63,368 nucleotides of DNA, from positions 1 to 63,368 of the IMG/VR virus record IMGVR_UViG_3300027971_000057; one strand, 5' to 3'. The DNA is from a virus. Taxonomy: Duplodnaviria > Caudoviricetes. The position numbers and the translations under genes were made by a program. How positions within the stretch are numbered: position 1 is the first letter of the stretch; every line of letters starts with the position of its first letter. A model generated the notes under the pieces. That model saw nothing but the letters and a program-made list of their open reading frames with translations, searched no databases and was not told the DNA's origin. Shown here piece after piece: positions 1 to 63,368 of this stretch.

Positions 1-190
1 GTTGCACCTGTAGCACCTGTAGCACCTGTAGCACCCTGTAATCCCGGTGGCCCAACATCGCCGTCTAACCCATCATCCCCTGCTGCACCTATTGCTCCAG
101 TTGCTCCAGTTGCTCCAGTTGCTCCAGTTGCACCTGTAGCACCCCGTAATCCCGGTGGCCCAACATCGCCGTCTAGCCCATCATCGCCCA
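1..190 (-). repeat. Gly-X-Y collagen repeat; 9-bp tandem units nested in ~100-bp units
   Basis: gctccagtt and gcacctgta tandem 9-mers; 38-160 identical to 63246-63368. Confidence 0.95.
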
Positions 191-581
191 TCATCCCTTG
201 GACAGCAGATGGTGTAACCCATGTTGGCGCACCAGACCCAGCAGATGTTAGAACTTGCCCAGACGTTCCTGCTGATGTAAATGAATATTCTGTACCTGTC
301 CCATAAGCAATAGCACCAGCCGTAGGTGTAGTAGTGGAATTGGTTCCACCATTTGCTATAGGCAGTGCCGTGCCAGAGTACGTTAGGGCTAGGGTGCCGC
401 TAGTGGTAACAGGGCTACCACTGACAGTAAAAATGCTAGGCGCAGTCAGGCCAACACTGGATACTGTGCCACCACCGCCAGTAGTTTGTAGGTTTGTATC
501 TCCATTAGCCAAGTCGGTAATGGAGATGCTACCGTTAGAAGATACAAGGTTGATTGCCTTGTAACTTACTTGGCTGACCAT
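1..581 (-). CDS. N-terminal part of collagen-like tail fibre protein (runs off window start; continues at 63368->62248)
   Basis: ATG at 581; hand translation [12 protein letters not shown]...[30 protein letters not shown]...[23 protein letters not shown], open to position 1; absent from the ORF track. Confidence 0.85.
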
Positions 582-584
582 GAT

Positions 585-1145
585 TTACTCTGGCGCAAAG
601 GCCGCAGCAAACTTTTGGGCTTGCTTCTTCAGCCCCTCAAGTTTGGTTTCCAGAGCAGAAATAGTGCTTGTAAGCGCCTGTTCCTTGTCAAGGAGGGCTT
701 GCTCTTTAGCCTGCATTTCTGCGACCGCACTGTCGTAGGCTTTCTGCATAGCATCGAGTGACATGGCAACTTCTGCCTCCTTGGCGGCAAGCCCCACGTA
801 TGCGGACTTAGTTTTTTCCTTGATGGACGCCAAAATCTCAACAACTTGAGCATCTGCATCGGCGACGGTATCCTCGATTTTCTTGGCTGCGTCTGCCTTT
901 GCTTGCGCTACAAGTTTGTCTTGCTGCTGGATAACGTCTTTCTGGTCTTGGGCCTGAGACACTATGGACTCAAGCTCCGTTTTAAGCGCCTCCACCTCTC
1001 GGGTCAACGCCTCTTTATGGGGGATTGCGTTGGACAGTGCGGCAAAAACATCCGCAGCGTGGTTCAGCGCATGGGCCATCGGCGAGAAATACCGAATTGC
1101 CTGATCCACCTGATTGTATACCTTATCAACGTCTTGTTTATTCAT
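585..1145 (-). CDS. coiled-coil protein in structural operon
   Basis: 186 aa, A/K/E/Q-rich helical sequence, tightly packed with neighbours. Confidence 0.7.
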   Translation of the reverse strand: MNKQDVDKVYNQVDQAIRYFSPMAHALNHAADVFAALSNAIPHKEALTREVEALKTELESIVSQAQDQKDVIQQQDKLVAQAKADAAKKIEDTVADADAQVVEILASIKEKTKSAYVGLAAKEAEVAMSLDAMQKAYDSAVAEMQAKEQALLDKEQALTSTISALETKLEGLKKQAQKFAAAFAPE

Positions 1146-1146
1146 A

Positions 1147-1476
1147 TCAAAACCCCGCTTGAATACTGGTAAGCGTAGCCGTTCCAGAAGTCCATGCAGT
1201 CACGTTCAAACGAATGGCAGTGACAGGAAACGCATAGTTGCCGTCTTTGTTTGTGGTTTGGCTCACAACAGTTGCATTTGAGTACCACACAGCAGTCGCA
1301 GGGCTAAACGCTGGGTCTTGAACATCATCAAACGTATGCTCGACGGTATAGGTCAATGACGCACCAGAAGACAACTTAACTCCAAACCCTACGTTGAACG
1401 GATCCCCATAGGTGTTAAGTGGGATGGGGTTAGATACACTAACACCAGAAACTACTACCCGTACTGGCCTTGCCAT
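1147..1476 (-). CDS. putative virion structural protein
   Basis: 109 aa beta-rich S/T/V protein, AGGAG RBS. Confidence 0.65.
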   Translation of the reverse strand: MARPVRVVVSGVSVSNPIPLNTYGDPFNVGFGVKLSSGASLTYTVEHTFDDVQDPAFSPATAVWYSNATVVSQTTNKDGNYAFPVTAIRLNVTAWTSGTATLTSIQAGF

Positions 1477-1495
1477 AATTTATCTCCTATGAAGA

Positions 1496-1511
1496 GGGGG
1501 CCGAAGCCCCC
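1496..1511 (-). terminator. cUUCGg hairpin, weak terminator or stabiliser
   Basis: GGGGGC-TTCG-GCCCCC on minus strand after 1520 stop; poor U-tract. Confidence 0.5.
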
Positions 1512-1519
1512 GAGACTAA

Positions 1520-1996
1520 TTAGGCAGATGCTGGGAAGGCAGTACCATCCGAGTTACGCACAACATAAGCAATAATTAGTTTACCACTACCCGTGGTCAC
1601 TGAAGTTCCGCTTACCGTATAGGTAATTGTTGCATCCGTAGAACCCACGTTGGTCAGCAAAGCAAGGTCAGCCACAGTCGTGGTTCCGACCATCGTGTAG
1701 ATACCGCCCGTAGCAGAGGTGGGGGTAACTGTACCAATGGTGGTGGATCCGTTCTTGATTGTCAGAACAGGGCTTGTGCCGTTGAAAACAACACCATCAA
1801 TCGCCAGTTGGACGGAGGTAATGTATGAACCTGCGGGCAAAACAGCCAGCGTGGTGGCGGTAGTTGCAGCAAAGGTTGCCGTTACGCTTTGCGTAACAAT
1901 GGTCGCGCCAGTGTTGCGAACCGTGCCGACAGCGGTTCCGGTGGTTTCTTTAACCGTGCCGAGCAGCCAAGGGCCAAGGTGAGTTGCGAATCCCAT
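1520..1996 (-). CDS. putative capsid-associated/decoration protein
   Basis: 158 aa T/G/V-rich, immediately downstream of major capsid gene. Confidence 0.6.
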   Translation of the reverse strand: MGFATHLGPWLLGTVKETTGTAVGTVRNTGATIVTQSVTATFAATTATTLAVLPAGSYITSVQLAIDGVVFNGTSPVLTIKNGSTTIGTVTPTSATGGIYTMVGTTTVADLALLTNVGSTDATITYTVSGTSVTTGSGKLIIAYVVRNSDGTAFPASA

Positions 1997-2077
1997 GATA
2001 TATCCTCAGTTGCGGCTTGCTGTCTTGAGGAAAAGTCTGCCAAGTCAGTCAACAAGCCAAGTAGTCTTGGTATTAGG

Positions 2078-2106
2078 GTTGTACCACAAGTTTTTCTCTT
2101 GTGCAA
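2078..2106 (-). promoter_or_regulatory. sigma70-like promoter
   Basis: TTGCAC-17bp-TACAAC with TGn extension, just after the capsid terminator. Confidence 0.5.
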
Positions 2107-2108
2107 AT

Positions 2109-2134
2109 AAAAAGGGAGCCGAAGCTCCCTTTTT
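2109..2134 (-). terminator. intrinsic terminator after major capsid gene
   Basis: AAAAAGGGAGC-TTCG-GCTCCCTTTTT. Confidence 0.9.
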
Positions 2135-2148
2135 ACTACTACCTACGA

Positions 2149-3060
2149 TCAGGTCGAACCGGGGGAGCCAAAGACGCCCAGAGGATCAGACCAGCCGAAC
2201 GAATAACGCTCGCGGGACTTGTAACGGACGTTGCCCGTATCAAAGTCACCGTCCATCGAGTTCGACAGAGGCATACGCTCGAAGTGCTTCAGACCGTTTG
2301 GAACGTCCGTGGTCAGGAACCAGCCGTTCGTGTCGGTCAAGAAGTGGTTAACGGTATAGCCTTCTGGGATCGAACCGTTGTTCTTCAGCGCGTTGATATC
2401 GTTGTCGGTAGTGCCAACACGGAGGCTGGTTTCCAACAGACGGGTAGCAACGAACATCAGAGCGGGAGGGATCACCAGCTTGCGTGGCTTGGCAGCAATC
2501 AGCAGACCACGCTCATCGGTCCATGCAGCGATTTGAATCACAGCATTTTCCAGCGAGGTTTCGTTCAGGTCAGCATTGGTCGAAGGACGATTGCTGTTGG
2601 TAGAACCCGACACCAGAGGGTGAGAAGTACTAAACAGCGGTTGACCATCACCACCAATAAAGCCAGCGCTGAAGCCGTTGTTCAGAACAGCAGCAGCCTT
2701 AACTTGCTTGGTGTAAGCCATAGCGCGAGCAAGAGCCTTGGTATAACGAGCCGACAGGCTGTCATACAGGTTATCTTCCACAGCTTCTTCCGTGATGGAG
2801 AAGCCCAGAGCGATGGTTTCGTGGTTGTAACGAGCGGTGAAAGCTTCCTGTCCGTTGTCGTACTGGATTGCTTGACCTTCGTTCTTCACCGGAGCGGCAG
2901 AGAAGCCAGACAGCTTGGTCTCTTCTTCAAAGGAACGCTCGGATTTTTCAACCGTATACAGTTCCTTGTGTTCCTCGCCGTAGCGAGCATACTCAAGACC
3001 AAACAGGGCATTGAGACCGGGGAGCAACTCTTTGAGTAGCTGGGCACGTGAAATAGCCAT
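2149..3060 (-). CDS. major capsid protein (Mu gpT-like family)
   Basis: 303 aa; ELLPGLNALFGLEY, PRKLVIPPAL, DFDTGNVRYKSRERYSFGWSDP; strong terminator follows. Confidence 0.9.
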   Translation of the reverse strand: MAISRAQLLKELLPGLNALFGLEYARYGEEHKELYTVEKSERSFEEETKLSGFSAAPVKNEGQAIQYDNGQEAFTARYNHETIALGFSITEEAVEDNLYDSLSARYTKALARAMAYTKQVKAAAVLNNGFSAGFIGGDGQPLFSTSHPLVSGSTNSNRPSTNADLNETSLENAVIQIAAWTDERGLLIAAKPRKLVIPPALMFVATRLLETSLRVGTTDNDINALKNNGSIPEGYTVNHFLTDTNGWFLTTDVPNGLKHFERMPLSNSMDGDFDTGNVRYKSRERYSFGWSDPLGVFGSPGST

Positions 3061-3073
3061 TTTATGTTACTCC

Positions 3074-3952
3074 TTAGATTGCAACTGGGTTGGTATAGGC
3101 ATGGTAGCCGAAGTTCCACTTAAGCAGAACTTCTGGGTAGCCAACGAAGTTGAAGGTAGCTGCCGTCAGCGACGAGGTAGAAGCCGCAGACAACGTAACC
3201 GACGTACCCGACACCGCAGTGATATACGTATTAGCTGCGATGCCCGAACCTGTCACGATCATGCCCGGAAGGATCAGGGCGTTAGACGCAGCCAAGGTCA
3301 TCGTGGTGCTGGTAGCCGTGTTAGCGATAGCACTCAGTGCAACCACAGTGTCTGGAACCAGACCGACGCAGCGGTACGGAGTAGTCGTCGTGACACGGGC
3401 GCTAGAAGCACCAGAGACCACAAGCACGTTCGAGTTACCAGCCAGATTGCTCTGAACGCCAGTATTTTGCAAGGTCGTGAGGATCGAGGTGAAATTCGTA
3501 CCGACCATCAGCGGATTCGCGTAAGCGTTCAGCGTCAGGACAGCAGAAGCAGCACCGGGGTTAGCACCAACAGCAGCTTTGAAGACCGTGTCGTAGTCAT
3601 CGCAGACATACGCAACAGCGTCAATAGCAACCGTCGAAGCAGCCCACGACTGATAGCGGTTCTTGCCGTACAGCGGGCCAGAGCCGACGATGGTAGCAGT
3701 GCTACCGGGGGTGTATTCGCAGCCGAGGAAGATACCGAGCGTACCGCCCGTTTCCGTCGCAGAAGCGTTGTATGCCAGACCGGACGTAATCAGCGTGCCA
3801 GTGGTGGTGAACTTGACTGGGTCGCCGTAGTACAGCGAAGTACCGTAGCCAGAGGCGATAGGGATCATACGGGTAGAACCCGAGAATACCTGACCTCCGA
3901 TCAAATTCTGCGGGAGTAGCCCGTAAGGGCCAGAGATCGTTGGATAAGCCAT
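3074..3952 (-). CDS. putative head decoration/minor capsid protein
   Basis: 292 aa, directly upstream of MCP; PYGLLP, GIFLGCEY motifs. Confidence 0.6.
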   Translation of the reverse strand: MAYPTISGPYGLLPQNLIGGQVFSGSTRMIPIASGYGTSLYYGDPVKFTTTGTLITSGLAYNASATETGGTLGIFLGCEYTPGSTATIVGSGPLYGKNRYQSWAASTVAIDAVAYVCDDYDTVFKAAVGANPGAASAVLTLNAYANPLMVGTNFTSILTTLQNTGVQSNLAGNSNVLVVSGASSARVTTTTPYRCVGLVPDTVVALSAIANTATSTTMTLAASNALILPGMIVTGSGIAANTYITAVSGTSVTLSAASTSSLTAATFNFVGYPEVLLKWNFGYHAYTNPVAI

Positions 3953-3962
3953 TTAAGACTCC

Positions 3963-4412
3963 TTATTTAGTACCTGAACCAAAACCCGCACCGCGAGTCA
4001 CTGCTGACTTGCGTTCCGCAAACAGCGGCATACGGGGATCATTTTGACGAAGGAAATTGTTATCAACAGCTTCTGATTGTGCTTTATTTGCGTTGTCATA
4101 GTATTCAGACATCGCAGCAAGTTTAGCTTCGGGCATCTTACACAGCATCAGGCCACCAATCTCAACATTACCAGACGTAGAACCGGAGATCATCAACTCA
4201 GGATGGTCTTCAGCCTTGACTGGTTCCCAGCCATCACGCCGTTTGCGTGAGACATTGGTTGGATCAGCTTGACCAAGAACGTGCGTTGCAATCCAGCGGA
4301 AAGCCCATCCGGGCTCTGGAGTTGGATCGGGCAAGGCGCTCGAAGGTTTGTACACGTAGCGCGTTTGTTTTTCGCGGGTCTCAAGTTCACGGGGGGTGCG
4401 AGTTTCAGCCAT
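3963..4412 (-). CDS. head-module hypothetical protein
   Basis: 149 aa; overlaps scaffold stop. Confidence 0.7.
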   Translation of the reverse strand: MAETRTPRELETREKQTRYVYKPSSALPDPTPEPGWAFRWIATHVLGQADPTNVSRKRRDGWEPVKAEDHPELMISGSTSGNVEIGGLMLCKMPEAKLAAMSEYYDNANKAQSEAVDNNFLRQNDPRMPLFAERKSAVTRGAGFGSGTK

Positions 4413-5325
4413 TTTGTTTCTCCAATTTAGCGACTTCGATAGCGTACTGTTGAGGGGTCAGACCGTATTTCTTTGCTAAAGCAATTTGCGTAGTAGTAAG
4501 AGTTACCTTCTTTGGACCCGTCGAACGTGTTGCAGATGCGACTACCGATGCTGGCTTGGAAGACTTACCCTTTCCGAACACCTCAGGGAAAGTCGAGTGC
4601 AACCTCGAATCAATCTTGCTGAAATACTCATCGCTGGTTGGGTCCACGCCCGTGTTCACTAGCTTTTGATGCAGCCCTAGTGAGAAGCTGGTAAGTTCCT
4701 CGTATCCCGGACTTCCAAACCACTGGTTTTTGTGCAGCCAGCGCTGAGTCTTTTGATCTGGTTGAGTCGGTTGGGATACCGATTGACGAGGTTGTACCTC
4801 AGTTTCGTCTATTTGTAAAGCGGCTGGATTGAATTTCTTCGCTTCTTCCAGTTTCCACTTTGCATCAGTAAGTGCTTCTTGGGCTGCAATGATAGCGTCA
4901 GTATCGAAAGCTTCTTGTGCTTCCTTGTACTGTTTACGGGCCATTGCCAACTCAGCTTCTGCCGCCGACTTGATAGTCGAGACGTAATGCTGCGTGCCGT
5001 CATTCACATACCGCTTGAGATTCTTGTTCTCATCAATGAGATGCTGTGCAAGCTTTTCAAGCTCCTCACGTTCACGTTGAACTGATTCCTTAGCCCGACG
5101 CTCATCATGTCGCGCATGAGTCAACTCCTTGATACGGTTCTTGACCTTATCCGAGTAGTTTTCAATTTCTTCATCCGTAGGATCTTCGACTTCCCGATCA
5201 AGGGGCTTGCGGCCACGGTCTTGTTCAGGCGTGTCGTCAACGATCTCTACTTCTACCTCTGGCGATTCGTTAGTAATAACAACTTCGTTGTCATCCTGCT
5301 CATCAGGAAACTTGTATGGCTCCAT
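4405..5325 (-). CDS. capsid scaffolding protein
   Basis: acidic N-terminus, coiled coil, C-terminal QIALAKKYGLTPQQYA; position between portal and MCP. Confidence 0.7.
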   Translation of the reverse strand: MEPYKFPDEQDDNEVVITNESPEVEVEIVDDTPEQDRGRKPLDREVEDPTDEEIENYSDKVKNRIKELTHARHDERRAKESVQREREELEKLAQHLIDENKNLKRYVNDGTQHYVSTIKSAAEAELAMARKQYKEAQEAFDTDAIIAAQEALTDAKWKLEEAKKFNPAALQIDETEVQPRQSVSQPTQPDQKTQRWLHKNQWFGSPGYEELTSFSLGLHQKLVNTGVDPTSDEYFSKIDSRLHSTFPEVFGKGKSSKPASVVASATRSTGPKKVTLTTTQIALAKKYGLTPQQYAIEVAKLEKQNG

Positions 5326-5334
5326 ATTTACTCC

Positions 5335-5805
5335 TTATGCGGGAAAGAACTTCCCGTTGTGTCTATTAGACTTTGATCGATTCCACAAAGCGGGGACTAC
5401 TTGCAGATTGTCGTAAGAAGATGCTCCTCCACGACTGACAGGGACTATGTGGTCCACGTGCCATTCTGCAAAATAGGCTGTGCTACGCAAACGTGCAAGT
5501 GCTACGGCCTCTTTCAAAACAAACGCGCTTAGTTCGTCAAGTGCTTTTTCGTTTGACCTTCGCATTAACTGATACCTAAGTCTTGCCTGTTTTCTAGCCT
5601 CGGACAGCGGCACACTCGCGCGTTTTTGTTCTACAACAGCACGGCCACCAGAGGCGACAAAGGCTGCGTCTTCTCGCTTTTTACACGCCTTGCCCTTATC
5701 GGAGGCGTAGTATTTGCGTTTAGCCGCTTGATAAGCTTCCGGATGGCGTTCCCGCCAACGCTTTGCATTAGCGGCGTCCCTTACTCGTTTTTCTTCGGGG
5801 GTCAT
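5335..5805 (-). CDS. free-standing HNH endonuclease
   Basis: WHVDHIVPVSRGG...NLQVVPALWNRSKSN; ATGA overlap with GroES stop. Confidence 0.9.
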   Translation of the reverse strand: MTPEEKRVRDAANAKRWRERHPEAYQAAKRKYYASDKGKACKKREDAAFVASGGRAVVEQKRASVPLSEARKQARLRYQLMRRSNEKALDELSAFVLKEAVALARLRSTAYFAEWHVDHIVPVSRGGASSYDNLQVVPALWNRSKSNRHNGKFFPA

Positions 5806-6236
5806 GCTCGGCTTATCCCTCTAGGATCTTCCACGATACCTTCCACCTGATCGTCATTGATCATGCGGAACTCTTTGCCGTACACCTTGAATCGCGTACC
5901 TGAATAAGCGCGGACAAGCACGAAGTCACCTTGTTTACACCAAGGCGTCTCACCGAACTTGTCTTGATCTTGGTAGGCTTGCGGACCCATCTTCACGACA
6001 AACAGTACTGTGGTGGCGTGTTCCTCTTGCCGCAGTGAAGCGGTAGCCTTGACCAGATCGAGGTCAGTGCCCTCAAGTTTGTCAGAGACATCAGGGACCA
6101 TGCACAGGATGCGCCAACCAGACGGTTCTGGTAGCGACTTACCCCTCTCTTCAATAGGAATGTGCTCTTCTGGAGTTTCAAGCGGTCTGATTTGGGGCGG
6201 CAAGACGAGGCCGGGAGGCAGAATGAGGTCACTCAT
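5802..6236 (-). CDS. groES: GroES-like co-chaperonin
   Basis: PSGWRIL...VVKMGP...GDFVLVRAYSGTRFKVYGKEFRMINDDQV; start moved to MSDLILPP. Confidence 0.85.
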   Translation of the reverse strand: MSDLILPPGLVLPPQIRPLETPEEHIPIEERGKSLPEPSGWRILCMVPDVSDKLEGTDLDLVKATASLRQEEHATTVLFVVKMGPQAYQDQDKFGETPWCKQGDFVLVRAYSGTRFKVYGKEFRMINDDQVEGIVEDPRGISRA

Positions 6237-6423
6237 CGGATTGTTCAACTTTCTTGGCAAGGGCTATTAGGTAAGACTCTGCAAGGGCCAGCCCTTGAAT
6301 CACCCCGCAGAGTTTTTGATACTCCTCAAACGACTTGCAAATACCCGTTGCGATGTCGTCCGTGTAGTTGTTCATGTCCGTGCGTATTTGGTCGCGCAAT
6401 ACACGTGCGAAGTCGTGGATCAT
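6229..6423 (-). CDS. small head-module protein
   Basis: 64 aa, overlaps portal stop and GroES start. Confidence 0.7.
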   Translation of the reverse strand: MIHDFARVLRDQIRTDMNNYTDDIATGICKSFEEYQKLCGVIQGLALAESYLIALAKKVEQSDE

Positions 6424-8936
6424 GATTTACCTTGTGGTTTGTTTGCCTGTGAGCGAGCTTGTGCTGCGGCCTGAGCCTTACTTCTAGCGATGTCGATACC
6501 CATGCGTGTGCCGTCACGCTCTTGATCTGCTGCCAGACGCGCTTGCTCATGGCTAGTCTTCATCTGTGCTTGCATGGCGTTAAGCTGAATAGTTCCCTCG
6601 GCTTGCATCCGCTTGATCTCAATCTCATCGGCTCTAGCTGCTGCATCCGTCTGAAGCTTCTTTTCCTTGATCTGCATTTCTTGTGCTTTGATCTGCACTT
6701 CTTGCTGACGGATCTGAAGTTCTTGCTGCTGCATCTGCACAATCGGGTCTTGCTGGGCCTGTTGAGCTTGCTGCTGTGCTTGCTCTTGTTTATGTTGTTG
6801 CAGCACTTGCTGTGCGGCCTGTGCCATTGCGCTAGACAACATATTCTGCATTTCTGCTGGAATCTTCGGGCCGTTTTCGTCGTCTACATCTTCCGGTGGC
6901 AGTGGCATACCCATTTGCTGCTCGATCTGCATCCGGTACGCATAAGCAGCGTGTTCAGCGATGTGAGCCATGCCCGCAGCCATCATCTCCTGCGCTTTCG
7001 GGTTCTGCCCCACGACAGCCATGATCTTTGGATCTTGGGTCATCGACATATGCACTTGGATATGCGACTCATGGTCTTGGAAGATGAACGCCTTGAGTGG
7101 CTTGCTCTTCAGGATGTCCATGTTCTCCGTGACCGGATCTTTTGGCTTCATGTCATCAGGGAGTGGGACGAGCTTTTCAGCGTTCTTGATCCCCAAGACA
7201 TCCAACATGGCACGGTGTAGTTGTGGGAGGTCATAGATCTCCGGGGCCATCTGAGCCATCTGGATCACAGCCTGATACTGCACCACACGCTGAGACATAG
7301 TTGCAGCGTTAGGATCACTGACCGGGATGATATCTACATGGGAGTAGTCATCTTTCTTGGCCTTCTCAGTATTGTTCCCCGGCTCATAGTCGTAGTCTTC
7401 ATCCGTGTAGTCACGGATGATCGCCGCCAGAAGCTGCAACTCTTGCTTGAATGAGTAGTGAACCCGCGCCTGAACCGCCGTCATCACCTTGAGTTGGCGC
7501 TCAAGAATAGCCAGCGTGGAGCCGACAGGAGAGTTAGCCGACATATCACTGACCTGCATATCAGCAGTAGCAGCGAAGCGGCGTCCCTCCTCAACAATCT
7601 TGTCCAGCAGCCCCGCCAGAACCGACGAAGGCTCCTTGTAAGGAAGAGGGAGAATGTTGTCGCGCAGAGCGCCAGAGCCAATGTCTACGTCGCGGAACTC
7701 TCCGGGTGCGATTGGCGTGTCGTCGCCTTTGATCCGCAGTCCTCTAGACTTAAGCCCTCCGGGTAGGTTAGACAGCGTTCCTGCGTCAACCAACTGTCGC
7801 ATAAGGCTAGTAGCTGACTTCGCATATCCTCCGATGAGATGGAATAGGCCAAAGCCATACGCGCCAAAACCGGGGATGTACTGATAATGTACGAAGTGCT
7901 GACGTTTGAGCTTGAGGTCGTCGTCCTCTTTCCAGTTCCGCCTAATAGCAAGGACTTCATTGGATCCCTTGATTAAAGTGACTACATACGGAAGGTGAAT
8001 GCCTGTCTTCTTACCCTTCTCATCCTTGTCCTCGAAACCTTCCAGATCGAGATCTACATGGCACTCATAAATAGTCAAGCGATCATCATTGATGTCGCTA
8101 AATCCTGTTTCCTTGTCCTTTGCTTTCTGAATGTCGTCAGACATCTTCAGCGGATCAGGGAGATCAATGTCGCGGTAGAAGCCAGCTTGTTGCAGCTTCA
8201 CAACCTCATTCTCGGTTTTCCGCATTACGTGCGTCAGCCGATAGCAAGTGTCAAGGTTAGACGTTCCATATGGCAGAAGTATGTCTTCTGCGGGAATAAA
8301 GATCGAAACCTGACGCCCCAGTGATGGGTCGTAGTAGACCTTCTTGAACGCAGAACCCGTGGCCGGGAGGCTCCACAGCATCCGCTCGTGTTCTGGCCTG
8401 AACTCCCGCATGACTTCGGTAAGTTCATAGTTCATGTCATCCTCGACACGAACAGCGGCTTCTTTCTTCTCTGGCGTCTCCTTGCCGAGAATCTTTGTGC
8501 GTACTGGCCCTGATGCGGGGAAAGTCTCGGTGATGGTCTCTGACTGGAACCGGATCACTGCCTCAGTGATCATGGGGTGGAACACGCCACAAGCACCATT
8601 CCAAGGTTCTGTACGTTCCTCGTATTGCAAACCTAGCAGTTTCAGACCCTCGGTGTAGGCTTTTTCCCAGTCTTTGCGTGAACCTTTGTCGTTATCGATG
8701 TCTCCCGCAAGGTCACCAGCCAGCGAATCGAGGTACTTTTGCTCAAGTTCATCGGCCAGATTGATGTTGAAATCATCCGTTTCGTCAGCTTTTTCGATAG
8801 AAAGATCCATATCCCCAGCGTGAATGTTCACCGCCTCAGGGTCAACAATCTCAATTTCGATGGGATCTTGCCCCGCACCCAACGCATCCAGCCCCATTGG
8901 AGCCTGATATAGCCCCTTGTCGATGTTCGTAGCCAT
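6420..8936 (-). CDS. portal protein with Gln-rich C-terminal helical extension
   Basis: ~838 aa, downstream of terL; GSAFKKVYYDP, FYQYIPG-like HYQYIPGFGAYGFGL; Q-rich tail. Confidence 0.85.
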   Translation of the reverse strand: MATNIDKGLYQAPMGLDALGAGQDPIEIEIVDPEAVNIHAGDMDLSIEKADETDDFNINLADELEQKYLDSLAGDLAGDIDNDKGSRKDWEKAYTEGLKLLGLQYEERTEPWNGACGVFHPMITEAVIRFQSETITETFPASGPVRTKILGKETPEKKEAAVRVEDDMNYELTEVMREFRPEHERMLWSLPATGSAFKKVYYDPSLGRQVSIFIPAEDILLPYGTSNLDTCYRLTHVMRKTENEVVKLQQAGFYRDIDLPDPLKMSDDIQKAKDKETGFSDINDDRLTIYECHVDLDLEGFEDKDEKGKKTGIHLPYVVTLIKGSNEVLAIRRNWKEDDDLKLKRQHFVHYQYIPGFGAYGFGLFHLIGGYAKSATSLMRQLVDAGTLSNLPGGLKSRGLRIKGDDTPIAPGEFRDVDIGSGALRDNILPLPYKEPSSVLAGLLDKIVEEGRRFAATADMQVSDMSANSPVGSTLAILERQLKVMTAVQARVHYSFKQELQLLAAIIRDYTDEDYDYEPGNNTEKAKKDDYSHVDIIPVSDPNAATMSQRVVQYQAVIQMAQMAPEIYDLPQLHRAMLDVLGIKNAEKLVPLPDDMKPKDPVTENMDILKSKPLKAFIFQDHESHIQVHMSMTQDPKIMAVVGQNPKAQEMMAAGMAHIAEHAAYAYRMQIEQQMGMPLPPEDVDDENGPKIPAEMQNMLSSAMAQAAQQVLQQHKQEQAQQQAQQAQQDPIVQMQQQELQIRQQEVQIKAQEMQIKEKKLQTDAAARADEIEIKRMQAEGTIQLNAMQAQMKTSHEQARLAADQERDGTRMGIDIARSKAQAAAQARSQANKPQGKS

Positions 8937-8944
8937 GTCAGTCC

Positions 8945-9454
8945 TTAAAGATTGTGGGTGCAAAGCGTAGAGCAGAGTTCTTTGAACGTCAGCGAACGGT
9001 CTTTGTCAAAAAACTCCAAGGTCAGCAAGTACCTTGGTTTTGTAAAATTGTAGACGGTGTGTGGTATTTGCGTATTAAATGCGTAATACGTGTGCTGGAG
9101 GTACGGCAGTTCAATGAAGGGGAACGCAACATCTTCAGTAGAGCCTTTGAACATACAGCGGCTATCCCCGCCGTCTTCCAGCAGCATATTGATACCGACT
9201 TGTCGTACGGTGTCGGTGTGCCAGTTGTAGCAAGTGTTCTCGGGCATACGGGCGATTGCACCTAGCAGCCTGTATTTGGACATCAAAAACTGCAACACAG
9301 GATCCTGCTCCATCAGTTCTGGCGGCACAGGGGCAACGTCAAAGTTATAGTACTTATGCCACTCCTTGGCGGTGTGCGCGATCTCCAGCAACGGCTTTGT
9401 CAGCGTTGAGGATATGGCAATGGGCCAAAAGCAGTCTGTTGGGTGTGTACGCAT
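8945..9454 (-). CDS. cupin / 2OG-Fe(II) oxygenase-like protein
   Basis: YNWHTD (HxD) and distal FNTQIPHTVYN...RYLL. Confidence 0.6.
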   Translation of the reverse strand: MRTHPTDCFWPIAISSTLTKPLLEIAHTAKEWHKYYNFDVAPVPPELMEQDPVLQFLMSKYRLLGAIARMPENTCYNWHTDTVRQVGINMLLEDGGDSRCMFKGSTEDVAFPFIELPYLQHTYYAFNTQIPHTVYNFTKPRYLLTLEFFDKDRSLTFKELCSTLCTHNL

Positions 9455-9717
9455 TAACGCCTCTTCAAAGTCGCAGCGTTTGTCTTGGGGTTGTACTTGA
9501 ACGCAGTGGGTTTCTTACCCGTGCGCGTACTGGCTCTGTCCAGAGCACGCTCTTCAGCGGTCATGGCATCGCGCTTCTTGCCAGCAGCGGTGAGATTGCC
9601 TTTGGCATCTACGTGCCCACGCTTTTGCAAGACCTCAAGCGCCGTCTCCCGTGAGCCGATCTGAGCCGCCAAGCGGTCAATCAACTGATGTCGGCCCATG
9701 AATTTCTGCGTGGTCAT
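9454..9717 (-). CDS. small basic hypothetical protein
   Basis: K/R-rich; stop overlaps next start. Confidence 0.6.
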   Translation of the reverse strand: MTTQKFMGRHQLIDRLAAQIGSRETALEVLQKRGHVDAKGNLTAAGKKRDAMTAEERALDRASTRTGKKPTAFKYNPKTNAATLKRR

Positions 9718-9725
9718 ATCGGTAG

Positions 9726-11267
9726 TCAATAGTATGCGGCTTGTCTGCGCCTAAAGAATTTCGGTTCGTCTTTTTCGTCTGAGTCCAGTGGAACAAGCCC
9801 ACCTTGGCGAAAGCGCAGGAGTGCTTGGGTGGCAGTATCGACGTAGTCGTCGTGTTCGCCAACGGGAAAAGACGCTATTTCCTCGATAACCTCGCGTGCC
9901 CAGCGTGTATCAGGAGCCCAGACTTTACCCGAAGTGAACAGATCGGATACGGCGTTCATACGAACCATCTTATCGTTGCCCCGGCTAGGCGAGAACTCAC
10001 TGACCGGAACCCCGATACTGCGTAGCTCTTGTATTAGTGGTGCGCCAGCGGCTTTCTTTTCAATCAAACAAGCGTCAGGTTCCCATTCCTTGTAGTGCTT
10101 TAGGGCAACTTGCTTCAATTCAGGAAACGCCATGCGATCTTTGAACGCATCGAGCAGGATGATCTGCGGAGCGTTATTTTCTTCCTCGTTGTAGAACACA
10201 CCCCACGTTGTGCAGGCGGAATAGTCCGAGGTTGTCTTGGTCTCGAACGCCGTATCCCACGACTGAATGACGTATTCGCACTTGGGCGGGTCTTCCCCGG
10301 GCCATATGCGCCAGAACTTCCGGGAAATGATGGCAGAGGTGTCGCTGGTGGGCTGCTGCATATACTGGGCGTTCCAGTATCGCGGGTCCATGTTGGCTTT
10401 TTTGTTCTTAAGCTGGTCGAGCGGCCATTGTTCAGGCCACAGCGACTTCTCCTCTGGGGTATCTTCGTCCAGAATGGCGGGAAGCTCGACAATCTCCCAC
10501 TGATCGGCGTTGGGGTTCTTGGTCTGGTAGTCGATCAAGCGCCCAGTCAGGTCAAGCAGCGACCAGCGCGTCATGATGACAATGATTGCCCCTCCGGGCA
10601 TCAGTCGTTGGAGCGGTCCCGTCTGAAACCACGACCATGCCGTATCAAAAGCCAGACGCGAGTTAGCCTTAACGTCCTGCTCCGAATGCGGATCGTCGAT
10701 GACAAATAGGTCAGCACCTCGGCCAGCGAGAGCGCCACCAACGCCAGCAGCATAATACTGGCCCCCAGCAGCAGTTGACCACTTACCAGCAGCCTTCTGG
10801 TCATCAGCGACAATTGTCTGAGGAAAGATCTCATGATACTCGTCCCCATCGATGAGGTTTCGGATGCGTCGGCCATAGTCTTCTGACAGGGACGCGGTGT
10901 GCGTGCCCATGATGATCTTCTTATCTGGGTATTTTCCTAGAAAGTAGGCAGGGAAAAGGTAGGAAGAGAACTCAGACTTACCCATACGCGGCGCGATGTT
11001 GATGATCACGCGCTTTTTCTTACCCTCAATCACATCGGTGAAGATCTTGGCGAGCTTCTTGTGGTGAGCGCCGATCTTGAACCCCGGGTATACAGCCGAG
11101 GCAAACCCCAGCATGGAGTGCTTGGCCGCAGTAAGTCGTGCGCGAGTCTCACGAATCTCCAAGTCCTCGAACAACTCCATCTTGTCTTTGAGCGACATGG
11201 AGGGGAGCGCTTTCATCAGCGCTTCAAGTTCCCGCTTACTAAGGGTAGTAAGAGAACTGAGGTTCAT
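9726..11267 (-). CDS. terL: terminase large subunit
   Basis: Walker A IAPRMGKS, Walker B FVIDDP, motif III MTRW, nuclease QSWDTA...HDDYVD. Confidence 0.95.
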   Translation of the reverse strand: MNLSSLTTLSKRELEALMKALPSMSLKDKMELFEDLEIRETRARLTAAKHSMLGFASAVYPGFKIGAHHKKLAKIFTDVIEGKKKRVIINIAPRMGKSEFSSYLFPAYFLGKYPDKKIIMGTHTASLSEDYGRRIRNLIDGDEYHEIFPQTIVADDQKAAGKWSTAAGGQYYAAGVGGALAGRGADLFVIDDPHSEQDVKANSRLAFDTAWSWFQTGPLQRLMPGGAIIVIMTRWSLLDLTGRLIDYQTKNPNADQWEIVELPAILDEDTPEEKSLWPEQWPLDQLKNKKANMDPRYWNAQYMQQPTSDTSAIISRKFWRIWPGEDPPKCEYVIQSWDTAFETKTTSDYSACTTWGVFYNEEENNAPQIILLDAFKDRMAFPELKQVALKHYKEWEPDACLIEKKAAGAPLIQELRSIGVPVSEFSPSRGNDKMVRMNAVSDLFTSGKVWAPDTRWAREVIEEIASFPVGEHDDYVDTATQALLRFRQGGLVPLDSDEKDEPKFFRRRQAAYY

Positions 11268-11863
11268 GCGGCAGAGATCGAGTCTGGCGTGCTGTCTTCG
11301 GGGGCTTCTTCAATATCGATCACATCCACAACCTGCATGAACTTGTTGAGCTTGTCTTTAATGCGCTGCTCAAGTTCGTTGTCGGACATCTCAGCCTTTT
11401 TAATTTCAATCTTCTCAGTGAACAAGCCCACCTCGGTAACCTTGCCTAGCATCTCCAGCGCCTTGAGCCTGATACGAGCGTCGGGGTGATTGGTCTCTTC
11501 AATGATCTTGGCGACGGCCATGCCGCGCATACCCTTGGCCTGCTCGATGAATTCCCAGTCGTAGGCTGAAAGCATGGTTACCAGATGCCTCACGGCTTCT
11601 GGCGTTTTCAACTGGGTGAGCGCGGTCTTTGTTTGATCTGCCGGGGAGACGGTTGCTAGTGCTGTGAAGACTTTACGCGCCGCGTTGGCTTGCGCTTCTT
11701 CTAGTACCTTCTGGTCATCTTCAACGCCCATCGACTCCAACCAAGCAGTTGTATTGACTTGTGCGTTGAGCATCGCGTCGGGCGTGGCCTTATCCAAAGG
11801 AAGCACGGGTTTGCGTGCGACGTCGGAAATGGGCGGATTAAAGTCTACTAAGTGTTCAAGCAT
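11264..11863 (-). CDS. putative terminase small subunit
   Basis: overlaps terL start; RIRLKALEMLGK; start moved to MLEHLVDF. Confidence 0.65.
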   Translation of the reverse strand: MLEHLVDFNPPISDVARKPVLPLDKATPDAMLNAQVNTTAWLESMGVEDDQKVLEEAQANAARKVFTALATVSPADQTKTALTQLKTPEAVRHLVTMLSAYDWEFIEQAKGMRGMAVAKIIEETNHPDARIRLKALEMLGKVTEVGLFTEKIEIKKAEMSDNELEQRIKDKLNKFMQVVDVIDIEEAPEDSTPDSISAA

Positions 11864-11875
11864 ATGCGTAGGGTA

Positions 11876-11904
11876 TTGCACCTCGTTTGGGGCGAGTGTA
11901 TAGT
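11876..11904 (+). promoter_or_regulatory. sigma70-like promoter
   Basis: TTGCAC-17bp-TATAGT. Confidence 0.6.
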
Positions 11905-11910
11905 TAAATC

Positions 11911-12007
11911 TGTAGTGCTGCAAGCGCAGTGGCTTCCAGCCATTGCGATTCGCATTGCTCTCCCCTTGGTCTCACGACCTTCTGCCCGCGTATGCGGGCA
12001 TTTTTTT
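11911..12007 (+). ncRNA. candidate ~97-nt small RNA
   Basis: bounded by promoter and terminator; three hairpins; no plausible ORF. Confidence 0.5.
11983..12007 (+). terminator. intrinsic terminator
   Basis: TGCCCGC-GTAT-GCGGGCA followed by T7. Confidence 0.8.
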
Positions 12008-12016
12008 GGGTTGGTG

Positions 12017-12056
12017 TGTCTAGTGTTAGACAAAAGAGGGCTAGATTTTTTATAAT
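12017..12056 (+). promoter_or_regulatory. promoter with overlapping operator-like palindrome
   Basis: TGTCTA-GTGT-TAGACA; TAGACA-18bp-TATAAT. Confidence 0.55.
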
Positions 12057-12363
12057 ATACCCCCGGGGGGCCGTATTTTTTATAGTTTGACAAGAAATAG
12101 TATGTGCGGGTGAGGAATAGTGTTCACGTAGCATCGTCGTCGGGTCACCGAAAAGGGGATGTGGGGGGTATCTGGGGGTCGCCATCGGGTATCTCACGGG
12201 CTAAAACCGAGTATCTGCTAGGTGCTGGGCAGGGTATCGACCCCGATCAGGAAGGGGGTTTTCTACAATGAAATTGTCTCTGGTGCATAGGGCATCGGAG
12301 GCAGCAAACCAAATGAGGACAGAGTGTCCTCGAATCAACGGGCTAAGCCCAGAGGAAAACGAA

Positions 12364-12852
12364 ATGACCAAGATCAACACCACCGCCGCATTCTCCGCCC
12401 TCGACGCATTCGCTCTGGCAGGCGACACGGCACGCACCACGTTGTGCGTGTCGCTCATCGCCGCAGGCATCGTGACCCGAGAGGATGCATTGCCCGTCGT
12501 CACCGCGTGGGCCGCAGAGCGCTGCGATTGCCCGCTCGTTGACGGGCAAAAGCGGATGAAGGGCCAGATGGTTTTCGACGCTACGTCGCCGAACTATTCC
12601 AACGCCCAGAAGACCCGTGGCCGCGTCCTCGACGCATTCGCGCCAACCGAGGCCCGCGTCGAGCGTCAGGAGGCCGCAGCAGAGGCCGAGGCCAAGGCCA
12701 CCAAGGCCAAGGCCACCAAGGCCGAGAAAGCCGCTCACGCGGCCTTGCAGGAGGCTCGCAAGGCCGTCGCCGAGGCCGAGGCCGCATTCTTGGCTGCGTG
12801 CGGTGGCAACAAGCCCCGTGCGAAGGCTCTCGACAAGGCTCTGTCTGCCTGA
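12364..12852 (+). CDS. early hypothetical protein with Ala/Lys-rich tail
   Basis: GAGGA RBS after palindrome; AKATKAKATKAEK. Confidence 0.75.
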   Translation: MTKINTTAAFSALDAFALAGDTARTTLCVSLIAAGIVTREDALPVVTAWAAERCDCPLVDGQKRMKGQMVFDATSPNYSNAQKTRGRVLDAFAPTEARVERQEAAAEAEAKATKAKATKAEKAAHAALQEARKAVAEAEAAFLAACGGNKPRAKALDKALSA

Positions 12853-13023
12853 GCGTCTCGGTCTGTCCCTATTTAATCCCCTGTCAATCGCGGAGCGTGG
12901 GTCAGACATCGGGGGTCTGACCCTATTTAATTCGAGGACACGCTGTCCTCGAATCCCCTGTCAATCGTGGCAGGGGAAAACCATTCGAGGACACTTTGTC
13001 CTCGAATCAACTGGGAGAATGAG

Positions 13024-13257
13024 ATGAGCAAAAGAGTCTTTCGTGTAGTGTCCGTCCTCAACTACGAGGATCTGAACAAGTGCTTCACGTGGCGTGGCGG
13101 GCTGCAAAAGAATGCCAAGACTGTGCGGCACACCAGCCTGCGCTCGGCCTTGGAAGAGGCACGATGGGCTGCGTCTCATGAGTACACGGCGTTCGTCGTG
13201 CGGCGCAATGCTCGTGGCTGGGAAGAAGTCGCCTATTGCCCGCCCTTGGCTCGTTGA
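13024..13257 (+). CDS. early hypothetical protein
   Basis: GGGAG RBS after palindrome; 77 aa MSKRVFRV. Confidence 0.7.
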   Translation: MSKRVFRVVSVLNYEDLNKCFTWRGGLQKNAKTVRHTSLRSALEEARWAASHEYTAFVVRRNARGWEEVAYCPPLAR

Positions 13258-13348
13258 GCGTAGCCCCTTGGCCCCTGCTCGGGGTCTTGGGGGTGCGTTT
13301 GCACCATTCGAGGACAGAGTGTCCTCGAATCAACCTAAAGGAAATGAC

Positions 13349-13582
13349 ATGGCTACCACCATAAAAGAGATCCGCGACACAGTCGCCAGCATGGCCGTTG
13401 AATTCGACGCGCCCTTCCGTTTCGATGAGGGCAACACCACGTGCGGCATCACGTGGAAACTCAACTTCAACGAGATGGGGCGCGACATCCTTGTCGCGAA
13501 AACCAAGACCGCGTTCCTGCACGACATCCAGACCTACCGAGAGGGCTTGCGCGACGGGCGCAAGTGGTGGGATCGCGGCTGA
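13349..13582 (+). CDS. early hypothetical protein
   Basis: AAGGA RBS after palindrome; 77 aa MATTIKEI. Confidence 0.7.
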   Translation: MATTIKEIRDTVASMAVEFDAPFRFDEGNTTCGITWKLNFNEMGRDILVAKTKTAFLHDIQTYREGLRDGRKWWDRG

Positions 13583-13620
13583 TGTGAAGCAAACCATTCG
13601 AGGACAGAGTGTCCTCGAAT

Positions 13621-14040
13621 GGTAGGTTAGTGATCACTAACCCCATAATCTTCAAATTTTGAAGGTATCCGGGCGTATCCAATCTTTTGCACGCTCGCCA
13701 CCCCGCCAGACACGCGCAGAGCGAGCATTCATGCGGCTCCCAGCGTTTTCGGACAGACCTCTCTATATATATATATTTATTAAAGAATAGATAGATAGAT
13801 GTGTTTGTGTGTCCACCCTTTTGCCCGCGCTTTGATTGTTGCTCATCCTTTGTCTTTGTTCCTTAGGGGTGTTAGTATTTGTTTTCAGATGGATACGTAG
13901 GTGCAAAATCGCGCAGAGCAAGCATTGGCGCGGGCTCCAGCCTGTCCAGCGTGGTGGCGGCGCGGAATAGCGAACGGATACCTTGGATACTTGAAGATTA
14001 AGATCCTTACAGACTAGATCACTTGGTCTGTTTCGTGTAC
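13621..14040. other. putative replication origin
   Basis: ~420 bp without a credible ORF; AT-rich core flanked by inverted GTATCC/GGATAC boxes and other inverted motifs. Confidence 0.55.
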
Positions 14041-14130
14041 ATTCGAGGACACTCTGTCCTCGAATCGTTGAGCGTGGCGTGAGGGGCGTGCGCTCAACTT
14101 CCTCTGTTTCCCCTTGTTTTGGAGAGTGTG

Positions 14131-14907
14131 ATGAGTAAAAACGAAGTGTTGGGCTACGTGGTCTACGAAGGCCCGAGCGCTGTGGATGGCGCTCCGATTG
14201 TGGTGATCGTCAACAAAATCGAGGGCGATAGCGAGAACGACAAGACGGGCGGTCTCGTGCAGACCTTCATCATCCGTAGCGACATCCCTCCTTACGATGC
14301 GCTCAAGAGCGGGGATGACGCCTCGGTGTGCGGTGACTGCAAGCATCGCCCTGTCCTTGCCGAAGAGAGCGGCGATCCGCCGTGCTACGTCAACGTGCTG
14401 TGGTCTGTGCGTGCCGTGTACGACGCCTACAAGCGTGGCCGCTACACCAAGGTCACCCCGGCACAAGCAGGACGCCTACTCAAGGGCAAGCGCATCCGCC
14501 TCGGAACCTACGGGGATCCGGGCGCTGCACCGCTCAAGATGTGGCAAGCCCTGATCGCCTTCGCCGATGGGCACACGGGCTACACCCACCTGTGGCAGCG
14601 CTGGACGCACCACGCCACACGCAAGGCATGGCAGAAGTTGGTCATGGCAAGCGTGGACAGCGTCGGTGAGTACCTCATCGCCAAGTCTCTGGGATGGCGC
14701 ACATTCAGGGTGGCTACGGACTGGTACAAGATCGACAACGAGATCCGCTGCCCTGCATCGAAGGAGGCGGGCAACAAGACCACCTGTGCAGAGTGCATCC
14801 TGTGCGGCGGGACTACCACCCAGACCGAGAAGGACATCCTGATCATCGACCACGCTAGGGGTTTCGGCAAGCGCGTGATCCCGATACTGGCTGCTGTCGC
14901 AGCGTAA
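14131..14907 (+). CDS. Cys-rich putative metal/Fe-S protein (phage gp88-like)
   Basis: CGDC...CY, RLGTYGDP, TGYTH, CPAS...CAECILC. Confidence 0.55.
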   Translation: MSKNEVLGYVVYEGPSAVDGAPIVVIVNKIEGDSENDKTGGLVQTFIIRSDIPPYDALKSGDDASVCGDCKHRPVLAEESGDPPCYVNVLWSVRAVYDAYKRGRYTKVTPAQAGRLLKGKRIRLGTYGDPGAAPLKMWQALIAFADGHTGYTHLWQRWTHHATRKAWQKLVMASVDSVGEYLIAKSLGWRTFRVATDWYKIDNEIRCPASKEAGNKTTCAECILCGGTTTQTEKDILIIDHARGFGKRVIPILAAVAA

Positions 14908-14965
14908 TCAGTCACCAACCATTCGAGGACATTGTGTCCTCGAATCAACCCAGAGGAGAGAGAAG

Positions 14966-15172
14966 ATGAGTTTGAAACGTCTACACACATTCGCAACGCT
15001 TACTACTGATGCGCTGACCACGAAGGTATTCAAAGATACCGAATGGGGCGAGTATGTCGTCAGGCTATACCGCAACGGCATCGAGCAGGTAATGGCTAGT
15101 TACCATACCATCGACGAAGAAGACGCAGTATCTACTGCATGGGCAATGATTAACCAAGGAGAGAAAGTATGA
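14966..15172 (+). CDS. early hypothetical protein
   Basis: GAGGAG RBS after palindrome; 68 aa. Confidence 0.7.
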   Translation: MSLKRLHTFATLTTDALTTKVFKDTEWGEYVVRLYRNGIEQVMASYHTIDEEDAVSTAWAMINQGEKV

Positions 15173-15435
15173 AGAACTACATAGTGTGGGACGTACTGAC
15201 CCGCGACTGGTGGGACGGCAACGAATTCAGCAGCAAGCCACCGCTCGTGGTCGATGCGTCAACGCTGGCGGCACTACGTCAGACCTACAAGGGACGCAAG
15301 ACCCTGCTTGAGACCGAGGTGGTGTCGTTGCCGACCATCACCGAGGAAGAGTTCGAGCGACAGAAGGCAGAGAAAGAACCCACGCCCTTCATGCCGTGGA
15401 TACGCAAGTCGAAGCAACGCACCGACTGCTATTGA
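15169..15435 (+). CDS. early hypothetical protein
   Basis: AGGAG RBS, 4-nt overlap. Confidence 0.7.
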   Translation: MKNYIVWDVLTRDWWDGNEFSSKPPLVVDASTLAALRQTYKGRKTLLETEVVSLPTITEEEFERQKAEKEPTPFMPWIRKSKQRTDCY

Positions 15436-15498
15436 TAGACCGCCGCCAGTCGGTCACTGGCAACCAACCTAACGGGCAACGCCCAAGGAGAAACTGAA

Positions 15499-16116
15499 AT
15501 GGCTAAGGCACAAACTTTCGCGCAGCGCGTCAAGGCTGACACCACCACCAACGCAGGGATCCGCCACATGATGGTGATCCGTAGCGACAACATCGCCCAC
15601 CCCGAGGTGAAGCGTGTGTTCAACGCGATCCCTGCCGCGTATAAGCGGGAACGCAACTGGTGCAACAAGGCGATGGACTACGTCGGCCCCAACCAGAAGA
15701 TCTACGTGGACGCGAGCCAGCACTCATCCATCGTGAGTATCTACATCACGATCTACGATCTGGACGACCTGAAGACGGACAAGCGGCTGTCGCGCTTGCT
15801 CACCACCTTCCTCACGCCCGAGTGGGTGGCTATGCCCACGACGGACAACGCTGGCTCCGAACGCTATCGTGGGCGTACGTACACGTTCAACAAGACGACG
15901 CCTATCCACACCAAGGAGACGCACCCATCAGTCAAGTGGCTGCGTAAGAACGACAAGCAGTCATGGGATCTCGACGACCACATGAAGAAACCTCTGACCA
16001 TCCGCGTATCGGTGAGCGGCTACGTCAAGGAGGACAACACCACGTGCCGCATCGAGACGGTGGAGGTGCGCGAAGAGGTCATCAAGACCGAGGTCAAGCG
16101 GCTGGTCTGCGCCTGA
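15499..16116 (+). CDS. early hypothetical protein
   Basis: AGGAG RBS; 205 aa. Confidence 0.75.
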   Translation: MAKAQTFAQRVKADTTTNAGIRHMMVIRSDNIAHPEVKRVFNAIPAAYKRERNWCNKAMDYVGPNQKIYVDASQHSSIVSIYITIYDLDDLKTDKRLSRLLTTFLTPEWVAMPTTDNAGSERYRGRTYTFNKTTPIHTKETHPSVKWLRKNDKQSWDLDDHMKKPLTIRVSVSGYVKEDNTTCRIETVEVREEVIKTEVKRLVCA

Positions 16117-16176
16117 CGGGTGACGGACGATTCGAGGACATAGTGTCCTCGAATCAATCAACAACAGGAGAAAGCA

Positions 16177-16347
16177 ATGAAGTTTGAGATCGTAATCAGA
16201 GCGGTAGTAACCAAGGTCGCCGTCATCGAGTCGGACGACAGAGAGACCGCAATCGGCATCGCAATGGACGAGTTCACCACCGAGCACGACCCATACGACG
16301 ATGAGAAGTACGAGCAGGACGTTATCAGCATCAAGGAGATGAAATGA
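16177..16347 (+). CDS. small acidic protein (56 aa, not in ORF track)
   Basis: AGGAG RBS after palindrome; MKFEIVIRAVVTKVAVIESDDRETAIGIAMDEF... Confidence 0.7.
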   Translation: MKFEIVIRAVVTKVAVIESDDRETAIGIAMDEFTTEHDPYDDEKYEQDVISIKEMK

Positions 16348-16442
16348 AAGACAGAAACAAAACATGGGGGCATCCGATGGACTGGGTGCTGTTCGTGGGG
16401 TTCGTAGCGGTAGTCATCGCTGCGTGTATGGGTTGGATTTAA
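16344..16442 (+). CDS. small membrane peptide (32 aa)
   Basis: ATGA overlap; DWVLFVGFVAVVIAACMGWI hydrophobic stretch. Confidence 0.55.
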   Translation: MKDRNKTWGHPMDWVLFVGFVAVVIAACMGWI

Positions 16443-16456
16443 CTAGGAGAACTGAA

Positions 16457-16675
16457 ATGAAGATGTATGAACTGATCAAGCCCGGAGCACGGGTCACGGT
16501 GTTCTGTGACCCAATAACTTGCGAACGTCTGGAGGGCATAGCCAAAGTCACCTCGGTGCTGCGCGTCGAGCCTTGGCAAGATGTCCACGGACGCAACATC
16601 GTGCGCTGCAACGTGCGCTTTCCGAAAGAACGTCACGGTCTCGTGCGTGACGTTTCCACACTAGCCCCCGCATAA
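16457..16675 (+). CDS. early hypothetical protein
   Basis: AGGAGAACTGAAATG leader. Confidence 0.65.
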   Translation: MKMYELIKPGARVTVFCDPITCERLEGIAKVTSVLRVEPWQDVHGRNIVRCNVRFPKERHGLVRDVSTLAPA

Positions 16676-16686
16676 GGAGAACTGAA

Positions 16687-16887
16687 ATGCTTGTCGAACT
16701 CAACGATGACGAACTAGCGCTGATCAGCAGCGGATTGATGCAGTACGACCTTGCCCTAGCGCAGTGGCACAAGGCCAGCACCGAGGCCGACGAGGCCAAG
16801 CGGCTGGATGCGCTGATCGACAGGTCGATGGATCTGCGGCGCAAGTTGTGGAAGATCCGCCAGACGGCCAAGGCCACGCTGGTCTGA
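16687..16887 (+). CDS. early hypothetical protein
   Basis: AGGAGAACTGAAATG leader. Confidence 0.65.
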   Translation: MLVELNDDELALISSGLMQYDLALAQWHKASTEADEAKRLDALIDRSMDLRRKLWKIRQTAKATLV

Positions 16888-16965
16888 TTCCCACACCTGT
16901 GGGAGCGTGTATAATGTTAGACACCGCAGCCAGTCGGTCACTGGCACAACCCAAGGAGAAATCAA

Positions 16966-17238
16966 ATGCGGTACTACATCGGAACAGTCGCCAACTTCTT
17001 TAACGAAAGGGAATTCCACACGCCTGTTAGGTTCTGCACCACAGGCGAGCCATACGACGCGCTCCACGCCATAGCGAAAACATTCTGGGGTAAGTCAGCC
17101 ACCCCCACGAACAGCATCTACAGCGATGAGGCGTGGGACTTCGGAGACATCATCGTCGCAGGAGAAATTCATCTGGAGGTAACCAAGGAGGAGTTCGACA
17201 AGATGTTCATCTTCCCGCACCTCGGAGAAACAGTTTAA
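16966..17238 (+). CDS. early hypothetical protein
   Basis: AGGAG RBS after 58-bp cassette. Confidence 0.7.
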   Translation: MRYYIGTVANFFNEREFHTPVRFCTTGEPYDALHAIAKTFWGKSATPTNSIYSDEAWDFGDIIVAGEIHLEVTKEEFDKMFIFPHLGETV

Positions 17239-17319
17239 GCAATAAGAGGACAGTCTGTCCCCGAATCCGCCGCCAGTCGGTCTACTGGCACTTTGTTATT
17301 ACCTTTGGAGAAATGAATC

Positions 17320-17901
17320 ATGAACGCAAACACTAACATCAACGTCCTCGGCGGCATCCTCGATGCCATGCTCGCTAACTTGGTCGAGACCATCGACAAG
17401 CGTGTCGAGGCCAAGGTGTTCACCCTGACCGAGCGCATCATGGCGCTGGAGATCGACAACGCCGCGTTGCAGATCTTGTTGACCAACTCCAAGGACGCCA
17501 CGCCTGTCGTCCGCCCCACGGACGATGTGATCCTGCGTCTCGACAAGTTGGAAGAGCGCCTGTCTGGTGAGCAGCCTGACACCAAGTTCAGCCTGTCCAT
17601 TCTGGACTGCGAGGAGTTCCGCGCAGCGGTGATCAAGATCGTCAACACCCATACGATGGGCGACGAGTTCCTCAACCCACTCATCGACGCGCTCATCGAC
17701 TGCGATACCTTCAATGACAAGGTCAAGGAGATTGCATCAGGCGAAGTGGGGTCGTCAATCGAGGACGCGATGTCCGACCACTGCTCTGACTACGAGCACG
17801 ACGACATCCACGAGACGGGCGACCACGAGGTCGATGAAGATGCGGTGAAAGACATCATCAAGGAGGTGCTCAACAACTCCACCATCAGCATCAAGATCTA
17901 A
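17320..17901 (+). CDS. acidic coiled-coil early protein
   Basis: 193 aa, D/E-rich C-terminal half. Confidence 0.7.
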   Translation: MNANTNINVLGGILDAMLANLVETIDKRVEAKVFTLTERIMALEIDNAALQILLTNSKDATPVVRPTDDVILRLDKLEERLSGEQPDTKFSLSILDCEEFRAAVIKIVNTHTMGDEFLNPLIDALIDCDTFNDKVKEIASGEVGSSIEDAMSDHCSDYEHDDIHETGDHEVDEDAVKDIIKEVLNNSTISIKI

Positions 17902-18002
17902 GTGACAACCCTGCTCCCACACCTGTGGGAGCGTGTATAATGTTAGACACCGCCGCCAGTCGGACACTGGCAACTTAACGGGCAACGCCCAAGGAGATAG
18001 AA

Positions 18003-18980
18003 ATGGCTCACCAAATCGCATTCAACAGCAACGGAACCGCTCAATACGCCAGCACGGAGCGTGAGTGGCATGGCCTCGGTCAGTTGATGACTCGCGGCGC
18101 ACTTGTCGAGGAGTGGCAGCAGGCTTCGGGGATGCTGTACGAAGTGCAGCGCGGCTTCGTTCGCTTCGCTACCGCGCACGGTCAGGCGGCAGAGGACATG
18201 GGCAAGATCGACGACAAGGTCGTCCTGTTCCGCTCGGATACCAAGCAGCACCTCGGTGTTGTGTCGGACAGTTACAAGGTCGTGCAGCCCAAGGAAGTGC
18301 TTGAGTTCTTCCGCGATTGGGCGGATCAGGGTGGCCTGACCATCGAGTCGGCTGGCGTGCTGTTCGGAGGCAAGCGCTACTTCGCCACCGCCAAGTTGGG
18401 CGAGGGTGTGGATCTGGGCGGCAAGCACAAGGACAAGGTCGTGCCTTACGCCTTGCTCTCTACGTCGGCGGATGGCAGTCTCGCCACCGAGTGCCGCTGG
18501 ACTACGGTTCGCACGGTGTGCAACAACACGCTGACGATGGCGCGTAACTCGGCGGCTTGCCACCGCACCACCCACCGCTCGAAATTCCAGCCCAACGAGG
18601 CTCGCAAGAGTGTCGAGGCAGCGAACGCCGAGTTCGGTGCGTTCATGGAGATGGCGCGTGACCTCGCCATGATCAAGGTCAACGCCGAGAAGGCGCAAGA
18701 CCTGACGCTTCGCCTGTTCAAGGCGGGCAAGAAGGACGACGACGCAATCCGTGCGTCGGCTGGGTACAACCGCGTGTTGGGCCTGTTCGGTGGCGACGGC
18801 AAGGGATCGCTGCTCGACACCGCGTTCGAGACGGGCTGGGGATGGTTGAATGCCGTGACGGAAAATTTTGACCAGCACGTTCGGTCTCAGTCAGAAGAGA
18901 ACCGAATCGCCTCAGCCCTCTGGGGCCAAGGTGACGACATGAAGCAGAAGGCGCTGGAGTTGGTTACTGCCCTGCTGTAA
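18003..18980 (+). CDS. DUF932 (TIGR03299-like) protein
   Basis: WHGLG, LGVVSDSYKVVQP, ESAGVLFGG, RTVCNNTL, WGWLNAVTE. Confidence 0.85.
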   Translation: MAHQIAFNSNGTAQYASTEREWHGLGQLMTRGALVEEWQQASGMLYEVQRGFVRFATAHGQAAEDMGKIDDKVVLFRSDTKQHLGVVSDSYKVVQPKEVLEFFRDWADQGGLTIESAGVLFGGKRYFATAKLGEGVDLGGKHKDKVVPYALLSTSADGSLATECRWTTVRTVCNNTLTMARNSAACHRTTHRSKFQPNEARKSVEAANAEFGAFMEMARDLAMIKVNAEKAQDLTLRLFKAGKKDDDAIRASAGYNRVLGLFGGDGKGSLLDTAFETGWGWLNAVTENFDQHVRSQSEENRIASALWGQGDDMKQKALELVTALL

Positions 18981-19500
18981 GCGCAGCATAGAACGACGCC
19001 ACTTGTTGCAGTTCCTCGATGGTGGCGTCGGTTTTTATACGGTTGGCTTTGCGGGATACGACCAGCACGTTGCCCCTCACGTATCCAAGACTGGGCACGA
19101 TCCGGTCTAGTTCGGGAGAGGCATCACTAGCCAGCTCTTTCGCAACGCGCAGGGGGATACCCAGCACAGGGCAAGTCACGGGGATCACTACATCTGCCGC
19201 AACCAAAGCGAACGCTAATCCCTTGGCCTTTGCCCTGCTCCTCGCACGCACAAGCATATGCACTACAGGACGGACTTGCCGTGACTCCCGCATCCGCTCT
19301 GCCATGTAGGCGTTGTTCTTTTGGCGTAAAGCAGGGTCGGCTTGTATCGCTTCGCGGCGCTTCTTATCGTGGCGCTTTACCTGTTCTCGTCTGCGGGCAA
19401 ACGACTCGGCGCTTACCCAGTGCTCAAGCCTTCCTGCCGCGCCCTTTCGGTATCCCCGAAAAACCAAACCGTCCTCACGGACATCACCAACTTTATACAT
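18964..19500 (-). CDS. free-standing HNH-like endonuclease, inverted in the early operon
   Basis: CPVLGIPL...SPELDRIVPSLGYVRGNVLVVSRKANRIK. Confidence 0.85.
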   Translation of the reverse strand: MYKVGDVREDGLVFRGYRKGAAGRLEHWVSAESFARRREQVKRHDKKRREAIQADPALRQKNNAYMAERMRESRQVRPVVHMLVRARSRAKAKGLAFALVAADVVIPVTCPVLGIPLRVAKELASDASPELDRIVPSLGYVRGNVLVVSRKANRIKTDATIEELQQVASFYAALTAGQ

Positions 19501-19565
19501 ACAACCTCTGGGGCACAGTTAACACTACACTATGCTAACATAGCCCCACTAACTGGAGAACTGAG

Positions 19566-19745
19566 ATGGAAAAGAAAGACGACGACAAGCGCATCCGCAA
19601 CATGATGTATCTCATCCAAGAAGAAGAGATGAAACTGTTGGCCGAGGGGGTGCGCCAGCGTGCCATCGAGAACTCGGCGTGGGCACGGGTCAGGGATCTG
19701 ATGGTGCGCCTCGATGTGAAACCACCAAAGAAGGGGAAGAAATGA
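19566..19745 (+). CDS. small hypothetical protein (59 aa, not in ORF track)
   Basis: GGAG RBS; MEKKDDDKRIRNMMYL...KKGKK; ATGA overlap with next gene. Confidence 0.65.
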   Translation: MEKKDDDKRIRNMMYLIQEEEMKLLAEGVRQRAIENSAWARVRDLMVRLDVKPPKKGKK

Positions 19746-19957
19746 CTGGCTCATGGCTCGACTGCCCAGACCCACCTGACTCAGACCCAGCGTGGGAGTA
19801 CACCGACGCTGACGAGGAAGCGGAGTGGCTCGAAGAGATGGAGCGCGAAGAGGCGCGACTCGCAGAGGAAGAGGAGGAGCGCCTAGCAAAAGAGGAGGAC
19901 GAGCGCCTAGCAAAAGAGGAAGCGGGGGAACCCCCCGACTCAACGGGTGACGCATGA
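19742..19957 (+). CDS. very acidic small protein
   Basis: 71 aa, 29 D/E; internal 24-bp tandem repeat 19877-19924. Confidence 0.65.
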   Translation: MTGSWLDCPDPPDSDPAWEYTDADEEAEWLEEMEREEARLAEEEEERLAKEEDERLAKEEAGEPPDSTGDA

Positions 19958-20706
19958 AAAAAGCCAAGTACATGGATCTCACGCCCAACGAGATCAACAA
20001 CAGGCTGGCTAAACGCAAACTGCCCAAGCAAGTGGAGAACCTCATCCGAGATGAGGTTCTCCAGAAGAAGGAACAGCAAAGGGTCAGTAGGCTAAAGAAG
20101 GTACAGCACACCAAGCAGTGGCGCGAGGTACTCAACCCTGCCCGCTACGAGCGCAAGACGCTGCACTCGATGATCAAGTACGAACAGGCCAAGCCCGCGC
20201 CATGCGAGCAAAGGCTAGAGGCGTATGGGTCGTATCTGCGCGTGGTCGAGAAGGCCATTGGTCAGATCGAGCGCTGCAAACTCATGGGCGGTCTGCTGCC
20301 AGCGCAAGCCAGCGAGGAACTACAACTACCAAACAAGGGGAAGCATTGGGTGGACTGGGTTCCACCATCGGTACAGAACAAGATACAAGGAAAGTTCTTG
20401 GCGCTGCCTTCAGAGAGACACAGGAAGTACAAGTGCGTGTTCGCACGCATCGCTCCGACTGAAGATACCGCTGAGAACAAGCAACGCTTGCTCCAGCGCA
20501 CGATGGCAGAACTCCAGCGCGAACAGGCAAAGGTGGAATTCGACCCAACCCCAACCAGAAAGGAACGCATCACGCGAATCAAAACGGTACTGAAGAAGAT
20601 CGAGGCCATCGAGGACGGGGCAGTTGTGCCAAAGACATGGCACGCGCTCATGCCCCCACTTGAGAAGCCCAAGAAGAAAAAGAAAATCCCCGAAACCAAC
20701 GTCTAA
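19954..20706 (+). CDS. basic hypothetical protein
   Basis: 250 aa; HWVDWVP; ATGA overlap. Confidence 0.7.
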   Translation: MKKAKYMDLTPNEINNRLAKRKLPKQVENLIRDEVLQKKEQQRVSRLKKVQHTKQWREVLNPARYERKTLHSMIKYEQAKPAPCEQRLEAYGSYLRVVEKAIGQIERCKLMGGLLPAQASEELQLPNKGKHWVDWVPPSVQNKIQGKFLALPSERHRKYKCVFARIAPTEDTAENKQRLLQRTMAELQREQAKVEFDPTPTRKERITRIKTVLKKIEAIEDGAVVPKTWHALMPPLEKPKKKKKIPETNV

Positions 20707-20738
20707 TCATTGACACGTAGACCCGCTGGGTCTATCGT
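20700..20738 (+). promoter_or_regulatory. sigma70-like promoter with operator-like palindrome
   Basis: TTGACA-17bp-TATCGT; CGTCTA-ATCA-TTGACA. Confidence 0.65.
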
Positions 20739-20757
20739 TAAACCTCAAAGGATCGAA

Positions 20758-20922
20758 ATGAAAGTTGACCAATTGGCGCGTGTGCGTCGGCTATTTGACG
20801 CTCAAAAAGTTTTTGTCTCCCCAGAAATCAACCGCATCAACCAACGCAAGTGGGTCGCAGCGGTGCGGATGCTGGGTGACAAGTGGCTACTCGCTAACAA
20901 CGTAGAACGTAAAGGAAACTGA
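20758..20922 (+). CDS. small hypothetical protein
   Basis: AAGGA RBS; NQRKWVAAVRMLGDKWLLA. Confidence 0.7.
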   Translation: MKVDQLARVRRLFDAQKVFVSPEINRINQRKWVAAVRMLGDKWLLANNVERKGN

Positions 20923-20923
20923 A

Positions 20924-21361
20924 ATGAAAGTAACCATTGCCGAGCGCATCTTTAACGTCGTGCGCGACACCCCGGGACTGACCGAGGAAAACATCCACGA
21001 GATTATGTCCGTGGATATCACGTACAAAACATCAACAGGTAAGTCGCTGGTCTATCGGATGCTCCGCGCCAGATTCCTCCGCAAGGATAGGAACGGGCGG
21101 TTCCACACGCACATCGAGGCGTACAAGCCGCTGCCCCCGTACAAGGCACGACCCAAGAAGAAGGTTATTGATGCCGTGGCAGAGGCGGCAAAACTTAATC
21201 AGACTGCTCAGGCGCAGTACAGGGAGTCGGCAGCGATGAACGCATATCAACACACCTACAGACAGTCTCCCAACGACATCTACAAGAACGTGCCGATACA
21301 CATCGGCGTTGAGCCTAAGAAAAGTTTCTTCACCAAACTTCGCGAACTGTTCCGTGACTGA
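20924..21361 (+). CDS. hypothetical protein, possible N-terminal winged helix
   Basis: ERIFNVVRDTPGLT...; RBS present. Confidence 0.6.
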   Translation: MKVTIAERIFNVVRDTPGLTEENIHEIMSVDITYKTSTGKSLVYRMLRARFLRKDRNGRFHTHIEAYKPLPPYKARPKKKVIDAVAEAAKLNQTAQAQYRESAAMNAYQHTYRQSPNDIYKNVPIHIGVEPKKSFFTKLRELFRD

Positions 21362-21585
21362 TGAAGCAGACTACTCAAGGTTTTCCATGCCCCCAGTGCG
21401 GGGCATGGACGAGGGTTCTCTCGACAAGGAACGGGAATATGAGACGCCGAGAATGCGCGAACTTGCACCGTTTCGTTACGTTGGAAGCAGTCCTTGGCCC
21501 TTCAAATATCAAATCAAAGGAGAGTGATGATGGCATTGATCTGGAGATGCGCGACGCAAGCGGCGAGGGATTCGATGAGGCATAG
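21361..21585 (+). CDS. zinc-ribbon protein (NrdR N-terminal-like)
   Basis: CPQCG...TRVLSTR...RRRECANLHRFVTLE. Confidence 0.7.
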   Translation: MKQTTQGFPCPQCGAWTRVLSTRNGNMRRRECANLHRFVTLEAVLGPSNIKSKESDDGIDLEMRDASGEGFDEA

Positions 21586-21721
21586 AGTTCCTATTCAAGA
21601 GATTCTTAAGCATACAGTCGTTGGCTGGGAAATACCCGAGGAAGAATCACCCCCTGAAGATCTGACAGCAAAGGAGTTGGCGGTGTGGGTACGCGAGGTT
21701 GCTAGGCCATGCGCGTCTTGA
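21527..21721 (+). CDS. hypothetical protein
   Basis: AGGAG RBS; overlaps preceding gene. Confidence 0.45.
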   Translation: MMALIWRCATQAARDSMRHRVPIQEILKHTVVGWEIPEEESPPEDLTAKELAVWVREVARPCAS

Positions 21722-21754
21722 GTAAGTTTAGGGAATTTATGCTGTGGAGATAAA

Positions 21755-22144
21755 GTGATGAAGACTATCGGGTTTACTCGAATATGTTTTGTATGTGATA
21801 AGAAGAAGGCTGCGTTAGGTGGCACGTTCAACCCACGCATTAAAGTGTGGAAGTGTGCTGCTTGCTCTGGTAACACTACGAAATGGAATCTGGCAGATTT
21901 GTATAAAGAACGCTGGCACAAAGGCCCGCCCCCGAGCATCGGTTGGTGGCCTACGGTGGTAAATACCAGAACGCCATGTCTTGCTGGTTACAGATGGTGG
22001 GATGGTGAGTGCTGGTCATGGCCCGCCTTTATGCATGAGTCGGCTGAGAAAGCCTCTCGCTGGGCAGCGAAGAAAGAAGCGATGCAAATGGCAATCGAGT
22101 GGGCAGACCGCCCGAAAGATTGGCCTGAGCGAAGCCGCACATGA
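21755..22144 (+). CDS. hypothetical protein with CxxC pair and Trp-rich C-terminus
   Basis: CFVC...CAAC; WHKGPPPSIGWWP...RWWDGECWS. Confidence 0.65.
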   Translation: MMKTIGFTRICFVCDKKKAALGGTFNPRIKVWKCAACSGNTTKWNLADLYKERWHKGPPPSIGWWPTVVNTRTPCLAGYRWWDGECWSWPAFMHESAEKASRWAAKKEAMQMAIEWADRPKDWPERSRT

Positions 22145-22530
22145 GCCGCAGCATGAGAACTGCACAAGAGATTCTGGAAGAAAGAGACTCTGTTCAAGAG
22201 CAATACGATGCAATTAAATCACAGATAGAGTTTTCAGAAACAGGCCACGGTTTTTACGAAGATGATCCAACTTGGCTACCAAGAGCAAAATCCGCATTGC
22301 GGGCGAAGGGTAGTTACATATTAAAACTATGCCATGAGTTAAACAAAGTTAACCAAGCAAACAAACAAGCAAACATTAACAAAGCACTGTCGCAGTCTCA
22401 GAATTTTTCAAAGCGTTTTATGCGAAATGCCAAAGTTCTTTTACCGCAAGATGCCTACTTAATGGTGATGCTGGTTACGCAGAAACAACAAGATGAAGCC
22501 GAGCATGGGATTGGGGGTGAGCATGAGTGA
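22141..22530 (+). CDS. hypothetical protein
   Basis: 129 aa, AT-rich codons, ends HGIGGEHE. Confidence 0.65.
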   Translation: MSRSMRTAQEILEERDSVQEQYDAIKSQIEFSETGHGFYEDDPTWLPRAKSALRAKGSYILKLCHELNKVNQANKQANINKALSQSQNFSKRFMRNAKVLLPQDAYLMVMLVTQKQQDEAEHGIGGEHE

Positions 22531-22981
22531 CCAAAAGCCTGTGGCATGGGATGAGCCTGTGGCGTGGATACGCCAACGTGACAACACACTGGCGTTAAGT
22601 GATGGCGGAGTTTTTGGTGATGACTGGACGCCTCTTTACTCTGCTGCCCTCGCGCAGCCTAAGTTTCCATCCTACGGTGATACGGTAGAAGAAGGTGCAG
22701 TTTATTGGTACGCTGGCAAGGACGGTAAGTATTACAGCAGCAATGACGTTCAGTTGTTTATCGATGCCAAGACTAGAGCGTTATACGAAAACCCACCTCA
22801 GTGGCGTTTAGACAAGGGCGACTTGATACCGCTCTACACGCACCCAACCCAGCGCAAACCGCTGACGGAGGCAGAGATCAAAGGAATTTTTGATCTTGGG
22901 TTGCAGACGTGGAGGCTAGGCGAGTCAACGTATCAGTTTGCCCGTGCCATTGAACGGGCACACGGTATAGGAGAAAAGTAA
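22523..22981 (+). CDS. modular accessory protein (PVAW/PLY/ARAIE type)
   Basis: PVAW x2, PLY, QRKPLTEAEI, FARAIERAHGIG. Confidence 0.65.
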   Translation: MSDQKPVAWDEPVAWIRQRDNTLALSDGGVFGDDWTPLYSAALAQPKFPSYGDTVEEGAVYWYAGKDGKYYSSNDVQLFIDAKTRALYENPPQWRLDKGDLIPLYTHPTQRKPLTEAEIKGIFDLGLQTWRLGESTYQFARAIERAHGIGEK

Positions 22982-22982
22982 A

Positions 22983-23501
22983 ATGGATGACCTACGCAAA
23001 GCAGCGCAGAACCTGCTGGACGATTGGGACAATCCGAACAAATACGTTCGGCAAGATAGATATGAAGCCCTTCGCGCTGCCCTCGCGCAGCCTGAGCAGT
23101 TGGTAGTTGGCGGCGACGATCTGCCGACTTTGACCAAGTGGACGCCAATGGCCGAATACGCAGCGAAATCTGCTGCTGTACCGGGACGCGCAGAGGCTCT
23201 TAAACAGGCGGGATACACGCGCCGTCCACGGCAGTTGCCGGGAGAGGATGAGCAGGGGGGCTGGGAATTGCCGCATCGTAGGGAAATACCACGGGAGGCG
23301 TTGAAGCAGCCTGAGCAACAATTAACGCTGACGTTTGACGCGTTTGTAAAACAAATTCGCGACAAGGCAATATACGAAACCATTTACGCAGACACTGAGG
23401 GTCGGGATATTTTGGTGATTACGCTGTTAGATGCCTATGTACTGATGCGCCAAACCGACTCACCCCAGCGCAAGCCGCATGGGATAGGAGAAAACAAATG
23501 A
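22983..23501 (+). CDS. modular accessory protein
   Basis: ALRAALAQPEQ, ALKQPEQ, PQRKPHGIG. Confidence 0.65.
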   Translation: MDDLRKAAQNLLDDWDNPNKYVRQDRYEALRAALAQPEQLVVGGDDLPTLTKWTPMAEYAAKSAAVPGRAEALKQAGYTRRPRQLPGEDEQGGWELPHRREIPREALKQPEQQLTLTFDAFVKQIRDKAIYETIYADTEGRDILVITLLDAYVLMRQTDSPQRKPHGIGENK

Positions 23502-23743
23502 AACCAGACAGCCCAGCGGAAATCCTTATGCGCTTGTACGCTTGCAAGAGCGATCTGGCAGCAGACGCAGCCGCAGAGATCATCAGACTAAGGCAAGCCC
23601 TACGTTGGCAGCAGGACAGAGAGGGTAGGATCGGAACCCACAGCCCTGACTGCTGGAAGTATGGGCACAACCACTACGAGTGTGCGCTTCGCAAGATCGA
23701 AGAGATTAAATCAATGGTGGAGAACTGGGGGGAACATGATTGA
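23498..23743 (+). CDS. hypothetical protein
   Basis: RIGTHSPDCWKYGHNHYECA. Confidence 0.6.
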   Translation: MKPDSPAEILMRLYACKSDLAADAAAEIIRLRQALRWQQDREGRIGTHSPDCWKYGHNHYECALRKIEEIKSMVENWGEHD

Positions 23744-24002
23744 AGCACAGGCGCAAGGCGCAGTAGGGGCCGATTACTCCTACGGGCAGATCAACTCTGC
23801 GAACGGCGTCCAGATTGGTGGCTCGCACTACAAAGACAAAAGCATCCAGCCGTGGGATTACATCGTGCAGAACGAGATCCCATATCTGGAGGGGAACATT
23901 ATTAAATATGTCAGCCGCTGGCGCGACAAGGGCGGGATCGACGATCTCCGCAAAGCGCAGCACTACTTGACCAAGTTAATCGAAACGGAAACAAATAAGT
24001 AA
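23736..24002 (+). CDS. DUF3310 (SaV-like) protein
   Basis: QIGGSHYK...QPWDYI...EGNIIKYVSRWRDKGGIDDLRKAQHYL. Confidence 0.85.
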   Translation: MIEAQAQGAVGADYSYGQINSANGVQIGGSHYKDKSIQPWDYIVQNEIPYLEGNIIKYVSRWRDKGGIDDLRKAQHYLTKLIETETNK

Positions 24003-24141
24003 GGGGCTGGCTCATTTCGTCAGAGAACAACACGCCTAGTACGATGCAGTTAATCTCTGATGGCAGTACCTCAGCCCCCGCAGTTTTCAGGTACTGCCAC
24101 TCTCACAGCTTGAGGCAGGCAAGCAATCTACTTTTCCTGCC
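24003..24141. ncRNA. candidate structured RNA (pseudoknot)
   Basis: four perfect inverted-repeat pairs in an intergenic gap. Confidence 0.4.
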
Positions 24142-24171
24142 ACCCCCTATTTTTAACCACTGAGGAAACTT

Positions 24172-24474
24172 ATGCGAACCCCTAAGAAATTCACCACCGA
24201 AGCATTCGACAACTTCTACCCGCAATACAAAGATGTACTGGGCGGCGCGACGATGGCTATCAACGCGGTCTACGAGAACCACTCGAAGACAGGTGCGCTG
24301 TTTCGCAAAGCGGCTGCGGTGCAGAAGGCACTCTTGCACTTCAACGAAGAACTGATCCGCACGTACAGGGTGAGTTACTACGCACCTGAAACGGAAGAGC
24401 TTGTGCCCGGAGAGAAGGCGCTTCCCTCTGAGGACTACCACCAAGAGATGCCGCTCAATGGCTCAGACGCCTGA
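24172..24474 (+). CDS. hypothetical protein
   Basis: GAGGA RBS; 100 aa. Confidence 0.6.
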   Translation: MRTPKKFTTEAFDNFYPQYKDVLGGATMAINAVYENHSKTGALFRKAAAVQKALLHFNEELIRTYRVSYYAPETEELVPGEKALPSEDYHQEMPLNGSDA

Positions 24475-24751
24475 GAAAAAGGTAAAGAACGCCTGTGTCG
24501 CCGTGCTCATAAAGCACGGCGCTTACTACTTCTTTGCGCCTGCAAACGGCTATGGCAGAGCGGGCATCCCAGACATCATCGCGTGTCACAAGGGCAAGTT
24601 CCTCGCCATTGAATGCAAGGCTGGCTACAACAAGACCACGCTATTGCAGGAGCGGGAGATAGTGAACATACACAAGGCAGGAGGCGCAGCGATGGTCGTT
24701 CGAGAGGACACCATCGATGCACTAGAGAAATGGTTTGAGGAGGAGAGGTGA
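24458..24751 (+). CDS. VRR-NUC / PD-(D/E)XK nuclease (resolvase-like)
   Basis: TPEKKVK...GIPDIIAC...FLAIECKAG. Confidence 0.85.
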   Translation: MAQTPEKKVKNACVAVLIKHGAYYFFAPANGYGRAGIPDIIACHKGKFLAIECKAGYNKTTLLQEREIVNIHKAGGAAMVVREDTIDALEKWFEEER

Positions 24752-25041
24752 TGGATAAGGAAGCACTACTGAACAGAGCGCAACTGAGTTTGCAGTTGGC
24801 TAGTAATTTGGAAAGTTTCGACGACGACTATCAGTTGAAGTGTCTGAAGTTGTTCACCATGATCACCATGTGTTTCATGGAAGACAAAGACACCAGCGGC
24901 GTTCTGCTGCTCCGCATAAAGGACACGCTCACCGTGGCGGGTATGAACACCGAGGAGTTAGAAGCAGAAGAGTTGATCTACTCCGCAGCCAACGCATTCG
25001 CAGATTCAGACAAACACTACAACAAGGGAGATACGCACTAA
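24748..25041 (+). CDS. hypothetical protein
   Basis: 97 aa, GGAG RBS, overlaps upstream stop. Confidence 0.6.
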   Translation: MMDKEALLNRAQLSLQLASNLESFDDDYQLKCLKLFTMITMCFMEDKDTSGVLLLRIKDTLTVAGMNTEELEAEELIYSAANAFADSDKHYNKGDTH

Positions 25042-25079
25042 TCTTGGTGTATACTCCATAGCACACAACGGAGGAGTAT

Positions 25080-25685
25080 ATGAAGCTGATAGATCTGACA
25101 GGGCGCACTTTTGGGCGGTTAACAGTGCGAGGGCGTTCGCCCAGAACGTATCAGACGATGTGGGAATGCGTGTGTGCGTGCGGCGAAAGCGGCATAGTTG
25201 TATCAGGAGTCAATCTTCGCACAGGGCACACAGCATCTTGCGGGTGCTTACGTGAAGAGCTTCGTCCCCTGTATGCAAAGAAGCGTGACTTTACCGGGCT
25301 AAAGAACCCCCGCGCTAAGGCAAGCACGGACAGGAACGGCGGCGTTCATGTGCCCTCAGACAGTGTCTGGTACAAGCGGGCAGCAGGGATTTTTTACGCC
25401 GCCAAGAAAAACGGGGTTCCCGTAGAGTTTGATTCTGTTGCACAGCTTGCGTCATATATCACAACAATTCGCCCTGATAAATGTCCAGTTTTTAATCAGC
25501 CTTTTGTGGAACGGGGGGCGGGCTTTAGTAACTGGTCTCCCAGCATAGACAAGCGGGATCCTAGCAAAGGATATGTAAAAGGAAACATTCAGGTTATTAG
25601 TATGCTGGCTAACTGCATGAAAAGAAATGCAACGCCCGAGCAACTTAAACAATTCGCCCAATGGGCGCTGGAGGATAAGAGATGA
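25080..25685 (+). CDS. free-standing HNH-like endonuclease
   Basis: DLTGRTFGRLTV...WECVCACG...SCGC; PSIDKRDPSKGYVKGNIQVISMLANCMK. Confidence 0.85.
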   Translation: MKLIDLTGRTFGRLTVRGRSPRTYQTMWECVCACGESGIVVSGVNLRTGHTASCGCLREELRPLYAKKRDFTGLKNPRAKASTDRNGGVHVPSDSVWYKRAAGIFYAAKKNGVPVEFDSVAQLASYITTIRPDKCPVFNQPFVERGAGFSNWSPSIDKRDPSKGYVKGNIQVISMLANCMKRNATPEQLKQFAQWALEDKR

Positions 25686-27649
25686 GTAAACCCTACGATA
25701 GGATTTTGACAATAGATTTTGAAACGCGCTGGGATAGTAAAGTGTATACTTTACAAAAGTTAACCACCGAGGAGTACATACGAGATGAGAGATTTCGAGC
25801 GTTTGGTTGCTGCTTCCACGAGTATGGGAGTGAACAGCCAATTGAATGGGTTCGAGGAGAGTACCTACCTGCGTTCTTGGCAGACATCGACTGGGGACGA
25901 ACCGCTGTGCTTGCACATAACGCCCAGTTTGATATATCGATCCTTGAGTGGAGATTCGGCATCCGCCCCGCATTCATCTTCGACACGCTATCGATGGCGC
26001 GGGCTTTGCGCGGCGTTGAGGTTGGCAACTCCCTCGCCAAACTTGCGTATGATTTTGGTCTTCCCCCCAAAGGGAAAGCCGTACATTCGACCGATGGTCT
26101 CCTCGAACTGGGGGCGGACGTGGACTTTGAGCTTGGAGAATACTGCAAACACGACGTTTTTCTCTGCGAGCGAATCTTTGAAAGATTGGTTGATGGATAC
26201 CCAGTCAAAGAACTTCGACTGATCGACCTGACGCTGAAGATGTACACGCGCCCCATGCTGGTACTGGACGAGCAGATGCTGATGGAAGCGTTGGTAGAGG
26301 AGAAAGAGAAACGTGAAGAACTCCTTCAGAAATGTGGCGTGGATGAGGCTGCGCTTGCTTCAAACCCTCAATTCGCGGCCATCCTTGAGAGGCTCGGAGT
26401 ATCGCCGCCTCAAAAGGTCAGCAAGACAACGGGCAAACAAACACTCGCGCTCGCTAAAAATGATGCAATGTTTCAGGCGTTGCTCAACTCCGACAACGAG
26501 GATGTTGCCCTGCTATGCGAGACTCGCCTTAAAGTTAAATCCACTACTGAAAGAACACGTGCGCAAAGATTTCTGGACATTGCATCGCGTGGCACGCTTC
26601 CTGTTCCGCTGACTTACTTCGGCGCAAGCACGGGGCGGTGGACTGCCAGCAAGGGCAGCGCCATCAATATGCAGAACCTGAAGCGCGGGTCGTTCCTACG
26701 CAAGGCCATCATGGCCCCCGAGGATCACCAGTTGGTGGTGGGTGACCTGAGCCAGATCGAAGTGCGTGTGCTGGCGTGGCTGGCCGACTACGATGCCATG
26801 CTCGACATCTTCCGCGCTGGCGGTGATCCATACGCACAGTTCGGCGCTCAGATGTTCAACATCCCCGGCATGACAAAGGAGTCCCATCCGGGCCACCGCC
26901 AAAGTGCAAAGTCGGCTTTACTAGGGGCGGGTTTCCAGCTTGGCTGGTCGTCGTTCGCTGCCCAGTTGTTGACTGGCTTCCTCGGTGCGCCGCCCATGCG
27001 CTACGACAAGGCGTTCGCCAAGCAGTTGGGCGTTGACGGCGAGTACGTCGAGAAGTTCCTCGACTGGGAAGACAACCTCAAGCGCATGGAGAAGATTCCC
27101 CACATATGCACGAAGCAGGAGTTGCTGATCCATTGCCTCGCGGCGAAGAAGATCATCGACAAGTATCGGGAAGCAGCGCAGCCCATCGTGTCCTTCTGGG
27201 CGCTGTGTGCGTCCCTGATCGAGCATAGCCTGTACAAGGGCAACGAGTACAAGCACAAGAACCTGATCTTCCGCCGTGGTGAGATCGAGTTGCCTAGCGG
27301 GATGCGGTTGCTCTACCCAGATCTGCGCCAAGAGAAAGACGAGGAAGGCAAGAGCTTCTGGTGCTACGGGGAGAAGGGTGATAAGATCTATGCAGGGAAG
27401 ATCACAAACAACGTCACGCAGGGCGTAGCCCGATGCGTGATGACGGATGGTATGTTGCGCGTAGCCAAGCGCTATCCGGTTGTGGGAACGGTTCACGACG
27501 AACAGATCGTCTGTGTGCCAGATGCGGACGTTGACTTCGCCAAGACTTGGGTCTTGGAGCAGATGACGTTAACTCCAAAATACCTACCCGGTATTCCGTT
27601 GGCAGCGGATGGCGGGGCGCATAGGCGCTACGGTTTAGCAAAGAATTGA
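25682..27649 (+). CDS. polA: family A DNA polymerase with 3'-5' exonuclease
   Basis: ExoI IDFET, ExoII HNAQFD, ExoIII YCKHD; motif A DLSQIEVR, motif B RQSAKSALLG, motif C VHDE. Confidence 0.95.
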   Translation: MSKPYDRILTIDFETRWDSKVYTLQKLTTEEYIRDERFRAFGCCFHEYGSEQPIEWVRGEYLPAFLADIDWGRTAVLAHNAQFDISILEWRFGIRPAFIFDTLSMARALRGVEVGNSLAKLAYDFGLPPKGKAVHSTDGLLELGADVDFELGEYCKHDVFLCERIFERLVDGYPVKELRLIDLTLKMYTRPMLVLDEQMLMEALVEEKEKREELLQKCGVDEAALASNPQFAAILERLGVSPPQKVSKTTGKQTLALAKNDAMFQALLNSDNEDVALLCETRLKVKSTTERTRAQRFLDIASRGTLPVPLTYFGASTGRWTASKGSAINMQNLKRGSFLRKAIMAPEDHQLVVGDLSQIEVRVLAWLADYDAMLDIFRAGGDPYAQFGAQMFNIPGMTKESHPGHRQSAKSALLGAGFQLGWSSFAAQLLTGFLGAPPMRYDKAFAKQLGVDGEYVEKFLDWEDNLKRMEKIPHICTKQELLIHCLAAKKIIDKYREAAQPIVSFWALCASLIEHSLYKGNEYKHKNLIFRRGEIELPSGMRLLYPDLRQEKDEEGKSFWCYGEKGDKIYAGKITNNVTQGVARCVMTDGMLRVAKRYPVVGTVHDEQIVCVPDADVDFAKTWVLEQMTLTPKYLPGIPLAADGGAHRRYGLAKN

Positions 27650-27657
27650 GGTGCATC

Positions 27658-28173
27658 ATGTTAACTGTTGAACGTGTGCGAGAGCACCTTGACTACGATC
27701 CTTTGACAGGCGTCTTGATATGGCGCATTTCTCGGCAACGAATTGCTAAAGGATCTGTGGCAGGGACAAAAATGCGCAGCGGGCATATTCGCGTCAAACT
27801 GGATGGTGTAGGTTACCTTGCGCACAGGCTTGCATGGTTGCACTGGTATGGCGTAGAGCCACCGCCGTTTCTTGACCACATTGATCGCTGCCCTGAGAAC
27901 AATGCTATTGCCAATTTGCGTGCCGCAACCAAAGCACAGAACGGGCAAAACCGCCGTGATTCAAGAGGTGTAAGTTTTCACAAAGCAACAAAAAAGTGGC
28001 AAGCGTACATAACTAACGAGGGCGTAACAAAGTACTTAGGGCTTTTCCTGACAATGGACGAAGCAATATCGGCACGACACGCCGCGATGCAGGCGTTGTG
28101 GACACATATGCCGGGGATTCCTCTGGCCGCTGACGGCGGCGCTCACCGCCGATACGGAGAAGCTAAAAACTAG
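27658..28173 (+). CDS. HNH endonuclease with AP2-like domain
   Basis: AHRLAW...LDHIDRCPENNAIANLR; GVSFHKATKKWQAYI...YLGLF; ends in a copy of the PolA C-terminus. Confidence 0.9.
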   Translation: MLTVERVREHLDYDPLTGVLIWRISRQRIAKGSVAGTKMRSGHIRVKLDGVGYLAHRLAWLHWYGVEPPPFLDHIDRCPENNAIANLRAATKAQNGQNRRDSRGVSFHKATKKWQAYITNEGVTKYLGLFLTMDEAISARHAAMQALWTHMPGIPLAADGGAHRRYGEAKN

Positions 28174-28182
28174 GAGAAGCAA

Positions 28183-28569
28183 ATGCATGAAGGGCTTGCA
28201 CTAGGCCACGCAAGGGCAGACGAGGCGGCTATGCACGCAGGAGATAGCTGGGTATCGCTGGCTATTGAAGCGTTCAGATCACACGCAACCACTAACAAAC
28301 TTTTTACAACAGAAGAAGTTAGACAGGCATTCCCAGACTTGCCTAAGCCGCCTGACACACGCGCATGGGGGGCCGTACCCCGCCTTGCGCAAAAAGAAGG
28401 AATGGTCGTGCCGCACGGTTGGGTACGCGCCAGCAGTCGGCTAGTTCACGGCAGATACGTATGCCTGTGGGAATCAAGAATACACAAAGGAGAAGAAAAT
28501 GGTAGAAGTGATTATCGACTACGCATACCCATGCATGATGGCCGAGACGGCGCTCAGGAAAGTGCATGA
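28183..28569 (+). CDS. hypothetical protein
   Basis: AGGAG RBS; FTTEEVR...PPDTRAWG. Confidence 0.65.
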   Translation: MHEGLALGHARADEAAMHAGDSWVSLAIEAFRSHATTNKLFTTEEVRQAFPDLPKPPDTRAWGAVPRLAQKEGMVVPHGWVRASSRLVHGRYVCLWESRIHKGEENGRSDYRLRIPMHDGRDGAQESA

Positions 28570-28699
28570 CCATATGCTGCACGGTAACTACGATGCTGCT
28601 ATCGAGGAGTCCATGAAAGTTTTGGTGGAAGCCAAGATCATGTTGAACTCAATCAAAGAAATGAGAGGAAAAACAAATGCTGATACCCAAGACGTTTGA
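28499..28699 (+). CDS. hypothetical protein
   Basis: AGGAG RBS; IDYAYPCMMAE. Confidence 0.6.
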   Translation: MVEVIIDYAYPCMMAETALRKVHDHMLHGNYDAAIEESMKVLVEAKIMLNSIKEMRGKTNADTQDV

Positions 28700-28976
28700 T
28701 CTAGGTGACCGCACGTATACCGTGCGGATGCTGCCTACTATGAACAAGCGTGGCGTCATGGGCGCTACGTATTTTCAAGCCGCACGCATCGAGATCGGCA
28801 AGAAGAGCAAGACCACAGGCGTGGCGTATAGGCGCGAGGAGATCAACGAGACCTTTTGGCATGAGTTGACCCACGCCATCCTCAACGACATGGGCAGCGG
28901 CCTTGATCGTGACGAGGACTTCGTCACTGCTTTCTCCAGCCGCCTTGCCCAAGCCGTGAGTACCGCCAAACTATGA
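28677..28976 (+). CDS. small HExxH metallopeptidase-like protein
   Basis: TFWHELTHAIL...DEDFV. Confidence 0.7.
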   Translation: MLIPKTFDLGDRTYTVRMLPTMNKRGVMGATYFQAARIEIGKKSKTTGVAYRREEINETFWHELTHAILNDMGSGLDRDEDFVTAFSSRLAQAVSTAKL

Positions 28977-29638
28977 AGAATGTTACATGGTCGCATTCAG
29001 CGCTCAAGGACTACGAAGGTTGCGCTAGGCGGTATCACGAGGTGAAGGTACTGAATAAGTATCCGTTCACCGATACCACCGCGACTATCTACGGCAAGGA
29101 GATGCACAAGTCGATTGAGGACTACATCAAGGACGGCACGCCGCTCTTGCCTCAGTTCATGTTCGTCAAGGACATCATCGATGCGAGCGTTGCCAAGGAT
29201 GGGCGCAAGTACGCGGAGTACGAGATGGCACTCACCAAAGACTTGCGACCATGTAACTTCAACTCACCTGATCGGTGGGTGCGCGGTATTGCCGATCTGA
29301 TCATCGTCAACGACGACAACCTGACTGCTCGTGTGATTGACTGGAAGACGGGAAGCAACCGCTACCCTGACCGGGATCAGTTGCGTTTGATGTCGCTGAT
29401 GGTGTTCGCACACTTCCCACATATCCGCCAAGTGAAGTCCGCGCTGCTGTTCGTGGTCAAGGACGACATGGTCAAGCACAGTATGTTGCGCGGCGAAGCC
29501 GAGGATGAGTGGCAGAAGTATCGCGAACGTGTTGCCAAGCTGGAGTCGTCCCATGAGAATGGGGTGTGGAACCCCACACGCACGCCGCTATGCGGCTGGT
29601 GTCCGGTAAAAGACTGCGCTTACAACACGAAGAGGTAA
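28973..29638 (+). CDS. PD-(D/E)XK exonuclease (RecB/Cas4-like)
   Basis: WSHS...C, RGIADL...IDWKTG, QL, CGWCP...C. Confidence 0.85.
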   Translation: MKNVTWSHSALKDYEGCARRYHEVKVLNKYPFTDTTATIYGKEMHKSIEDYIKDGTPLLPQFMFVKDIIDASVAKDGRKYAEYEMALTKDLRPCNFNSPDRWVRGIADLIIVNDDNLTARVIDWKTGSNRYPDRDQLRLMSLMVFAHFPHIRQVKSALLFVVKDDMVKHSMLRGEAEDEWQKYRERVAKLESSHENGVWNPTRTPLCGWCPVKDCAYNTKR

Positions 29639-29640
29639 TC

Positions 29641-29877
29641 ATGGCAAAGCCAAGAAACTACGCGAAAGAGTACCAACGCGATCTCCAGACTGGTAAGTCT
29701 GGCCCGGGATCGGCACAGCACGAGCGCCAACGCGCTCGACGCGCATTCGATGCCAAGGGCGTAGACCGTTCCGGTAAAGATATCGACCACATCAAACCGC
29801 TACGCAAGGGTGGTAAGTCAACTCCCGGAAACTTGCGGCTCCGCAGTAAGAGCGCCAACCAAGGCGACAATAAATAA
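29641..29877 (+). CDS. small HNH-motif protein
   Basis: DIDHIKPLRKGG...NLRLRSKSAN. Confidence 0.75.
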   Translation: MAKPRNYAKEYQRDLQTGKSGPGSAQHERQRARRAFDAKGVDRSGKDIDHIKPLRKGGKSTPGNLRLRSKSANQGDNK

Positions 29878-29888
29878 ATGAGAGAGCA

Positions 29889-31448
29889 ATGCACATCCTA
29901 GATAACAAGGCACTGGTATTTAAGACACGAAACCCCGACAAGTACAGCGTTATCCCCAAGCACAAGACCGTCAAGCGTGATGACGGTGGGTATGACGTTG
30001 CCGTCTACTGGGGCTTGGACGAAGTCAGGGTACTGAAGAATCTAGGGGTCAAGAACGTACCTTCCCCTATCCGCAAGAAGTACGACTGGCCCGGGCGGTA
30101 CACGCCGATGGCCCACCAGATCGAGACTGCCGAGTTCCTGACAATGAATCGCAAGGCGTTTGTGTTCAGCGAACCCGGGACAGGCAAGACGCTTTCAGCC
30201 CTGTGGGCGGCGGACTATCTGATGTCTGAGAAGCGTGTCCGACGCTGTCTGGTTCTCTGCCCTTTGTCGATCATGCACTCGGCGTGGGTGCAAGACATAA
30301 GCAACAGCATCCTGCATCGCAGCGCAGTCATCGCCCATCACCCCAAGGCATCCCGCCGTATCGAGATGCTTCAAGAAGACTTCGAGTTCGTGATCGTGAA
30401 CTACGAAGGACTGAACATGATTGCGGGCGAGATCCAGAACGACGGCAGGTTCGATCTGGTGATCGTTGACGAGTGCAACGCATACAAGACGATGTCCACC
30501 AACCGCTGGAAAGCGCTGGCGGCAATCATTCAGCCTCACACATATCTGTGGATGATGACGGGAACCCCGGCAGCACAGTCTCCGGTTGATGCCTACGGGC
30601 TGGCACGGCTGGTGAACCCAGACGGCGTTCCGAAATTCATGACGGGCTGGCGCGATGCCACCATGAACAAGATCACCGCATTCAAGTGGGCTCCGAAACC
30701 AATCGCCGCTGATCTGGTCTTCGAGGCGTTGCAGCCAGCGATCCGCTTCACCAAAGAGCAGTGCCTCGACCTTCCGCCTGTCGTCACCACAACTCGGGAA
30801 GTGGCACTGACGCCCCAGCAAAAGAAGTACTACAACTTGCTCAAGGATCAGATGCTCATCCAGACAGGCGGCGAGGTGATCAGCGCGGTCAACGCCGCTG
30901 CTGGCGTGAGCAAGTTGCTTCAGATCTCCTGCGGTGCAGCGTACACCGACGACAAGGGCGTGGTCGAGTTCGATGCCACGCCCCGCTTGGCGCTACTGGA
31001 GGAGATCCTCGAAGAGACAAGCCGCAAGGTTCTGATCTTCGCGCTGTTCACCAGCAGCATCGAGACGATCCACGCTCACCTACTCAAGCGTGGGATTGCC
31101 GCCGAGGTGATTCAAGGCAGCGTGACCCCAACGAAACGCTCAGACATCATCCGCCGCTTCCAGAACGAGAAAGAGCCGCGTGTGCTTGTGATGCAGCCAG
31201 CGGCATCGGCGCACGGCATCACGCTGACTGCTGCCGATACGGTGGTGTTCTTCGGCCCATTGATGAGCGTCGAGCAGTACGTGCAGTGCATCGCACGCTC
31301 GGATCGCAAGGGCCAGTCGTCCGACAAGGTCACCGTGATCCACGTTCAGAGTTCGCCCATCGAGAAGAAAATGTTTAGTGCGCTTGCTCAAAAGGTAAGT
31401 GATCACTCACTACTCACTCAGATGTTTGATCAGGAGATAAAAAGTTAA
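29889..31448 (+). CDS. SNF2-family (SF2) helicase
   Basis: EPGTGKT, VIVDEC, MTGTP, QCIARSDRKGQ. Confidence 0.9.
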   Translation: MHILDNKALVFKTRNPDKYSVIPKHKTVKRDDGGYDVAVYWGLDEVRVLKNLGVKNVPSPIRKKYDWPGRYTPMAHQIETAEFLTMNRKAFVFSEPGTGKTLSALWAADYLMSEKRVRRCLVLCPLSIMHSAWVQDISNSILHRSAVIAHHPKASRRIEMLQEDFEFVIVNYEGLNMIAGEIQNDGRFDLVIVDECNAYKTMSTNRWKALAAIIQPHTYLWMMTGTPAAQSPVDAYGLARLVNPDGVPKFMTGWRDATMNKITAFKWAPKPIAADLVFEALQPAIRFTKEQCLDLPPVVTTTREVALTPQQKKYYNLLKDQMLIQTGGEVISAVNAAAGVSKLLQISCGAAYTDDKGVVEFDATPRLALLEEILEETSRKVLIFALFTSSIETIHAHLLKRGIAAEVIQGSVTPTKRSDIIRRFQNEKEPRVLVMQPAASAHGITLTAADTVVFFGPLMSVEQYVQCIARSDRKGQSSDKVTVIHVQSSPIEKKMFSALAQKVSDHSLLTQMFDQEIKS

Positions 31449-31457
31449 AAGGAGGTG

Positions 31458-31500
31458 TTGCAATCGATTTCGTGCCATGTAGAATGTCAAACTCTAGACA
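31458..31500 (+). promoter_or_regulatory. promoter with operator-like palindrome
   Basis: TTGCAA-16bp-TAGAAT then TGTCAA-ACTC-TAGACA. Confidence 0.55.
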
Positions 31501-31517
31501 AAACCAAGGGGAATAAA

Positions 31518-31919
31518 ATGACAGAAGAATCCGTTTCGATGGATAAACTGGCGAAGGTCTATCGAAAGATCCGTACCCAGATCGACGCGCTCACGCAGGA
31601 GTACGACACCAAAGTCGAAGTCCTGAAAGCGCAGCAAGACGCATTGAAAAATGCGATGAAGGATCAGATGCAAGCGCTCGGGGTGACTTCGGTCAAGACC
31701 GAGCAAGGCACGATCATCATGTCTGTGAAGACGCGCTACACCACAAACGACTGGGACAGTTTCAAGAAGTTTGTGACGGAGCAAGACGCGCTCGACCTGT
31801 TCGAGCGTCGTATTCACCAGACCAACATGAAGACCTTTCTCGAAGAGAACCCGGGTTCCGTACCGCCCGGGTTGAATTCCAATTCGGAATTTGATGTATC
31901 CGTACGCAAGCCAACTTAA
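31518..31919 (+). CDS. replication-module coiled-coil protein
   Basis: 133 aa; SVKTEQGT...DWDSF...PPGLN. Confidence 0.7.
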   Translation: MTEESVSMDKLAKVYRKIRTQIDALTQEYDTKVEVLKAQQDALKNAMKDQMQALGVTSVKTEQGTIIMSVKTRYTTNDWDSFKKFVTEQDALDLFERRIHQTNMKTFLEENPGSVPPGLNSNSEFDVSVRKPT

Positions 31920-31929
31920 GGAAATCACT

Positions 31930-32898
31930 ATGAGCAACGTAGCTCTTTTCAATTCGTCCAACGTCCCAGCCTTCGCACGCAAGGCTGAACTCTCCGACAT
32001 CGCCAAGGCGCTTGGCGGCAACGCGGCCTCTTCTGGGAAGCGTATCTCGATCAAGGGCGGCGTGTTCCGCTTGTTGGCTGGTGGCAAGGAGATTGCCGCC
32101 ATTGATGAACGCTTTCTGGATGTGGTCATCGTCAAGGCTGCGCCCAAGGTGGCTCGCACGTTCTACGCGAACAAGTACGACCCCGAGGCCGCAGCCGCTG
32201 CGCCTGACTGCTTCTCGAACGACGGCGACAAGCCTGACCCAAAGTCAGCGAAGCCACAAAGCACCGCGTGCAATGGCTGCAAGCAGAACATTGCTGGCTC
32301 CGGTAATGGTCAGAGCCGCGCTTGCCGCTACCAGCAGCGCCTTGCTGTGGTTTTGGAGAACGACATCGAAGGGGATGTCATGCAGTTGGCGTTGCCTGCA
32401 ACGTCGATCTTCGGGAAGTCAGAGAGTGACAACCATCCACTCCAAGCGTATGCTTCTTGGCTCCTCAATCAGAGTGTGGACCCTGCAATGGTCGTAACTA
32501 GGATGCGGTTCGATACGAAGGCTGAAGCGCCCAAGTTGTATTTCAAGGCCATGCGCTGGCTGACGCAAGAGGAGTTCGAGACGGCAACCGAGCGCGGCCA
32601 GACGCCAGACGCCGCCCGTGCGGTGGTCTTGAATGTCACCGCGCAGGATACGGCCCCACTCAGTCTGGGTGGGAACAAACCCAAAGCCGCTCCTGTGATC
32701 GAGGAGGAAGAGGAGGAGGAGGAAGCCCCGGCTCCAGCGCCTGTGAAGGCCAAGGCGAAGCCCAAGGCTGAAGAGCCCAAGGCTGACCCCGAGGAAGACA
32801 CTGCCCCAGTCGTGCGTAAGGCCGAGACTGAGAAGCCAAATAGCGTGCCTGCCAAGAAGAGTCTGGCAGACATGGTGTCCGAATGGGATGATGAGTAA
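31930..32898 (+). CDS. putative ssDNA-binding/annealing protein
   Basis: RISIKGGVF, four Cys, disordered acidic tail ending EWDDE. Confidence 0.6.
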   Translation: MSNVALFNSSNVPAFARKAELSDIAKALGGNAASSGKRISIKGGVFRLLAGGKEIAAIDERFLDVVIVKAAPKVARTFYANKYDPEAAAAAPDCFSNDGDKPDPKSAKPQSTACNGCKQNIAGSGNGQSRACRYQQRLAVVLENDIEGDVMQLALPATSIFGKSESDNHPLQAYASWLLNQSVDPAMVVTRMRFDTKAEAPKLYFKAMRWLTQEEFETATERGQTPDAARAVVLNVTAQDTAPLSLGGNKPKAAPVIEEEEEEEEAPAPAPVKAKAKPKAEEPKADPEEDTAPVVRKAETEKPNSVPAKKSLADMVSEWDDE

Positions 32899-32910
32899 CT
32901 AGAAAGGTTT

Positions 32911-33002
32911 TGGGGAAGTAGTGGCGCGGCGGGTTAGCGCCGTCGTGGATATATTGAGCCCTTTCATACAACCACTGCTTTATGTGAATCACTGCTTCCC
33001 CA
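32911..33002 (+). ncRNA. candidate multi-stem structured RNA
   Basis: 13-bp closing stem with internal hairpins, fills the intergenic gap. Confidence 0.45.
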
Positions 33003-33012
33003 TCCCACACAT

Positions 33013-33291
33013 ATGCCTTACTCACAGAAAACCATTAACGCGATTGGCAACTGCCCCAAGACGCTGGGTAACCAGCTAGGGCGGTGGGCCATCCATCGCG
33101 ACTTCTCCGTCGTTCGCATCGCTAAGGCGCTGGGGGTTACCCGCCAGACGGTCTACAACTGGTTCATGGGCGGGGAGATTTTCCCGGCTTATGAGCAACG
33201 CGCCCAGATGTTGTTGAACATATTGAAAAACACACAAACCGCTGATGAAGCGTGGAGACTGCTATGCAAAGAATGCAACTTGACCCCGTGA
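33013..33291 (+). CDS. Cro/CI-type HTH regulator
   Basis: SVVRIAKALGVTRQTVYNWF. Confidence 0.85.
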   Translation: MPYSQKTINAIGNCPKTLGNQLGRWAIHRDFSVVRIAKALGVTRQTVYNWFMGGEIFPAYEQRAQMLLNILKNTQTADEAWRLLCKECNLTP

Positions 33292-33446
33292 TGGTTGAGG
33301 AAGTCCTTGATGGGTTCCGTTCTTATTTGGATAGACAGGTGCTTACGGGCCTTAATCGCTCGCTCCTGCTGATGTACATCGCCGCCTTTCAAGACTCATT
33401 AACGGCACAGGAAGAAGACCCACGCCAACTGCGCCTGTTCGACTGA
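33291..33446 (+). CDS. small hypothetical protein
   Basis: overlaps HTH stop; ends DPRQLRLFD (beta-clamp-motif-like QLxLF). Confidence 0.45.
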   Translation: MVEEVLDGFRSYLDRQVLTGLNRSLLLMYIAAFQDSLTAQEEDPRQLRLFD

Positions 33447-33468
33447 CCCGCTAAGGACGACCCACGAC

Positions 33469-36369
33469 ATGAACCCGCTTGATTTTCTAGCGGTTGTTTT
33501 GCCGTCTCCGCAACACGGGTTTTATTGCGCGGCAGAGCTATCCACAGCAAAAAAAGAACACATCTTCGTAGAGGAAATCAGTGAGATCAACGCTTCTGTA
33601 GACACATGGGTAGCTGAACGCCGAAACGTATTCTTCGCACTTTCGACGTTCGAGAAGGCGGGTAAGCGCACCGCTGCCAACGCTCGGCACATCCGGTCAT
33701 TATTCATCGACATGGATGGGTACGCTTCCAAGAAGCAAGCGGCATTGGCGCTGGGCGCGTTCCTCACCGCTACTGGTCTGGAGCAGTTCGGCTCGCCGTG
33801 GATCGTAGGTTCTGGCGGCGGGCTGCACTGCTACTGGCCTTTCAGCGACGACATCCCGGTTGCCAGTTGGAAGCCTGTGGCTGAGAACCTGAAGCGCTTG
33901 TGCAAGCAGGAGAAGCTTGCCATCGACATGACGGTGACTGCGGATGCAGCGCGGGTTCTGCGTATCCCCGGCACGGTCAACTTCAAAGAGAAGTACCCAA
34001 CCCCACGCCCTGTCGAACTGCTGGCAGAAGGTAGCGTGTTTGATTTTAGCGTAGTAAGCGCTCACATTGCTGTACGGCTGACTACGATCCCTCCGATGGC
34101 TGCGCGTGCGCCAACGCTTGAACTTCCCGGGCAAAAACCAAAGGCGGCTACTGCATCTCCCACCGCTGTGCGGATGTTCGAGAACACCGCCACCAAGTTC
34201 AAAAACATTCTCAACGCCACCAAGGCGGGTACTGGGTGCGCCCAACTCAAGCACTACGTTGAGAATGCCGCCGAGGAAGGCATGGAGCCGCTCTGGCGGG
34301 GCTGGTTGAGCATCGCCAAGGTTTGTTCAGATGGTGAGAAGGCCGCGATCTGGTTGACCAAGCAGCATCCCTATGACGAAGACCGGATGCACGCCAAGCT
34401 TGACCAGATCAAAGGCCCGTATCCCTGCCTCAAGTTCGACAGCGAAAACCCGGGCGTCTGCACCAGTTGCCCACACTTCGGCAAGATCACCAACCCGCTG
34501 GCCTTGGGGAAGGAACTGGCGCTTGAGACCGATGCGAAAGAAGTAGAAGTCATTCAAGCGTCGGACAACGACGCGGCTCCGCAGGAGATCGTGAAGGTAA
34601 TCCGCCCAGCACCACCGAAAGGGTTCGCGTATGGGGCCAAGGGCGGCATCTTCATGGAGAAGAAAGACAAGGACGCTGACGGCAAGGAAGTCACACGCCA
34701 GATCATGCTGCTGCCGTTCGACCTGTTCGTGGTGGATCTGCTGAACAACCAAGGCGTGCATAGCGTGCATATGTACGCCGTCAAACCGGGGGAAGCAGTT
34801 CGCACCGTGCTGCTCCCGCAGCGTGCAGTCGTCAGCAAGGACGACACAATGAAAGCACTGGCCGAGCAAAACATCATTGCTTCGTTTGGCGCGGGTAACG
34901 ACCAGAATCTCTTTTCTTATGTGCGAGCGTGTGTCGAACAGGCCAGTACAGGCAGAGCCCCGCTGAATGTCCCAGCCCACTTTGGCTGGCAGGATGATGA
35001 GTCATTTGTTTTTGCTGGGCGCATCTACAACAAGAACGGGAACGTCAAAGTCCCCATGCCCGACCTTGAGAACATCGTCGCCGTCACGCAGCCCAAAGGC
35101 ACACTGGCAGGATGGCAGGAGTTCATCAAGCTGCTTATCCGCAAGAAAATGTACAAGCAACTGGCGGTCATGATGGCGGGGGCTGGCGCACCGCTGATGC
35201 GCTTCACCGGATTGAATGGGCTGACATTCCACTGCGGCTCAACGGAATCCGGTACAGGCAAAACGCTTGCGCTGGAGGCAGCGGCATCTGTATGGGGCCA
35301 CCCAACGAACTATCGGATGGGTAAGGAAACTTCACAGGTTGCCATGCAGCAGCGGGCGGGATTGCTGCACAGTTTGCCAGTCATTACCGATGAGGTGTCC
35401 ACCAAGACTCGGGGAGAAGATAGTTGGATCCGCAGTTGGATCTTTAACTTCTCAGAAGGTCGAGGCAAAGAGCGGATGGAATCGGGGGCCAACAAAGAGC
35501 GTCTGAATTTATCTACGTGGCAGTCGTGCTCGCTGCTCTCGTCGAATACGCACTTCATGGATCAGCTTACGACGGGGCAGCATTCAGCGGAAGGCGAGAT
35601 GCGCCGCCTTCTGGAATTTACTTGGACCGATAGGTTGGAGTGGGAGCCTGAAGAGGTCGAGATCGTTAAGTCGCTGCTCGACAACTATGCGGTGGCAGGG
35701 CCAGTCGTCATCGAGTATCTGGTACGTAACGTAGAAGAAGTACGTAAGCTGGTCAAAGACTGCGTACAGCAGGCGTACAAGATATTCGGTGCAACCAACG
35801 ATGAGCGCTTCTGGATGGCGGGCTTGGGGACGATCCTCGCGATGATCATCATTTGGAAGCGCATCGGTGTTGCCGATATCCCAGCGCAGGCAATTATCGA
35901 TCTCTATATGGAGCGTATAAAAAGTACGCGGCTGATGATCAAGGGCAGCGCTAGGAATGCGGAAGATATCCTGAACGCCTACACTCGCGACAATTATGCC
36001 AAGATGATCATCATCAAGTATTGCGATGAGCGTAAGTCACTGGTCAGCAGTTACGGCTTCGACAGCAAGGAAGTCGATATGTCGATCACACGCTCCGCAA
36101 TTCTTGGGCGGGTGGAGCATGACGCTACTCCCGGGCACATTGACTACTATCTGGAAGAGGGGATGCTGAAAGCGTACTGCGCGTCGATGAGTTTCGGTTA
36201 CTCAGACTTCAAGCGGCAATTAGCGGCCATGTTCACCATGACGCATATGCCCAAGAAGAACATGACGGCGAAGACAAAAGGCCCGCAGATGCGGGTTGCG
36301 GTGATCAAGATTAGCCGCCGAATAACAACGCTGGAAGACGACGATGAAGGTGCGCTATCCGTGGGATGA
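33469..36369 (+). CDS. primase-helicase (RepB/AEP-like primase + DUF927 + P-loop)
   Basis: FIDMD, SGGGLHCYW, RVLRIPGT; FGWQ; ESGTGKT, ITDE. Confidence 0.85.
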   Translation: MNPLDFLAVVLPSPQHGFYCAAELSTAKKEHIFVEEISEINASVDTWVAERRNVFFALSTFEKAGKRTAANARHIRSLFIDMDGYASKKQAALALGAFLTATGLEQFGSPWIVGSGGGLHCYWPFSDDIPVASWKPVAENLKRLCKQEKLAIDMTVTADAARVLRIPGTVNFKEKYPTPRPVELLAEGSVFDFSVVSAHIAVRLTTIPPMAARAPTLELPGQKPKAATASPTAVRMFENTATKFKNILNATKAGTGCAQLKHYVENAAEEGMEPLWRGWLSIAKVCSDGEKAAIWLTKQHPYDEDRMHAKLDQIKGPYPCLKFDSENPGVCTSCPHFGKITNPLALGKELALETDAKEVEVIQASDNDAAPQEIVKVIRPAPPKGFAYGAKGGIFMEKKDKDADGKEVTRQIMLLPFDLFVVDLLNNQGVHSVHMYAVKPGEAVRTVLLPQRAVVSKDDTMKALAEQNIIASFGAGNDQNLFSYVRACVEQASTGRAPLNVPAHFGWQDDESFVFAGRIYNKNGNVKVPMPDLENIVAVTQPKGTLAGWQEFIKLLIRKKMYKQLAVMMAGAGAPLMRFTGLNGLTFHCGSTESGTGKTLALEAAASVWGHPTNYRMGKETSQVAMQQRAGLLHSLPVITDEVSTKTRGEDSWIRSWIFNFSEGRGKERMESGANKERLNLSTWQSCSLLSSNTHFMDQLTTGQHSAEGEMRRLLEFTWTDRLEWEPEEVEIVKSLLDNYAVAGPVVIEYLVRNVEEVRKLVKDCVQQAYKIFGATNDERFWMAGLGTILAMIIIWKRIGVADIPAQAIIDLYMERIKSTRLMIKGSARNAEDILNAYTRDNYAKMIIIKYCDERKSLVSSYGFDSKEVDMSITRSAILGRVEHDATPGHIDYYLEEGMLKAYCASMSFGYSDFKRQLAAMFTMTHMPKKNMTAKTKGPQMRVAVIKISRRITTLEDDDEGALSVG

Positions 36370-36529
36370 GGTTGAGCGAGGGCAGGGATTTTTTGTCCCT
36401 GCCCTTGATACCGCACAAACTCGTGAGGAAGGACTACGCGCTGCCCTGATGCTGAAACTGACAGACGCCCGAGCTACCCCGGGCATCCGCAACGGTTTTA
36501 TTGGCGTGTGGTTCTATCGCCTTGGTTAG
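36344..36529 (+). CDS. small hypothetical protein
   Basis: YPWDEVERGQGFFVP; last gene of plus arm, overlaps the convergent gene by 32 nt. Confidence 0.6.
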   Translation: MKVRYPWDEVERGQGFFVPALDTAQTREEGLRAALMLKLTDARATPGIRNGFIGVWFYRLG

Positions 36530-39500
36530 ATACCTTGAGCAGTCTTTCAGCGTAGGCATTCTCAGCGTTTCGTAGCCTCTTGATGAGGACATCTTTCTGT
36601 TCAGTCGTTAGCTTGGGCGAAGCGGTGATTTGCCGCTCTTGCTTTGCCCACACACCTAGCTGCTTATAAGCCGCACCAGACACGCTTGCCAGTGCCAACT
36701 CATCTGCGTACTTGGTGGCAAACTCCCGCGCACCCGCGAGATCCCCGTCGTCTATCTTCTTCTTGTAGGTGTTCTGCGCCTGCTGAACATCCTTCATTTG
36801 GGCGAAGGCTTCGTCCAAGATACCACGCCCATCGTTGGGCTGGAACAAGCCGCCGATAAGCACATTCTTGCTCAAAGGCTTGGTAGGCTCCTGCACTTCT
36901 TTGCCGCCGGGGGCTGGCTGCTTGAGCAGTGGGTTGAGCAAAGACATCGCTGCAATGCCCGCGCTTCCGGTATAGCCGCGAACAAGGTAGTCGATCTTGA
37001 TTGGGCTCAGGCCCACTTCACCAGTGACGCTGCCGATAAGTTTGGCAAGTTCTGTAGTTCCCGGACGAAAGCGTTCCGTAGCTTTCAGCCCCTGTTCGCG
37101 TGGAGACTCAATGTCACCGCCAAAGAATGACTTGCCCAGCACCACTTCCGTAGCGGGCTTAATGCCCTGTGGCAAGCTGAACGGATTGGACTGCCAAAGC
37201 AGTTTGCCGATACCGCCCACTGCTTTGCTGGCGCTTTCGTCGTGCGCCCATACATCCACAAGCGCTTCTGGAATTGCCTTGAACAAGTACCCAAGTTCAA
37301 ACATGATGGGCACACGAACGGGCTCATCAAGCCCGGGGATACGAACGAAGAAGTTGTTGTAGCGCTCTTCTGGCTTGGCTTGCTTGTACGCATCATCGTC
37401 CTGCATAAGCGCGATGTACGCCATCGTAGTAGCGGTCACCATAGCGCCTCTGGCAAACAGCTTCTTTTGAATCTCAAGCCGCTCGTTGTTGTCCATCTTC
37501 CCGCGCATAGCGCGATACAGTACATCCAGACCCTGAAGCTGTGCGTTGAAGAAAGGAATCAACGTGGACAACAAACGCGCACTAGCAGACAGGCCGTGAC
37601 GGCTGAAGTTCATTGACTCTTGCGCCCGCATAAGCGCTTGCAATTCGGTCATGCCCTTAGCGATGGAGTCTTTGTAGATCGTCACGCGAGTAGCAGCATC
37701 ACCCTTCAGCGCAAAGGCATCAGCCTTGCTCATGAGCTTTTCCCAGCCACTCTTGCCGCTCTGCATATCGCGGAGGAAGCGGGCCATATCTCGCTGATCG
37801 CCCGTATAGACGTTACTGGTGATTGCTCCCGCCGCCATCAAGCGTTCTTCCTCGGGACTACGACCCGCCACCATCTTGGTGAGTTCTTTCATGCTGTTGA
37901 GCACGGGAACCCCGTCCATACCCGTGGTCATCCACGCAATCATTGGGTCACGAATCGCCTGTCGAATCGCGTATGCGGGCATACGAGTCACCGCTAACCG
38001 CAACAAGTTAGTTGGCATACCCATCATGCGGATGAGGAACGGCATACTGGTCGCAATACCCTCCATGCTCTTGACGAACATATCGGCGGGAATGCCATAC
38101 GTGTCGGTATCAACAATCGCGTATTTCTTGACCCCGTTGTCGAAAAAACGAACTGCTCCTTCGGGTCCATCGCCCTCACCAATGCGCTTGATCGCGCCCA
38201 TCTTCAATAGCGTGAAGCAAGTGTTCTTGGTGCGGATATTTCTCAACGCCATCTCGGTCAGCATCGCCGTGTTCTGGATCGCGCTGGTGTAGATAGGCAT
38301 GATCTTGCGGTTGCTGCCGACAAGGTCTTTCAAGTTAGGCTGCTGCTTGATGTTACCGATTCGGACAATACTCTTGCCGCCCAGATCCAAGATCACGTTG
38401 CCGTTATCGACGCGGTAGAACGGAACATATGGCGTCTCCTTAAGGCGGTCACCCACCTTCTTGGACAGTGCGCCGCACTGCACGGTGAAGTCGATAAGCC
38501 CGTTGTTGTATGCCTTGTACTCTTTAGCCGCTGCCTCGAACGCCTCCTTGGCTTTCGGGTTTGCTTTCAGCAGATCCATGACCTCAGCGTAGGCATCCTT
38601 GGCAATCTTCGGGTCCGTGTTCAGCTTTTCCCAACCGAGCTTCTCAGCGCGTTGCCCAGCGATATAGGCTGTGAAGTACGCCTCGGTAGTAGCCTCGTTC
38701 CCCAGCTTCGCTTGACCCGCAAGTTCAGCCACACGCATGAGCGTAGCGCCCTTGACGCTGTTGAAAGTGATCGACTTTCCGTTCGGCGTATTCTGAACCG
38801 CCAGTTGCAGCGGACCATGCGTGATGGCTTGGTTGACATAAGCGTTGCGGTTCTCACCCGCACGCAGGTAGTACATCGCCTGCTCGCCTTCGAGGCTGGA
38901 CAGAACTTTCTTGTCCACGCCCTTGGTCACAGCCGCGTCAATTGATGCCCAGCTATCCAATGCCGCTTGGCGCAAACGAAGCCCAAGATTACCCGCCCGG
39001 ACCTTAGCCCACAGCGTGGGCTCTTCCGCTACAAGCGCTGCGGCAGACGAACTGGTGATGCGCTCACCTTGCAGCATATCGGTCAGCGCGTCTGACGCGG
39101 TGAGTCGATATCGGGGGGCCATGCCCTTTATGCTCTCAGCCGTGGGCGCTTCAACCTTAGTAAACAAGCGATCAGCAGCAGCAAGCGTAGCGTCGCGCAT
39201 GTTTGTAGGAATATCTACACCAAGCAGTTTCAAGACGGTGTTCTTGAAAGACTCCCACGCATTTTTAATCGTCCACGGTTTGCTATGCATATAGTCTTGC
39301 AGATTCTTGTCTGACAAAGCTTCTGCAACAAACTCGCTAAGGCTTGACTTGGCGTTTTCGTTCTTTATGTTGTCATCGCTTTTTATTTCTTCATAAAGTG
39401 CTTGTAGTTCCTTTTTAGCTGCAAGTTGATCTGGCGTGAGCTTCGACTCATCCATTTTAATAAGGCGCTCAGTGGCGGCATGAACCGCTTCGTGGATAAC

Positions 39501-42500
39501 TGTCTGTTCATTCTGACCGTGAGCCTTGTCAATCCAAATAGTGCTGCCATCAGCAGAACATGCGCCGCGAGCAAAATTACCCTCGTTGTCAGTAAGACCA
39601 TCAACCATGTTGACATGGGTTTCTTTTAGTAAAAACTGCAAGCGTTGCGCAACCGCTTTGATAACATCGTTGGTTGTCGAGGACGCAATATCCCCCAACG
39701 TGCCCTGCAAATCGTTACTAGCTAACCCATCTTTAGCATCCTCGTTTAGTGGGATGTCTTCCGCCTCTTCTACCCCAGTTCTAAACGCAGCTTTAGGGGA
39801 ACGTGGCTTGGCCTCCTGCGTAGGTGGCTCGGTGTCAGGCGTTTCGTCCGTGGCAACAAACGGCTTGCGCTTGGGGTTGACCTCGGCGGATGTAGCGCCG
39901 CGCTTGACCTTGGTGGTAGTAGCGCCTTCCTTGCTTTCGGTAGACCCCGTTCGCATAGTTCCCGGCTCGACGGTGGCCTTGCGAACCACTTGCTCCGTGC
40001 GCTTGGTTCTTGGCGTCTGCTTACTGGCAGCAGTCTCGGCAGTAGCCGCCTTGAGGCGTTCAGTAGCGGCCTTGAGCGCGTCTTTGTAGACTTGCGACTT
40101 GACGCCTTCCTTGATACCAACCGCTTGCAACGCGGCCTTTGCCGCATCTGTCAGACGGATGTAGGCTTCGCTTTCTTTGCCAAATTTCTTGATGATCTTG
40201 TCGCGCTTGATCACCCACTCACTTCTGGCCTGCGTGTAGGCTTCTGTTTTTCTGCCCTCATTGAGCGCCAACTGGCGAAGCTCCAGTGAACTCGCGGCTT
40301 CTTGTTCCACATCCCCCGCTGCTATACGTGTAGCGGTTGCGGCTTCCTTGGAAATTTTGTTGCGGCTGCGCCCCAATGCGTCTACGGCGTCTTCTTTAGT
40401 CTTTGCAACATTTGACGCTCTCCTAAGCGGAGTCGTCTCGTGCATCCCCTGATAGATAGCGAAAATCTTTTGGCTGGCAGGGGCAATATGTGCAATAAGC
40501 TCGTTGTACTCTGACTCCGCTGCATCAATCTTGCGCTTAATTGCGTACTTTTCTTCGTTTGTAAGAGGGCGGGTAAGCGTCGTCTCGCCTTTAAGACGGG
40601 CCTTGAGGACCGCAACCTTGTCCTTCATTCCAAGCGTGATGGGTTTAACGCCTGTGAATTCTCCGGGGACTACGGACTTGCCGTAGTTGATCTTATTCGC
40701 GGCTTTCTCGATCCCCTTAAGCCACGTAGGAAAAACCGTAGGCTTACCTTCGGGCGTCAGCAGGGGCATGACCCCGCTTTCCAAAACAGCCGTGTACTTT
40801 TCACGGGCAGCATAAGCATCAACCGCTTTCTGCAACAACGACTTTTTGGCGTTGCCTTGAGGGTTCTCGATGCTCCGCTTGATTTGCGCGATCTTCTCCA
40901 TCCCGGCATCGAACTCTTCTGGCGTGACGGTGCGGGTGAGCTTGAGACCTTTGAGATTAAACCGCTTATCCAGCCCATCAATTAGGCGGCGGCGTGCGGC
41001 GGCTTTTGCGTCTGCATTCTGCGTCTGCGCTTCGCGCTCCTTAGCGCGGGTTGCATTGTTTATGTACCGCTCATGGTCCCCGTTGAGGACAGAGGTACGG
41101 ATGAGGTTGGCATCGCTGAAAAGATCCAGTTCTTTAGGCGCTTCACCAGCCCTTGAAGGGGCGGTAGCCCAGAACTTATCAAGTCGGGCTTTCTCGAACG
41201 CTGCGTCAGCGTCTTCTTTCGTTTGTCCAGATGGTTTCTCTGCAAACTTTTCTGCGTCTTCAGCAAAAGGCCATTGGCTCTTTTGATAGTCGTACTCGGG
41301 CGGGGCTTTGTCTTCCAACTCGGCAGGAGGAATGGGCGCTTCTTCTTCAGTGAACAGCGGCAGTGTCTGTCCACGTTCCCGGTTTGCGCGTTCTTGCTCT
41401 GCTTGCGCGTCCGCCGCTGCCCGCTCTGCTGCTATACGATCTTCTTCCGCAGCCTGCTTGAACATATCAAGCGTCTTAGGACCGCGAGGAGGCAATTTGG
41501 GAAGGGGTCTAGCTTGTGCGGGAGTCTGGGCAATACCTGCAATAGGGGCCACAGGTTCTGCATCCGCGATTTCAGGACCGGAAGACGGGGCGGCTTGCGA
41601 AGAGAACAAAGGCAACGTCTCACCCATGCCTGTACTGGCGCGGGCTTGCTGGTCCTCGATCTCTGTGCGACGACGTTCGATGTCCTGCTGAATCGCGGCT
41701 TGCTGGGCTTTTGCTGCGGCAAGATCAGCTAAGTGTTTGTTCTGGGCTTCAAAGTCGCCATCAGCGCCTGTTTGCTCGACTTGCCCACCAAGGGCTTCAA
41801 TCTGCTTGTTGAGCCTTTCAAGCTCGGCTACCTGTCCCGGAAGCCCTTGGAACTCTTGCGGAGTACGGTCAAGCGAGAACCCTGCTGCGCCACCCTGCTG
41901 CTCGATCAAGCCTGCCAGATTCTGTTTCTGTGCCTCAAGCGCTTTGTACTTTTCAAGCAGCGTGGTATGGGTCTGTGCATCTCCCGCATTAGCGGCTTGT
42001 TGCAGTTGCCCTGCAAGGGTAGAGGTTTGCTGATTCAGCGTCTCGTACTGCGCCATGAGCGTCTGCACGGGTGTCTCAATACGCCCTTCGGTTGGCTGCT
42101 GCGCTGCGGCCTCAGTTTCTAATTTGGCGTATCGCGCACGCTCTGCGAGCAACGGGGCAAGCTGGCCTTTACGTGCTGCGTACTCTTCACCCAGTGGCTT
42201 GAGCGTTTCATTCTTGAACGTATTAGCCGCATCCTTGGCTTGCTGATACGCGGCCTTTTCCTCGTCTGAAGCGTCTTTCTTCGGCTTCTTGGCCGCAGTT
42301 GAAAGCTGCTGCATCTGTTGCAGCGCGGACTGATAGTCGTCGTGCAACTTGAGCAGGTTCTCGGGCTTGCTTTTCTCCGCTTCTTCTGCGTCTTGGGTGG
42401 CTTTATTCTCCGCAGCAATCCGCTCATCCGCAGCCTTCTTGGCGGCGGTCATGGCGCGACCCTTCTCCATATAGTGACCAGCAGGCGCAATAACGCCACC

Positions 42501-43337
42501 AAGGACTGCACCACCCACGAAGTTGTCGAAGTATTCTTTGCGTGCCTCGGGATCTGTCAGACTCAGCCCTGCTTGCATCCGCTCAAGTACTTGCTGCGAT
42601 GCCTCAGTCAAACCCTCTACGCCTGCAATTTGTCCCGTTTTAAACGTGTACTCGGCCAGCGTCTTCTTGAGCCCTTGCTCTGCAAGCGTCTTGAGTTCCT
42701 TCTCGGACAGCTTCATTCCCGCCGCACCAAACATTCTGCCCAGTCCCGGAAGCATCTTCAGGGACGCAATGTCGAGTATGGTCTGTGGGATAGCCGCCAG
42801 CGCAGCCGCGCCAACATCCGCATTTTGAATCGTTTTGCCCGTATCTAGCTGTCGCCCAAAGTTGGAAGTTGTAAACTGGGCTGCGCTGGTCAAGCCAGCG
42901 GCACCTGTGCCCAGCAGCGCCGCACCAGCCATCTCAGGAGCTAGCGCGGCAATACCAGCACCAGCCGCACCCGCAGCAACCGGGGCCAGCATATAAGCCG
43001 CCGAAGATCCTGCCAACCCCTTGATGTAGTTAAGCGGGTCTTCTGAAAACTCTACTTGCTTGTAACGCTGCTCGTTTTCTTTGTTTACTTTTTCGCGGTA
43101 CTTAGCAGCTTCTTCAACATCCCCCGCCCCAAACCGACTCGCCAAAGCCCGCGTGTCTGCTAGTAGCCCTCGACCCGTAGCCTTAAACGCGGGCATGAAC
43201 CCGCTTTCTGGAGGGGGTAAAGCAGGGGCAAAAAGTTCAGGAAACCGTTGTTGCGCCGAAGCCATTGCATCGGCGTAAGACATACCGTCAGGAACTTCAA
43301 TAGCGTTCCCTCCGGGCAACCGAATGTACTTAGCCAT
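36498..43337 (-). CDS. large internal virion / polyvalent protein (zincin + LPD38-like domain)
   Basis: 2279 aa; VIHEAVHA...SEFVAEAL; ERYNNFFVRIP...VPIMFELGYLFKAIPE. Confidence 0.75.
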   Translation of the reverse strand: MAKYIRLPGGNAIEVPDGMSYADAMASAQQRFPELFAPALPPPESGFMPAFKATGRGLLADTRALASRFGAGDVEEAAKYREKVNKENEQRYKQVEFSEDPLNYIKGLAGSSAAYMLAPVAAGAAGAGIAALAPEMAGAALLGTGAAGLTSAAQFTTSNFGRQLDTGKTIQNADVGAAALAAIPQTILDIASLKMLPGLGRMFGAAGMKLSEKELKTLAEQGLKKTLAEYTFKTGQIAGVEGLTEASQQVLERMQAGLSLTDPEARKEYFDNFVGGAVLGGVIAPAGHYMEKGRAMTAAKKAADERIAAENKATQDAEEAEKSKPENLLKLHDDYQSALQQMQQLSTAAKKPKKDASDEEKAAYQQAKDAANTFKNETLKPLGEEYAARKGQLAPLLAERARYAKLETEAAAQQPTEGRIETPVQTLMAQYETLNQQTSTLAGQLQQAANAGDAQTHTTLLEKYKALEAQKQNLAGLIEQQGGAAGFSLDRTPQEFQGLPGQVAELERLNKQIEALGGQVEQTGADGDFEAQNKHLADLAAAKAQQAAIQQDIERRRTEIEDQQARASTGMGETLPLFSSQAAPSSGPEIADAEPVAPIAGIAQTPAQARPLPKLPPRGPKTLDMFKQAAEEDRIAAERAAADAQAEQERANRERGQTLPLFTEEEAPIPPAELEDKAPPEYDYQKSQWPFAEDAEKFAEKPSGQTKEDADAAFEKARLDKFWATAPSRAGEAPKELDLFSDANLIRTSVLNGDHERYINNATRAKEREAQTQNADAKAAARRRLIDGLDKRFNLKGLKLTRTVTPEEFDAGMEKIAQIKRSIENPQGNAKKSLLQKAVDAYAAREKYTAVLESGVMPLLTPEGKPTVFPTWLKGIEKAANKINYGKSVVPGEFTGVKPITLGMKDKVAVLKARLKGETTLTRPLTNEEKYAIKRKIDAAESEYNELIAHIAPASQKIFAIYQGMHETTPLRRASNVAKTKEDAVDALGRSRNKISKEAATATRIAAGDVEQEAASSLELRQLALNEGRKTEAYTQARSEWVIKRDKIIKKFGKESEAYIRLTDAAKAALQAVGIKEGVKSQVYKDALKAATERLKAATAETAASKQTPRTKRTEQVVRKATVEPGTMRTGSTESKEGATTTKVKRGATSAEVNPKRKPFVATDETPDTEPPTQEAKPRSPKAAFRTGVEEAEDIPLNEDAKDGLASNDLQGTLGDIASSTTNDVIKAVAQRLQFLLKETHVNMVDGLTDNEGNFARGACSADGSTIWIDKAHGQNEQTVIHEAVHAATERLIKMDESKLTPDQLAAKKELQALYEEIKSDDNIKNENAKSSLSEFVAEALSDKNLQDYMHSKPWTIKNAWESFKNTVLKLLGVDIPTNMRDATLAAADRLFTKVEAPTAESIKGMAPRYRLTASDALTDMLQGERITSSSAAALVAEEPTLWAKVRAGNLGLRLRQAALDSWASIDAAVTKGVDKKVLSSLEGEQAMYYLRAGENRNAYVNQAITHGPLQLAVQNTPNGKSITFNSVKGATLMRVAELAGQAKLGNEATTEAYFTAYIAGQRAEKLGWEKLNTDPKIAKDAYAEVMDLLKANPKAKEAFEAAAKEYKAYNNGLIDFTVQCGALSKKVGDRLKETPYVPFYRVDNGNVILDLGGKSIVRIGNIKQQPNLKDLVGSNRKIMPIYTSAIQNTAMLTEMALRNIRTKNTCFTLLKMGAIKRIGEGDGPEGAVRFFDNGVKKYAIVDTDTYGIPADMFVKSMEGIATSMPFLIRMMGMPTNLLRLAVTRMPAYAIRQAIRDPMIAWMTTGMDGVPVLNSMKELTKMVAGRSPEEERLMAAGAITSNVYTGDQRDMARFLRDMQSGKSGWEKLMSKADAFALKGDAATRVTIYKDSIAKGMTELQALMRAQESMNFSRHGLSASARLLSTLIPFFNAQLQGLDVLYRAMRGKMDNNERLEIQKKLFARGAMVTATTMAYIALMQDDDAYKQAKPEERYNNFFVRIPGLDEPVRVPIMFELGYLFKAIPEALVDVWAHDESASKAVGGIGKLLWQSNPFSLPQGIKPATEVVLGKSFFGGDIESPREQGLKATERFRPGTTELAKLIGSVTGEVGLSPIKIDYLVRGYTGSAGIAAMSLLNPLLKQPAPGGKEVQEPTKPLSKNVLIGGLFQPNDGRGILDEAFAQMKDVQQAQNTYKKKIDDGDLAGAREFATKYADELALASVSGAAYKQLGVWAKQERQITASPKLTTEQKDVLIKRLRNAENAYAERLLKVSNQGDRTTRQ

Positions 43338-43340
43338 GTT

Positions 43341-45716
43341 TTAAGAGCCCTGCGCTGGTGCTACCAATGAGAAAACTTTATCACCACCCGCACTAGCAGA
43401 CAAACCTACACCCCCCGCATAGGGGCCAAGCAGGGGATGTCCCGCCATGCGCGAGCGCAAAAGATCATCAAACATGGCTTGTTTCTTAAGTGGGTCTTGC
43501 TCCATCGTATAAGCCGTATTTGTTTTAAGATCATTCTGCACTTGATTTTGTAACGTGGTATAGGCTTGTCCAACCTTAATGTCTCTTGTGCTTGCATCCT
43601 GTAGCATTTTCAAACGCGCTTTAGAATCTGCATTGATGGCCGCATAGTGCGCCGCTTGGTTGTCAGCCTGCCTAGATTGAATGCCAAGCCCCAGCCCCGT
43701 AAGCTGATGCTCCATTGCCTTGTTTGCTTTATTAGTCGCAATCTCTTTGTACTTAGCAGCGGTAGCCTCATCATTTTTATCAAGCGCAACACGGTAGCGG
43801 CCCAAAGCAATTTGCGCGTCGGTGGCTTCTTTTACCGCCTTAGCATTGTCGGCTTTTTGTTTTCCGGTAGCGCCCGAATAGGCTTTAATAGCATCGCCTA
43901 CGGCGGGAGCAAAATACGGAGATTTGCTGGACAAAAACGCGGCTGAGATGCCCAACAGTTGCTCTTTAACGTCGCCTTTTTTACGGTCTTCAATGGACTG
44001 CAACAGGGCGTTAACAGCGGTCTGTTCTGGTTTAAGCAACTCCGCATTTTCTTTGCGGCGTTGGGCCATAAACGGCTCTAGCTCTTTACCGATATCTGTA
44101 ACAGACTGCTCTTTGGTGTCGAACGTCGGGAGCTTAAACGCAGAGGCTGCGCCTGCTAGGCCGGGAAGCCGAGAAGATTCCGAACTCGACGCATCAACAG
44201 TAGCTTTTTTATCGGGCGCAGCGGGTGCTGGCGCAGGGGCGGGCGCATTAGCCGCCACTTTTTTAGCCGCAGGTTCTGGTGCGTAACGTATATTCATCCC
44301 CCCAACTTGACTGGGGCGGTTTGCCAGTGCTGAAGAAATCCCTGCTAACGCACTGGGGATATCTGCCACTGTGTCATATACGCCTCTTCCCAAACGCTGC
44401 GCCATCCCGCCACTACCGCTGTCTTGCGCCGCTAGTGCAGCCCTTACCTCCTCCGCAGTAAGCGGCGGACGGTCAGGCATCCGGTCAGGAACACGCTGCT
44501 TAAAAAGCTTTGTCAGCGCAAGGGGGTCTTTAACCAGCCCCTCGTCAGCAAACGCGACAATCCCACCCCCTGCCATTTGAGGCATAGGGCCAGCGGGGGC
44601 TGCACCAAGACCTTGCTCCATAGGGGGTATAGCAGCACCACCACGGACTTCGGCTCGACGCGCCTTCTCCATCTGAATTTCTTGCGCTAACTCGGGATGC
44701 TCTTGCTCGGCCCGATCAAGCTGTTCATCAGACAGTTTCGGGAGGATCTCGCTAATACCCCCACCACCCGCGTAACCAACGCTGCCACCGCCCGCATACC
44801 CAACAATACCGCCTTTAGCTGCCGCAAGTGCCGCAGCGCCAGTCCCAAGTCCTGCTAGCGTACTCAACGTATTGGGTGCCGCTTCATACATCAGCGTCTG
44901 ATTCCTTGAACCAATCGCAGGGTTCTTGATCAGGTCGCTCATGAAGCCCAGTTGCTTATAGGCGTAGTTCTGCTGATCCATGAAGTTCTGGTACGCGATA
45001 TCGTCCGCTCGCTGCTGCTGCGCCTGTTGCTGTGCCCCGTAGGTATTCAACAGTTTATTGATATCCATACCTTGTTGGAACTGCTGCCCACCAAGTTGTC
45101 CAAGCAACTGTGCTGCTTGCTGTTGTGCGCTGTTACCAAACTGCGCTTCTTGAATACGGCGTGCCTGATCCGTATTGAACATATTTGCGGCCTGATTGAA
45201 GGCATCGCTGTAGCCCTGCGCGTTGATATCTGAGAGATTCTGGCGCGTATTTTGGTCCACCATCGACTGCTGGAGCGCACCGCGAGTACCGCCGAATGCA
45301 CCCATGCCCACAGCCTTAGCTGCTTGCTCTTGTTGCGCCATCCTCCCTGCTTCCGCAGCTTTTCGCAGTTGGGGAGCAAGCGCGTTCTCAAGGAACGGGT
45401 TCATGTACTGGCCGACATTCGCGCCTGTGTACTGTTGACCAACAGGGGTATACCTACCCGCTTGTGTAGCGTATTGCGTAGCCTGACCGATCTGAGGCGC
45501 AACCTGCATACCCCGTGCGCCCGCAAAAGACTGCTGCTGCATCGGATCGAAACCCGCAAGCCGTTCACCACGGTACTTTACATACGGATTATTATTGATG
45601 TTTGTGAGCGCAGCGCCTTTAGCTAGAACGTCTTGCGCGTAGCCACGCGCCCATGCTGGGAGTTCTTGTGTCTGCGTTGTGTTTGATGGTGTACTACTGC
45701 CGCCGCCGCCACTCAT
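43341..45716 (-). CDS. putative internal virion (ejection) protein
   Basis: 791 aa A/G/Q-rich; YMNPF, GAFGGTR, repeated AGGG. Confidence 0.65.
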   Translation of the reverse strand: MSGGGGSSTPSNTTQTQELPAWARGYAQDVLAKGAALTNINNNPYVKYRGERLAGFDPMQQQSFAGARGMQVAPQIGQATQYATQAGRYTPVGQQYTGANVGQYMNPFLENALAPQLRKAAEAGRMAQQEQAAKAVGMGAFGGTRGALQQSMVDQNTRQNLSDINAQGYSDAFNQAANMFNTDQARRIQEAQFGNSAQQQAAQLLGQLGGQQFQQGMDINKLLNTYGAQQQAQQQRADDIAYQNFMDQQNYAYKQLGFMSDLIKNPAIGSRNQTLMYEAAPNTLSTLAGLGTGAAALAAAKGGIVGYAGGGSVGYAGGGGISEILPKLSDEQLDRAEQEHPELAQEIQMEKARRAEVRGGAAIPPMEQGLGAAPAGPMPQMAGGGIVAFADEGLVKDPLALTKLFKQRVPDRMPDRPPLTAEEVRAALAAQDSGSGGMAQRLGRGVYDTVADIPSALAGISSALANRPSQVGGMNIRYAPEPAAKKVAANAPAPAPAPAAPDKKATVDASSSESSRLPGLAGAASAFKLPTFDTKEQSVTDIGKELEPFMAQRRKENAELLKPEQTAVNALLQSIEDRKKGDVKEQLLGISAAFLSSKSPYFAPAVGDAIKAYSGATGKQKADNAKAVKEATDAQIALGRYRVALDKNDEATAAKYKEIATNKANKAMEHQLTGLGLGIQSRQADNQAAHYAAINADSKARLKMLQDASTRDIKVGQAYTTLQNQVQNDLKTNTAYTMEQDPLKKQAMFDDLLRSRMAGHPLLGPYAGGVGLSASAGGDKVFSLVAPAQGS

Positions 45717-45726
45717 AATTTAGTCC

Positions 45727-46146
45727 TTAAATGATTTTTTGATAGATCACAGAGTGAAGCTTGTAATCTCTCGTATTTGCAACTCTACGCCATCCGGGGC
45801 GACCAATGAACTCAATGCCCACACAGCCCGCATCCTTTGCAAACCGTTCTGTGTACTCTTGCATCTTGTCCTCAACAGACTCCATTGTTCCCGGCTCCAT
45901 CGCACAGTACTGAATGGTGAGGTACTTCGCCTGCGGGTATTCTTTTATTTCTGTGATGAAATGTCCATAGACTTTTTCTTGATCGAACACCAACCAAAGC
46001 TGCATCTGGCCTGTGATGATGAATCGGACGATGTCGTCTACAGAAGATCGCCCCCCGCTCCACTCTTCAGAAACCTTCAGATACGGCAGCACTGCTGCTA
46101 CAGCATTCGTGATATTCCCATTCAGGATGAGCGTGATGTCTTTCAT
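45727..46146 (-). CDS. GNAT-like protein in virion module
   Basis: QLWLV...ITEIKEYP...FAKDAGCVGIEFIGRPGW. Confidence 0.55.
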   Translation of the reverse strand: MKDITLILNGNITNAVAAVLPYLKVSEEWSGGRSSVDDIVRFIITGQMQLWLVFDQEKVYGHFITEIKEYPQAKYLTIQYCAMEPGTMESVEDKMQEYTERFAKDAGCVGIEFIGRPGWRRVANTRDYKLHSVIYQKII

Positions 46147-47354
46147 GCGGGCATCAGTTTGTGAGCCTTGGTGTTGGTAGCAACTGCATTCTTACCAGTC
46201 GTCTTGCGCCGAGCCCGCTGAATGCGGTCCATCATGGCGTAGAGTTGCTTTGCGCCAGCCTCAGTAGAACCGTTACCCAGTTCCGACACGATACGCGCCG
46301 GGATCACGAACTCACCGTCAGCTAGTCGAGCAGGCTGTTTGCTACCAATAACAGCAGGAATAGAGTCGGATACCCCATCTCCGGGACCACGAAGAAGACG
46401 CCCACCATCTGAATAGCTCCCTAAGTTTGACTGGGCAGAAGGCAGACCTCGCATCATGCCACCAGCGGCAGCGCGATTGACATATCGGGGTTTGAAGTAT
46501 TGCTGTTCCCTACCGTATGGGTCTGGTTCTGGCATAGGCGCGGTGGGGGTTGATTCGTAGTTGTACTGCTGACCGGGATTGGTATCTTCTGGTTGTGGCT
46601 TGTACTTCTTTGGCTTCATCATATTCATAGCCAATGGAGCAAACGCCGCTGCCGCACGCATCGGTTCTTTTTTAGCGTAATTCAGGAGATTCTCTCCAGT
46701 GAAGCCCTTTTCGACCGCAGCAAAACGCTGTGATGGATCGGTCATCATGTCAAAAGTAGGCGCGGGGGGTCCAGACATAGCAGGTGTGACTGGGGCCGCA
46801 GCTTGAGGCGCAATAGACGGGGTTGCAAAAGCGGGCGCAGCTTCTGGGGTCAGAGACGAAATAGTAGGCGCATTTGCCGCAGTAAATGCGGGGGTCGCCG
46901 CTGCTGGTGCTGCTGTACTCGCTACCGTTGTCGCCGCTGGTGCTGCTCCACTTGCCCCTGCTGCGCCCGCTCCTGCTGCCCCACTAGCCGCTCCTGCTGC
47001 TCCTAAACTACCCGCGAGTCCAGCACCACCAAAAGCGCCAAGCCCTGCCATCAGACCTTTTTGGAGATTACCCGAAGCGATACCAGTAACTCCGCCTACC
47101 AGCAATGGTGCGAGCCAAGGACTGGCGGTCCCACCCGAAGCAACCATTATCCCAGCGCCAGCGAGCATCGGGAGAATTGAGGACAGGAAACCCGCCTCCG
47201 GGAGTCCCGTTTGAGGATTGGTAGTCAGTGAACCACCAGCGGCACGGGCAAGTCCTTGTAAGGCATTAACCTCGCCTTGACCCATGTGAACAAGCGTTGT
47301 GTCTGGGCCTCGGCCTTGAGCGGCGAGATGGTTGGCAGCGAGTTGAAGGCTCAT
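46143..47354 (-). CDS. putative internal virion protein
   Basis: TNPQTGLPEAGFL; GPGDGVSDSIPA...LADGEFVIPA. Confidence 0.65.
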   Translation of the reverse strand: MSLQLAANHLAAQGRGPDTTLVHMGQGEVNALQGLARAAGGSLTTNPQTGLPEAGFLSSILPMLAGAGIMVASGGTASPWLAPLLVGGVTGIASGNLQKGLMAGLGAFGGAGLAGSLGAAGAASGAAGAGAAGASGAAPAATTVASTAAPAAATPAFTAANAPTISSLTPEAAPAFATPSIAPQAAAPVTPAMSGPPAPTFDMMTDPSQRFAAVEKGFTGENLLNYAKKEPMRAAAAFAPLAMNMMKPKKYKPQPEDTNPGQQYNYESTPTAPMPEPDPYGREQQYFKPRYVNRAAAGGMMRGLPSAQSNLGSYSDGGRLLRGPGDGVSDSIPAVIGSKQPARLADGEFVIPARIVSELGNGSTEAGAKQLYAMMDRIQRARRKTTGKNAVATNTKAHKLMPA

Positions 47355-47381
47355 GGCTTCCTCACAAAAAGATTGCGGTTG

Positions 47382-47410
47382 ATGTTATCACGCAGGGGTC
47401 AATGGAGCAA
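47382..47410 (-). promoter_or_regulatory. sigma70-like promoter
   Basis: TTGCTC-17bp-TAACAT with TGn. Confidence 0.45.
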
Positions 47411-48304
47411 TCAGGCTGCGGTGTTAGACATCAAGATGCCTTGCAGGATCAATCCGCAATGGTGAGTGCCAGAGTTGGTAGAGAACTGCCACTGGATGTC
47501 TGTTTTTTGCGTGTATGGGAAAGGATTAACGCGAGGCACTTGATATCTTGAGTCAAAACTTGTTTGTAAAACTGTCAACGTAACCGGATTGGTCAAGGCG
47601 TTGTTGGTGCTTTTGACTTGGTAATTAAGGAAGTTACCAGCAGACGCATCACCGTTAAATGCATTGATGGAGTACAGATACATAGTGTATCCATTAGGGA
47701 CAGAATAAACTGCTGCTTGATTTTTACCAATGCCAGCATTTATTTGTGCATACGTTATACCGCCGTTTTTGGCTGTAATGATTCCCACATTTGAGTCCTG
47801 ACTAGTTCCGGGGCTAGTCAAGACCATGCTGTTAATTCTTAGAAAACTCTGGACAGTAGTTACATTGGTTGTTCCGTTTAACGTAACAGTTTCCGTCTGT
47901 AATGCCCAAGTAGAATCAAGACCGCTAATCAGAACCGTGGCCTGTGTATTGTCAGACGCAGATGTACTTGCCAGCGTCATTACAACTGCGGAGGCAGGAA
48001 AAGCGTACTGAGTTGTCCCAGTGTTTTCCCATAGTGTGTAAAACGTATTTGGAACATTATTAGAGAAGGCAAATAGGTTGACTTGTGATGCGCCAGTAAC
48101 TTTGCCTCTGGCAACCTGCGTCATAAAGTCCGCAGATGTCGTGCTTTCATTGTTGCTTGAACTTGCCACAATTTGCCCCAGTGCATTTACTAGTTGATTA
48201 AAGAACAAGCGCAGAACATTTGAATACTGTTCTTGTGCCATCCGATCATATTCGGTTGTGGCATTAGGTAGCCGAGGGGTGGCTGGAACAAGGATGTCAT
48301 TCAT
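47411..48304 (-). CDS. putative virion protein
   Basis: 297 aa S/T/N-rich, follows the tail tubular gene. Confidence 0.6.
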   Translation of the reverse strand: MNDILVPATPRLPNATTEYDRMAQEQYSNVLRLFFNQLVNALGQIVASSSNNESTTSADFMTQVARGKVTGASQVNLFAFSNNVPNTFYTLWENTGTTQYAFPASAVVMTLASTSASDNTQATVLISGLDSTWALQTETVTLNGTTNVTTVQSFLRINSMVLTSPGTSQDSNVGIITAKNGGITYAQINAGIGKNQAAVYSVPNGYTMYLYSINAFNGDASAGNFLNYQVKSTNNALTNPVTLTVLQTSFDSRYQVPRVNPFPYTQKTDIQWQFSTNSGTHHCGLILQGILMSNTAA

Positions 48305-50334
48305 TACGCTTTACGCCCATCTTGACGAACATCAATTCGCATAGCACCTAGCTGCCATTGCACGCCAAGCGTGTTAGAACTGATCTGGAACGCCATCTGG
48401 CGCCCGCGAAGCCGTGTGTAGACCTCCGGGGTGAATTGTTGCACTGCGTACGTACGTGTGCTTTGATAGTTCTGTGCGCTCGTCACGCTTGGCGAGGAAG
48501 GGGTTCCGTACAGTGAGCCGGGGAAGTCGCGTGGGTAAATAGACAACGTACAGGTTGGGTTAGCTACGTTAGAGCCATCGAAGGTCAAGTCAGGTATAGA
48601 CCGCCACAGGAAGCCGTAGTTATGGCCGTCATCTAAGTCAAAGTCTGAAGAAGTTACAGCAGCGTTAATAGGTAAAGAAGGATTACCAACATTATCATCT
48701 ACACCAACCTCATGGTAGACAAGGATAGCGTTTGCATTGCCTCCTGCCGAACCATACGCCATAGCCAGAGGAGAGCCTCTGAGCGGGCTGTCAAGCCATG
48801 CAGTTCTACCCTGCGGCTGCCCATTTGCATTGTTCCATGTACCGTAGTACCACACATCATCAAGGTGGTTATAGATCACATAGCGGTCAATGACGTTGGA
48901 ATTGGCCGAGCAGTACTGCCACCAGATCTCGTTATAGCCCTCATTGGTCCCGGCTACGATCTGGAATGCTTGAGTCAAGCTAATGTCCGTATATACGTAC
49001 TCACGTAACGTAGACGGCATGGTCTGAACGCGCCCTGAGTACATATAGAACTTGTCCTGCCCCATCCAGTAAGTGATGTTGTTGGCAGTGACAACAGCGT
49101 TAGGTCCAGCAATAGATATGTTGTCCCCCATGATTTGAATGTTCCATACGTAGGGCGGTCCTACGTACTGCATGGAGTAGATGGCCGCATCAGTAAACAC
49201 CAAGAGTTCTTGGCGAGTCTGGACAGCGGTGATGATGGCAGACCCATGACTCAAGCGGTAATCACCAGCTTGGTTGGTCGTAGCAGGAGTCCAAACAGAG
49301 TAGCTCTCTTGGTCTGACCAGCGAATCTGCATTGGATCTATGGCTGCCGTAGCATAGACACCTGTAGGGTCATTACACCCAAACGCAATCACAATGCGTG
49401 AAGCATCCGACACGGTCATGTAATTACAGACCGTTGGGCAAGTGCCGTCAGTCGTCCAGTACGCTATACCGTTCTGTGTGTTGAGATTGGATGGAGACAA
49501 CAACTGACCACGATTAAACACCGCAGGGTTTGCGTCAGGAACCCATAAGTAGATGCCGCCACCGCGAGGGCTGAACAGCAGCCGCTCACCGAAGTTGATC
49601 TGACTCCACACACGCATCTGAGCATTTGCGCTTACACCAGCGGTAGATGCCAAGCCCCAGCCGACAATACCCCAACCGCCCGCACCCCATCCAACCCCCG
49701 GCGTGAAAATAGCGTTACCGCCATTGAGTTGATATGCAAACGTAGCACTGACTGCTGGAGTTCCCGGTGAAGATGCAGGTACAGATACAACGATTGAATA
49801 CGTATTGGCGGTCAAAGCAGTGATTTGATACTCTCCCTGCATGATGAGCGCAGAGATACCGTTGACTGGACCAGAAACACTTGAAATGGTTACAAAGTCA
49901 CCTGTGTTTCCGCCATATCCGGGATCGTTAACCGTTACTACATTTGACCCTGTTACAGTAGTGAAAGCGTTTGCAACTGCTGTGTCAGTTTTACGGATAG
50001 GGGTGATATCAAAGAAGAAGCCGCCTGTGCCGTTCTGGATGTAGTACTTTAGGTTTGTTCCGACACCCAGTAGGTTGTAGCCAACGAGCGTGATCCAGTT
50101 CCACATCCCACGAGCAACACCCCAAATAGTTCCTGTTGGGGGAGTAGGGATTACCGCAGATACCCCTGCATTTTCTTGAGCAATGGTTCCACCATCTTTG
50201 GTCCAGCCACCGATCTTCTCGGCCTGACCAGAACGAAACCGGATCTTGTCTGAAGCAAACCAGCCACCCTCATTGGCATAGGAGGTGTTTTCTCGATTTA
50301 CCCCAGCCCTGAAATCCAGTTTTTTAAGTGGCAT
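48304..50334 (-). CDS. tail tubular protein B / head-stabilisation (P22 gp10-like)
   Basis: 676 aa; KIGGW, IRWSDQE, TRLRGRQ...DVRQDGRK. Confidence 0.7.
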   Translation of the reverse strand: MPLKKLDFRAGVNRENTSYANEGGWFASDKIRFRSGQAEKIGGWTKDGGTIAQENAGVSAVIPTPPTGTIWGVARGMWNWITLVGYNLLGVGTNLKYYIQNGTGGFFFDITPIRKTDTAVANAFTTVTGSNVVTVNDPGYGGNTGDFVTISSVSGPVNGISALIMQGEYQITALTANTYSIVVSVPASSPGTPAVSATFAYQLNGGNAIFTPGVGWGAGGWGIVGWGLASTAGVSANAQMRVWSQINFGERLLFSPRGGGIYLWVPDANPAVFNRGQLLSPSNLNTQNGIAYWTTDGTCPTVCNYMTVSDASRIVIAFGCNDPTGVYATAAIDPMQIRWSDQESYSVWTPATTNQAGDYRLSHGSAIITAVQTRQELLVFTDAAIYSMQYVGPPYVWNIQIMGDNISIAGPNAVVTANNITYWMGQDKFYMYSGRVQTMPSTLREYVYTDISLTQAFQIVAGTNEGYNEIWWQYCSANSNVIDRYVIYNHLDDVWYYGTWNNANGQPQGRTAWLDSPLRGSPLAMAYGSAGGNANAILVYHEVGVDDNVGNPSLPINAAVTSSDFDLDDGHNYGFLWRSIPDLTFDGSNVANPTCTLSIYPRDFPGSLYGTPSSPSVTSAQNYQSTRTYAVQQFTPEVYTRLRGRQMAFQISSNTLGVQWQLGAMRIDVRQDGRKA

Positions 50335-50341
50335 ATCTGCC

Positions 50342-50848
50342 TCACATTGAAAGCGCGGTGGCTTTTACTTCATTGACCCTACGCTCCCAGCCTTTACCAA
50401 ACGTAGGCCAAGTGGATAGTCCTTGTAAGAACTTCAGGCGTTGGGCGCTGTAGTTGATGATGGTGGTCGAGGGTAGCGTAACAGCAACGATGCTAAGAGT
50501 TTGTGGGCCGATAGACCCATCTGCTGCAATCCCTACTGCCGTTTGAAGCCACTGTGAAGCACGGCGAACACCAGAATTGACCGCCGCATCAAACACGCAG
50601 TAGTCAACACCAGACGGCAACTGATCACCCTTGACCCGATCCCAATACATTTCTTTGTAAAGCGGAGAAACTTTGGCTGGCGTAAGACCTCTCATTTCCT
50701 CTTCGGTTACTTTGCGGTCACTCCAATCTTCCCAGACTGCTTGGGTCACTCCGAGATTTGTCCTCCCTCCCGGATCACTTGGGTGATTAACGTAACCACC
50801 TTCGTGTTGCAAGAGATGGCTCAGACATAGTTCAAAATTGGTATTCAT
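50342..50848 (-). CDS. endolysin, GH108 lysozyme with peptidoglycan-binding domain
   Basis: HEGGYVNHPSDPGGRTNLGVT; FDAAVNSG; FGKGWERR. Confidence 0.92.
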   Translation of the reverse strand: MNTNFELCLSHLLQHEGGYVNHPSDPGGRTNLGVTQAVWEDWSDRKVTEEEMRGLTPAKVSPLYKEMYWDRVKGDQLPSGVDYCVFDAAVNSGVRRASQWLQTAVGIAADGSIGPQTLSIVAVTLPSTTIINYSAQRLKFLQGLSTWPTFGKGWERRVNEVKATALSM

Positions 50849-51072
50849 TTCTTGTCCTCGTTATCTTTGTTTTCTTTGCCCATCTTGATACCAGCGATAG
50901 TGCCGACAAAGGCTCCAACAATGGTATTGAACGAGGGCTGAAGCATTTTGAACAACTCGTTGTTGTCCACATGGTCGTCAAACAGTCCAACCAAGGATGC
51001 ACCACAAGTAGCCACAAGTACCAAGGATAACGACAGACAACAGATGACGGTGATGTAGTCGGCTATCTTCAT
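50845..51072 (-). CDS. small two-TM membrane protein
   Basis: two hydrophobic stretches, charged tail, beside the endolysin. Confidence 0.6.
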   Translation of the reverse strand: MKIADYITVICCLSLSLVLVATCGASLVGLFDDHVDNNELFKMLQPSFNTIVGAFVGTIAGIKMGKENKDNEDKK

Positions 51073-51545
51073 TTCTTATCCTTTTCCTTGGAGCCTATAG
51101 AGGAACCAAACCAAAAGTTCAACATGGTGGCGAGAACTGTGCCCAGAACAAAACCAAGAATGGTGTCGGCAAACCTGATGTTTTTATCTGGAATTACGCT
51201 GAAAGTAATAAAGCCAATGTAAATTGCCGCGCAGACTGACCAGAAGGTAGTCAGGTACATCGTGAAGCGTTTAGAGAAAACGTCCGACTGCTGGAGCGCA
51301 ATCTTCTGCATATCCCGAGCGTCGGCGGTGTTGGCGTGTTGCGCCTTCAACGTCTCTAAATCAATTTGTGCCAGCTTGAACGCTGCTTCTGGGTCTTCGA
51401 CCACAGCCTTAGTCACTGCTTCTACCGTATCTTCAACACCGAATTGTTTGGCAATAGCCGATACAGCAGCACCACCCAAGGGGCCAGCAACAACAGTTGC
51501 CAAAGCAGGGGCAACGCTTCCAAGCAGTTTGAGCAACTCATTCAT
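51069..51545 (-). CDS. putative holin
   Basis: GPLGG N-terminus, two TM helices, FWFGSS. Confidence 0.65.
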   Translation of the reverse strand: MNELLKLLGSVAPALATVVAGPLGGAAVSAIAKQFGVEDTVEAVTKAVVEDPEAAFKLAQIDLETLKAQHANTADARDMQKIALQQSDVFSKRFTMYLTTFWSVCAAIYIGFITFSVIPDKNIRFADTILGFVLGTVLATMLNFWFGSSIGSKEKDKK

Positions 51546-51553
51546 CGAGCCCC

Positions 51554-51931
51554 CTATGCGCTGATGTTGGACGCCGTGACAAACAGCGCATCAATCTGCG
51601 CGTCGTTTAACCCTAGCATGGAGGCCAATGCGTTTACGGTAGGAGAATTACGCTCCCAGTCGGTTGCATTCTCAAACGCCAGCCGAGTGATGTTGCTTCG
51701 CGGCAGGGCGTCAATGTAGGTATGCACGGTGTCCAGATAGCCACCAGCAGCGAGCGTGGCCAACGCTTGAAAGCGCGTCACCGACGCAGGGATGGGTGGC
51801 GGTGGCGGTACATAAGGGTCAGGCGTGTTGCCCTCGGCAAGCCATGCGAGATATTGCGGATGTTCAATCGGAACCCATGCGCCATCAATGCGACGAACAC
51901 CCATAGAATCAATAATTGTATAAGTTTTCAT
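51554..51931 (-). CDS. tail fibre assembly chaperone (copy 2)
   Basis: YLAWLAEGNTP; SVTRFQAL...WER...QIDALF; paralog of 53561..53941. Confidence 0.7.
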   Translation of the reverse strand: MKTYTIIDSMGVRRIDGAWVPIEHPQYLAWLAEGNTPDPYVPPPPPIPASVTRFQALATLAAGGYLDTVHTYIDALPRSNITRLAFENATDWERNSPTVNALASMLGLNDAQIDALFVTASNISA

Positions 51932-51933
51932 TA

Positions 51934-53553
51934 TTATAACTCCGCATCTGCTGTAATATAACGCCCGACACCACTGTCGTAGGCATAAAACTGTCCTACT
52001 GCAACTGCAGATGTTGACAGTCTGATATAGTCTATGCCTGCTAATCCTATTGTAGGCGCTGTTGCATTAACAGTAACCCATGCCCCAACAACATTTGCTA
52101 TGGGTACTGCACGCATCGTGACTGGCGTCTTAAAAGGTTCATAAGCATTATATCCAGCGGTTGGAGTAATGCCAGAAACAATCATTGTTCCAGACCCTGA
52201 GGTAGACGCCCAATAATATCTTTGACACAACGCCAACTCCATCCCAATCGGACGTTGCTCGAATGGCGTGGCTACGGGGCCGACTTCTACTTGCAATCCA
52301 GTAACAAACACACCATCGCTTGTTCCAGCAGTACCAACTGGAGTCCATTGAAGTAATACCGCCAGAGACAACGCGCCGCTTGGTATTGTGGCCGTCATGG
52401 AATACCTAGTCCATGTCGTTGTAATCGTATTTGCTTGGTTTGTTGCCGCTTGCCCTGCCCAACTTCCAAGGGTTGCGCTGGTGGCGTTTGCTGCCGTTCC
52501 AGTTATAACTTGAGAACTAAGGGAGCTTCCGCTTGAGGAAAAGTTTGCAGCCGCTTTAGCATAAAAACTAAAAGTAACTGTTTGTCCCTTTAAGTCATAT
52601 ATATTGATAGTCTCAACAACCTGTCCAGCACCAAGTCCACCCGTAAGGGCTGATGCTGAATTTCTGTAGAAATACAAAGAATTGACAAAACCAGTTGGCG
52701 CGTCAGTACTTTGCTGCATGCCTCCCGCTGCGCTTGTTGCCATAACAGCAAAGAAACGATCAACGGTCAAATATGAATAGGTGGTTGTCAATGCAAATGG
52801 GCCAGCCCCTCTTTGAGCCACCCGCATATCCCCATTGATAATCTTATTCCGCAGCCCCGCCAACTGACCACCATTGGCAGAGGCCATCTGCACGTTGCCT
52901 GTGAATGTGCCGGTGGTTCCAGAAACTGCGCCGCTGAACGTGCCGGTGGTGCCAGAAACAGCACCACTAAAAGTGCCGGTGGTGCCAGAAACAGCACCAC
53001 TAAAAGTGCCGGTGGTGGCCGTAACCGCTCCCAACGAACTGCCGTAAGCTAACGCATCGCCAGCCGTTGTCGGCGTAGCGACGTTGGTGATCTTGAAGCC
53101 GCCCATCGAGAAGTCTGCGGTGGCGGTCAACGGCGGACTGGAAATACTGTAGAAACCAGTTGTCCCGTCTGTCCAGATAATTTGTTTTGCACCCGCTACC
53201 ACCGTATAGCCCGTACCCGTGACAGCCGTGGTATTGGCTGGTGCAATCCGCATGGTTGCAGCGTAAGAGGTATCGTTCCAAATTAGGTATATCTTGGGCC
53301 TATTGGGGACGCATAATGTAAACGCAGAGGCTGCTGTTGTAATTTTAACTATCGCCATCCGCGCTTGATCAACTGCCCCATCGTTGGCAATGAGGTATTG
53401 GGGCGTTACAGTAATTGGCACTTCCGTATAGCCAGAGATTGCGCCCTCCAGCAATGTGCCAAGATTGGTGTTGGTTGTATCGCCCCAGACGCCCGCCTGA
53501 TCGCCTGTGGGAATAAGAGATACACGAAGGTTTGGTGAGTAAGTAGTTGGCAT
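51934..53553 (-). CDS. tail fibre / receptor-binding protein
   Basis: WGDTTNTN anchor; RNKIINGDM...QVEVGPVATPFE...LCQRYY head domain. Confidence 0.8.
   Translation of the reverse strand: MPTTYSPNLRVSLIPTGDQAGVWGDTTNTNLGTLLEGAISGYTEVPITVTPQYLIANDGAVDQARMAIVKITTAASAFTLCVPNRPKIYLIWNDTSYAATMRIAPANTTAVTGTGYTVVAGAKQIIWTDGTTGFYSISSPPLTATADFSMGGFKITNVATPTTAGDALAYGSSLGAVTATTGTFSGAVSGTTGTFSGAVSGTTGTFSGAVSGTTGTFTGNVQMASANGGQLAGLRNKIINGDMRVAQRGAGPFALTTTYSYLTVDRFFAVMATSAAGGMQQSTDAPTGFVNSLYFYRNSASALTGGLGAGQVVETINIYDLKGQTVTFSFYAKAAANFSSSGSSLSSQVITGTAANATSATLGSWAGQAATNQANTITTTWTRYSMTATIPSGALSLAVLLQWTPVGTAGTSDGVFVTGLQVEVGPVATPFEQRPIGMELALCQRYYWASTSGSGTMIVSGITPTAGYNAYEPFKTPVTMRAVPIANVVGAWVTVNATAPTIGLAGIDYIRLSTSAVAVGQFYAYDSGVGRYITADAEL
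52907..53016 (-). repeat. 33-bp tandem repeat encoding TTGTFSGAVSG, ~3.3 copies
   Basis: gtgccggtggtgccagaaacagcaccactaaaa x2 plus one variant copy. Confidence 0.9.
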
Positions 53554-53560
53554 ATGTGTC

Positions 53561-53941
53561 CTACGCGCTGATGTTAGAGGCAGCGATAAAGAGATCGTCT
53601 ACTTGGGTAGTGTCTAGGCCAAGCATAGTAGCTAGTGCATTAAGGGTAGGTGAAGTCCGCTCCCAATCCGCAGCATTTTCCCAAGCCAGCCTCTGCACAT
53701 TATCTTCATCCAGCGCAGCAATATGGGCACGGATGGCGGGTAGGTATCCCCCCGCAGCAAGAACCGCCAACGCTTGAAATCGCGTTACCGATACGGGTAC
53801 AGCGGGGGGAGGTGGGACATAGGGCTCAATTGTCGCACCCTCGGGGACTTCAGAAGCGACTGCGGAATAGATACAAGTGCCGTCCTCTTCAATAATGAAG
53901 ACAACTTCGTTCGATGCGTCTGTATAACGATAAGTTCTCAT
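53561..53941 (-). CDS. tail fibre assembly chaperone (copy 1)
   Basis: start MRTYRY overlaps fibre stop; SVTRFQAL...WER...QVDDLF. Confidence 0.7.
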   Translation of the reverse strand: MRTYRYTDASNEVVFIIEEDGTCIYSAVASEVPEGATIEPYVPPPPAVPVSVTRFQALAVLAAGGYLPAIRAHIAALDEDNVQRLAWENAADWERTSPTLNALATMLGLDTTQVDDLFIAASNISA

Positions 53942-55371
53942 GGTATCTCCACTTGCCATGCCAGATATGTGCCTGCATTTGCACTCGTAACCATAGTGCC
54001 ACCGTGACCCGCAGTTATAGCACCAGAGGCGCAACTTACTTGCCACATATATTGATTAGTTCGTGTAGTAGTCGCTGGTACAGAAGTAATGTTGGCTACT
54101 ACCGCAGTTCCGCTCCAACTATAGTCACCAAAAACTCCAGTAGTCTCAAGTATTGTCGGCGTTGTACGCATTAAAACGGGGAAGTTACCAGTAGCAATAT
54201 ACGCTGCCGTAGTTGATGCGTATGCGTTAGCTAACACACCAGTCGTCGTGCCCGCAATGATCTTGTAGTAGTAGCGTTGGCAGAGTGCAGCAACAATAGT
54301 CGATGGCAAACGCTCGAAGGGGGTTGCTACAGTACCCTGCTCAAACTGAACTTGACCGACTGTCCATGTACCGCTGATCTGTGCGCCAACGGTGAAGAGA
54401 ATCTCAATACCTGTGGTTGCTCCCGCTGGGACAGCGATATTGGTGCTGTAAATTGCAGGGGTTGCCGTGACTGTGAACGTGCCCGTGGCAATGGTCGTCT
54501 TGGTGGGAGTTGCAATCGTGCCAAAGGTATCTGCTGTGGTCGTGGCGTAAGATGCCGTCCACGTTACCGAAGTCAGCAATGAGTTTGCCAACTCAACAGA
54601 CAATGTGCAGGTATCCCCCGCCATGTCAAAGCAGTTGTTAGCCTCGATTCGCTGACCAACACCGACTGATGTAACCGCGGCTACACCTGTAATCTGAAGC
54701 CGTTTAGATGTGGCATCTACGCCGTTAACCCGCGCTGCCGTGACGTTACCGCCAACACAGTAAACAAAAAACCTATCAACACAAGGATAGCCTAGAAACG
54801 CAGTGGGAACAGCCGTACCTGCGGTAACCGTGGCAGACGTTGCGTGTTGCGCCAAAAGCATGGAACCGTTGATTATGCGGTTACGCATTCCCGCAAGCTG
54901 ACCCCCACCATTTGTACTAGTCAGGACTGTGTCAGCGGTGAATGTCTTGACCCCAGTGATATTTTGAGCGGTGTTGGTGTAAACACCATTAGTGACGGTA
55001 GCGGAATTACCGTTAATGGAGCCAACAATGGTAGAACTAAAAGTCTTGATGCCGCCAATTGTCTGGTCGCCTGTGGTGTAGACGCCATTCGTTACGGTGG
55101 CAGCGTTTCCTACCAGCGCCCCAGTAAAAGTCGTTGAGTAGATGTTGTTCCACAGCAGAGAGGCAGAGCCTATGGTCTGCGTGTTCGTCACCGTGGGGAG
55201 CAAATTCCCCGTGACGGTGGGGTTGGCGAAAGACAGCCCTGAGATGGTAGTGACTGTGTCGCCCAACTGAAACGTAGTTGTTCCGAGCGTAGTGCCCGTC
55301 GCAAAGTTAGAATCTAACTGCGACAACGGCAGCGTCCCGACTTGGGAGGCAAAGATATAGGGTACGGTCAT
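53938..55371 (-). CDS. second tail fibre / receptor-binding protein
   Basis: RNRIINGSM...QFEQGTVATPFE...LCQRYY; repeated TVTNGVYT. Confidence 0.8.
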   Translation of the reverse strand: MTVPYIFASQVGTLPLSQLDSNFATGTTLGTTTFQLGDTVTTISGLSFANPTVTGNLLPTVTNTQTIGSASLLWNNIYSTTFTGALVGNAATVTNGVYTTGDQTIGGIKTFSSTIVGSINGNSATVTNGVYTNTAQNITGVKTFTADTVLTSTNGGGQLAGMRNRIINGSMLLAQHATSATVTAGTAVPTAFLGYPCVDRFFVYCVGGNVTAARVNGVDATSKRLQITGVAAVTSVGVGQRIEANNCFDMAGDTCTLSVELANSLLTSVTWTASYATTTADTFGTIATPTKTTIATGTFTVTATPAIYSTNIAVPAGATTGIEILFTVGAQISGTWTVGQVQFEQGTVATPFERLPSTIVAALCQRYYYKIIAGTTTGVLANAYASTTAAYIATGNFPVLMRTTPTILETTGVFGDYSWSGTAVVANITSVPATTTRTNQYMWQVSCASGAITAGHGGTMVTSANAGTYLAWQVEIP

Positions 55372-55381
55372 TGTGATCTCG

Positions 55382-55534
55382 TCAAGTAGTATTTACCGGA
55401 GTCCATACAGGTACGGAGTTGCTAGTCCAAGCAACAATCTGCATAGCATTATTACCCCACAAAACCACTTCGCTACTGTTATTAACCCAAGTAACCGCTT
55501 GCCCGTTCTGGATAGGGGTCCATACAGTTGGCAT
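55382..55534 (-). CDS. 50-aa Trp-periodic peptide (not in ORF track)
   Basis: GGAGG RBS; MPTVWTPIQNGQAVTWVNNSSEVVLWGNNAMQIVAWTSNSVPVWTPVNTT. Confidence 0.65.
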   Translation of the reverse strand: MPTVWTPIQNGQAVTWVNNSSEVVLWGNNAMQIVAWTSNSVPVWTPVNTT

Positions 55535-55542
55535 AGTACCTC

Positions 55543-55956
55543 CTACGCGATTCTCAGGACTGCGGAACTAGATGTGTTAGCGGGGAGGGTGACGGTAAAC
55601 GTGGCAGATGATATTTTGTCTGCGCCAAAGTCCAGCACTGCAATAGACCTATTTGCTGCCGTCACGTTATAAATTAACGCGCCCCGCGCAGTCAATGCGG
55701 CGTTAAACACGGGGTTGTTAAAACTTATATACGCAACATTATTGGCGGAGTTGATGGTCACCCCAGTCAACACAATGCCGCCTGCTGTATAGCCTGACGC
55801 TACAACCTCATTGCTGGTGGTATACACGGTTGTGTCTGCATTCAACGTAGCACCCGAGGTGTACAGCGCGATCTTAATTGAGTTCGACAATAGGTTATGA
55901 ACTGCTTGAGGCAGTTCAACCTTAAAGCTTGTCGTCATCGTTTGAGTAAGGGACAT
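55543..55956 (-). CDS. putative tail-associated structural protein
   Basis: TSFKVEL, KIALYT, GYTAGG, VLDFG. Confidence 0.65.
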   Translation of the reverse strand: MSLTQTMTTSFKVELPQAVHNLLSNSIKIALYTSGATLNADTTVYTTSNEVVASGYTAGGIVLTGVTINSANNVAYISFNNPVFNAALTARGALIYNVTAANRSIAVLDFGADKISSATFTVTLPANTSSSAVLRIA

Positions 55957-55957
55957 A

Positions 55958-56623
55958 TCAAGTCACAGGTTGACGATACTGACCAGAACGATACGCATCT
56001 TGACGCTCCAGACCATCACCAAGACGTTTAGCCAACACAAGGGCTTCCTTGTACTTGCCATCGTACAGCGCCATCATGTCCGCCTCACCCTTCATATAGG
56101 TGTAGGCTTCAACAAGAGCACCATAAAGCAAGACAGTGTCAAAGTTATCTCCGAGCCATGTCTGCCCGCCCGATACTGTGGTGATTGACTCGGGATAGAA
56201 GAAGTAATGCAGTTCTACGCTGTAGATGGCATCGGGCGTGGGACCGACAATGAACACTAGTTCTTTGGCGTTTGTAGAGTCTGGACCAAACAGCGCGTAA
56301 TACTTGGGTGTGCCCACAGTTGTGGGGCTTGCAGGTACTGGATACGCCTCACGAATGAAGTTCACATCCTTGTTTAGCAAGAACGTATACGCCCCACTCC
56401 CCGTGTAAACCGCCATTGAGTACGCCGATAAGAAGTCTGTGGGGCAAGCAATATACGGTGTGTTGATCGTTGTTGCCCCCGTCACGTTCTTGCGAAGTGA
56501 TGGAAACTGGACGCTATTGAATATCCGCTGCTCCGCTTGCGTAATGAACGTGTTCATGTTCGCAGTCGGAAATTGATTTTCCGTGTAGGAGGAGATCGCA
56601 GATACAAGCGCCGAATAGTTCAT
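55958..56623 (-). CDS. head-tail adaptor / tubular protein-like
   Basis: FITQAEQRI, GPTPD, LLYGALVEAYTYMKGE. Confidence 0.65.
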   Translation of the reverse strand: MNYSALVSAISSYTENQFPTANMNTFITQAEQRIFNSVQFPSLRKNVTGATTINTPYIACPTDFLSAYSMAVYTGSGAYTFLLNKDVNFIREAYPVPASPTTVGTPKYYALFGPDSTNAKELVFIVGPTPDAIYSVELHYFFYPESITTVSGGQTWLGDNFDTVLLYGALVEAYTYMKGEADMMALYDGKYKEALVLAKRLGDGLERQDAYRSGQYRQPVT

Positions 56624-56895
56624 GCCATCGGACCTCTAGCCATCGTTCCTTTGGTGGCGCAGCCTGTACCACGGATCTTGATACCGCTGGTCTTAGTGTC
56701 CGTTGACTCTGTAGTAGTCGAGTTGGTGATGGCTACACCAGACATGGGCGTCCAAGGTTGCTTTCGCGGCTCCATCTTGGGAACAATACCTACATCTTTT
56801 AGGGAGAGAGGCTTGCCTGACATGGTGTGGGGCTCTGCGTAAACGCTGGCAGGACCAACTTCTTTGCCGCCTTGTTTTTGACTGTATTTAGCCAT
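56620..56895 (-). CDS. small basic protein
   Basis: ends GIKIRGTGCATKGTMARGPMA. Confidence 0.65.
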   Translation of the reverse strand: MAKYSQKQGGKEVGPASVYAEPHTMSGKPLSLKDVGIVPKMEPRKQPWTPMSGVAITNSTTTESTDTKTSGIKIRGTGCATKGTMARGPMA

Positions 56896-56898
56896 GAT

Positions 56899-57096
56899 TC
56901 AACCCGTCTTTTGACTAGCCACACGAGACATTCCACGGCCAAGACGCATACGGTCTTCACCAGTAGGGCCACCCTTCTTGAGCTTCAGGGACGTACCCTT
57001 GCCGCCCTTATGCTCTTGAGCATCGTGCTGCTTAAAAGCCTTCTTGATCATGGCCTTATCTTGGGCCATATCAGACTTACCGCTTTCCTTAGCCAT
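56899..57096 (-). CDS. small basic protein
   Basis: GGAGG RBS; LKKGG. Confidence 0.65.
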   Translation of the reverse strand: MAKESGKSDMAQDKAMIKKAFKQHDAQEHKGGKGTSLKLKKGGPTGEDRMRLGRGMSRVASQKTG

Positions 57097-57105
57097 ATGG
57101 CCTCC

Positions 57106-57495
57106 TTATGTCACGCTAACCGTGACTGTACCAACAATTCCCTGTGCTACCAAGTCATTTGGTGTTAGCAAGGTATCGAAAAAGCTGGCCCCGCCTACCG
57201 GATTCCAGCCCCATTGAAACACTCGACTGCCTTCGCCGTAAGACCCAGTACTTGTCAGTCCTGACTGGTAGTAGCTCAAGTCTCGGCGAGGCTCACGTAC
57301 TGCCTGTGGATCATCTACCGGATACATACCCAGTTGCAGTTGCGGATGATCTGGATCCCAGCAGGTAGGACAAACCAAAAGGTTGTACACCTTGGTCTTC
57401 TTGACTTCCTTCTTGAGCGCAGTCAGCTTAAACCGTTGCCCACATCTATCGCATTCTGCGATAGAGTTTTTGCCTGACGCGAATCTATTGCCCAT
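57106..57495 (-). CDS. zinc-finger protein
   Basis: CDRCG...VCPTCWDPDHPQ. Confidence 0.7.
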   Translation of the reverse strand: MGNRFASGKNSIAECDRCGQRFKLTALKKEVKKTKVYNLLVCPTCWDPDHPQLQLGMYPVDDPQAVREPRRDLSYYQSGLTSTGSYGEGSRVFQWGWNPVGGASFFDTLLTPNDLVAQGIVGTVTVSVT

Positions 57496-57496
57496 A

Positions 57497-58189
57497 TCAG
57501 CCTATGAACATCTGCCTTGGAACAAATCGTACCGCTGCCTTCTCGCGGTCCTCAGATGATGCCAGATCCCAAGCTTCGTCGTACTGAGCCTTGAGTGTTT
57601 CGAGGCGGCTAATGCCGTCAGGAACCTTTAGCGCAAGGTAGTAGGCCAGTCCTGCAACCATGCAGGGGATGAACCGGAATGGCACATCCATCGTGTTCAC
57701 GCCATTGCCAGCATCTTGGATACGACGAAGATACCAATACACAAAGGTGTAGGTCTGCGAAGCATCTGGGATCGGCCAAACGGTGATGTTTGGGATAGGC
57801 GCTTGCCTATTGATATAGACCTGAATTGGCCTAGCCTGACTCAACTTGTTAGGAATCGTAGCGTAGGTAGAGACAGAGATGCGTGTGATCGTCAGGTCAG
57901 CCTGAGTTGATGAGTTCCCTGCGCCTGTACGTACAACGTGTTCAAGCAGATCTACCGTATCAGATGGGAGATCATACGTCGCAGTACCCGGAACAAGGGT
58001 GATAGAAGACTGTGCAACAGTCCATAGGTTAATCCCGCGATTAGCCCAATCAGCAAAAAGCAAATTGAGACTACGCCTTGCAGTCTTGAGATCGTAACCT
58101 GAACGAAGCTCCGCACCACAACGCTCGAATGCTTCTTCGACCAGTTCGGTCAGATCAAGATTAAAGATTGTGAGATTGGAGGTAGCCAT
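57497..58189 (-). CDS. tail tubular protein A-like
   Basis: EEAFERCG...ARRSLNL...WANRG, AGLAYYLA. Confidence 0.65.
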   Translation of the reverse strand: MATSNLTIFNLDLTELVEEAFERCGAELRSGYDLKTARRSLNLLFADWANRGINLWTVAQSSITLVPGTATYDLPSDTVDLLEHVVRTGAGNSSTQADLTITRISVSTYATIPNKLSQARPIQVYINRQAPIPNITVWPIPDASQTYTFVYWYLRRIQDAGNGVNTMDVPFRFIPCMVAGLAYYLALKVPDGISRLETLKAQYDEAWDLASSEDREKAAVRFVPRQMFIG

Positions 58190-58743
58190 TACATCACCGA
58201 AGTAGGTAGATTAGCGGACTCGGGGGTAGTAATAGGGGCAGAAGGGGTGATCGAGCCTAGACCTCGATTTCTATAGTTTTCCAAAAATTGCCTAAAGCCG
58301 TCAGGATCCGCCTCAATAGCACGTTGCCCAAGCATACCCCCCGAACGACCATAAGCATCCTGAAAAAGAGTGCTATTTGCTCCGGGCATACCGCCTTTGC
58401 CGCCGTGCATAGGGATACCTTGAGGCTGTTGCATATCATGTGGTCCCATGCCGCCATGCCGCTGCATAAAACTTGGAAAAGTCTGTTGAAATCTCTCCAT
58501 ACCCGCTTGCTGTGGCGTCCCTGCTGGGCCTTGCGCTCCGGGCATACCACCTTTGCCACCGTGCATTGGAATCCCCTGCATGGGGCTCTGTGAAGGCTGC
58601 TGCATGGGGTTCTGGGGCGGAACCTGCCCTGAGAAAGTAGTGCGAGGTGTAACCGCTCCGCCCATAATAGTTGGAGGTCTCTGCACCGGATTTTGTGCAG
58701 TGGGCATACCGCCCATAGGTCTTTTAATTCCGCCAGCACCCAT
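58189..58743 (-). CDS. low-complexity G/P/Q/M-rich protein
   Basis: QGIPMHGGKGGMPGA twice; 1-nt stop/start overlaps at both ends. Confidence 0.65.
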   Translation of the reverse strand: MGAGGIKRPMGGMPTAQNPVQRPPTIMGGAVTPRTTFSGQVPPQNPMQQPSQSPMQGIPMHGGKGGMPGAQGPAGTPQQAGMERFQQTFPSFMQRHGGMGPHDMQQPQGIPMHGGKGGMPGANSTLFQDAYGRSGGMLGQRAIEADPDGFRQFLENYRNRGLGSITPSAPITTPESANLPTSVM

Positions 58744-58976
58744 TATCTATACCCCGCTGTTTTCTTAGCAATGTTTTTTGGCTGTGCAACGAACTGCTTA
58801 CCCGCTGCCTTACCTACCCGTTTAGCTTTGGTGGTTGCTGCGTACTCCGCAGGAGACAAGGACTTGATCGCTGCTTCTGGCAAGTAGCGTTCGCCTGTTT
58901 TAGACGAAGGCTTCCCCGACTTGGTACGCCACTTCTGGTCGCCCCAATTCTTCAGGGATTGCTGTGGTGCTTTCAA
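58743..58976 (-). CDS. small basic protein (DUF5872-like)
   Basis: QKWRTKSGKPSSKTGERYLP. Confidence 0.7.
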   Translation of the reverse strand: MKAPQQSLKNWGDQKWRTKSGKPSSKTGERYLPEAAIKSLSPAEYAATTKAKRVGKAAGKQFVAQPKNIAKKTAGYR

Positions 58977-59401
58977 TCTTTATATCCTTTTGCATTTTGT
59001 TCAAGATAATCCGCAGCCGCACGCAAAGTTTCAATATTATCTTTGGCGTGCCCAATCATATTGTTGCATGGGTTACACAAAATGCCGCGAACTTTTCCGC
59101 TTGTATGGCAATGATCTACATCAAGTTTTTTATCGATTTCATCTTCGGTTATGCCACATATCATGCAAGCATACCCCTCATTTAATCGCATTTGTTCCCA
59201 CTGTTCGTAAGTTAGCCCATACCGCAACTGCAATTTCTCTGCTTTTCTGTTGCGGGGTGTAGTTGGGCTTTCTCGTTTGTATTCTTGATGACAGGGTTTG
59301 CAACGAGCGCTTGAATATTGTTTATCTGCCCACTTATCAAAAAACTTATAGAAGTCTTCCAGCGGTTTTTCAGAATTACATTTCAAGCAGATTTTAGTCA
59401 C
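58973..59401 (-). CDS. endonuclease VII-like HNH endonuclease
   Basis: CLKC...CKPC; YGLT, CMIC, VDHCHTSGKVRGILCNPCN; GTG start overlapping upstream stop. Confidence 0.9.
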   Translation of the reverse strand: MTKICLKCNSEKPLEDFYKFFDKWADKQYSSARCKPCHQEYKRESPTTPRNRKAEKLQLRYGLTYEQWEQMRLNEGYACMICGITEDEIDKKLDVDHCHTSGKVRGILCNPCNNMIGHAKDNIETLRAAADYLEQNAKGYKD

Positions 59402-59618
59402 GGTAAGAACCCCCAGCAGCTTTGTACTTCTTGGCAACTAGCTGCGCCTTACGCGCTGACCATTGCCCAGCACCTGTACCCTGAGTAGCCGCTGCTTTGA
59501 CCTGAGCCACGATCTTCTTACGTACAGTAGGCTTAGTATAGTTACCCGCAGCGTTTACTTTACCGCCACTCTTAAGCTTGGCAGGGTTCACAGCACCCAT
59601 ACCACGGCTAGGTCTCAT
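59394..59618 (-). CDS. small basic protein
   Basis: GNYTKP...GQWSARKAQL. Confidence 0.7.
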   Translation of the reverse strand: MRPSRGMGAVNPAKLKSGGKVNAAGNYTKPTVRKKIVAQVKAAATQGTGAGQWSARKAQLVAKKYKAAGGSYRD

Positions 59619-59821
59619 ACGTTCCTACCCTTAGTCTTACCACGCTGGGCACAGCCGTCACCACGGCTAGATGCTGAAGACTTGACTGCGCCGCCTTTCT
59701 TCATACCTCCATACGTCTGTGAGCCGGGGTTGTAGGTGTATTGCTGGCCGGGGCCAGCATCGGCTTGCTTCATCTGCTTCATCCGCCGCATTATGTCTAC
59801 GATTTTACTAAAGCCGCCCAT
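59615..59821 (-). CDS. small protein with RGDGCAQRGKT tail
   Basis: TAATG overlap; MKKGG. Confidence 0.65.
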   Translation of the reverse strand: MGGFSKIVDIMRRMKQMKQADAGPGQQYTYNPGSQTYGGMKKGGAVKSSASSRGDGCAQRGKTKGRNV

Positions 59822-60084
59822 TATACGTTCCTTCCTCGGGTCTTGCCCCGCTGGGCACAACCATCACCGCGAGTAACACCGCCCTTAGCCATCTTGGTAG
59901 GACCAGATGCGGGGGTAGAGGGAGGAGGTGCAGAGGCTTTCTTCTTCGCTTTTTTAAGCTTCTCTGCGGCTTGTTCCGCAAGGGTCAGACCAGAAGCGGG
60001 CTCTTGAGCCATCATATCTCGGCCATAGTCCGATTTATCTACTGAGCCTGATGCACCGCCGTCCGCCATCTTTTTAGATTTCAT
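59821..60084 (-). CDS. small protein with RGDGCAQRGKT tail
   Basis: MADGG, MAKGG. Confidence 0.65.
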   Translation of the reverse strand: MKSKKMADGGASGSVDKSDYGRDMMAQEPASGLTLAEQAAEKLKKAKKKASAPPPSTPASGPTKMAKGGVTRGDGCAQRGKTRGRNV

Positions 60085-60092
60085 GCTACGCC

Positions 60093-60617
60093 TCACATTT
60101 CTTTAGAAGCTTGGGGCTTGGTACGGCCACGCTGGGCGATACCGTCCCTGCCTTTAGAGGTAGCCTTTACAATTTTAGTATTGGGCTTGTACCCCTTCTC
60201 AACGCCTTCGCCCATCGAAGACTTGGTCAGCTTACCCGACAGATCGCCGCCAGTGCGATTAGCGTTCTTAAAGCTAGCCAACCCACCACCAGCCATTTTG
60301 GTACAGCCGCCCTTTTTCATACCTGCTTGCTTTTGGTCCAGCGCCATGTCTGCTTTAGAGCCTTCTTTCATGCCCTTCTTCTCGACATCTTTGCCAGATT
60401 TTTCAAATGAGGCTTTTTTCTTAGCCATCATTGCTGCAAAACCAGCGTTCATTTTAGAAGCCATAGTATCACCACCTTTTGCAAATGTGCGGCCCTTGTC
60501 GGCCTTGGTAAAGTCAGAGCCGACGCTCTGAGGAATTCCAACTTTCTTTGCAAAAGCTGGGTTGTTGGCGATTGCCGCCATAAAGTTGTGCTGTTTCTTT
60601 GAAGAAGACGGCATCAT
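60093..60617 (-). CDS. Lys/Gly-rich protein
   Basis: SKKQHNFMAA; FAKGG, MKKGG, MAGGG; DGIAQRGRT. Confidence 0.7.
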   Translation of the reverse strand: MMPSSSKKQHNFMAAIANNPAFAKKVGIPQSVGSDFTKADKGRTFAKGGDTMASKMNAGFAAMMAKKKASFEKSGKDVEKKGMKEGSKADMALDQKQAGMKKGGCTKMAGGGLASFKNANRTGGDLSGKLTKSSMGEGVEKGYKPNTKIVKATSKGRDGIAQRGRTKPQASKEM

Positions 60618-60626
60618 TGTTTCCTG

Positions 60627-61154
60627 TTAGTCCACTCGCGGACGATTGGCCTTGCTACCAAACAAAACTTGTATATTGTGAGCAAATACAAGTAGCTGCT
60701 CTGTCGATGCCGTGGTTTTCATTTTATTTGCCAACCACGAAACAACCCAAACATTCTCTTTTACGTATCCTTGCTTGTTATCCTTGCGGTCCAGTGAAGG
60801 TGATGCGTCTTGTGGGCCGTGTCCGCCCCTACGAGGTGCTATTGGAATGCCCAGTAGAGGGCAGACAGGTGGTATTTTGATATCTTCAAGCGTTATAGAA
60901 AAGGCCATCCCGTCTTTTTTCGCCCTATTTCTCGCCGCACGAAACAACACTGCTTCAGGGTTTTTTTGCTCCCATACTCTTTTTTGCAGTGTCGCTAACG
61001 CCCGACGTTCTGGGTCATTTTTTATTTTCTCCGACGTGCGGGCTCGCGCAGCTTGAACTTTTTCAGGGTTTGCTTTTTCCCACGCTTGTGCCTGAAGGCG
61101 TTTTTGCCCCTTGTGCTCTTGATAGTATTGTTTGTGGTACTCAGCGTTATACAC
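60627..61154 (-). CDS. free-standing HNH-like endonuclease
   Basis: CPLLGIPI...SPSLDRKDNKQGYVKENVWVVSWLANKMK; same family as 18964..19500. Confidence 0.85.
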   Translation of the reverse strand: MYNAEYHKQYYQEHKGQKRLQAQAWEKANPEKVQAARARTSEKIKNDPERRALATLQKRVWEQKNPEAVLFRAARNRAKKDGMAFSITLEDIKIPPVCPLLGIPIAPRRGGHGPQDASPSLDRKDNKQGYVKENVWVVSWLANKMKTTASTEQLLVFAHNIQVLFGSKANRPRVD

Positions 61155-61156
61155 GG

Positions 61157-61342
61157 CTACTTACCTCTTATACGCTTAATAGCGGAGCGTACCGTGTCCG
61201 TTTCCATTATCCGAATTCCCGTCCAAATGATCGTAAACAGTGCTGCGATAGATGGTAGAACATCCACAAGCGTGCCTACTACAGTTACAAAGGACACGGC
61301 ATCCAGCGCGTGTTTGGTAGCCTCAAGAGCTTCATCTTTCAT
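61157..61342 (-). CDS. small membrane (holin-like) protein
   Basis: 61 aa with hydrophobic core and basic tail. Confidence 0.6.
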   Translation of the reverse strand: MKDEALEATKHALDAVSFVTVVGTLVDVLPSIAALFTIIWTGIRIMETDTVRSAIKRIRGK

Positions 61343-61343
61343 G

Positions 61344-61586
61344 TCAGCACTTCCATCGTTGCATTGATGCTCTAGCACGACTGCCCTCCTCAGACTTTTC
61401 TGCGATAGGTTTCATACGAGCACAGAAAGATTTCTTACGGGGGCCACCTTCGGGTTGAGGTGCTTTGAGGTTGCTGCCCGTGTCCGCATTGTATTTGGCT
61501 CTACCCTTGGCAGTCAATCCTGCGCCCTTGGATACAGGCAACTTTTCGCCGCGACCAACAGCCAATGAAGGTGTTTTCTTAGCCAT
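61344..61586 (-). CDS. small basic protein
   Basis: GLTAKGRAKYN...RKKSFCARM...RWKC. Confidence 0.7.
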   Translation of the reverse strand: MAKKTPSLAVGRGEKLPVSKGAGLTAKGRAKYNADTGSNLKAPQPEGGPRKKSFCARMKPIAEKSEEGSRARASMQRWKC

Positions 61587-61588
61587 GA

Positions 61589-61963
61589 TTAAGCAATTCC
61601 GATCTCGCCTTCTGCTTGGAACGTCAGTGCCGTAGCCGTACCGGCACCACCAACCAAAAAATCCGTAGAGTCAAGCCTAACTTGACCGTACCAATCAACA
61701 AACGAATTGGCTGGGACACTTTGTGCGATACCCATAAATTCCGTACCCGCTGTGTTAGCGCCTGTGGCACCAATGTACAGCGAGAATGTTGCCGCTGATG
61801 CCGTTTTATTGACAATACGGATGTGTTTGATGAGAACGTAAGGTTGCGTCATCGTAAAACCAACTGGGCCAGCAATTGAGGTTACTGCTGGGTTAATAAT
61901 GTTGGTTGTAAGAGTCGTAGTAAGGGCTACGGGGCCAAAACGAATAACTTTATTTGCTGCCAT
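61589..61963 (-). CDS. putative virion structural protein
   Basis: 124 aa beta-rich; AGGAG RBS. Confidence 0.6.
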   Translation of the reverse strand: MAANKVIRFGPVALTTTLTTNIINPAVTSIAGPVGFTMTQPYVLIKHIRIVNKTASAATFSLYIGATGANTAGTEFMGIAQSVPANSFVDWYGQVRLDSTDFLVGGAGTATALTFQAEGEIGIA

Positions 61964-61975
61964 GATTTCTCCTAA

Positions 61976-62245
61976 TTAACAATCTTCAGCGTTTTGAAAC
62001 TCTGGGCGTTGCTTCATGAGCGCGTACACCGCAGGGCGAGTCATGTCGGGAGCGTAATCTGCACCAACAATTTCCATCTTTCCAGCCGTTAAGGGGTGCT
62101 TACTAGCGTCGCGTGCGGCTTTGGATGCGTAACCGTAAAATGTGACTTCAGCACTCTTGCCCCCAAAACTTTCTTGGATGGCTCCAATGTGCCAATAGGT
62201 TGCGTAAATGCCGTAGTCGGTTTCTATTGGTTTCAAAAGTGCCAT
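61976..62245 (-). CDS. hypothetical protein after the fibre gene
   Basis: 89 aa; AGGA RBS. Confidence 0.6.
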   Translation of the reverse strand: MALLKPIETDYGIYATYWHIGAIQESFGGKSAEVTFYGYASKAARDASKHPLTAGKMEIVGADYAPDMTRPAVYALMKQRPEFQNAEDC

Positions 62246-62247
62246 GT

Positions 62248-63368
62248 TTATCCTACAAGTAGTCTTCGAGTAGTGCCGCCAGAATCGGTAATGGTAACGT
62301 ACCCTGCTTGAGTAACAAGACCGGCGGTATAGGTGCCAAACTTGATGGTGCCTGTGCCTTTTGTTGCCAGCACCAAATTGACGTTAGTGTCTGTTCCGGT
62401 GCCCGTTATCGTCACGTTTGCTGGTGTAGCGCCGCCTGTAGTAGCAGCGCCAGTTATACTGACGTAATTTACAGCAGATGGGGTTGCTGATACCCGCATT
62501 TGATTTGATCCAGCAGAACCACCAAGCGTTGCATTAGTGTTAAAGAAAAGACTGCCGCCGCTGTTGTAGATGCAGGCAACACTAGTTGATGAATCATAGT
62601 ACGTTCTGGTGCTTAATGTTGCTGTATCGCTGTTTCTAAGCATCTGCAACCCACCAGAAGCGCCAGCATTTTGAATGCTTATGCTGGTTGCATTGGAAAT
62701 TGCTGGCGCTGATTGTAAAACAACTTTGCCCGTTCCGGTAATGCCTGTATTACCGCTGGCTACACCATCATCGCCGCTCCATAAGTCTGATATAGAGTAC
62801 GTCCATTGTGTGCTACTACCTAAGCCAACATAAACAAATACCGCGCCTGTATTTATTGGCATTTGGTATAAGGCTATAGCATTAAAATCATTTACTAAAA
62901 AAGCGGAATTTGTCTGATTGACAATGTGGAGCGAGTACCCTATTGGTAGGGTTGTTATGTCTGGCAAATAACAACCGGCACCAGTTCCTGTAAAAAACAC
63001 GTTTTGTGCGGTTGTGCTGTCAAGGTTTGGGCTTGCTGAGTTAACATATGTCTGATAACTTGACAACTTATTGAACGCAGCATTGGCTGACGTTGCGGAT
63101 GTGCCGCCGTTAGCGATTGATAGGGTTGGCAATACTCCAACTGTTGGAATTCCCAGCAAGAAAGAATCGCCGTCTAACCCATCATCCCCTGCTGCACCTA
63201 TTGCTCCAGTTGCTCCAGTTGCTCCAGTTGCACCTGTAGCACCCCGTAATCCCGGTGGCCCAACATCGCCGTCTAACCCATCATCCCCTGCTGCACCTAT
63301 TGCTCCAGTTGCTCCAGTTGCTCCAGTTGCTCCAGTTGCACCTGTAGCACCCCGTAATCCCGGTGGCC
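62248..63368 (-). CDS. C-terminal part of collagen-like tail fibre protein
   Basis: frame of track ORF 62248..63159 stays open to 63368 through [14 protein letters not shown]...GDDGLDGD. Confidence 0.85.

Follow-up and report, generated by a model that had tools for sequence, protein, structure and literature searches.

The end of polA and the nuclease gene behind it

The window, by which we mean the whole stretch of DNA analyzed (63,368 nt; IMGVR_UViG_3300027971_000057, positions 1 to 63,368), derives from an uncultured freshwater phage, as judged from the virus record and from the phage relatives of its polA gene. Its nearest cultured phages are ~31% identical by protein comparison, and a search of cultured-phage DNA with 25682-28600 gave no match. 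The features at the 3' end of polA are listed below.

25682..27583, + strand: polA body, native part, encoding a family A DNA polymerase with a 3'-5' exonuclease domain (Pfam DNA_pol_A, 4.7e-21; DNA_pol_A_exo1, 5.2e-05)
27584..27649, + strand: copy 1, the cassette-borne replacement tail of polA, 21 codons (LPGIPLAADGGAHRRYGLAKN) plus TGA, in frame with polA
27648..27652, + strand: GAGGT, overlapping the polA stop; ribosome-binding site for the HNH gene (sequence inspection)
27658..28107, + strand: HNH_3/AP2-like endonuclease core, 150 codons, ending ...ALWTH (Pfam, PHROG, fold model)
28108..28173, + strand: copy 2, the displaced native polA tail, 21 codons (MPGIPLAADGGAHRRYGEAKN) plus TAG, forming the in-frame end of the HNH ORF
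27584..28107 (equivalently 27587-28110, the boundary being ambiguous within the repeat), + strand: inserted cassette, 524 bp, made up of the replacement tail, TGA, the ribosome-binding site, and the HNH_3/AP2-like nuclease core
28183..28569, + strand: downstream gene, 128 aa, of unknown function, directly 3' of polA in HNH-free relatives

The full polA ORF (25682-27649) ends with PGIPLAADGGAHRRYGLAKN and a stop codon; PolA is thus encoded by a single ORF of 655 residues, colinear with its relatives up to the last residue. The HNH ORF, which lies in a different frame, runs from an ATG at 27658 to a stop at 28173 and ends with PGIPLAADGGAHRRYGEAKN. All PHROG matches of the downstream gene are of unknown function, and its product is 84% and 73% identical to the proteins encoded directly after polA in L009 and L060, respectively. 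When PolA was compared with solved structures, only residues 219-427 aligned significantly, the region from motif C to near the end being nonsignificant, so that a structural role of the tail is argued from its position and general background.

PolA and the HNH protein had been reported in the initial annotation to share a C-terminal peptide, with 19 of 20 residues identical and 16 of these 19 specified by differing codons. Both stretches lie where they had been placed, and our recomputation gave the same counts, the two copies being identical at 41/60 bases (68%). The repeat is in fact longer by one codon (L in polA, M in HNH), which brings it to 21 codons (27584-27646 and 28108-28170). When the whole window was compared with itself in six frames, the pair was matched with an E value of 4e-11 and was the only match in which two frames close with one and the same peptide, immediately followed by a stop, a uniqueness read off the match list since the comparison had no end-at-stop filter. 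At 2 of 20 positions, copy 1 uses the most frequent natural codon, against 6.1 expected from a rough codon-usage proxy (P=0.02), a faint hint that it may avoid natural codons beyond chance. An assembly artefact was ruled out by a contig from another study that covers 26945-28357 with 96% identity, by contigs that cross the left junction with 0 differences to the window, and by the occurrence of the same layout in a second phage, L083 (see below).

Of the description of the inserted gene as an HNH-AP2 endonuclease, the HNH part is well supported. The protein matches HNH_3 in Pfam (4.4e-11, 42.7 bits for a cut-off of 24.8) and phrog_99, HNH endonuclease (1.2e-56); an alignment of 10 sequences shows no variation at residues D73, H74, N82, N86, N95, and N98, and the best fold match of the model is I-HmuI (1u3e, E 4.5e-4), an intron-encoded homing endonuclease. 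The AP2 match in Pfam is below the cut-off in the window (E 0.02, 15.6 bits versus 33.3), as it is in L083 (2.7e-4) and L087 (2.6e-5), and this part of the label stands on fold matches and relatives: the model contains three strands and a helix with local matches to AP2 folds (probability 0.98, rmsd 1.6-1.8 over 47-48 columns), and PF00847 is present in many HNH homologues. The pLDDT of the model is 71-95 per 10-residue block over residues 1-150 and <50 over residues 151-171, i.e., in the tail.

Native and imported gene ends

The polA end was visible in 72 of 80 related loci, which together provide 43 distinct natural tails. Copy 2 matches the HNH-free polA ends best, with 52/60 bases identical in the closest, L010 (up to 87%), and 51/60 in L009, where the TAG-GAGAGGCAAATGCATGAAGG junction after the polA tail is identical to that after copy 2. 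Copy 1 reaches 37-43/60 against the 43 natural tails. Within the polA body, each 60-nt block of 27402-27581 is identical to L008-L010 at 52-54/60 positions, and copy 1 falls to 37-38/60; identity to the HNH-free relatives is thus lost at about 27582 and returns at copy 2. Based on its best match to HNH-free ends, together with the same junction and downstream gene, copy 2, the one fused to the HNH protein, is the ancestral polA end, and copy 1 an imported and respelled replacement. The initial annotation had proposed that one copy restores polA in recoded form and that the other is fused to the nuclease, and had left the assignment to an alignment with HNH-free relatives; in this alignment, the downstream copy matches the ancestral end and the upstream copy no natural allele, which casts the upstream copy as the restoring one and the downstream copy as the fused native one.

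The cassette is present or absent at a fixed site: L083 carries it at the same position, and none of the 72 related polA ends shows it, either as a second tail or as an HNH gene abutting polA. In other lake metagenomes, bridging contigs of related phages run from 27567 to 28106 or 28108, i.e., from the polA body straight into the native tail, with a net loss of 524 bp. Contigs with 31 or more letters on each side came from X4 (2 contigs) and X8 (1), and others with shorter sides from X3, X4, and X8; X4 also contains contigs that cross the left junction without differing from the window. The bridging contigs skip either 538 bases with 14 others between or 540 with 16, which gives the net difference of 524. 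These alignments show that close relatives lack exactly the 524-bp cassette, and the earlier placement of the HNH element within the 3' end of polA can now be refined to an insertion 21 codons before the stop.

Two further observations concern this region. In X8, no contig covers 27612-28015 and a near-identical contig ends at 27567, which we did not count as evidence. Among HNH-free alleles, synonymous sites in the tail are conserved no better than those in the rest of polA (0.68 versus 0.64, p=0.25) and thus give no footprint of a recognition site at the nucleotide level.

A proposed homing cassette that carries a spare gene end, and its alternatives

We propose that the 524 bp are probably a free-standing homing-endonuclease cassette of the HNH_3/AP2 type, inserted 21 codons before the polA stop. 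The 21 respelled codons and the stop supplied by the cassette keep PolA at full length, and the ribosome-binding site that overlaps this stop serves the nuclease gene, whose core, having no stop of its own, reads in frame into the displaced native tail and ends at the native polA stop. Our working model is that the enzyme introduces a nick or a cut into HNH-free polA alleles, at the insertion point or close to it, and that the break is repaired from an HNH-carrying, co-infecting genome (homing), with the polA body as one homology arm and the native tail plus the downstream gene as the other. The respelling of copy 1 might then have three effects: it would destroy the target at the left junction, prevent deletion of the cassette through recombination between the repeats, and ensure that the broken end does not pair with copy 1 in place of copy 2. 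The model presumes that the nuclease cuts at all and that its cut site coincides with the insertion point; identity of the two sites would confer built-in immunity and a homology arm that starts at the break.

L083 has the same layout, with a PolA identical at 451/664 residues (68%) and an HNH core at 85/150. Its copy 1, followed by the same TGAGGT...ATG as in the window, matches our copy 1 at 50/60 bases, all differences in the 20 compared codons being synonymous, and its copy 2 resembles natural polA tails. At the level of sequence, the 50/60 match shows that replacement tail and nuclease have been inherited as one unit, and the pattern of differences shows purifying selection on the replacement tail at the protein level. 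An IMG/VR search with the replacement-tail pattern returned the L083 contig alone, and in an IMG/VR scan with the C-terminal alignment A2, this contig was the sole true case (1 of 37 loci). Independent examples in polA at the DNA level thus number two, the window (with its 96% variant) and L083; seven others are proteins without DNA context.

Among the 120 homologue clusters listed (597 matches in all), 7 HNH clusters end with a polA tail. A protein search with residues 128-171, a query too short for that database, found P0001 and P0002 only, and a metagenome scan with alignment A1, whose patterns are very general, found 80 HNH relatives (31-50% identity), none of which has a polA tail. In all 10 tail-bearing HNH proteins, the frame is intact and the distal 14 residues are a natural polA variant, despite nuclease cores that share with that of the window 51-79% identity by alignment A1 and 44-99% by BLAST local alignment. 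Such constancy, together with the retention of ADGGAHRRYG.AK. across three different junction types, raises the possibility that the native tail has been co-opted by the nuclease, as a mimic of the PolA C terminus directed at the replisome or a PolA partner; alternatively, the frame may be kept for translational coupling to the downstream gene, whose ribosome-binding site is overlapped by the native polA stop at the end of the HNH ORF. We consider this unlikely, however. The tail depends on the target gene rather than on the nuclease, the close relatives P0006 and P0007 stop just after WTH and are tail-less, and the tail lies outside the predicted fold, where pLDDT drops. Moreover, the tails of P0004 and P0005 exactly reproduce the variants of two other polA clades, and decay in P0003, L083, and P0026 is confined to junction-proximal residues, both of which fit repeated renewal from recipient polA alleles in the course of homing; detection by peptide match also finds in-frame cases only.

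The dependence on the target is illustrated by L086-L088, where an HNH protein 46% identical to that of the window ends with AARKRWGC, the peptide with which the DUF6321 gene upstream of it natively ends. There, the downstream copy is identical at 24/24 positions to HNH-free relatives, with the same following gene, and the upstream copy at no more than 20/24. When 119 other HNH loci were scanned for duplicated C termini, these loci were the sole case; the remaining 17 of 20 rows were rejected as paralogous genes or low-complexity frames. As a speculative extension, to which we grant only a small chance, a clade of phage HNH/AP2 proteins may specialize in the terminal codons of conserved genes, here those of polA and DUF6321, the tail being kept intact across 44-99% core identity either by co-option, as mimic or for coupling, or by renewal through homing. 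If renewal applies, the state of the tail would reflect how frequently homing occurs in nature.

In competition with the homing model, the cassette could be old, vertically inherited, and by now immobile, its patchy distribution resulting from loss and ordinary homologous recombination. The polA gene of the window is indeed a mosaic, since 26999-27400 is ~65% identical to L008-L010 yet up to 60/60 per block to L003. Furthermore, the fraction of identical-residue codons that differ synonymously between the window and L083 is about the same (0.43-0.54) for polA, copy 1, and the HNH core, so that the cassette may have spread by long co-inheritance followed by replacement through ordinary recombination in the mosaic polA. 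An old and immobile cassette nevertheless seems improbable to us, given that the nuclease motif residues are invariant in the 10 sequences, that the cassette is absent from the closer relatives L008-L010 (83% PolA identity) and present in a 68% relative, that the fused tails match different polA clades, and that none of the 72 HNH-free tails resembles copy 1 or is a hybrid of copies 1 and 2, the products expected from deletion between the repeats.

Finally, a group I intron, an intein, or a programmed frameshift of PolA into HNH, with the second tail as the real polA end, would account for a second tail that is native and in frame with the HNH ORF, and HNH endonucleases do exist in introns of phage DNA polymerase genes, I-HmuI, the best fold match, being annotated as a homing endonuclease, but this is extremely improbable: polA has a complete tail and TGA of its own and needs no splicing; copy 1, conserved as a protein between the window and L083 with synonymous changes only, must be translated; Rfam, searched with E up to 10, gave no intron family (4 matches, unrelated and below threshold); an intein is contradicted by a length of 524, not a multiple of 3, by the different frame of HNH, and by the TGA after copy 1; and the ~25-nt frame overlap holds, on inspection, no slippery heptamer common to the window and L083. 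The earlier view of an insertion without intron or intein is thereby borne out. An insertion that splits the gene was likewise rejected, PolA being one ORF and not two polypeptides.

Relation to known mobile endonuclease genes

The closest precedents are the mORF "gene hybrids" of fungal mitochondria, described for atp6, atp9, cox2, and nad3 of Glomus sp. and for atp6 of Allomyces macrogynus; there, DNA identity between the two copies is ~64-81%, most of the differences being synonymous, and that of the native copy to relatives is 91-98% (PMC3630166). The corresponding values for the polA cassette are 68% and up to 87%. In both systems, an endonuclease ORF sits in the 3' part of a conserved gene and is flanked by two C-terminal copies, of which the upstream one is in phase with the gene and divergent (at most 43/60 in polA), mostly through synonymous changes, whereas the downstream one is native (52/60). 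The mORF hybrids, as far as that text describes them, are mitochondrial and encode LAGLIDADG or GIY-YIG enzymes, whereas the polA cassette resides in a phage genome, encodes an HNH_3/AP2-type enzyme, and targets a replicative DNA polymerase; its nuclease ORF also differs in following a stop codon, having its own ribosome-binding site, and continuing in frame into the displaced native tail. By analogy, we regard the polA cassette as working like the mORF hybrids and yet as a variant of their kind.

Intron-less homing by free-standing phage endonucleases is known from the seg and mob genes of T4 (PMC2988022), which share with the polA cassette a free-standing nuclease gene beside or in a conserved essential phage gene and a presumed spread by break repair in mixed infections. 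As presented in the excerpted parts of that review, however, these genes are either intergenic or divide a gene so that two polypeptides result, and no replacement end or C-terminal duplication is described; the string "duplicat" has 0 occurrences in the review. The gene-splitting insertions, namely mobE in Aeh1 nrdA, mobA in T4 gene 60, and seg in gene 43 of phage 25 (PMC2988022), likewise place a homing-endonuclease gene inside an essential gene of replication or nucleotide metabolism without intron or intein, but there the host protein consists of two reassembling pieces, whereas the polA cassette supplies the end of one full-length PolA. What is probably the same domain combination is found in HNH-AP2 homing endonucleases near phage DNA polymerases, one study reporting that 29% of its IPA-HNH genes adjoin DNA polymerase genes; unlike the situation at polA, a duplicated or respelled gene end is not mentioned in the excerpted text of that study (PMC10448857). 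Full-text searches of the published literature found no phage account of a replacement-tail cassette.

Our findings extend to phages a layout known from fungal mitochondria and show how a selfish nuclease can occupy an essential phage gene without intron, intein, or split protein, namely by carrying a spare gene end. With such an end, the insertion site of a free-standing endonuclease can coincide with its cut site, which would explain why genes of this type cluster at the ends of conserved phage genes. The junction also pinpoints a candidate site that a new HNH specificity may recognize. At a more practical level, tail-bearing nucleases are liable to be miscalled as having odd C termini, and phylogenies or primers that include the 3'-terminal codons of polA will confound native with imported sequence.

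The duplicated end of polA and its native copy

The window, a complete virus record of 63,368 bp whose sequence was found in freshwater and lake metagenomes from 15 studies, carries an HNH open reading frame (ORF) behind polA.

25682-27649, + strand: polA, a 655-residue family A DNA polymerase with a 3'-5' exonuclease domain
From the ATG at 27658, 8 bases past the polA TGA, + strand: HNH ORF, 171 codons, in a frame that differs from that of polA

In Pfam, the HNH ORF matches HNH_3 (4.4e-11) and, below threshold, AP2 (E 0.02). The initial annotation had claimed that both proteins end in the same peptide, and this was reconfirmed: 19 of the last 20 residues are identical, with different codons at 16 of these 19 and 41/60 identical bases between the upstream copy (copy 1) and the downstream one (copy 2). 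The 20 residues that it assigned to the repeat stand, but the repeat is one codon longer, spanning 21 codons, and the residue preceding PGIPL is L or M. A six-frame self-comparison of the window gave the pair E=4e-11, and in the resulting list, read by eye, no other repeat places the same residues at the ends of two ORFs.

It had further been proposed that one copy restores polA and that the other is fused to the nuclease. The check suggested with it, alignment to HNH-free relatives, supports this reading, copy 2 matching natural polA ends and copy 1 matching none closely. From 325 related polA stretches in IMG/VR, the best 80 were taken (66-94% identity); the polA end is visible in 72, the other eight contigs, including the closest relative (L003), ending sooner. 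Neither a second tail nor an HNH gene abutting polA was found in these 72 of the best 80 loci; L059 and L038 carry HNH homologues (33-39% identical) further downstream of polA. Copy 2 (28111-28170) shares 52/60 bases with L010 and 51/60 with L009, two HNH-free relatives, and past the polA tail of L009 the stop-to-start junction is again that of the window and the next protein is 84% identical. Copy 1 (27587-27646) shares 37-43/60 bases with each of 43 distinct natural tails, and identity to the HNH-free L008-L010 goes from 52-54/60 per block over 27402-27581 down to 37-38/60 in the copy 1 block. The native sequence therefore leaves the polA body at about 27583 and resumes with copy 2 and the downstream gene, and on these comparisons copy 2 is the native polA end and copy 1 the imported one.

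The insert, hereafter the cassette, spans 27584-28107 (524 bp, with a boundary movable by 3 bases). In other lake metagenomes, contigs of related phages (86-92% identical) join 27567 to 28106 via 14 other letters or, alternatively, to 28108 via 16 letters, a net loss of exactly 524 bp either way. Of the bridging contigs that extend 31 or more letters to each side, two came from run X4 and one from X8; those with shorter sides came from X3, X4 and X8. X4 also has contigs identical to the window over the left junction, and an X3 contig, 96% identical over 26945-28357, includes the cassette; the bridging and X3 contigs belong to relatives, a different strain from the window. Together, these contigs document presence and absence of the cassette at one site. 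The native polA stop, at the end of the HNH ORF, overlaps the ribosome-binding site of the downstream gene, and the cassette's TGA likewise overlaps that of the nuclease.

Further carriers and a second host gene

A second IMG/VR contig, L083, has a polA with 451/664 residues identical to the window's, ending in PGIPLAADGGAHRRYGLAKN before the stop and followed by TGAGGT, ATG and an HNH gene that ends in WTHSAQNADGGAHRRYGLAKN before its stop (85/150 core residues identical). Its copy 1 shares 50/60 bases with that of the window, the differences being all synonymous within those 20 codons, and 36-46/60 with natural tails; its copy 2 resembles natural tails. This likeness of copy 1, with the same order of TGAGGT, ATG and HNH, shows by comparison that the re-spelled tail, stop, ribosome-binding site and nuclease are one inherited unit. 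Judged from the two independent polA cases with DNA, the window and L083, the replacement tail is under purifying selection as protein.

There are 597 HNH homologues, and seven clusters among the 120 listed have the polA tail at their C-terminus.

HNH homologue clusters with the polA tail (identity to the window's HNH protein)
P0001: 99%, with L where the window has E
P0002: 79%, polA tail
P0003, P0004, P0005: 72%, polA tail
P0011, P0026: 44-45%, polA tail with a different junction

The P0004 tail is the exact variant of the L027/L029 polA clade (..PLGADGGVH..), and the P0005 tail is the variant of the L004-L006 clade (..PLNADGG...AKG). In 10/10 tail-bearing proteins, the last 14 residues match a natural polA variant; the seven junction-proximal residues are deviant in P0003, L083 and P0026 and partly absent in P0011. 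P0006 and P0007, close relatives at 59-60% identity, terminate a few residues past WTH with no polA tail, and thus the nuclease proper ends near WTH. The AlphaFold model agrees with an end before the borrowed tail: residues 1-150 form a complete fold (pLDDT 71-95 per 10-residue block), in which three strands and a helix follow the HNH part, and residues 151-171 are below pLDDT 50. Among solved structures, I-HmuI, an HNH homing endonuclease, matches it best (E 4.5e-4), AP2 domains matching locally, and the motif residues D73, H74, N82, N86, N95 and N98 are invariant in 10 sequences.

A scan of 119 loci with HNH relatives led to L086-L088, in which the stop of a gene for a 77-residue DUF6321 protein is the starting point of an HNH gene (46% identical to the window's), whose product has the same last eight residues as that protein, AARKRWGC. 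The two copies share 18/24 bases, with 6/8 codons re-spelled. All 12 fetched DUF6321 homologues end in ..AAR.RW[GD]C, so this ending is native to the family. Among 80 fetched IMG/VR loci, 46 were HNH-free with the motif found; to these, the downstream copy is identical at 24/24 (L211) or 22-23/24 bases (L203-L206), with the same next gene after it, and the upstream copy at no more than 20/24. The layout and the native-downstream direction are therefore the same at an unrelated gene. Of note, in L087 the HNH/AP2 gene at the DUF6321 end lies at 2774-3447, its replacement tail comprising 8 re-spelled codons, and the AP2 profile match extends through the borrowed tail to profile position 53/54; the borrowed residues may serve as the last part of the AP2 helix.

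Relation to known elements, proposed homing and alternatives

The architecture of the polA cassette is that of the fungal mitochondrial "gene hybrids" described in passages of PMC3630166, in which mobile endonuclease ORFs bring a foreign C-terminal part that continues the gene's reading frame; the endonuclease ORF comes next and the displaced native C-terminal part last. There, the two copies differ mostly at synonymous sites (64-81% identity), the native one matches relatives at 91-98%, and the cases comprise Glomus atp6, atp9, cox2 and nad3, and Allomyces atp6 as cited there. The text of a review of T4-type mobile elements treats intergenic and gene-splitting insertions and does not contain "duplicat" (PMC2988022), and a survey reports that HNH-AP2 genes adjoin DNA polymerase genes, the passages found not mentioning a duplicated gene end (PMC10448857). 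Full-text searches of openly accessible articles gave no phage description of such a layout. On comparative evidence, the cassette is well documented as a phage, HNH-type form of a known mobile element.

We propose that the enzyme would nick or cut HNH-free polA ends near the insertion point and that repair would proceed from a cassette-bearing genome, with homology provided on the left by the polA body and on the right by the native tail and downstream gene. The nuclease ORF reads on into the native tail without a change of frame and so stops at the native stop. The altered codons would shield the left junction, prevent the two repeats from recombining and so losing the cassette, and keep the broken end from pairing with copy 1.

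The degree of re-spelling is unusual: of 325 natural-tail pairs that agree at 18/20 residues or more, no pair reaches 16 re-spelled codons and six have at most 41/60 identical bases, and all 20 codons differ between copy 1 and the L010 tail. The commonest natural codon is used at 2/20 positions in copy 1 and at 1 in that of L083, versus 5-16 (median 12) in natural tails and 12 in copy 2; random expectation for copy 1 is 6.1 (P=0.02, with a rough proxy of phage codon usage). The bias points weakly to selection for unlikeness to the target, and a distant, unsampled donor lineage explains the codon pattern equally well.

The cassette may also have spread by ordinary recombination. Synonymous divergence between the window and L083 is 0.54 in polA (0.43-0.45 near the 3' end), 0.45 in copy 1 and 0.45 in the HNH core, and polA (25682-27583) is a mosaic: in 25859-26700 most blocks match L003 and L008-L010 at 49-60/60 and some fall to 42-47/60; 26999-27400 matches L003 at 56-60/60 per block but L008-L010 at about 65%; and 27402-27581 is again about 88% identical to L008-L010. 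By their pattern, these blocks are recombination tracts within the polymerase gene, and the similar divergences together with this mosaic make such a route possible. In HNH-free alleles, synonymous sites of the tail are no more conserved than elsewhere (0.68 vs 0.64, p=0.25), which counts against a recognition-site footprint.

The fused tails follow the local variants of polA, and their decay is confined to the vicinity of the junction, which fits their renewal from recipient alleles at each homing event; that selection on the tail itself maintains it instead appears improbable. Introns, inteins and frameshifting were rejected, as the initial annotation had anticipated for the first two, given the stop and frame change, a length of 524 bp that is not a multiple of 3, copy 1 kept as protein between the window and L083, no intron family in Rfam at E up to 10 and no slippery site common to both carriers (overlap read by eye).

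Other repeats and nuclease genes

A second nuclease gene (25080-25685, + strand) lies on polA's other side, its stop overlapping the polA ATG. Its PHROG matches are to endonuclease, HNH and endonuclease VII families (5e-23 to 8e-11); it lacks a Pfam hit, had no homologue in the 80 related polA loci (best 80 of 325), and showed no duplication at its ends in the six-frame self-comparison. polA thus lies between two nuclease genes that are probably mobile. A 78-residue ORF (29641-29877, + strand), directly past a PD-(D/E)XK nuclease gene (28973-29638), falls just short of the Pfam threshold for HNH (E 3.5e-4; 21.1 bits vs 21.4) and matches a PHROG family with no assigned function.

Upstream of polA, L038 (1761-2340) and L059 (241-1240) carry small paralogous ORFs in tandem; the copies are 40-53% identical to one another, and each ends in AIRARGQ[EA]. 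A 40-nt element built around a palindrome (TTCGAGGACA, 3-4 bases, TGTCCTCGAA) occurs nine times within 12308-17278 of the window, at spacings of 53-1209 bp; in appearance, the copies resemble operator or terminator sites that recur between early genes. A 58-nt direct repeat (16889-16946 and 17915-17972; 97% identical, 1026 bp apart) has shorter shared blocks nearby. Paralogous structural genes in minus-strand frames at 51555-55131, with a 93-residue stretch 67% identical between neighbouring ORFs and a second match of 401 residues at 31%, are probably duplicated tail-fibre modules. Short tandem repeats occur at both record ends (32-140 and 63168-63367), giving repeat matches of 15-28 residues in several frames.
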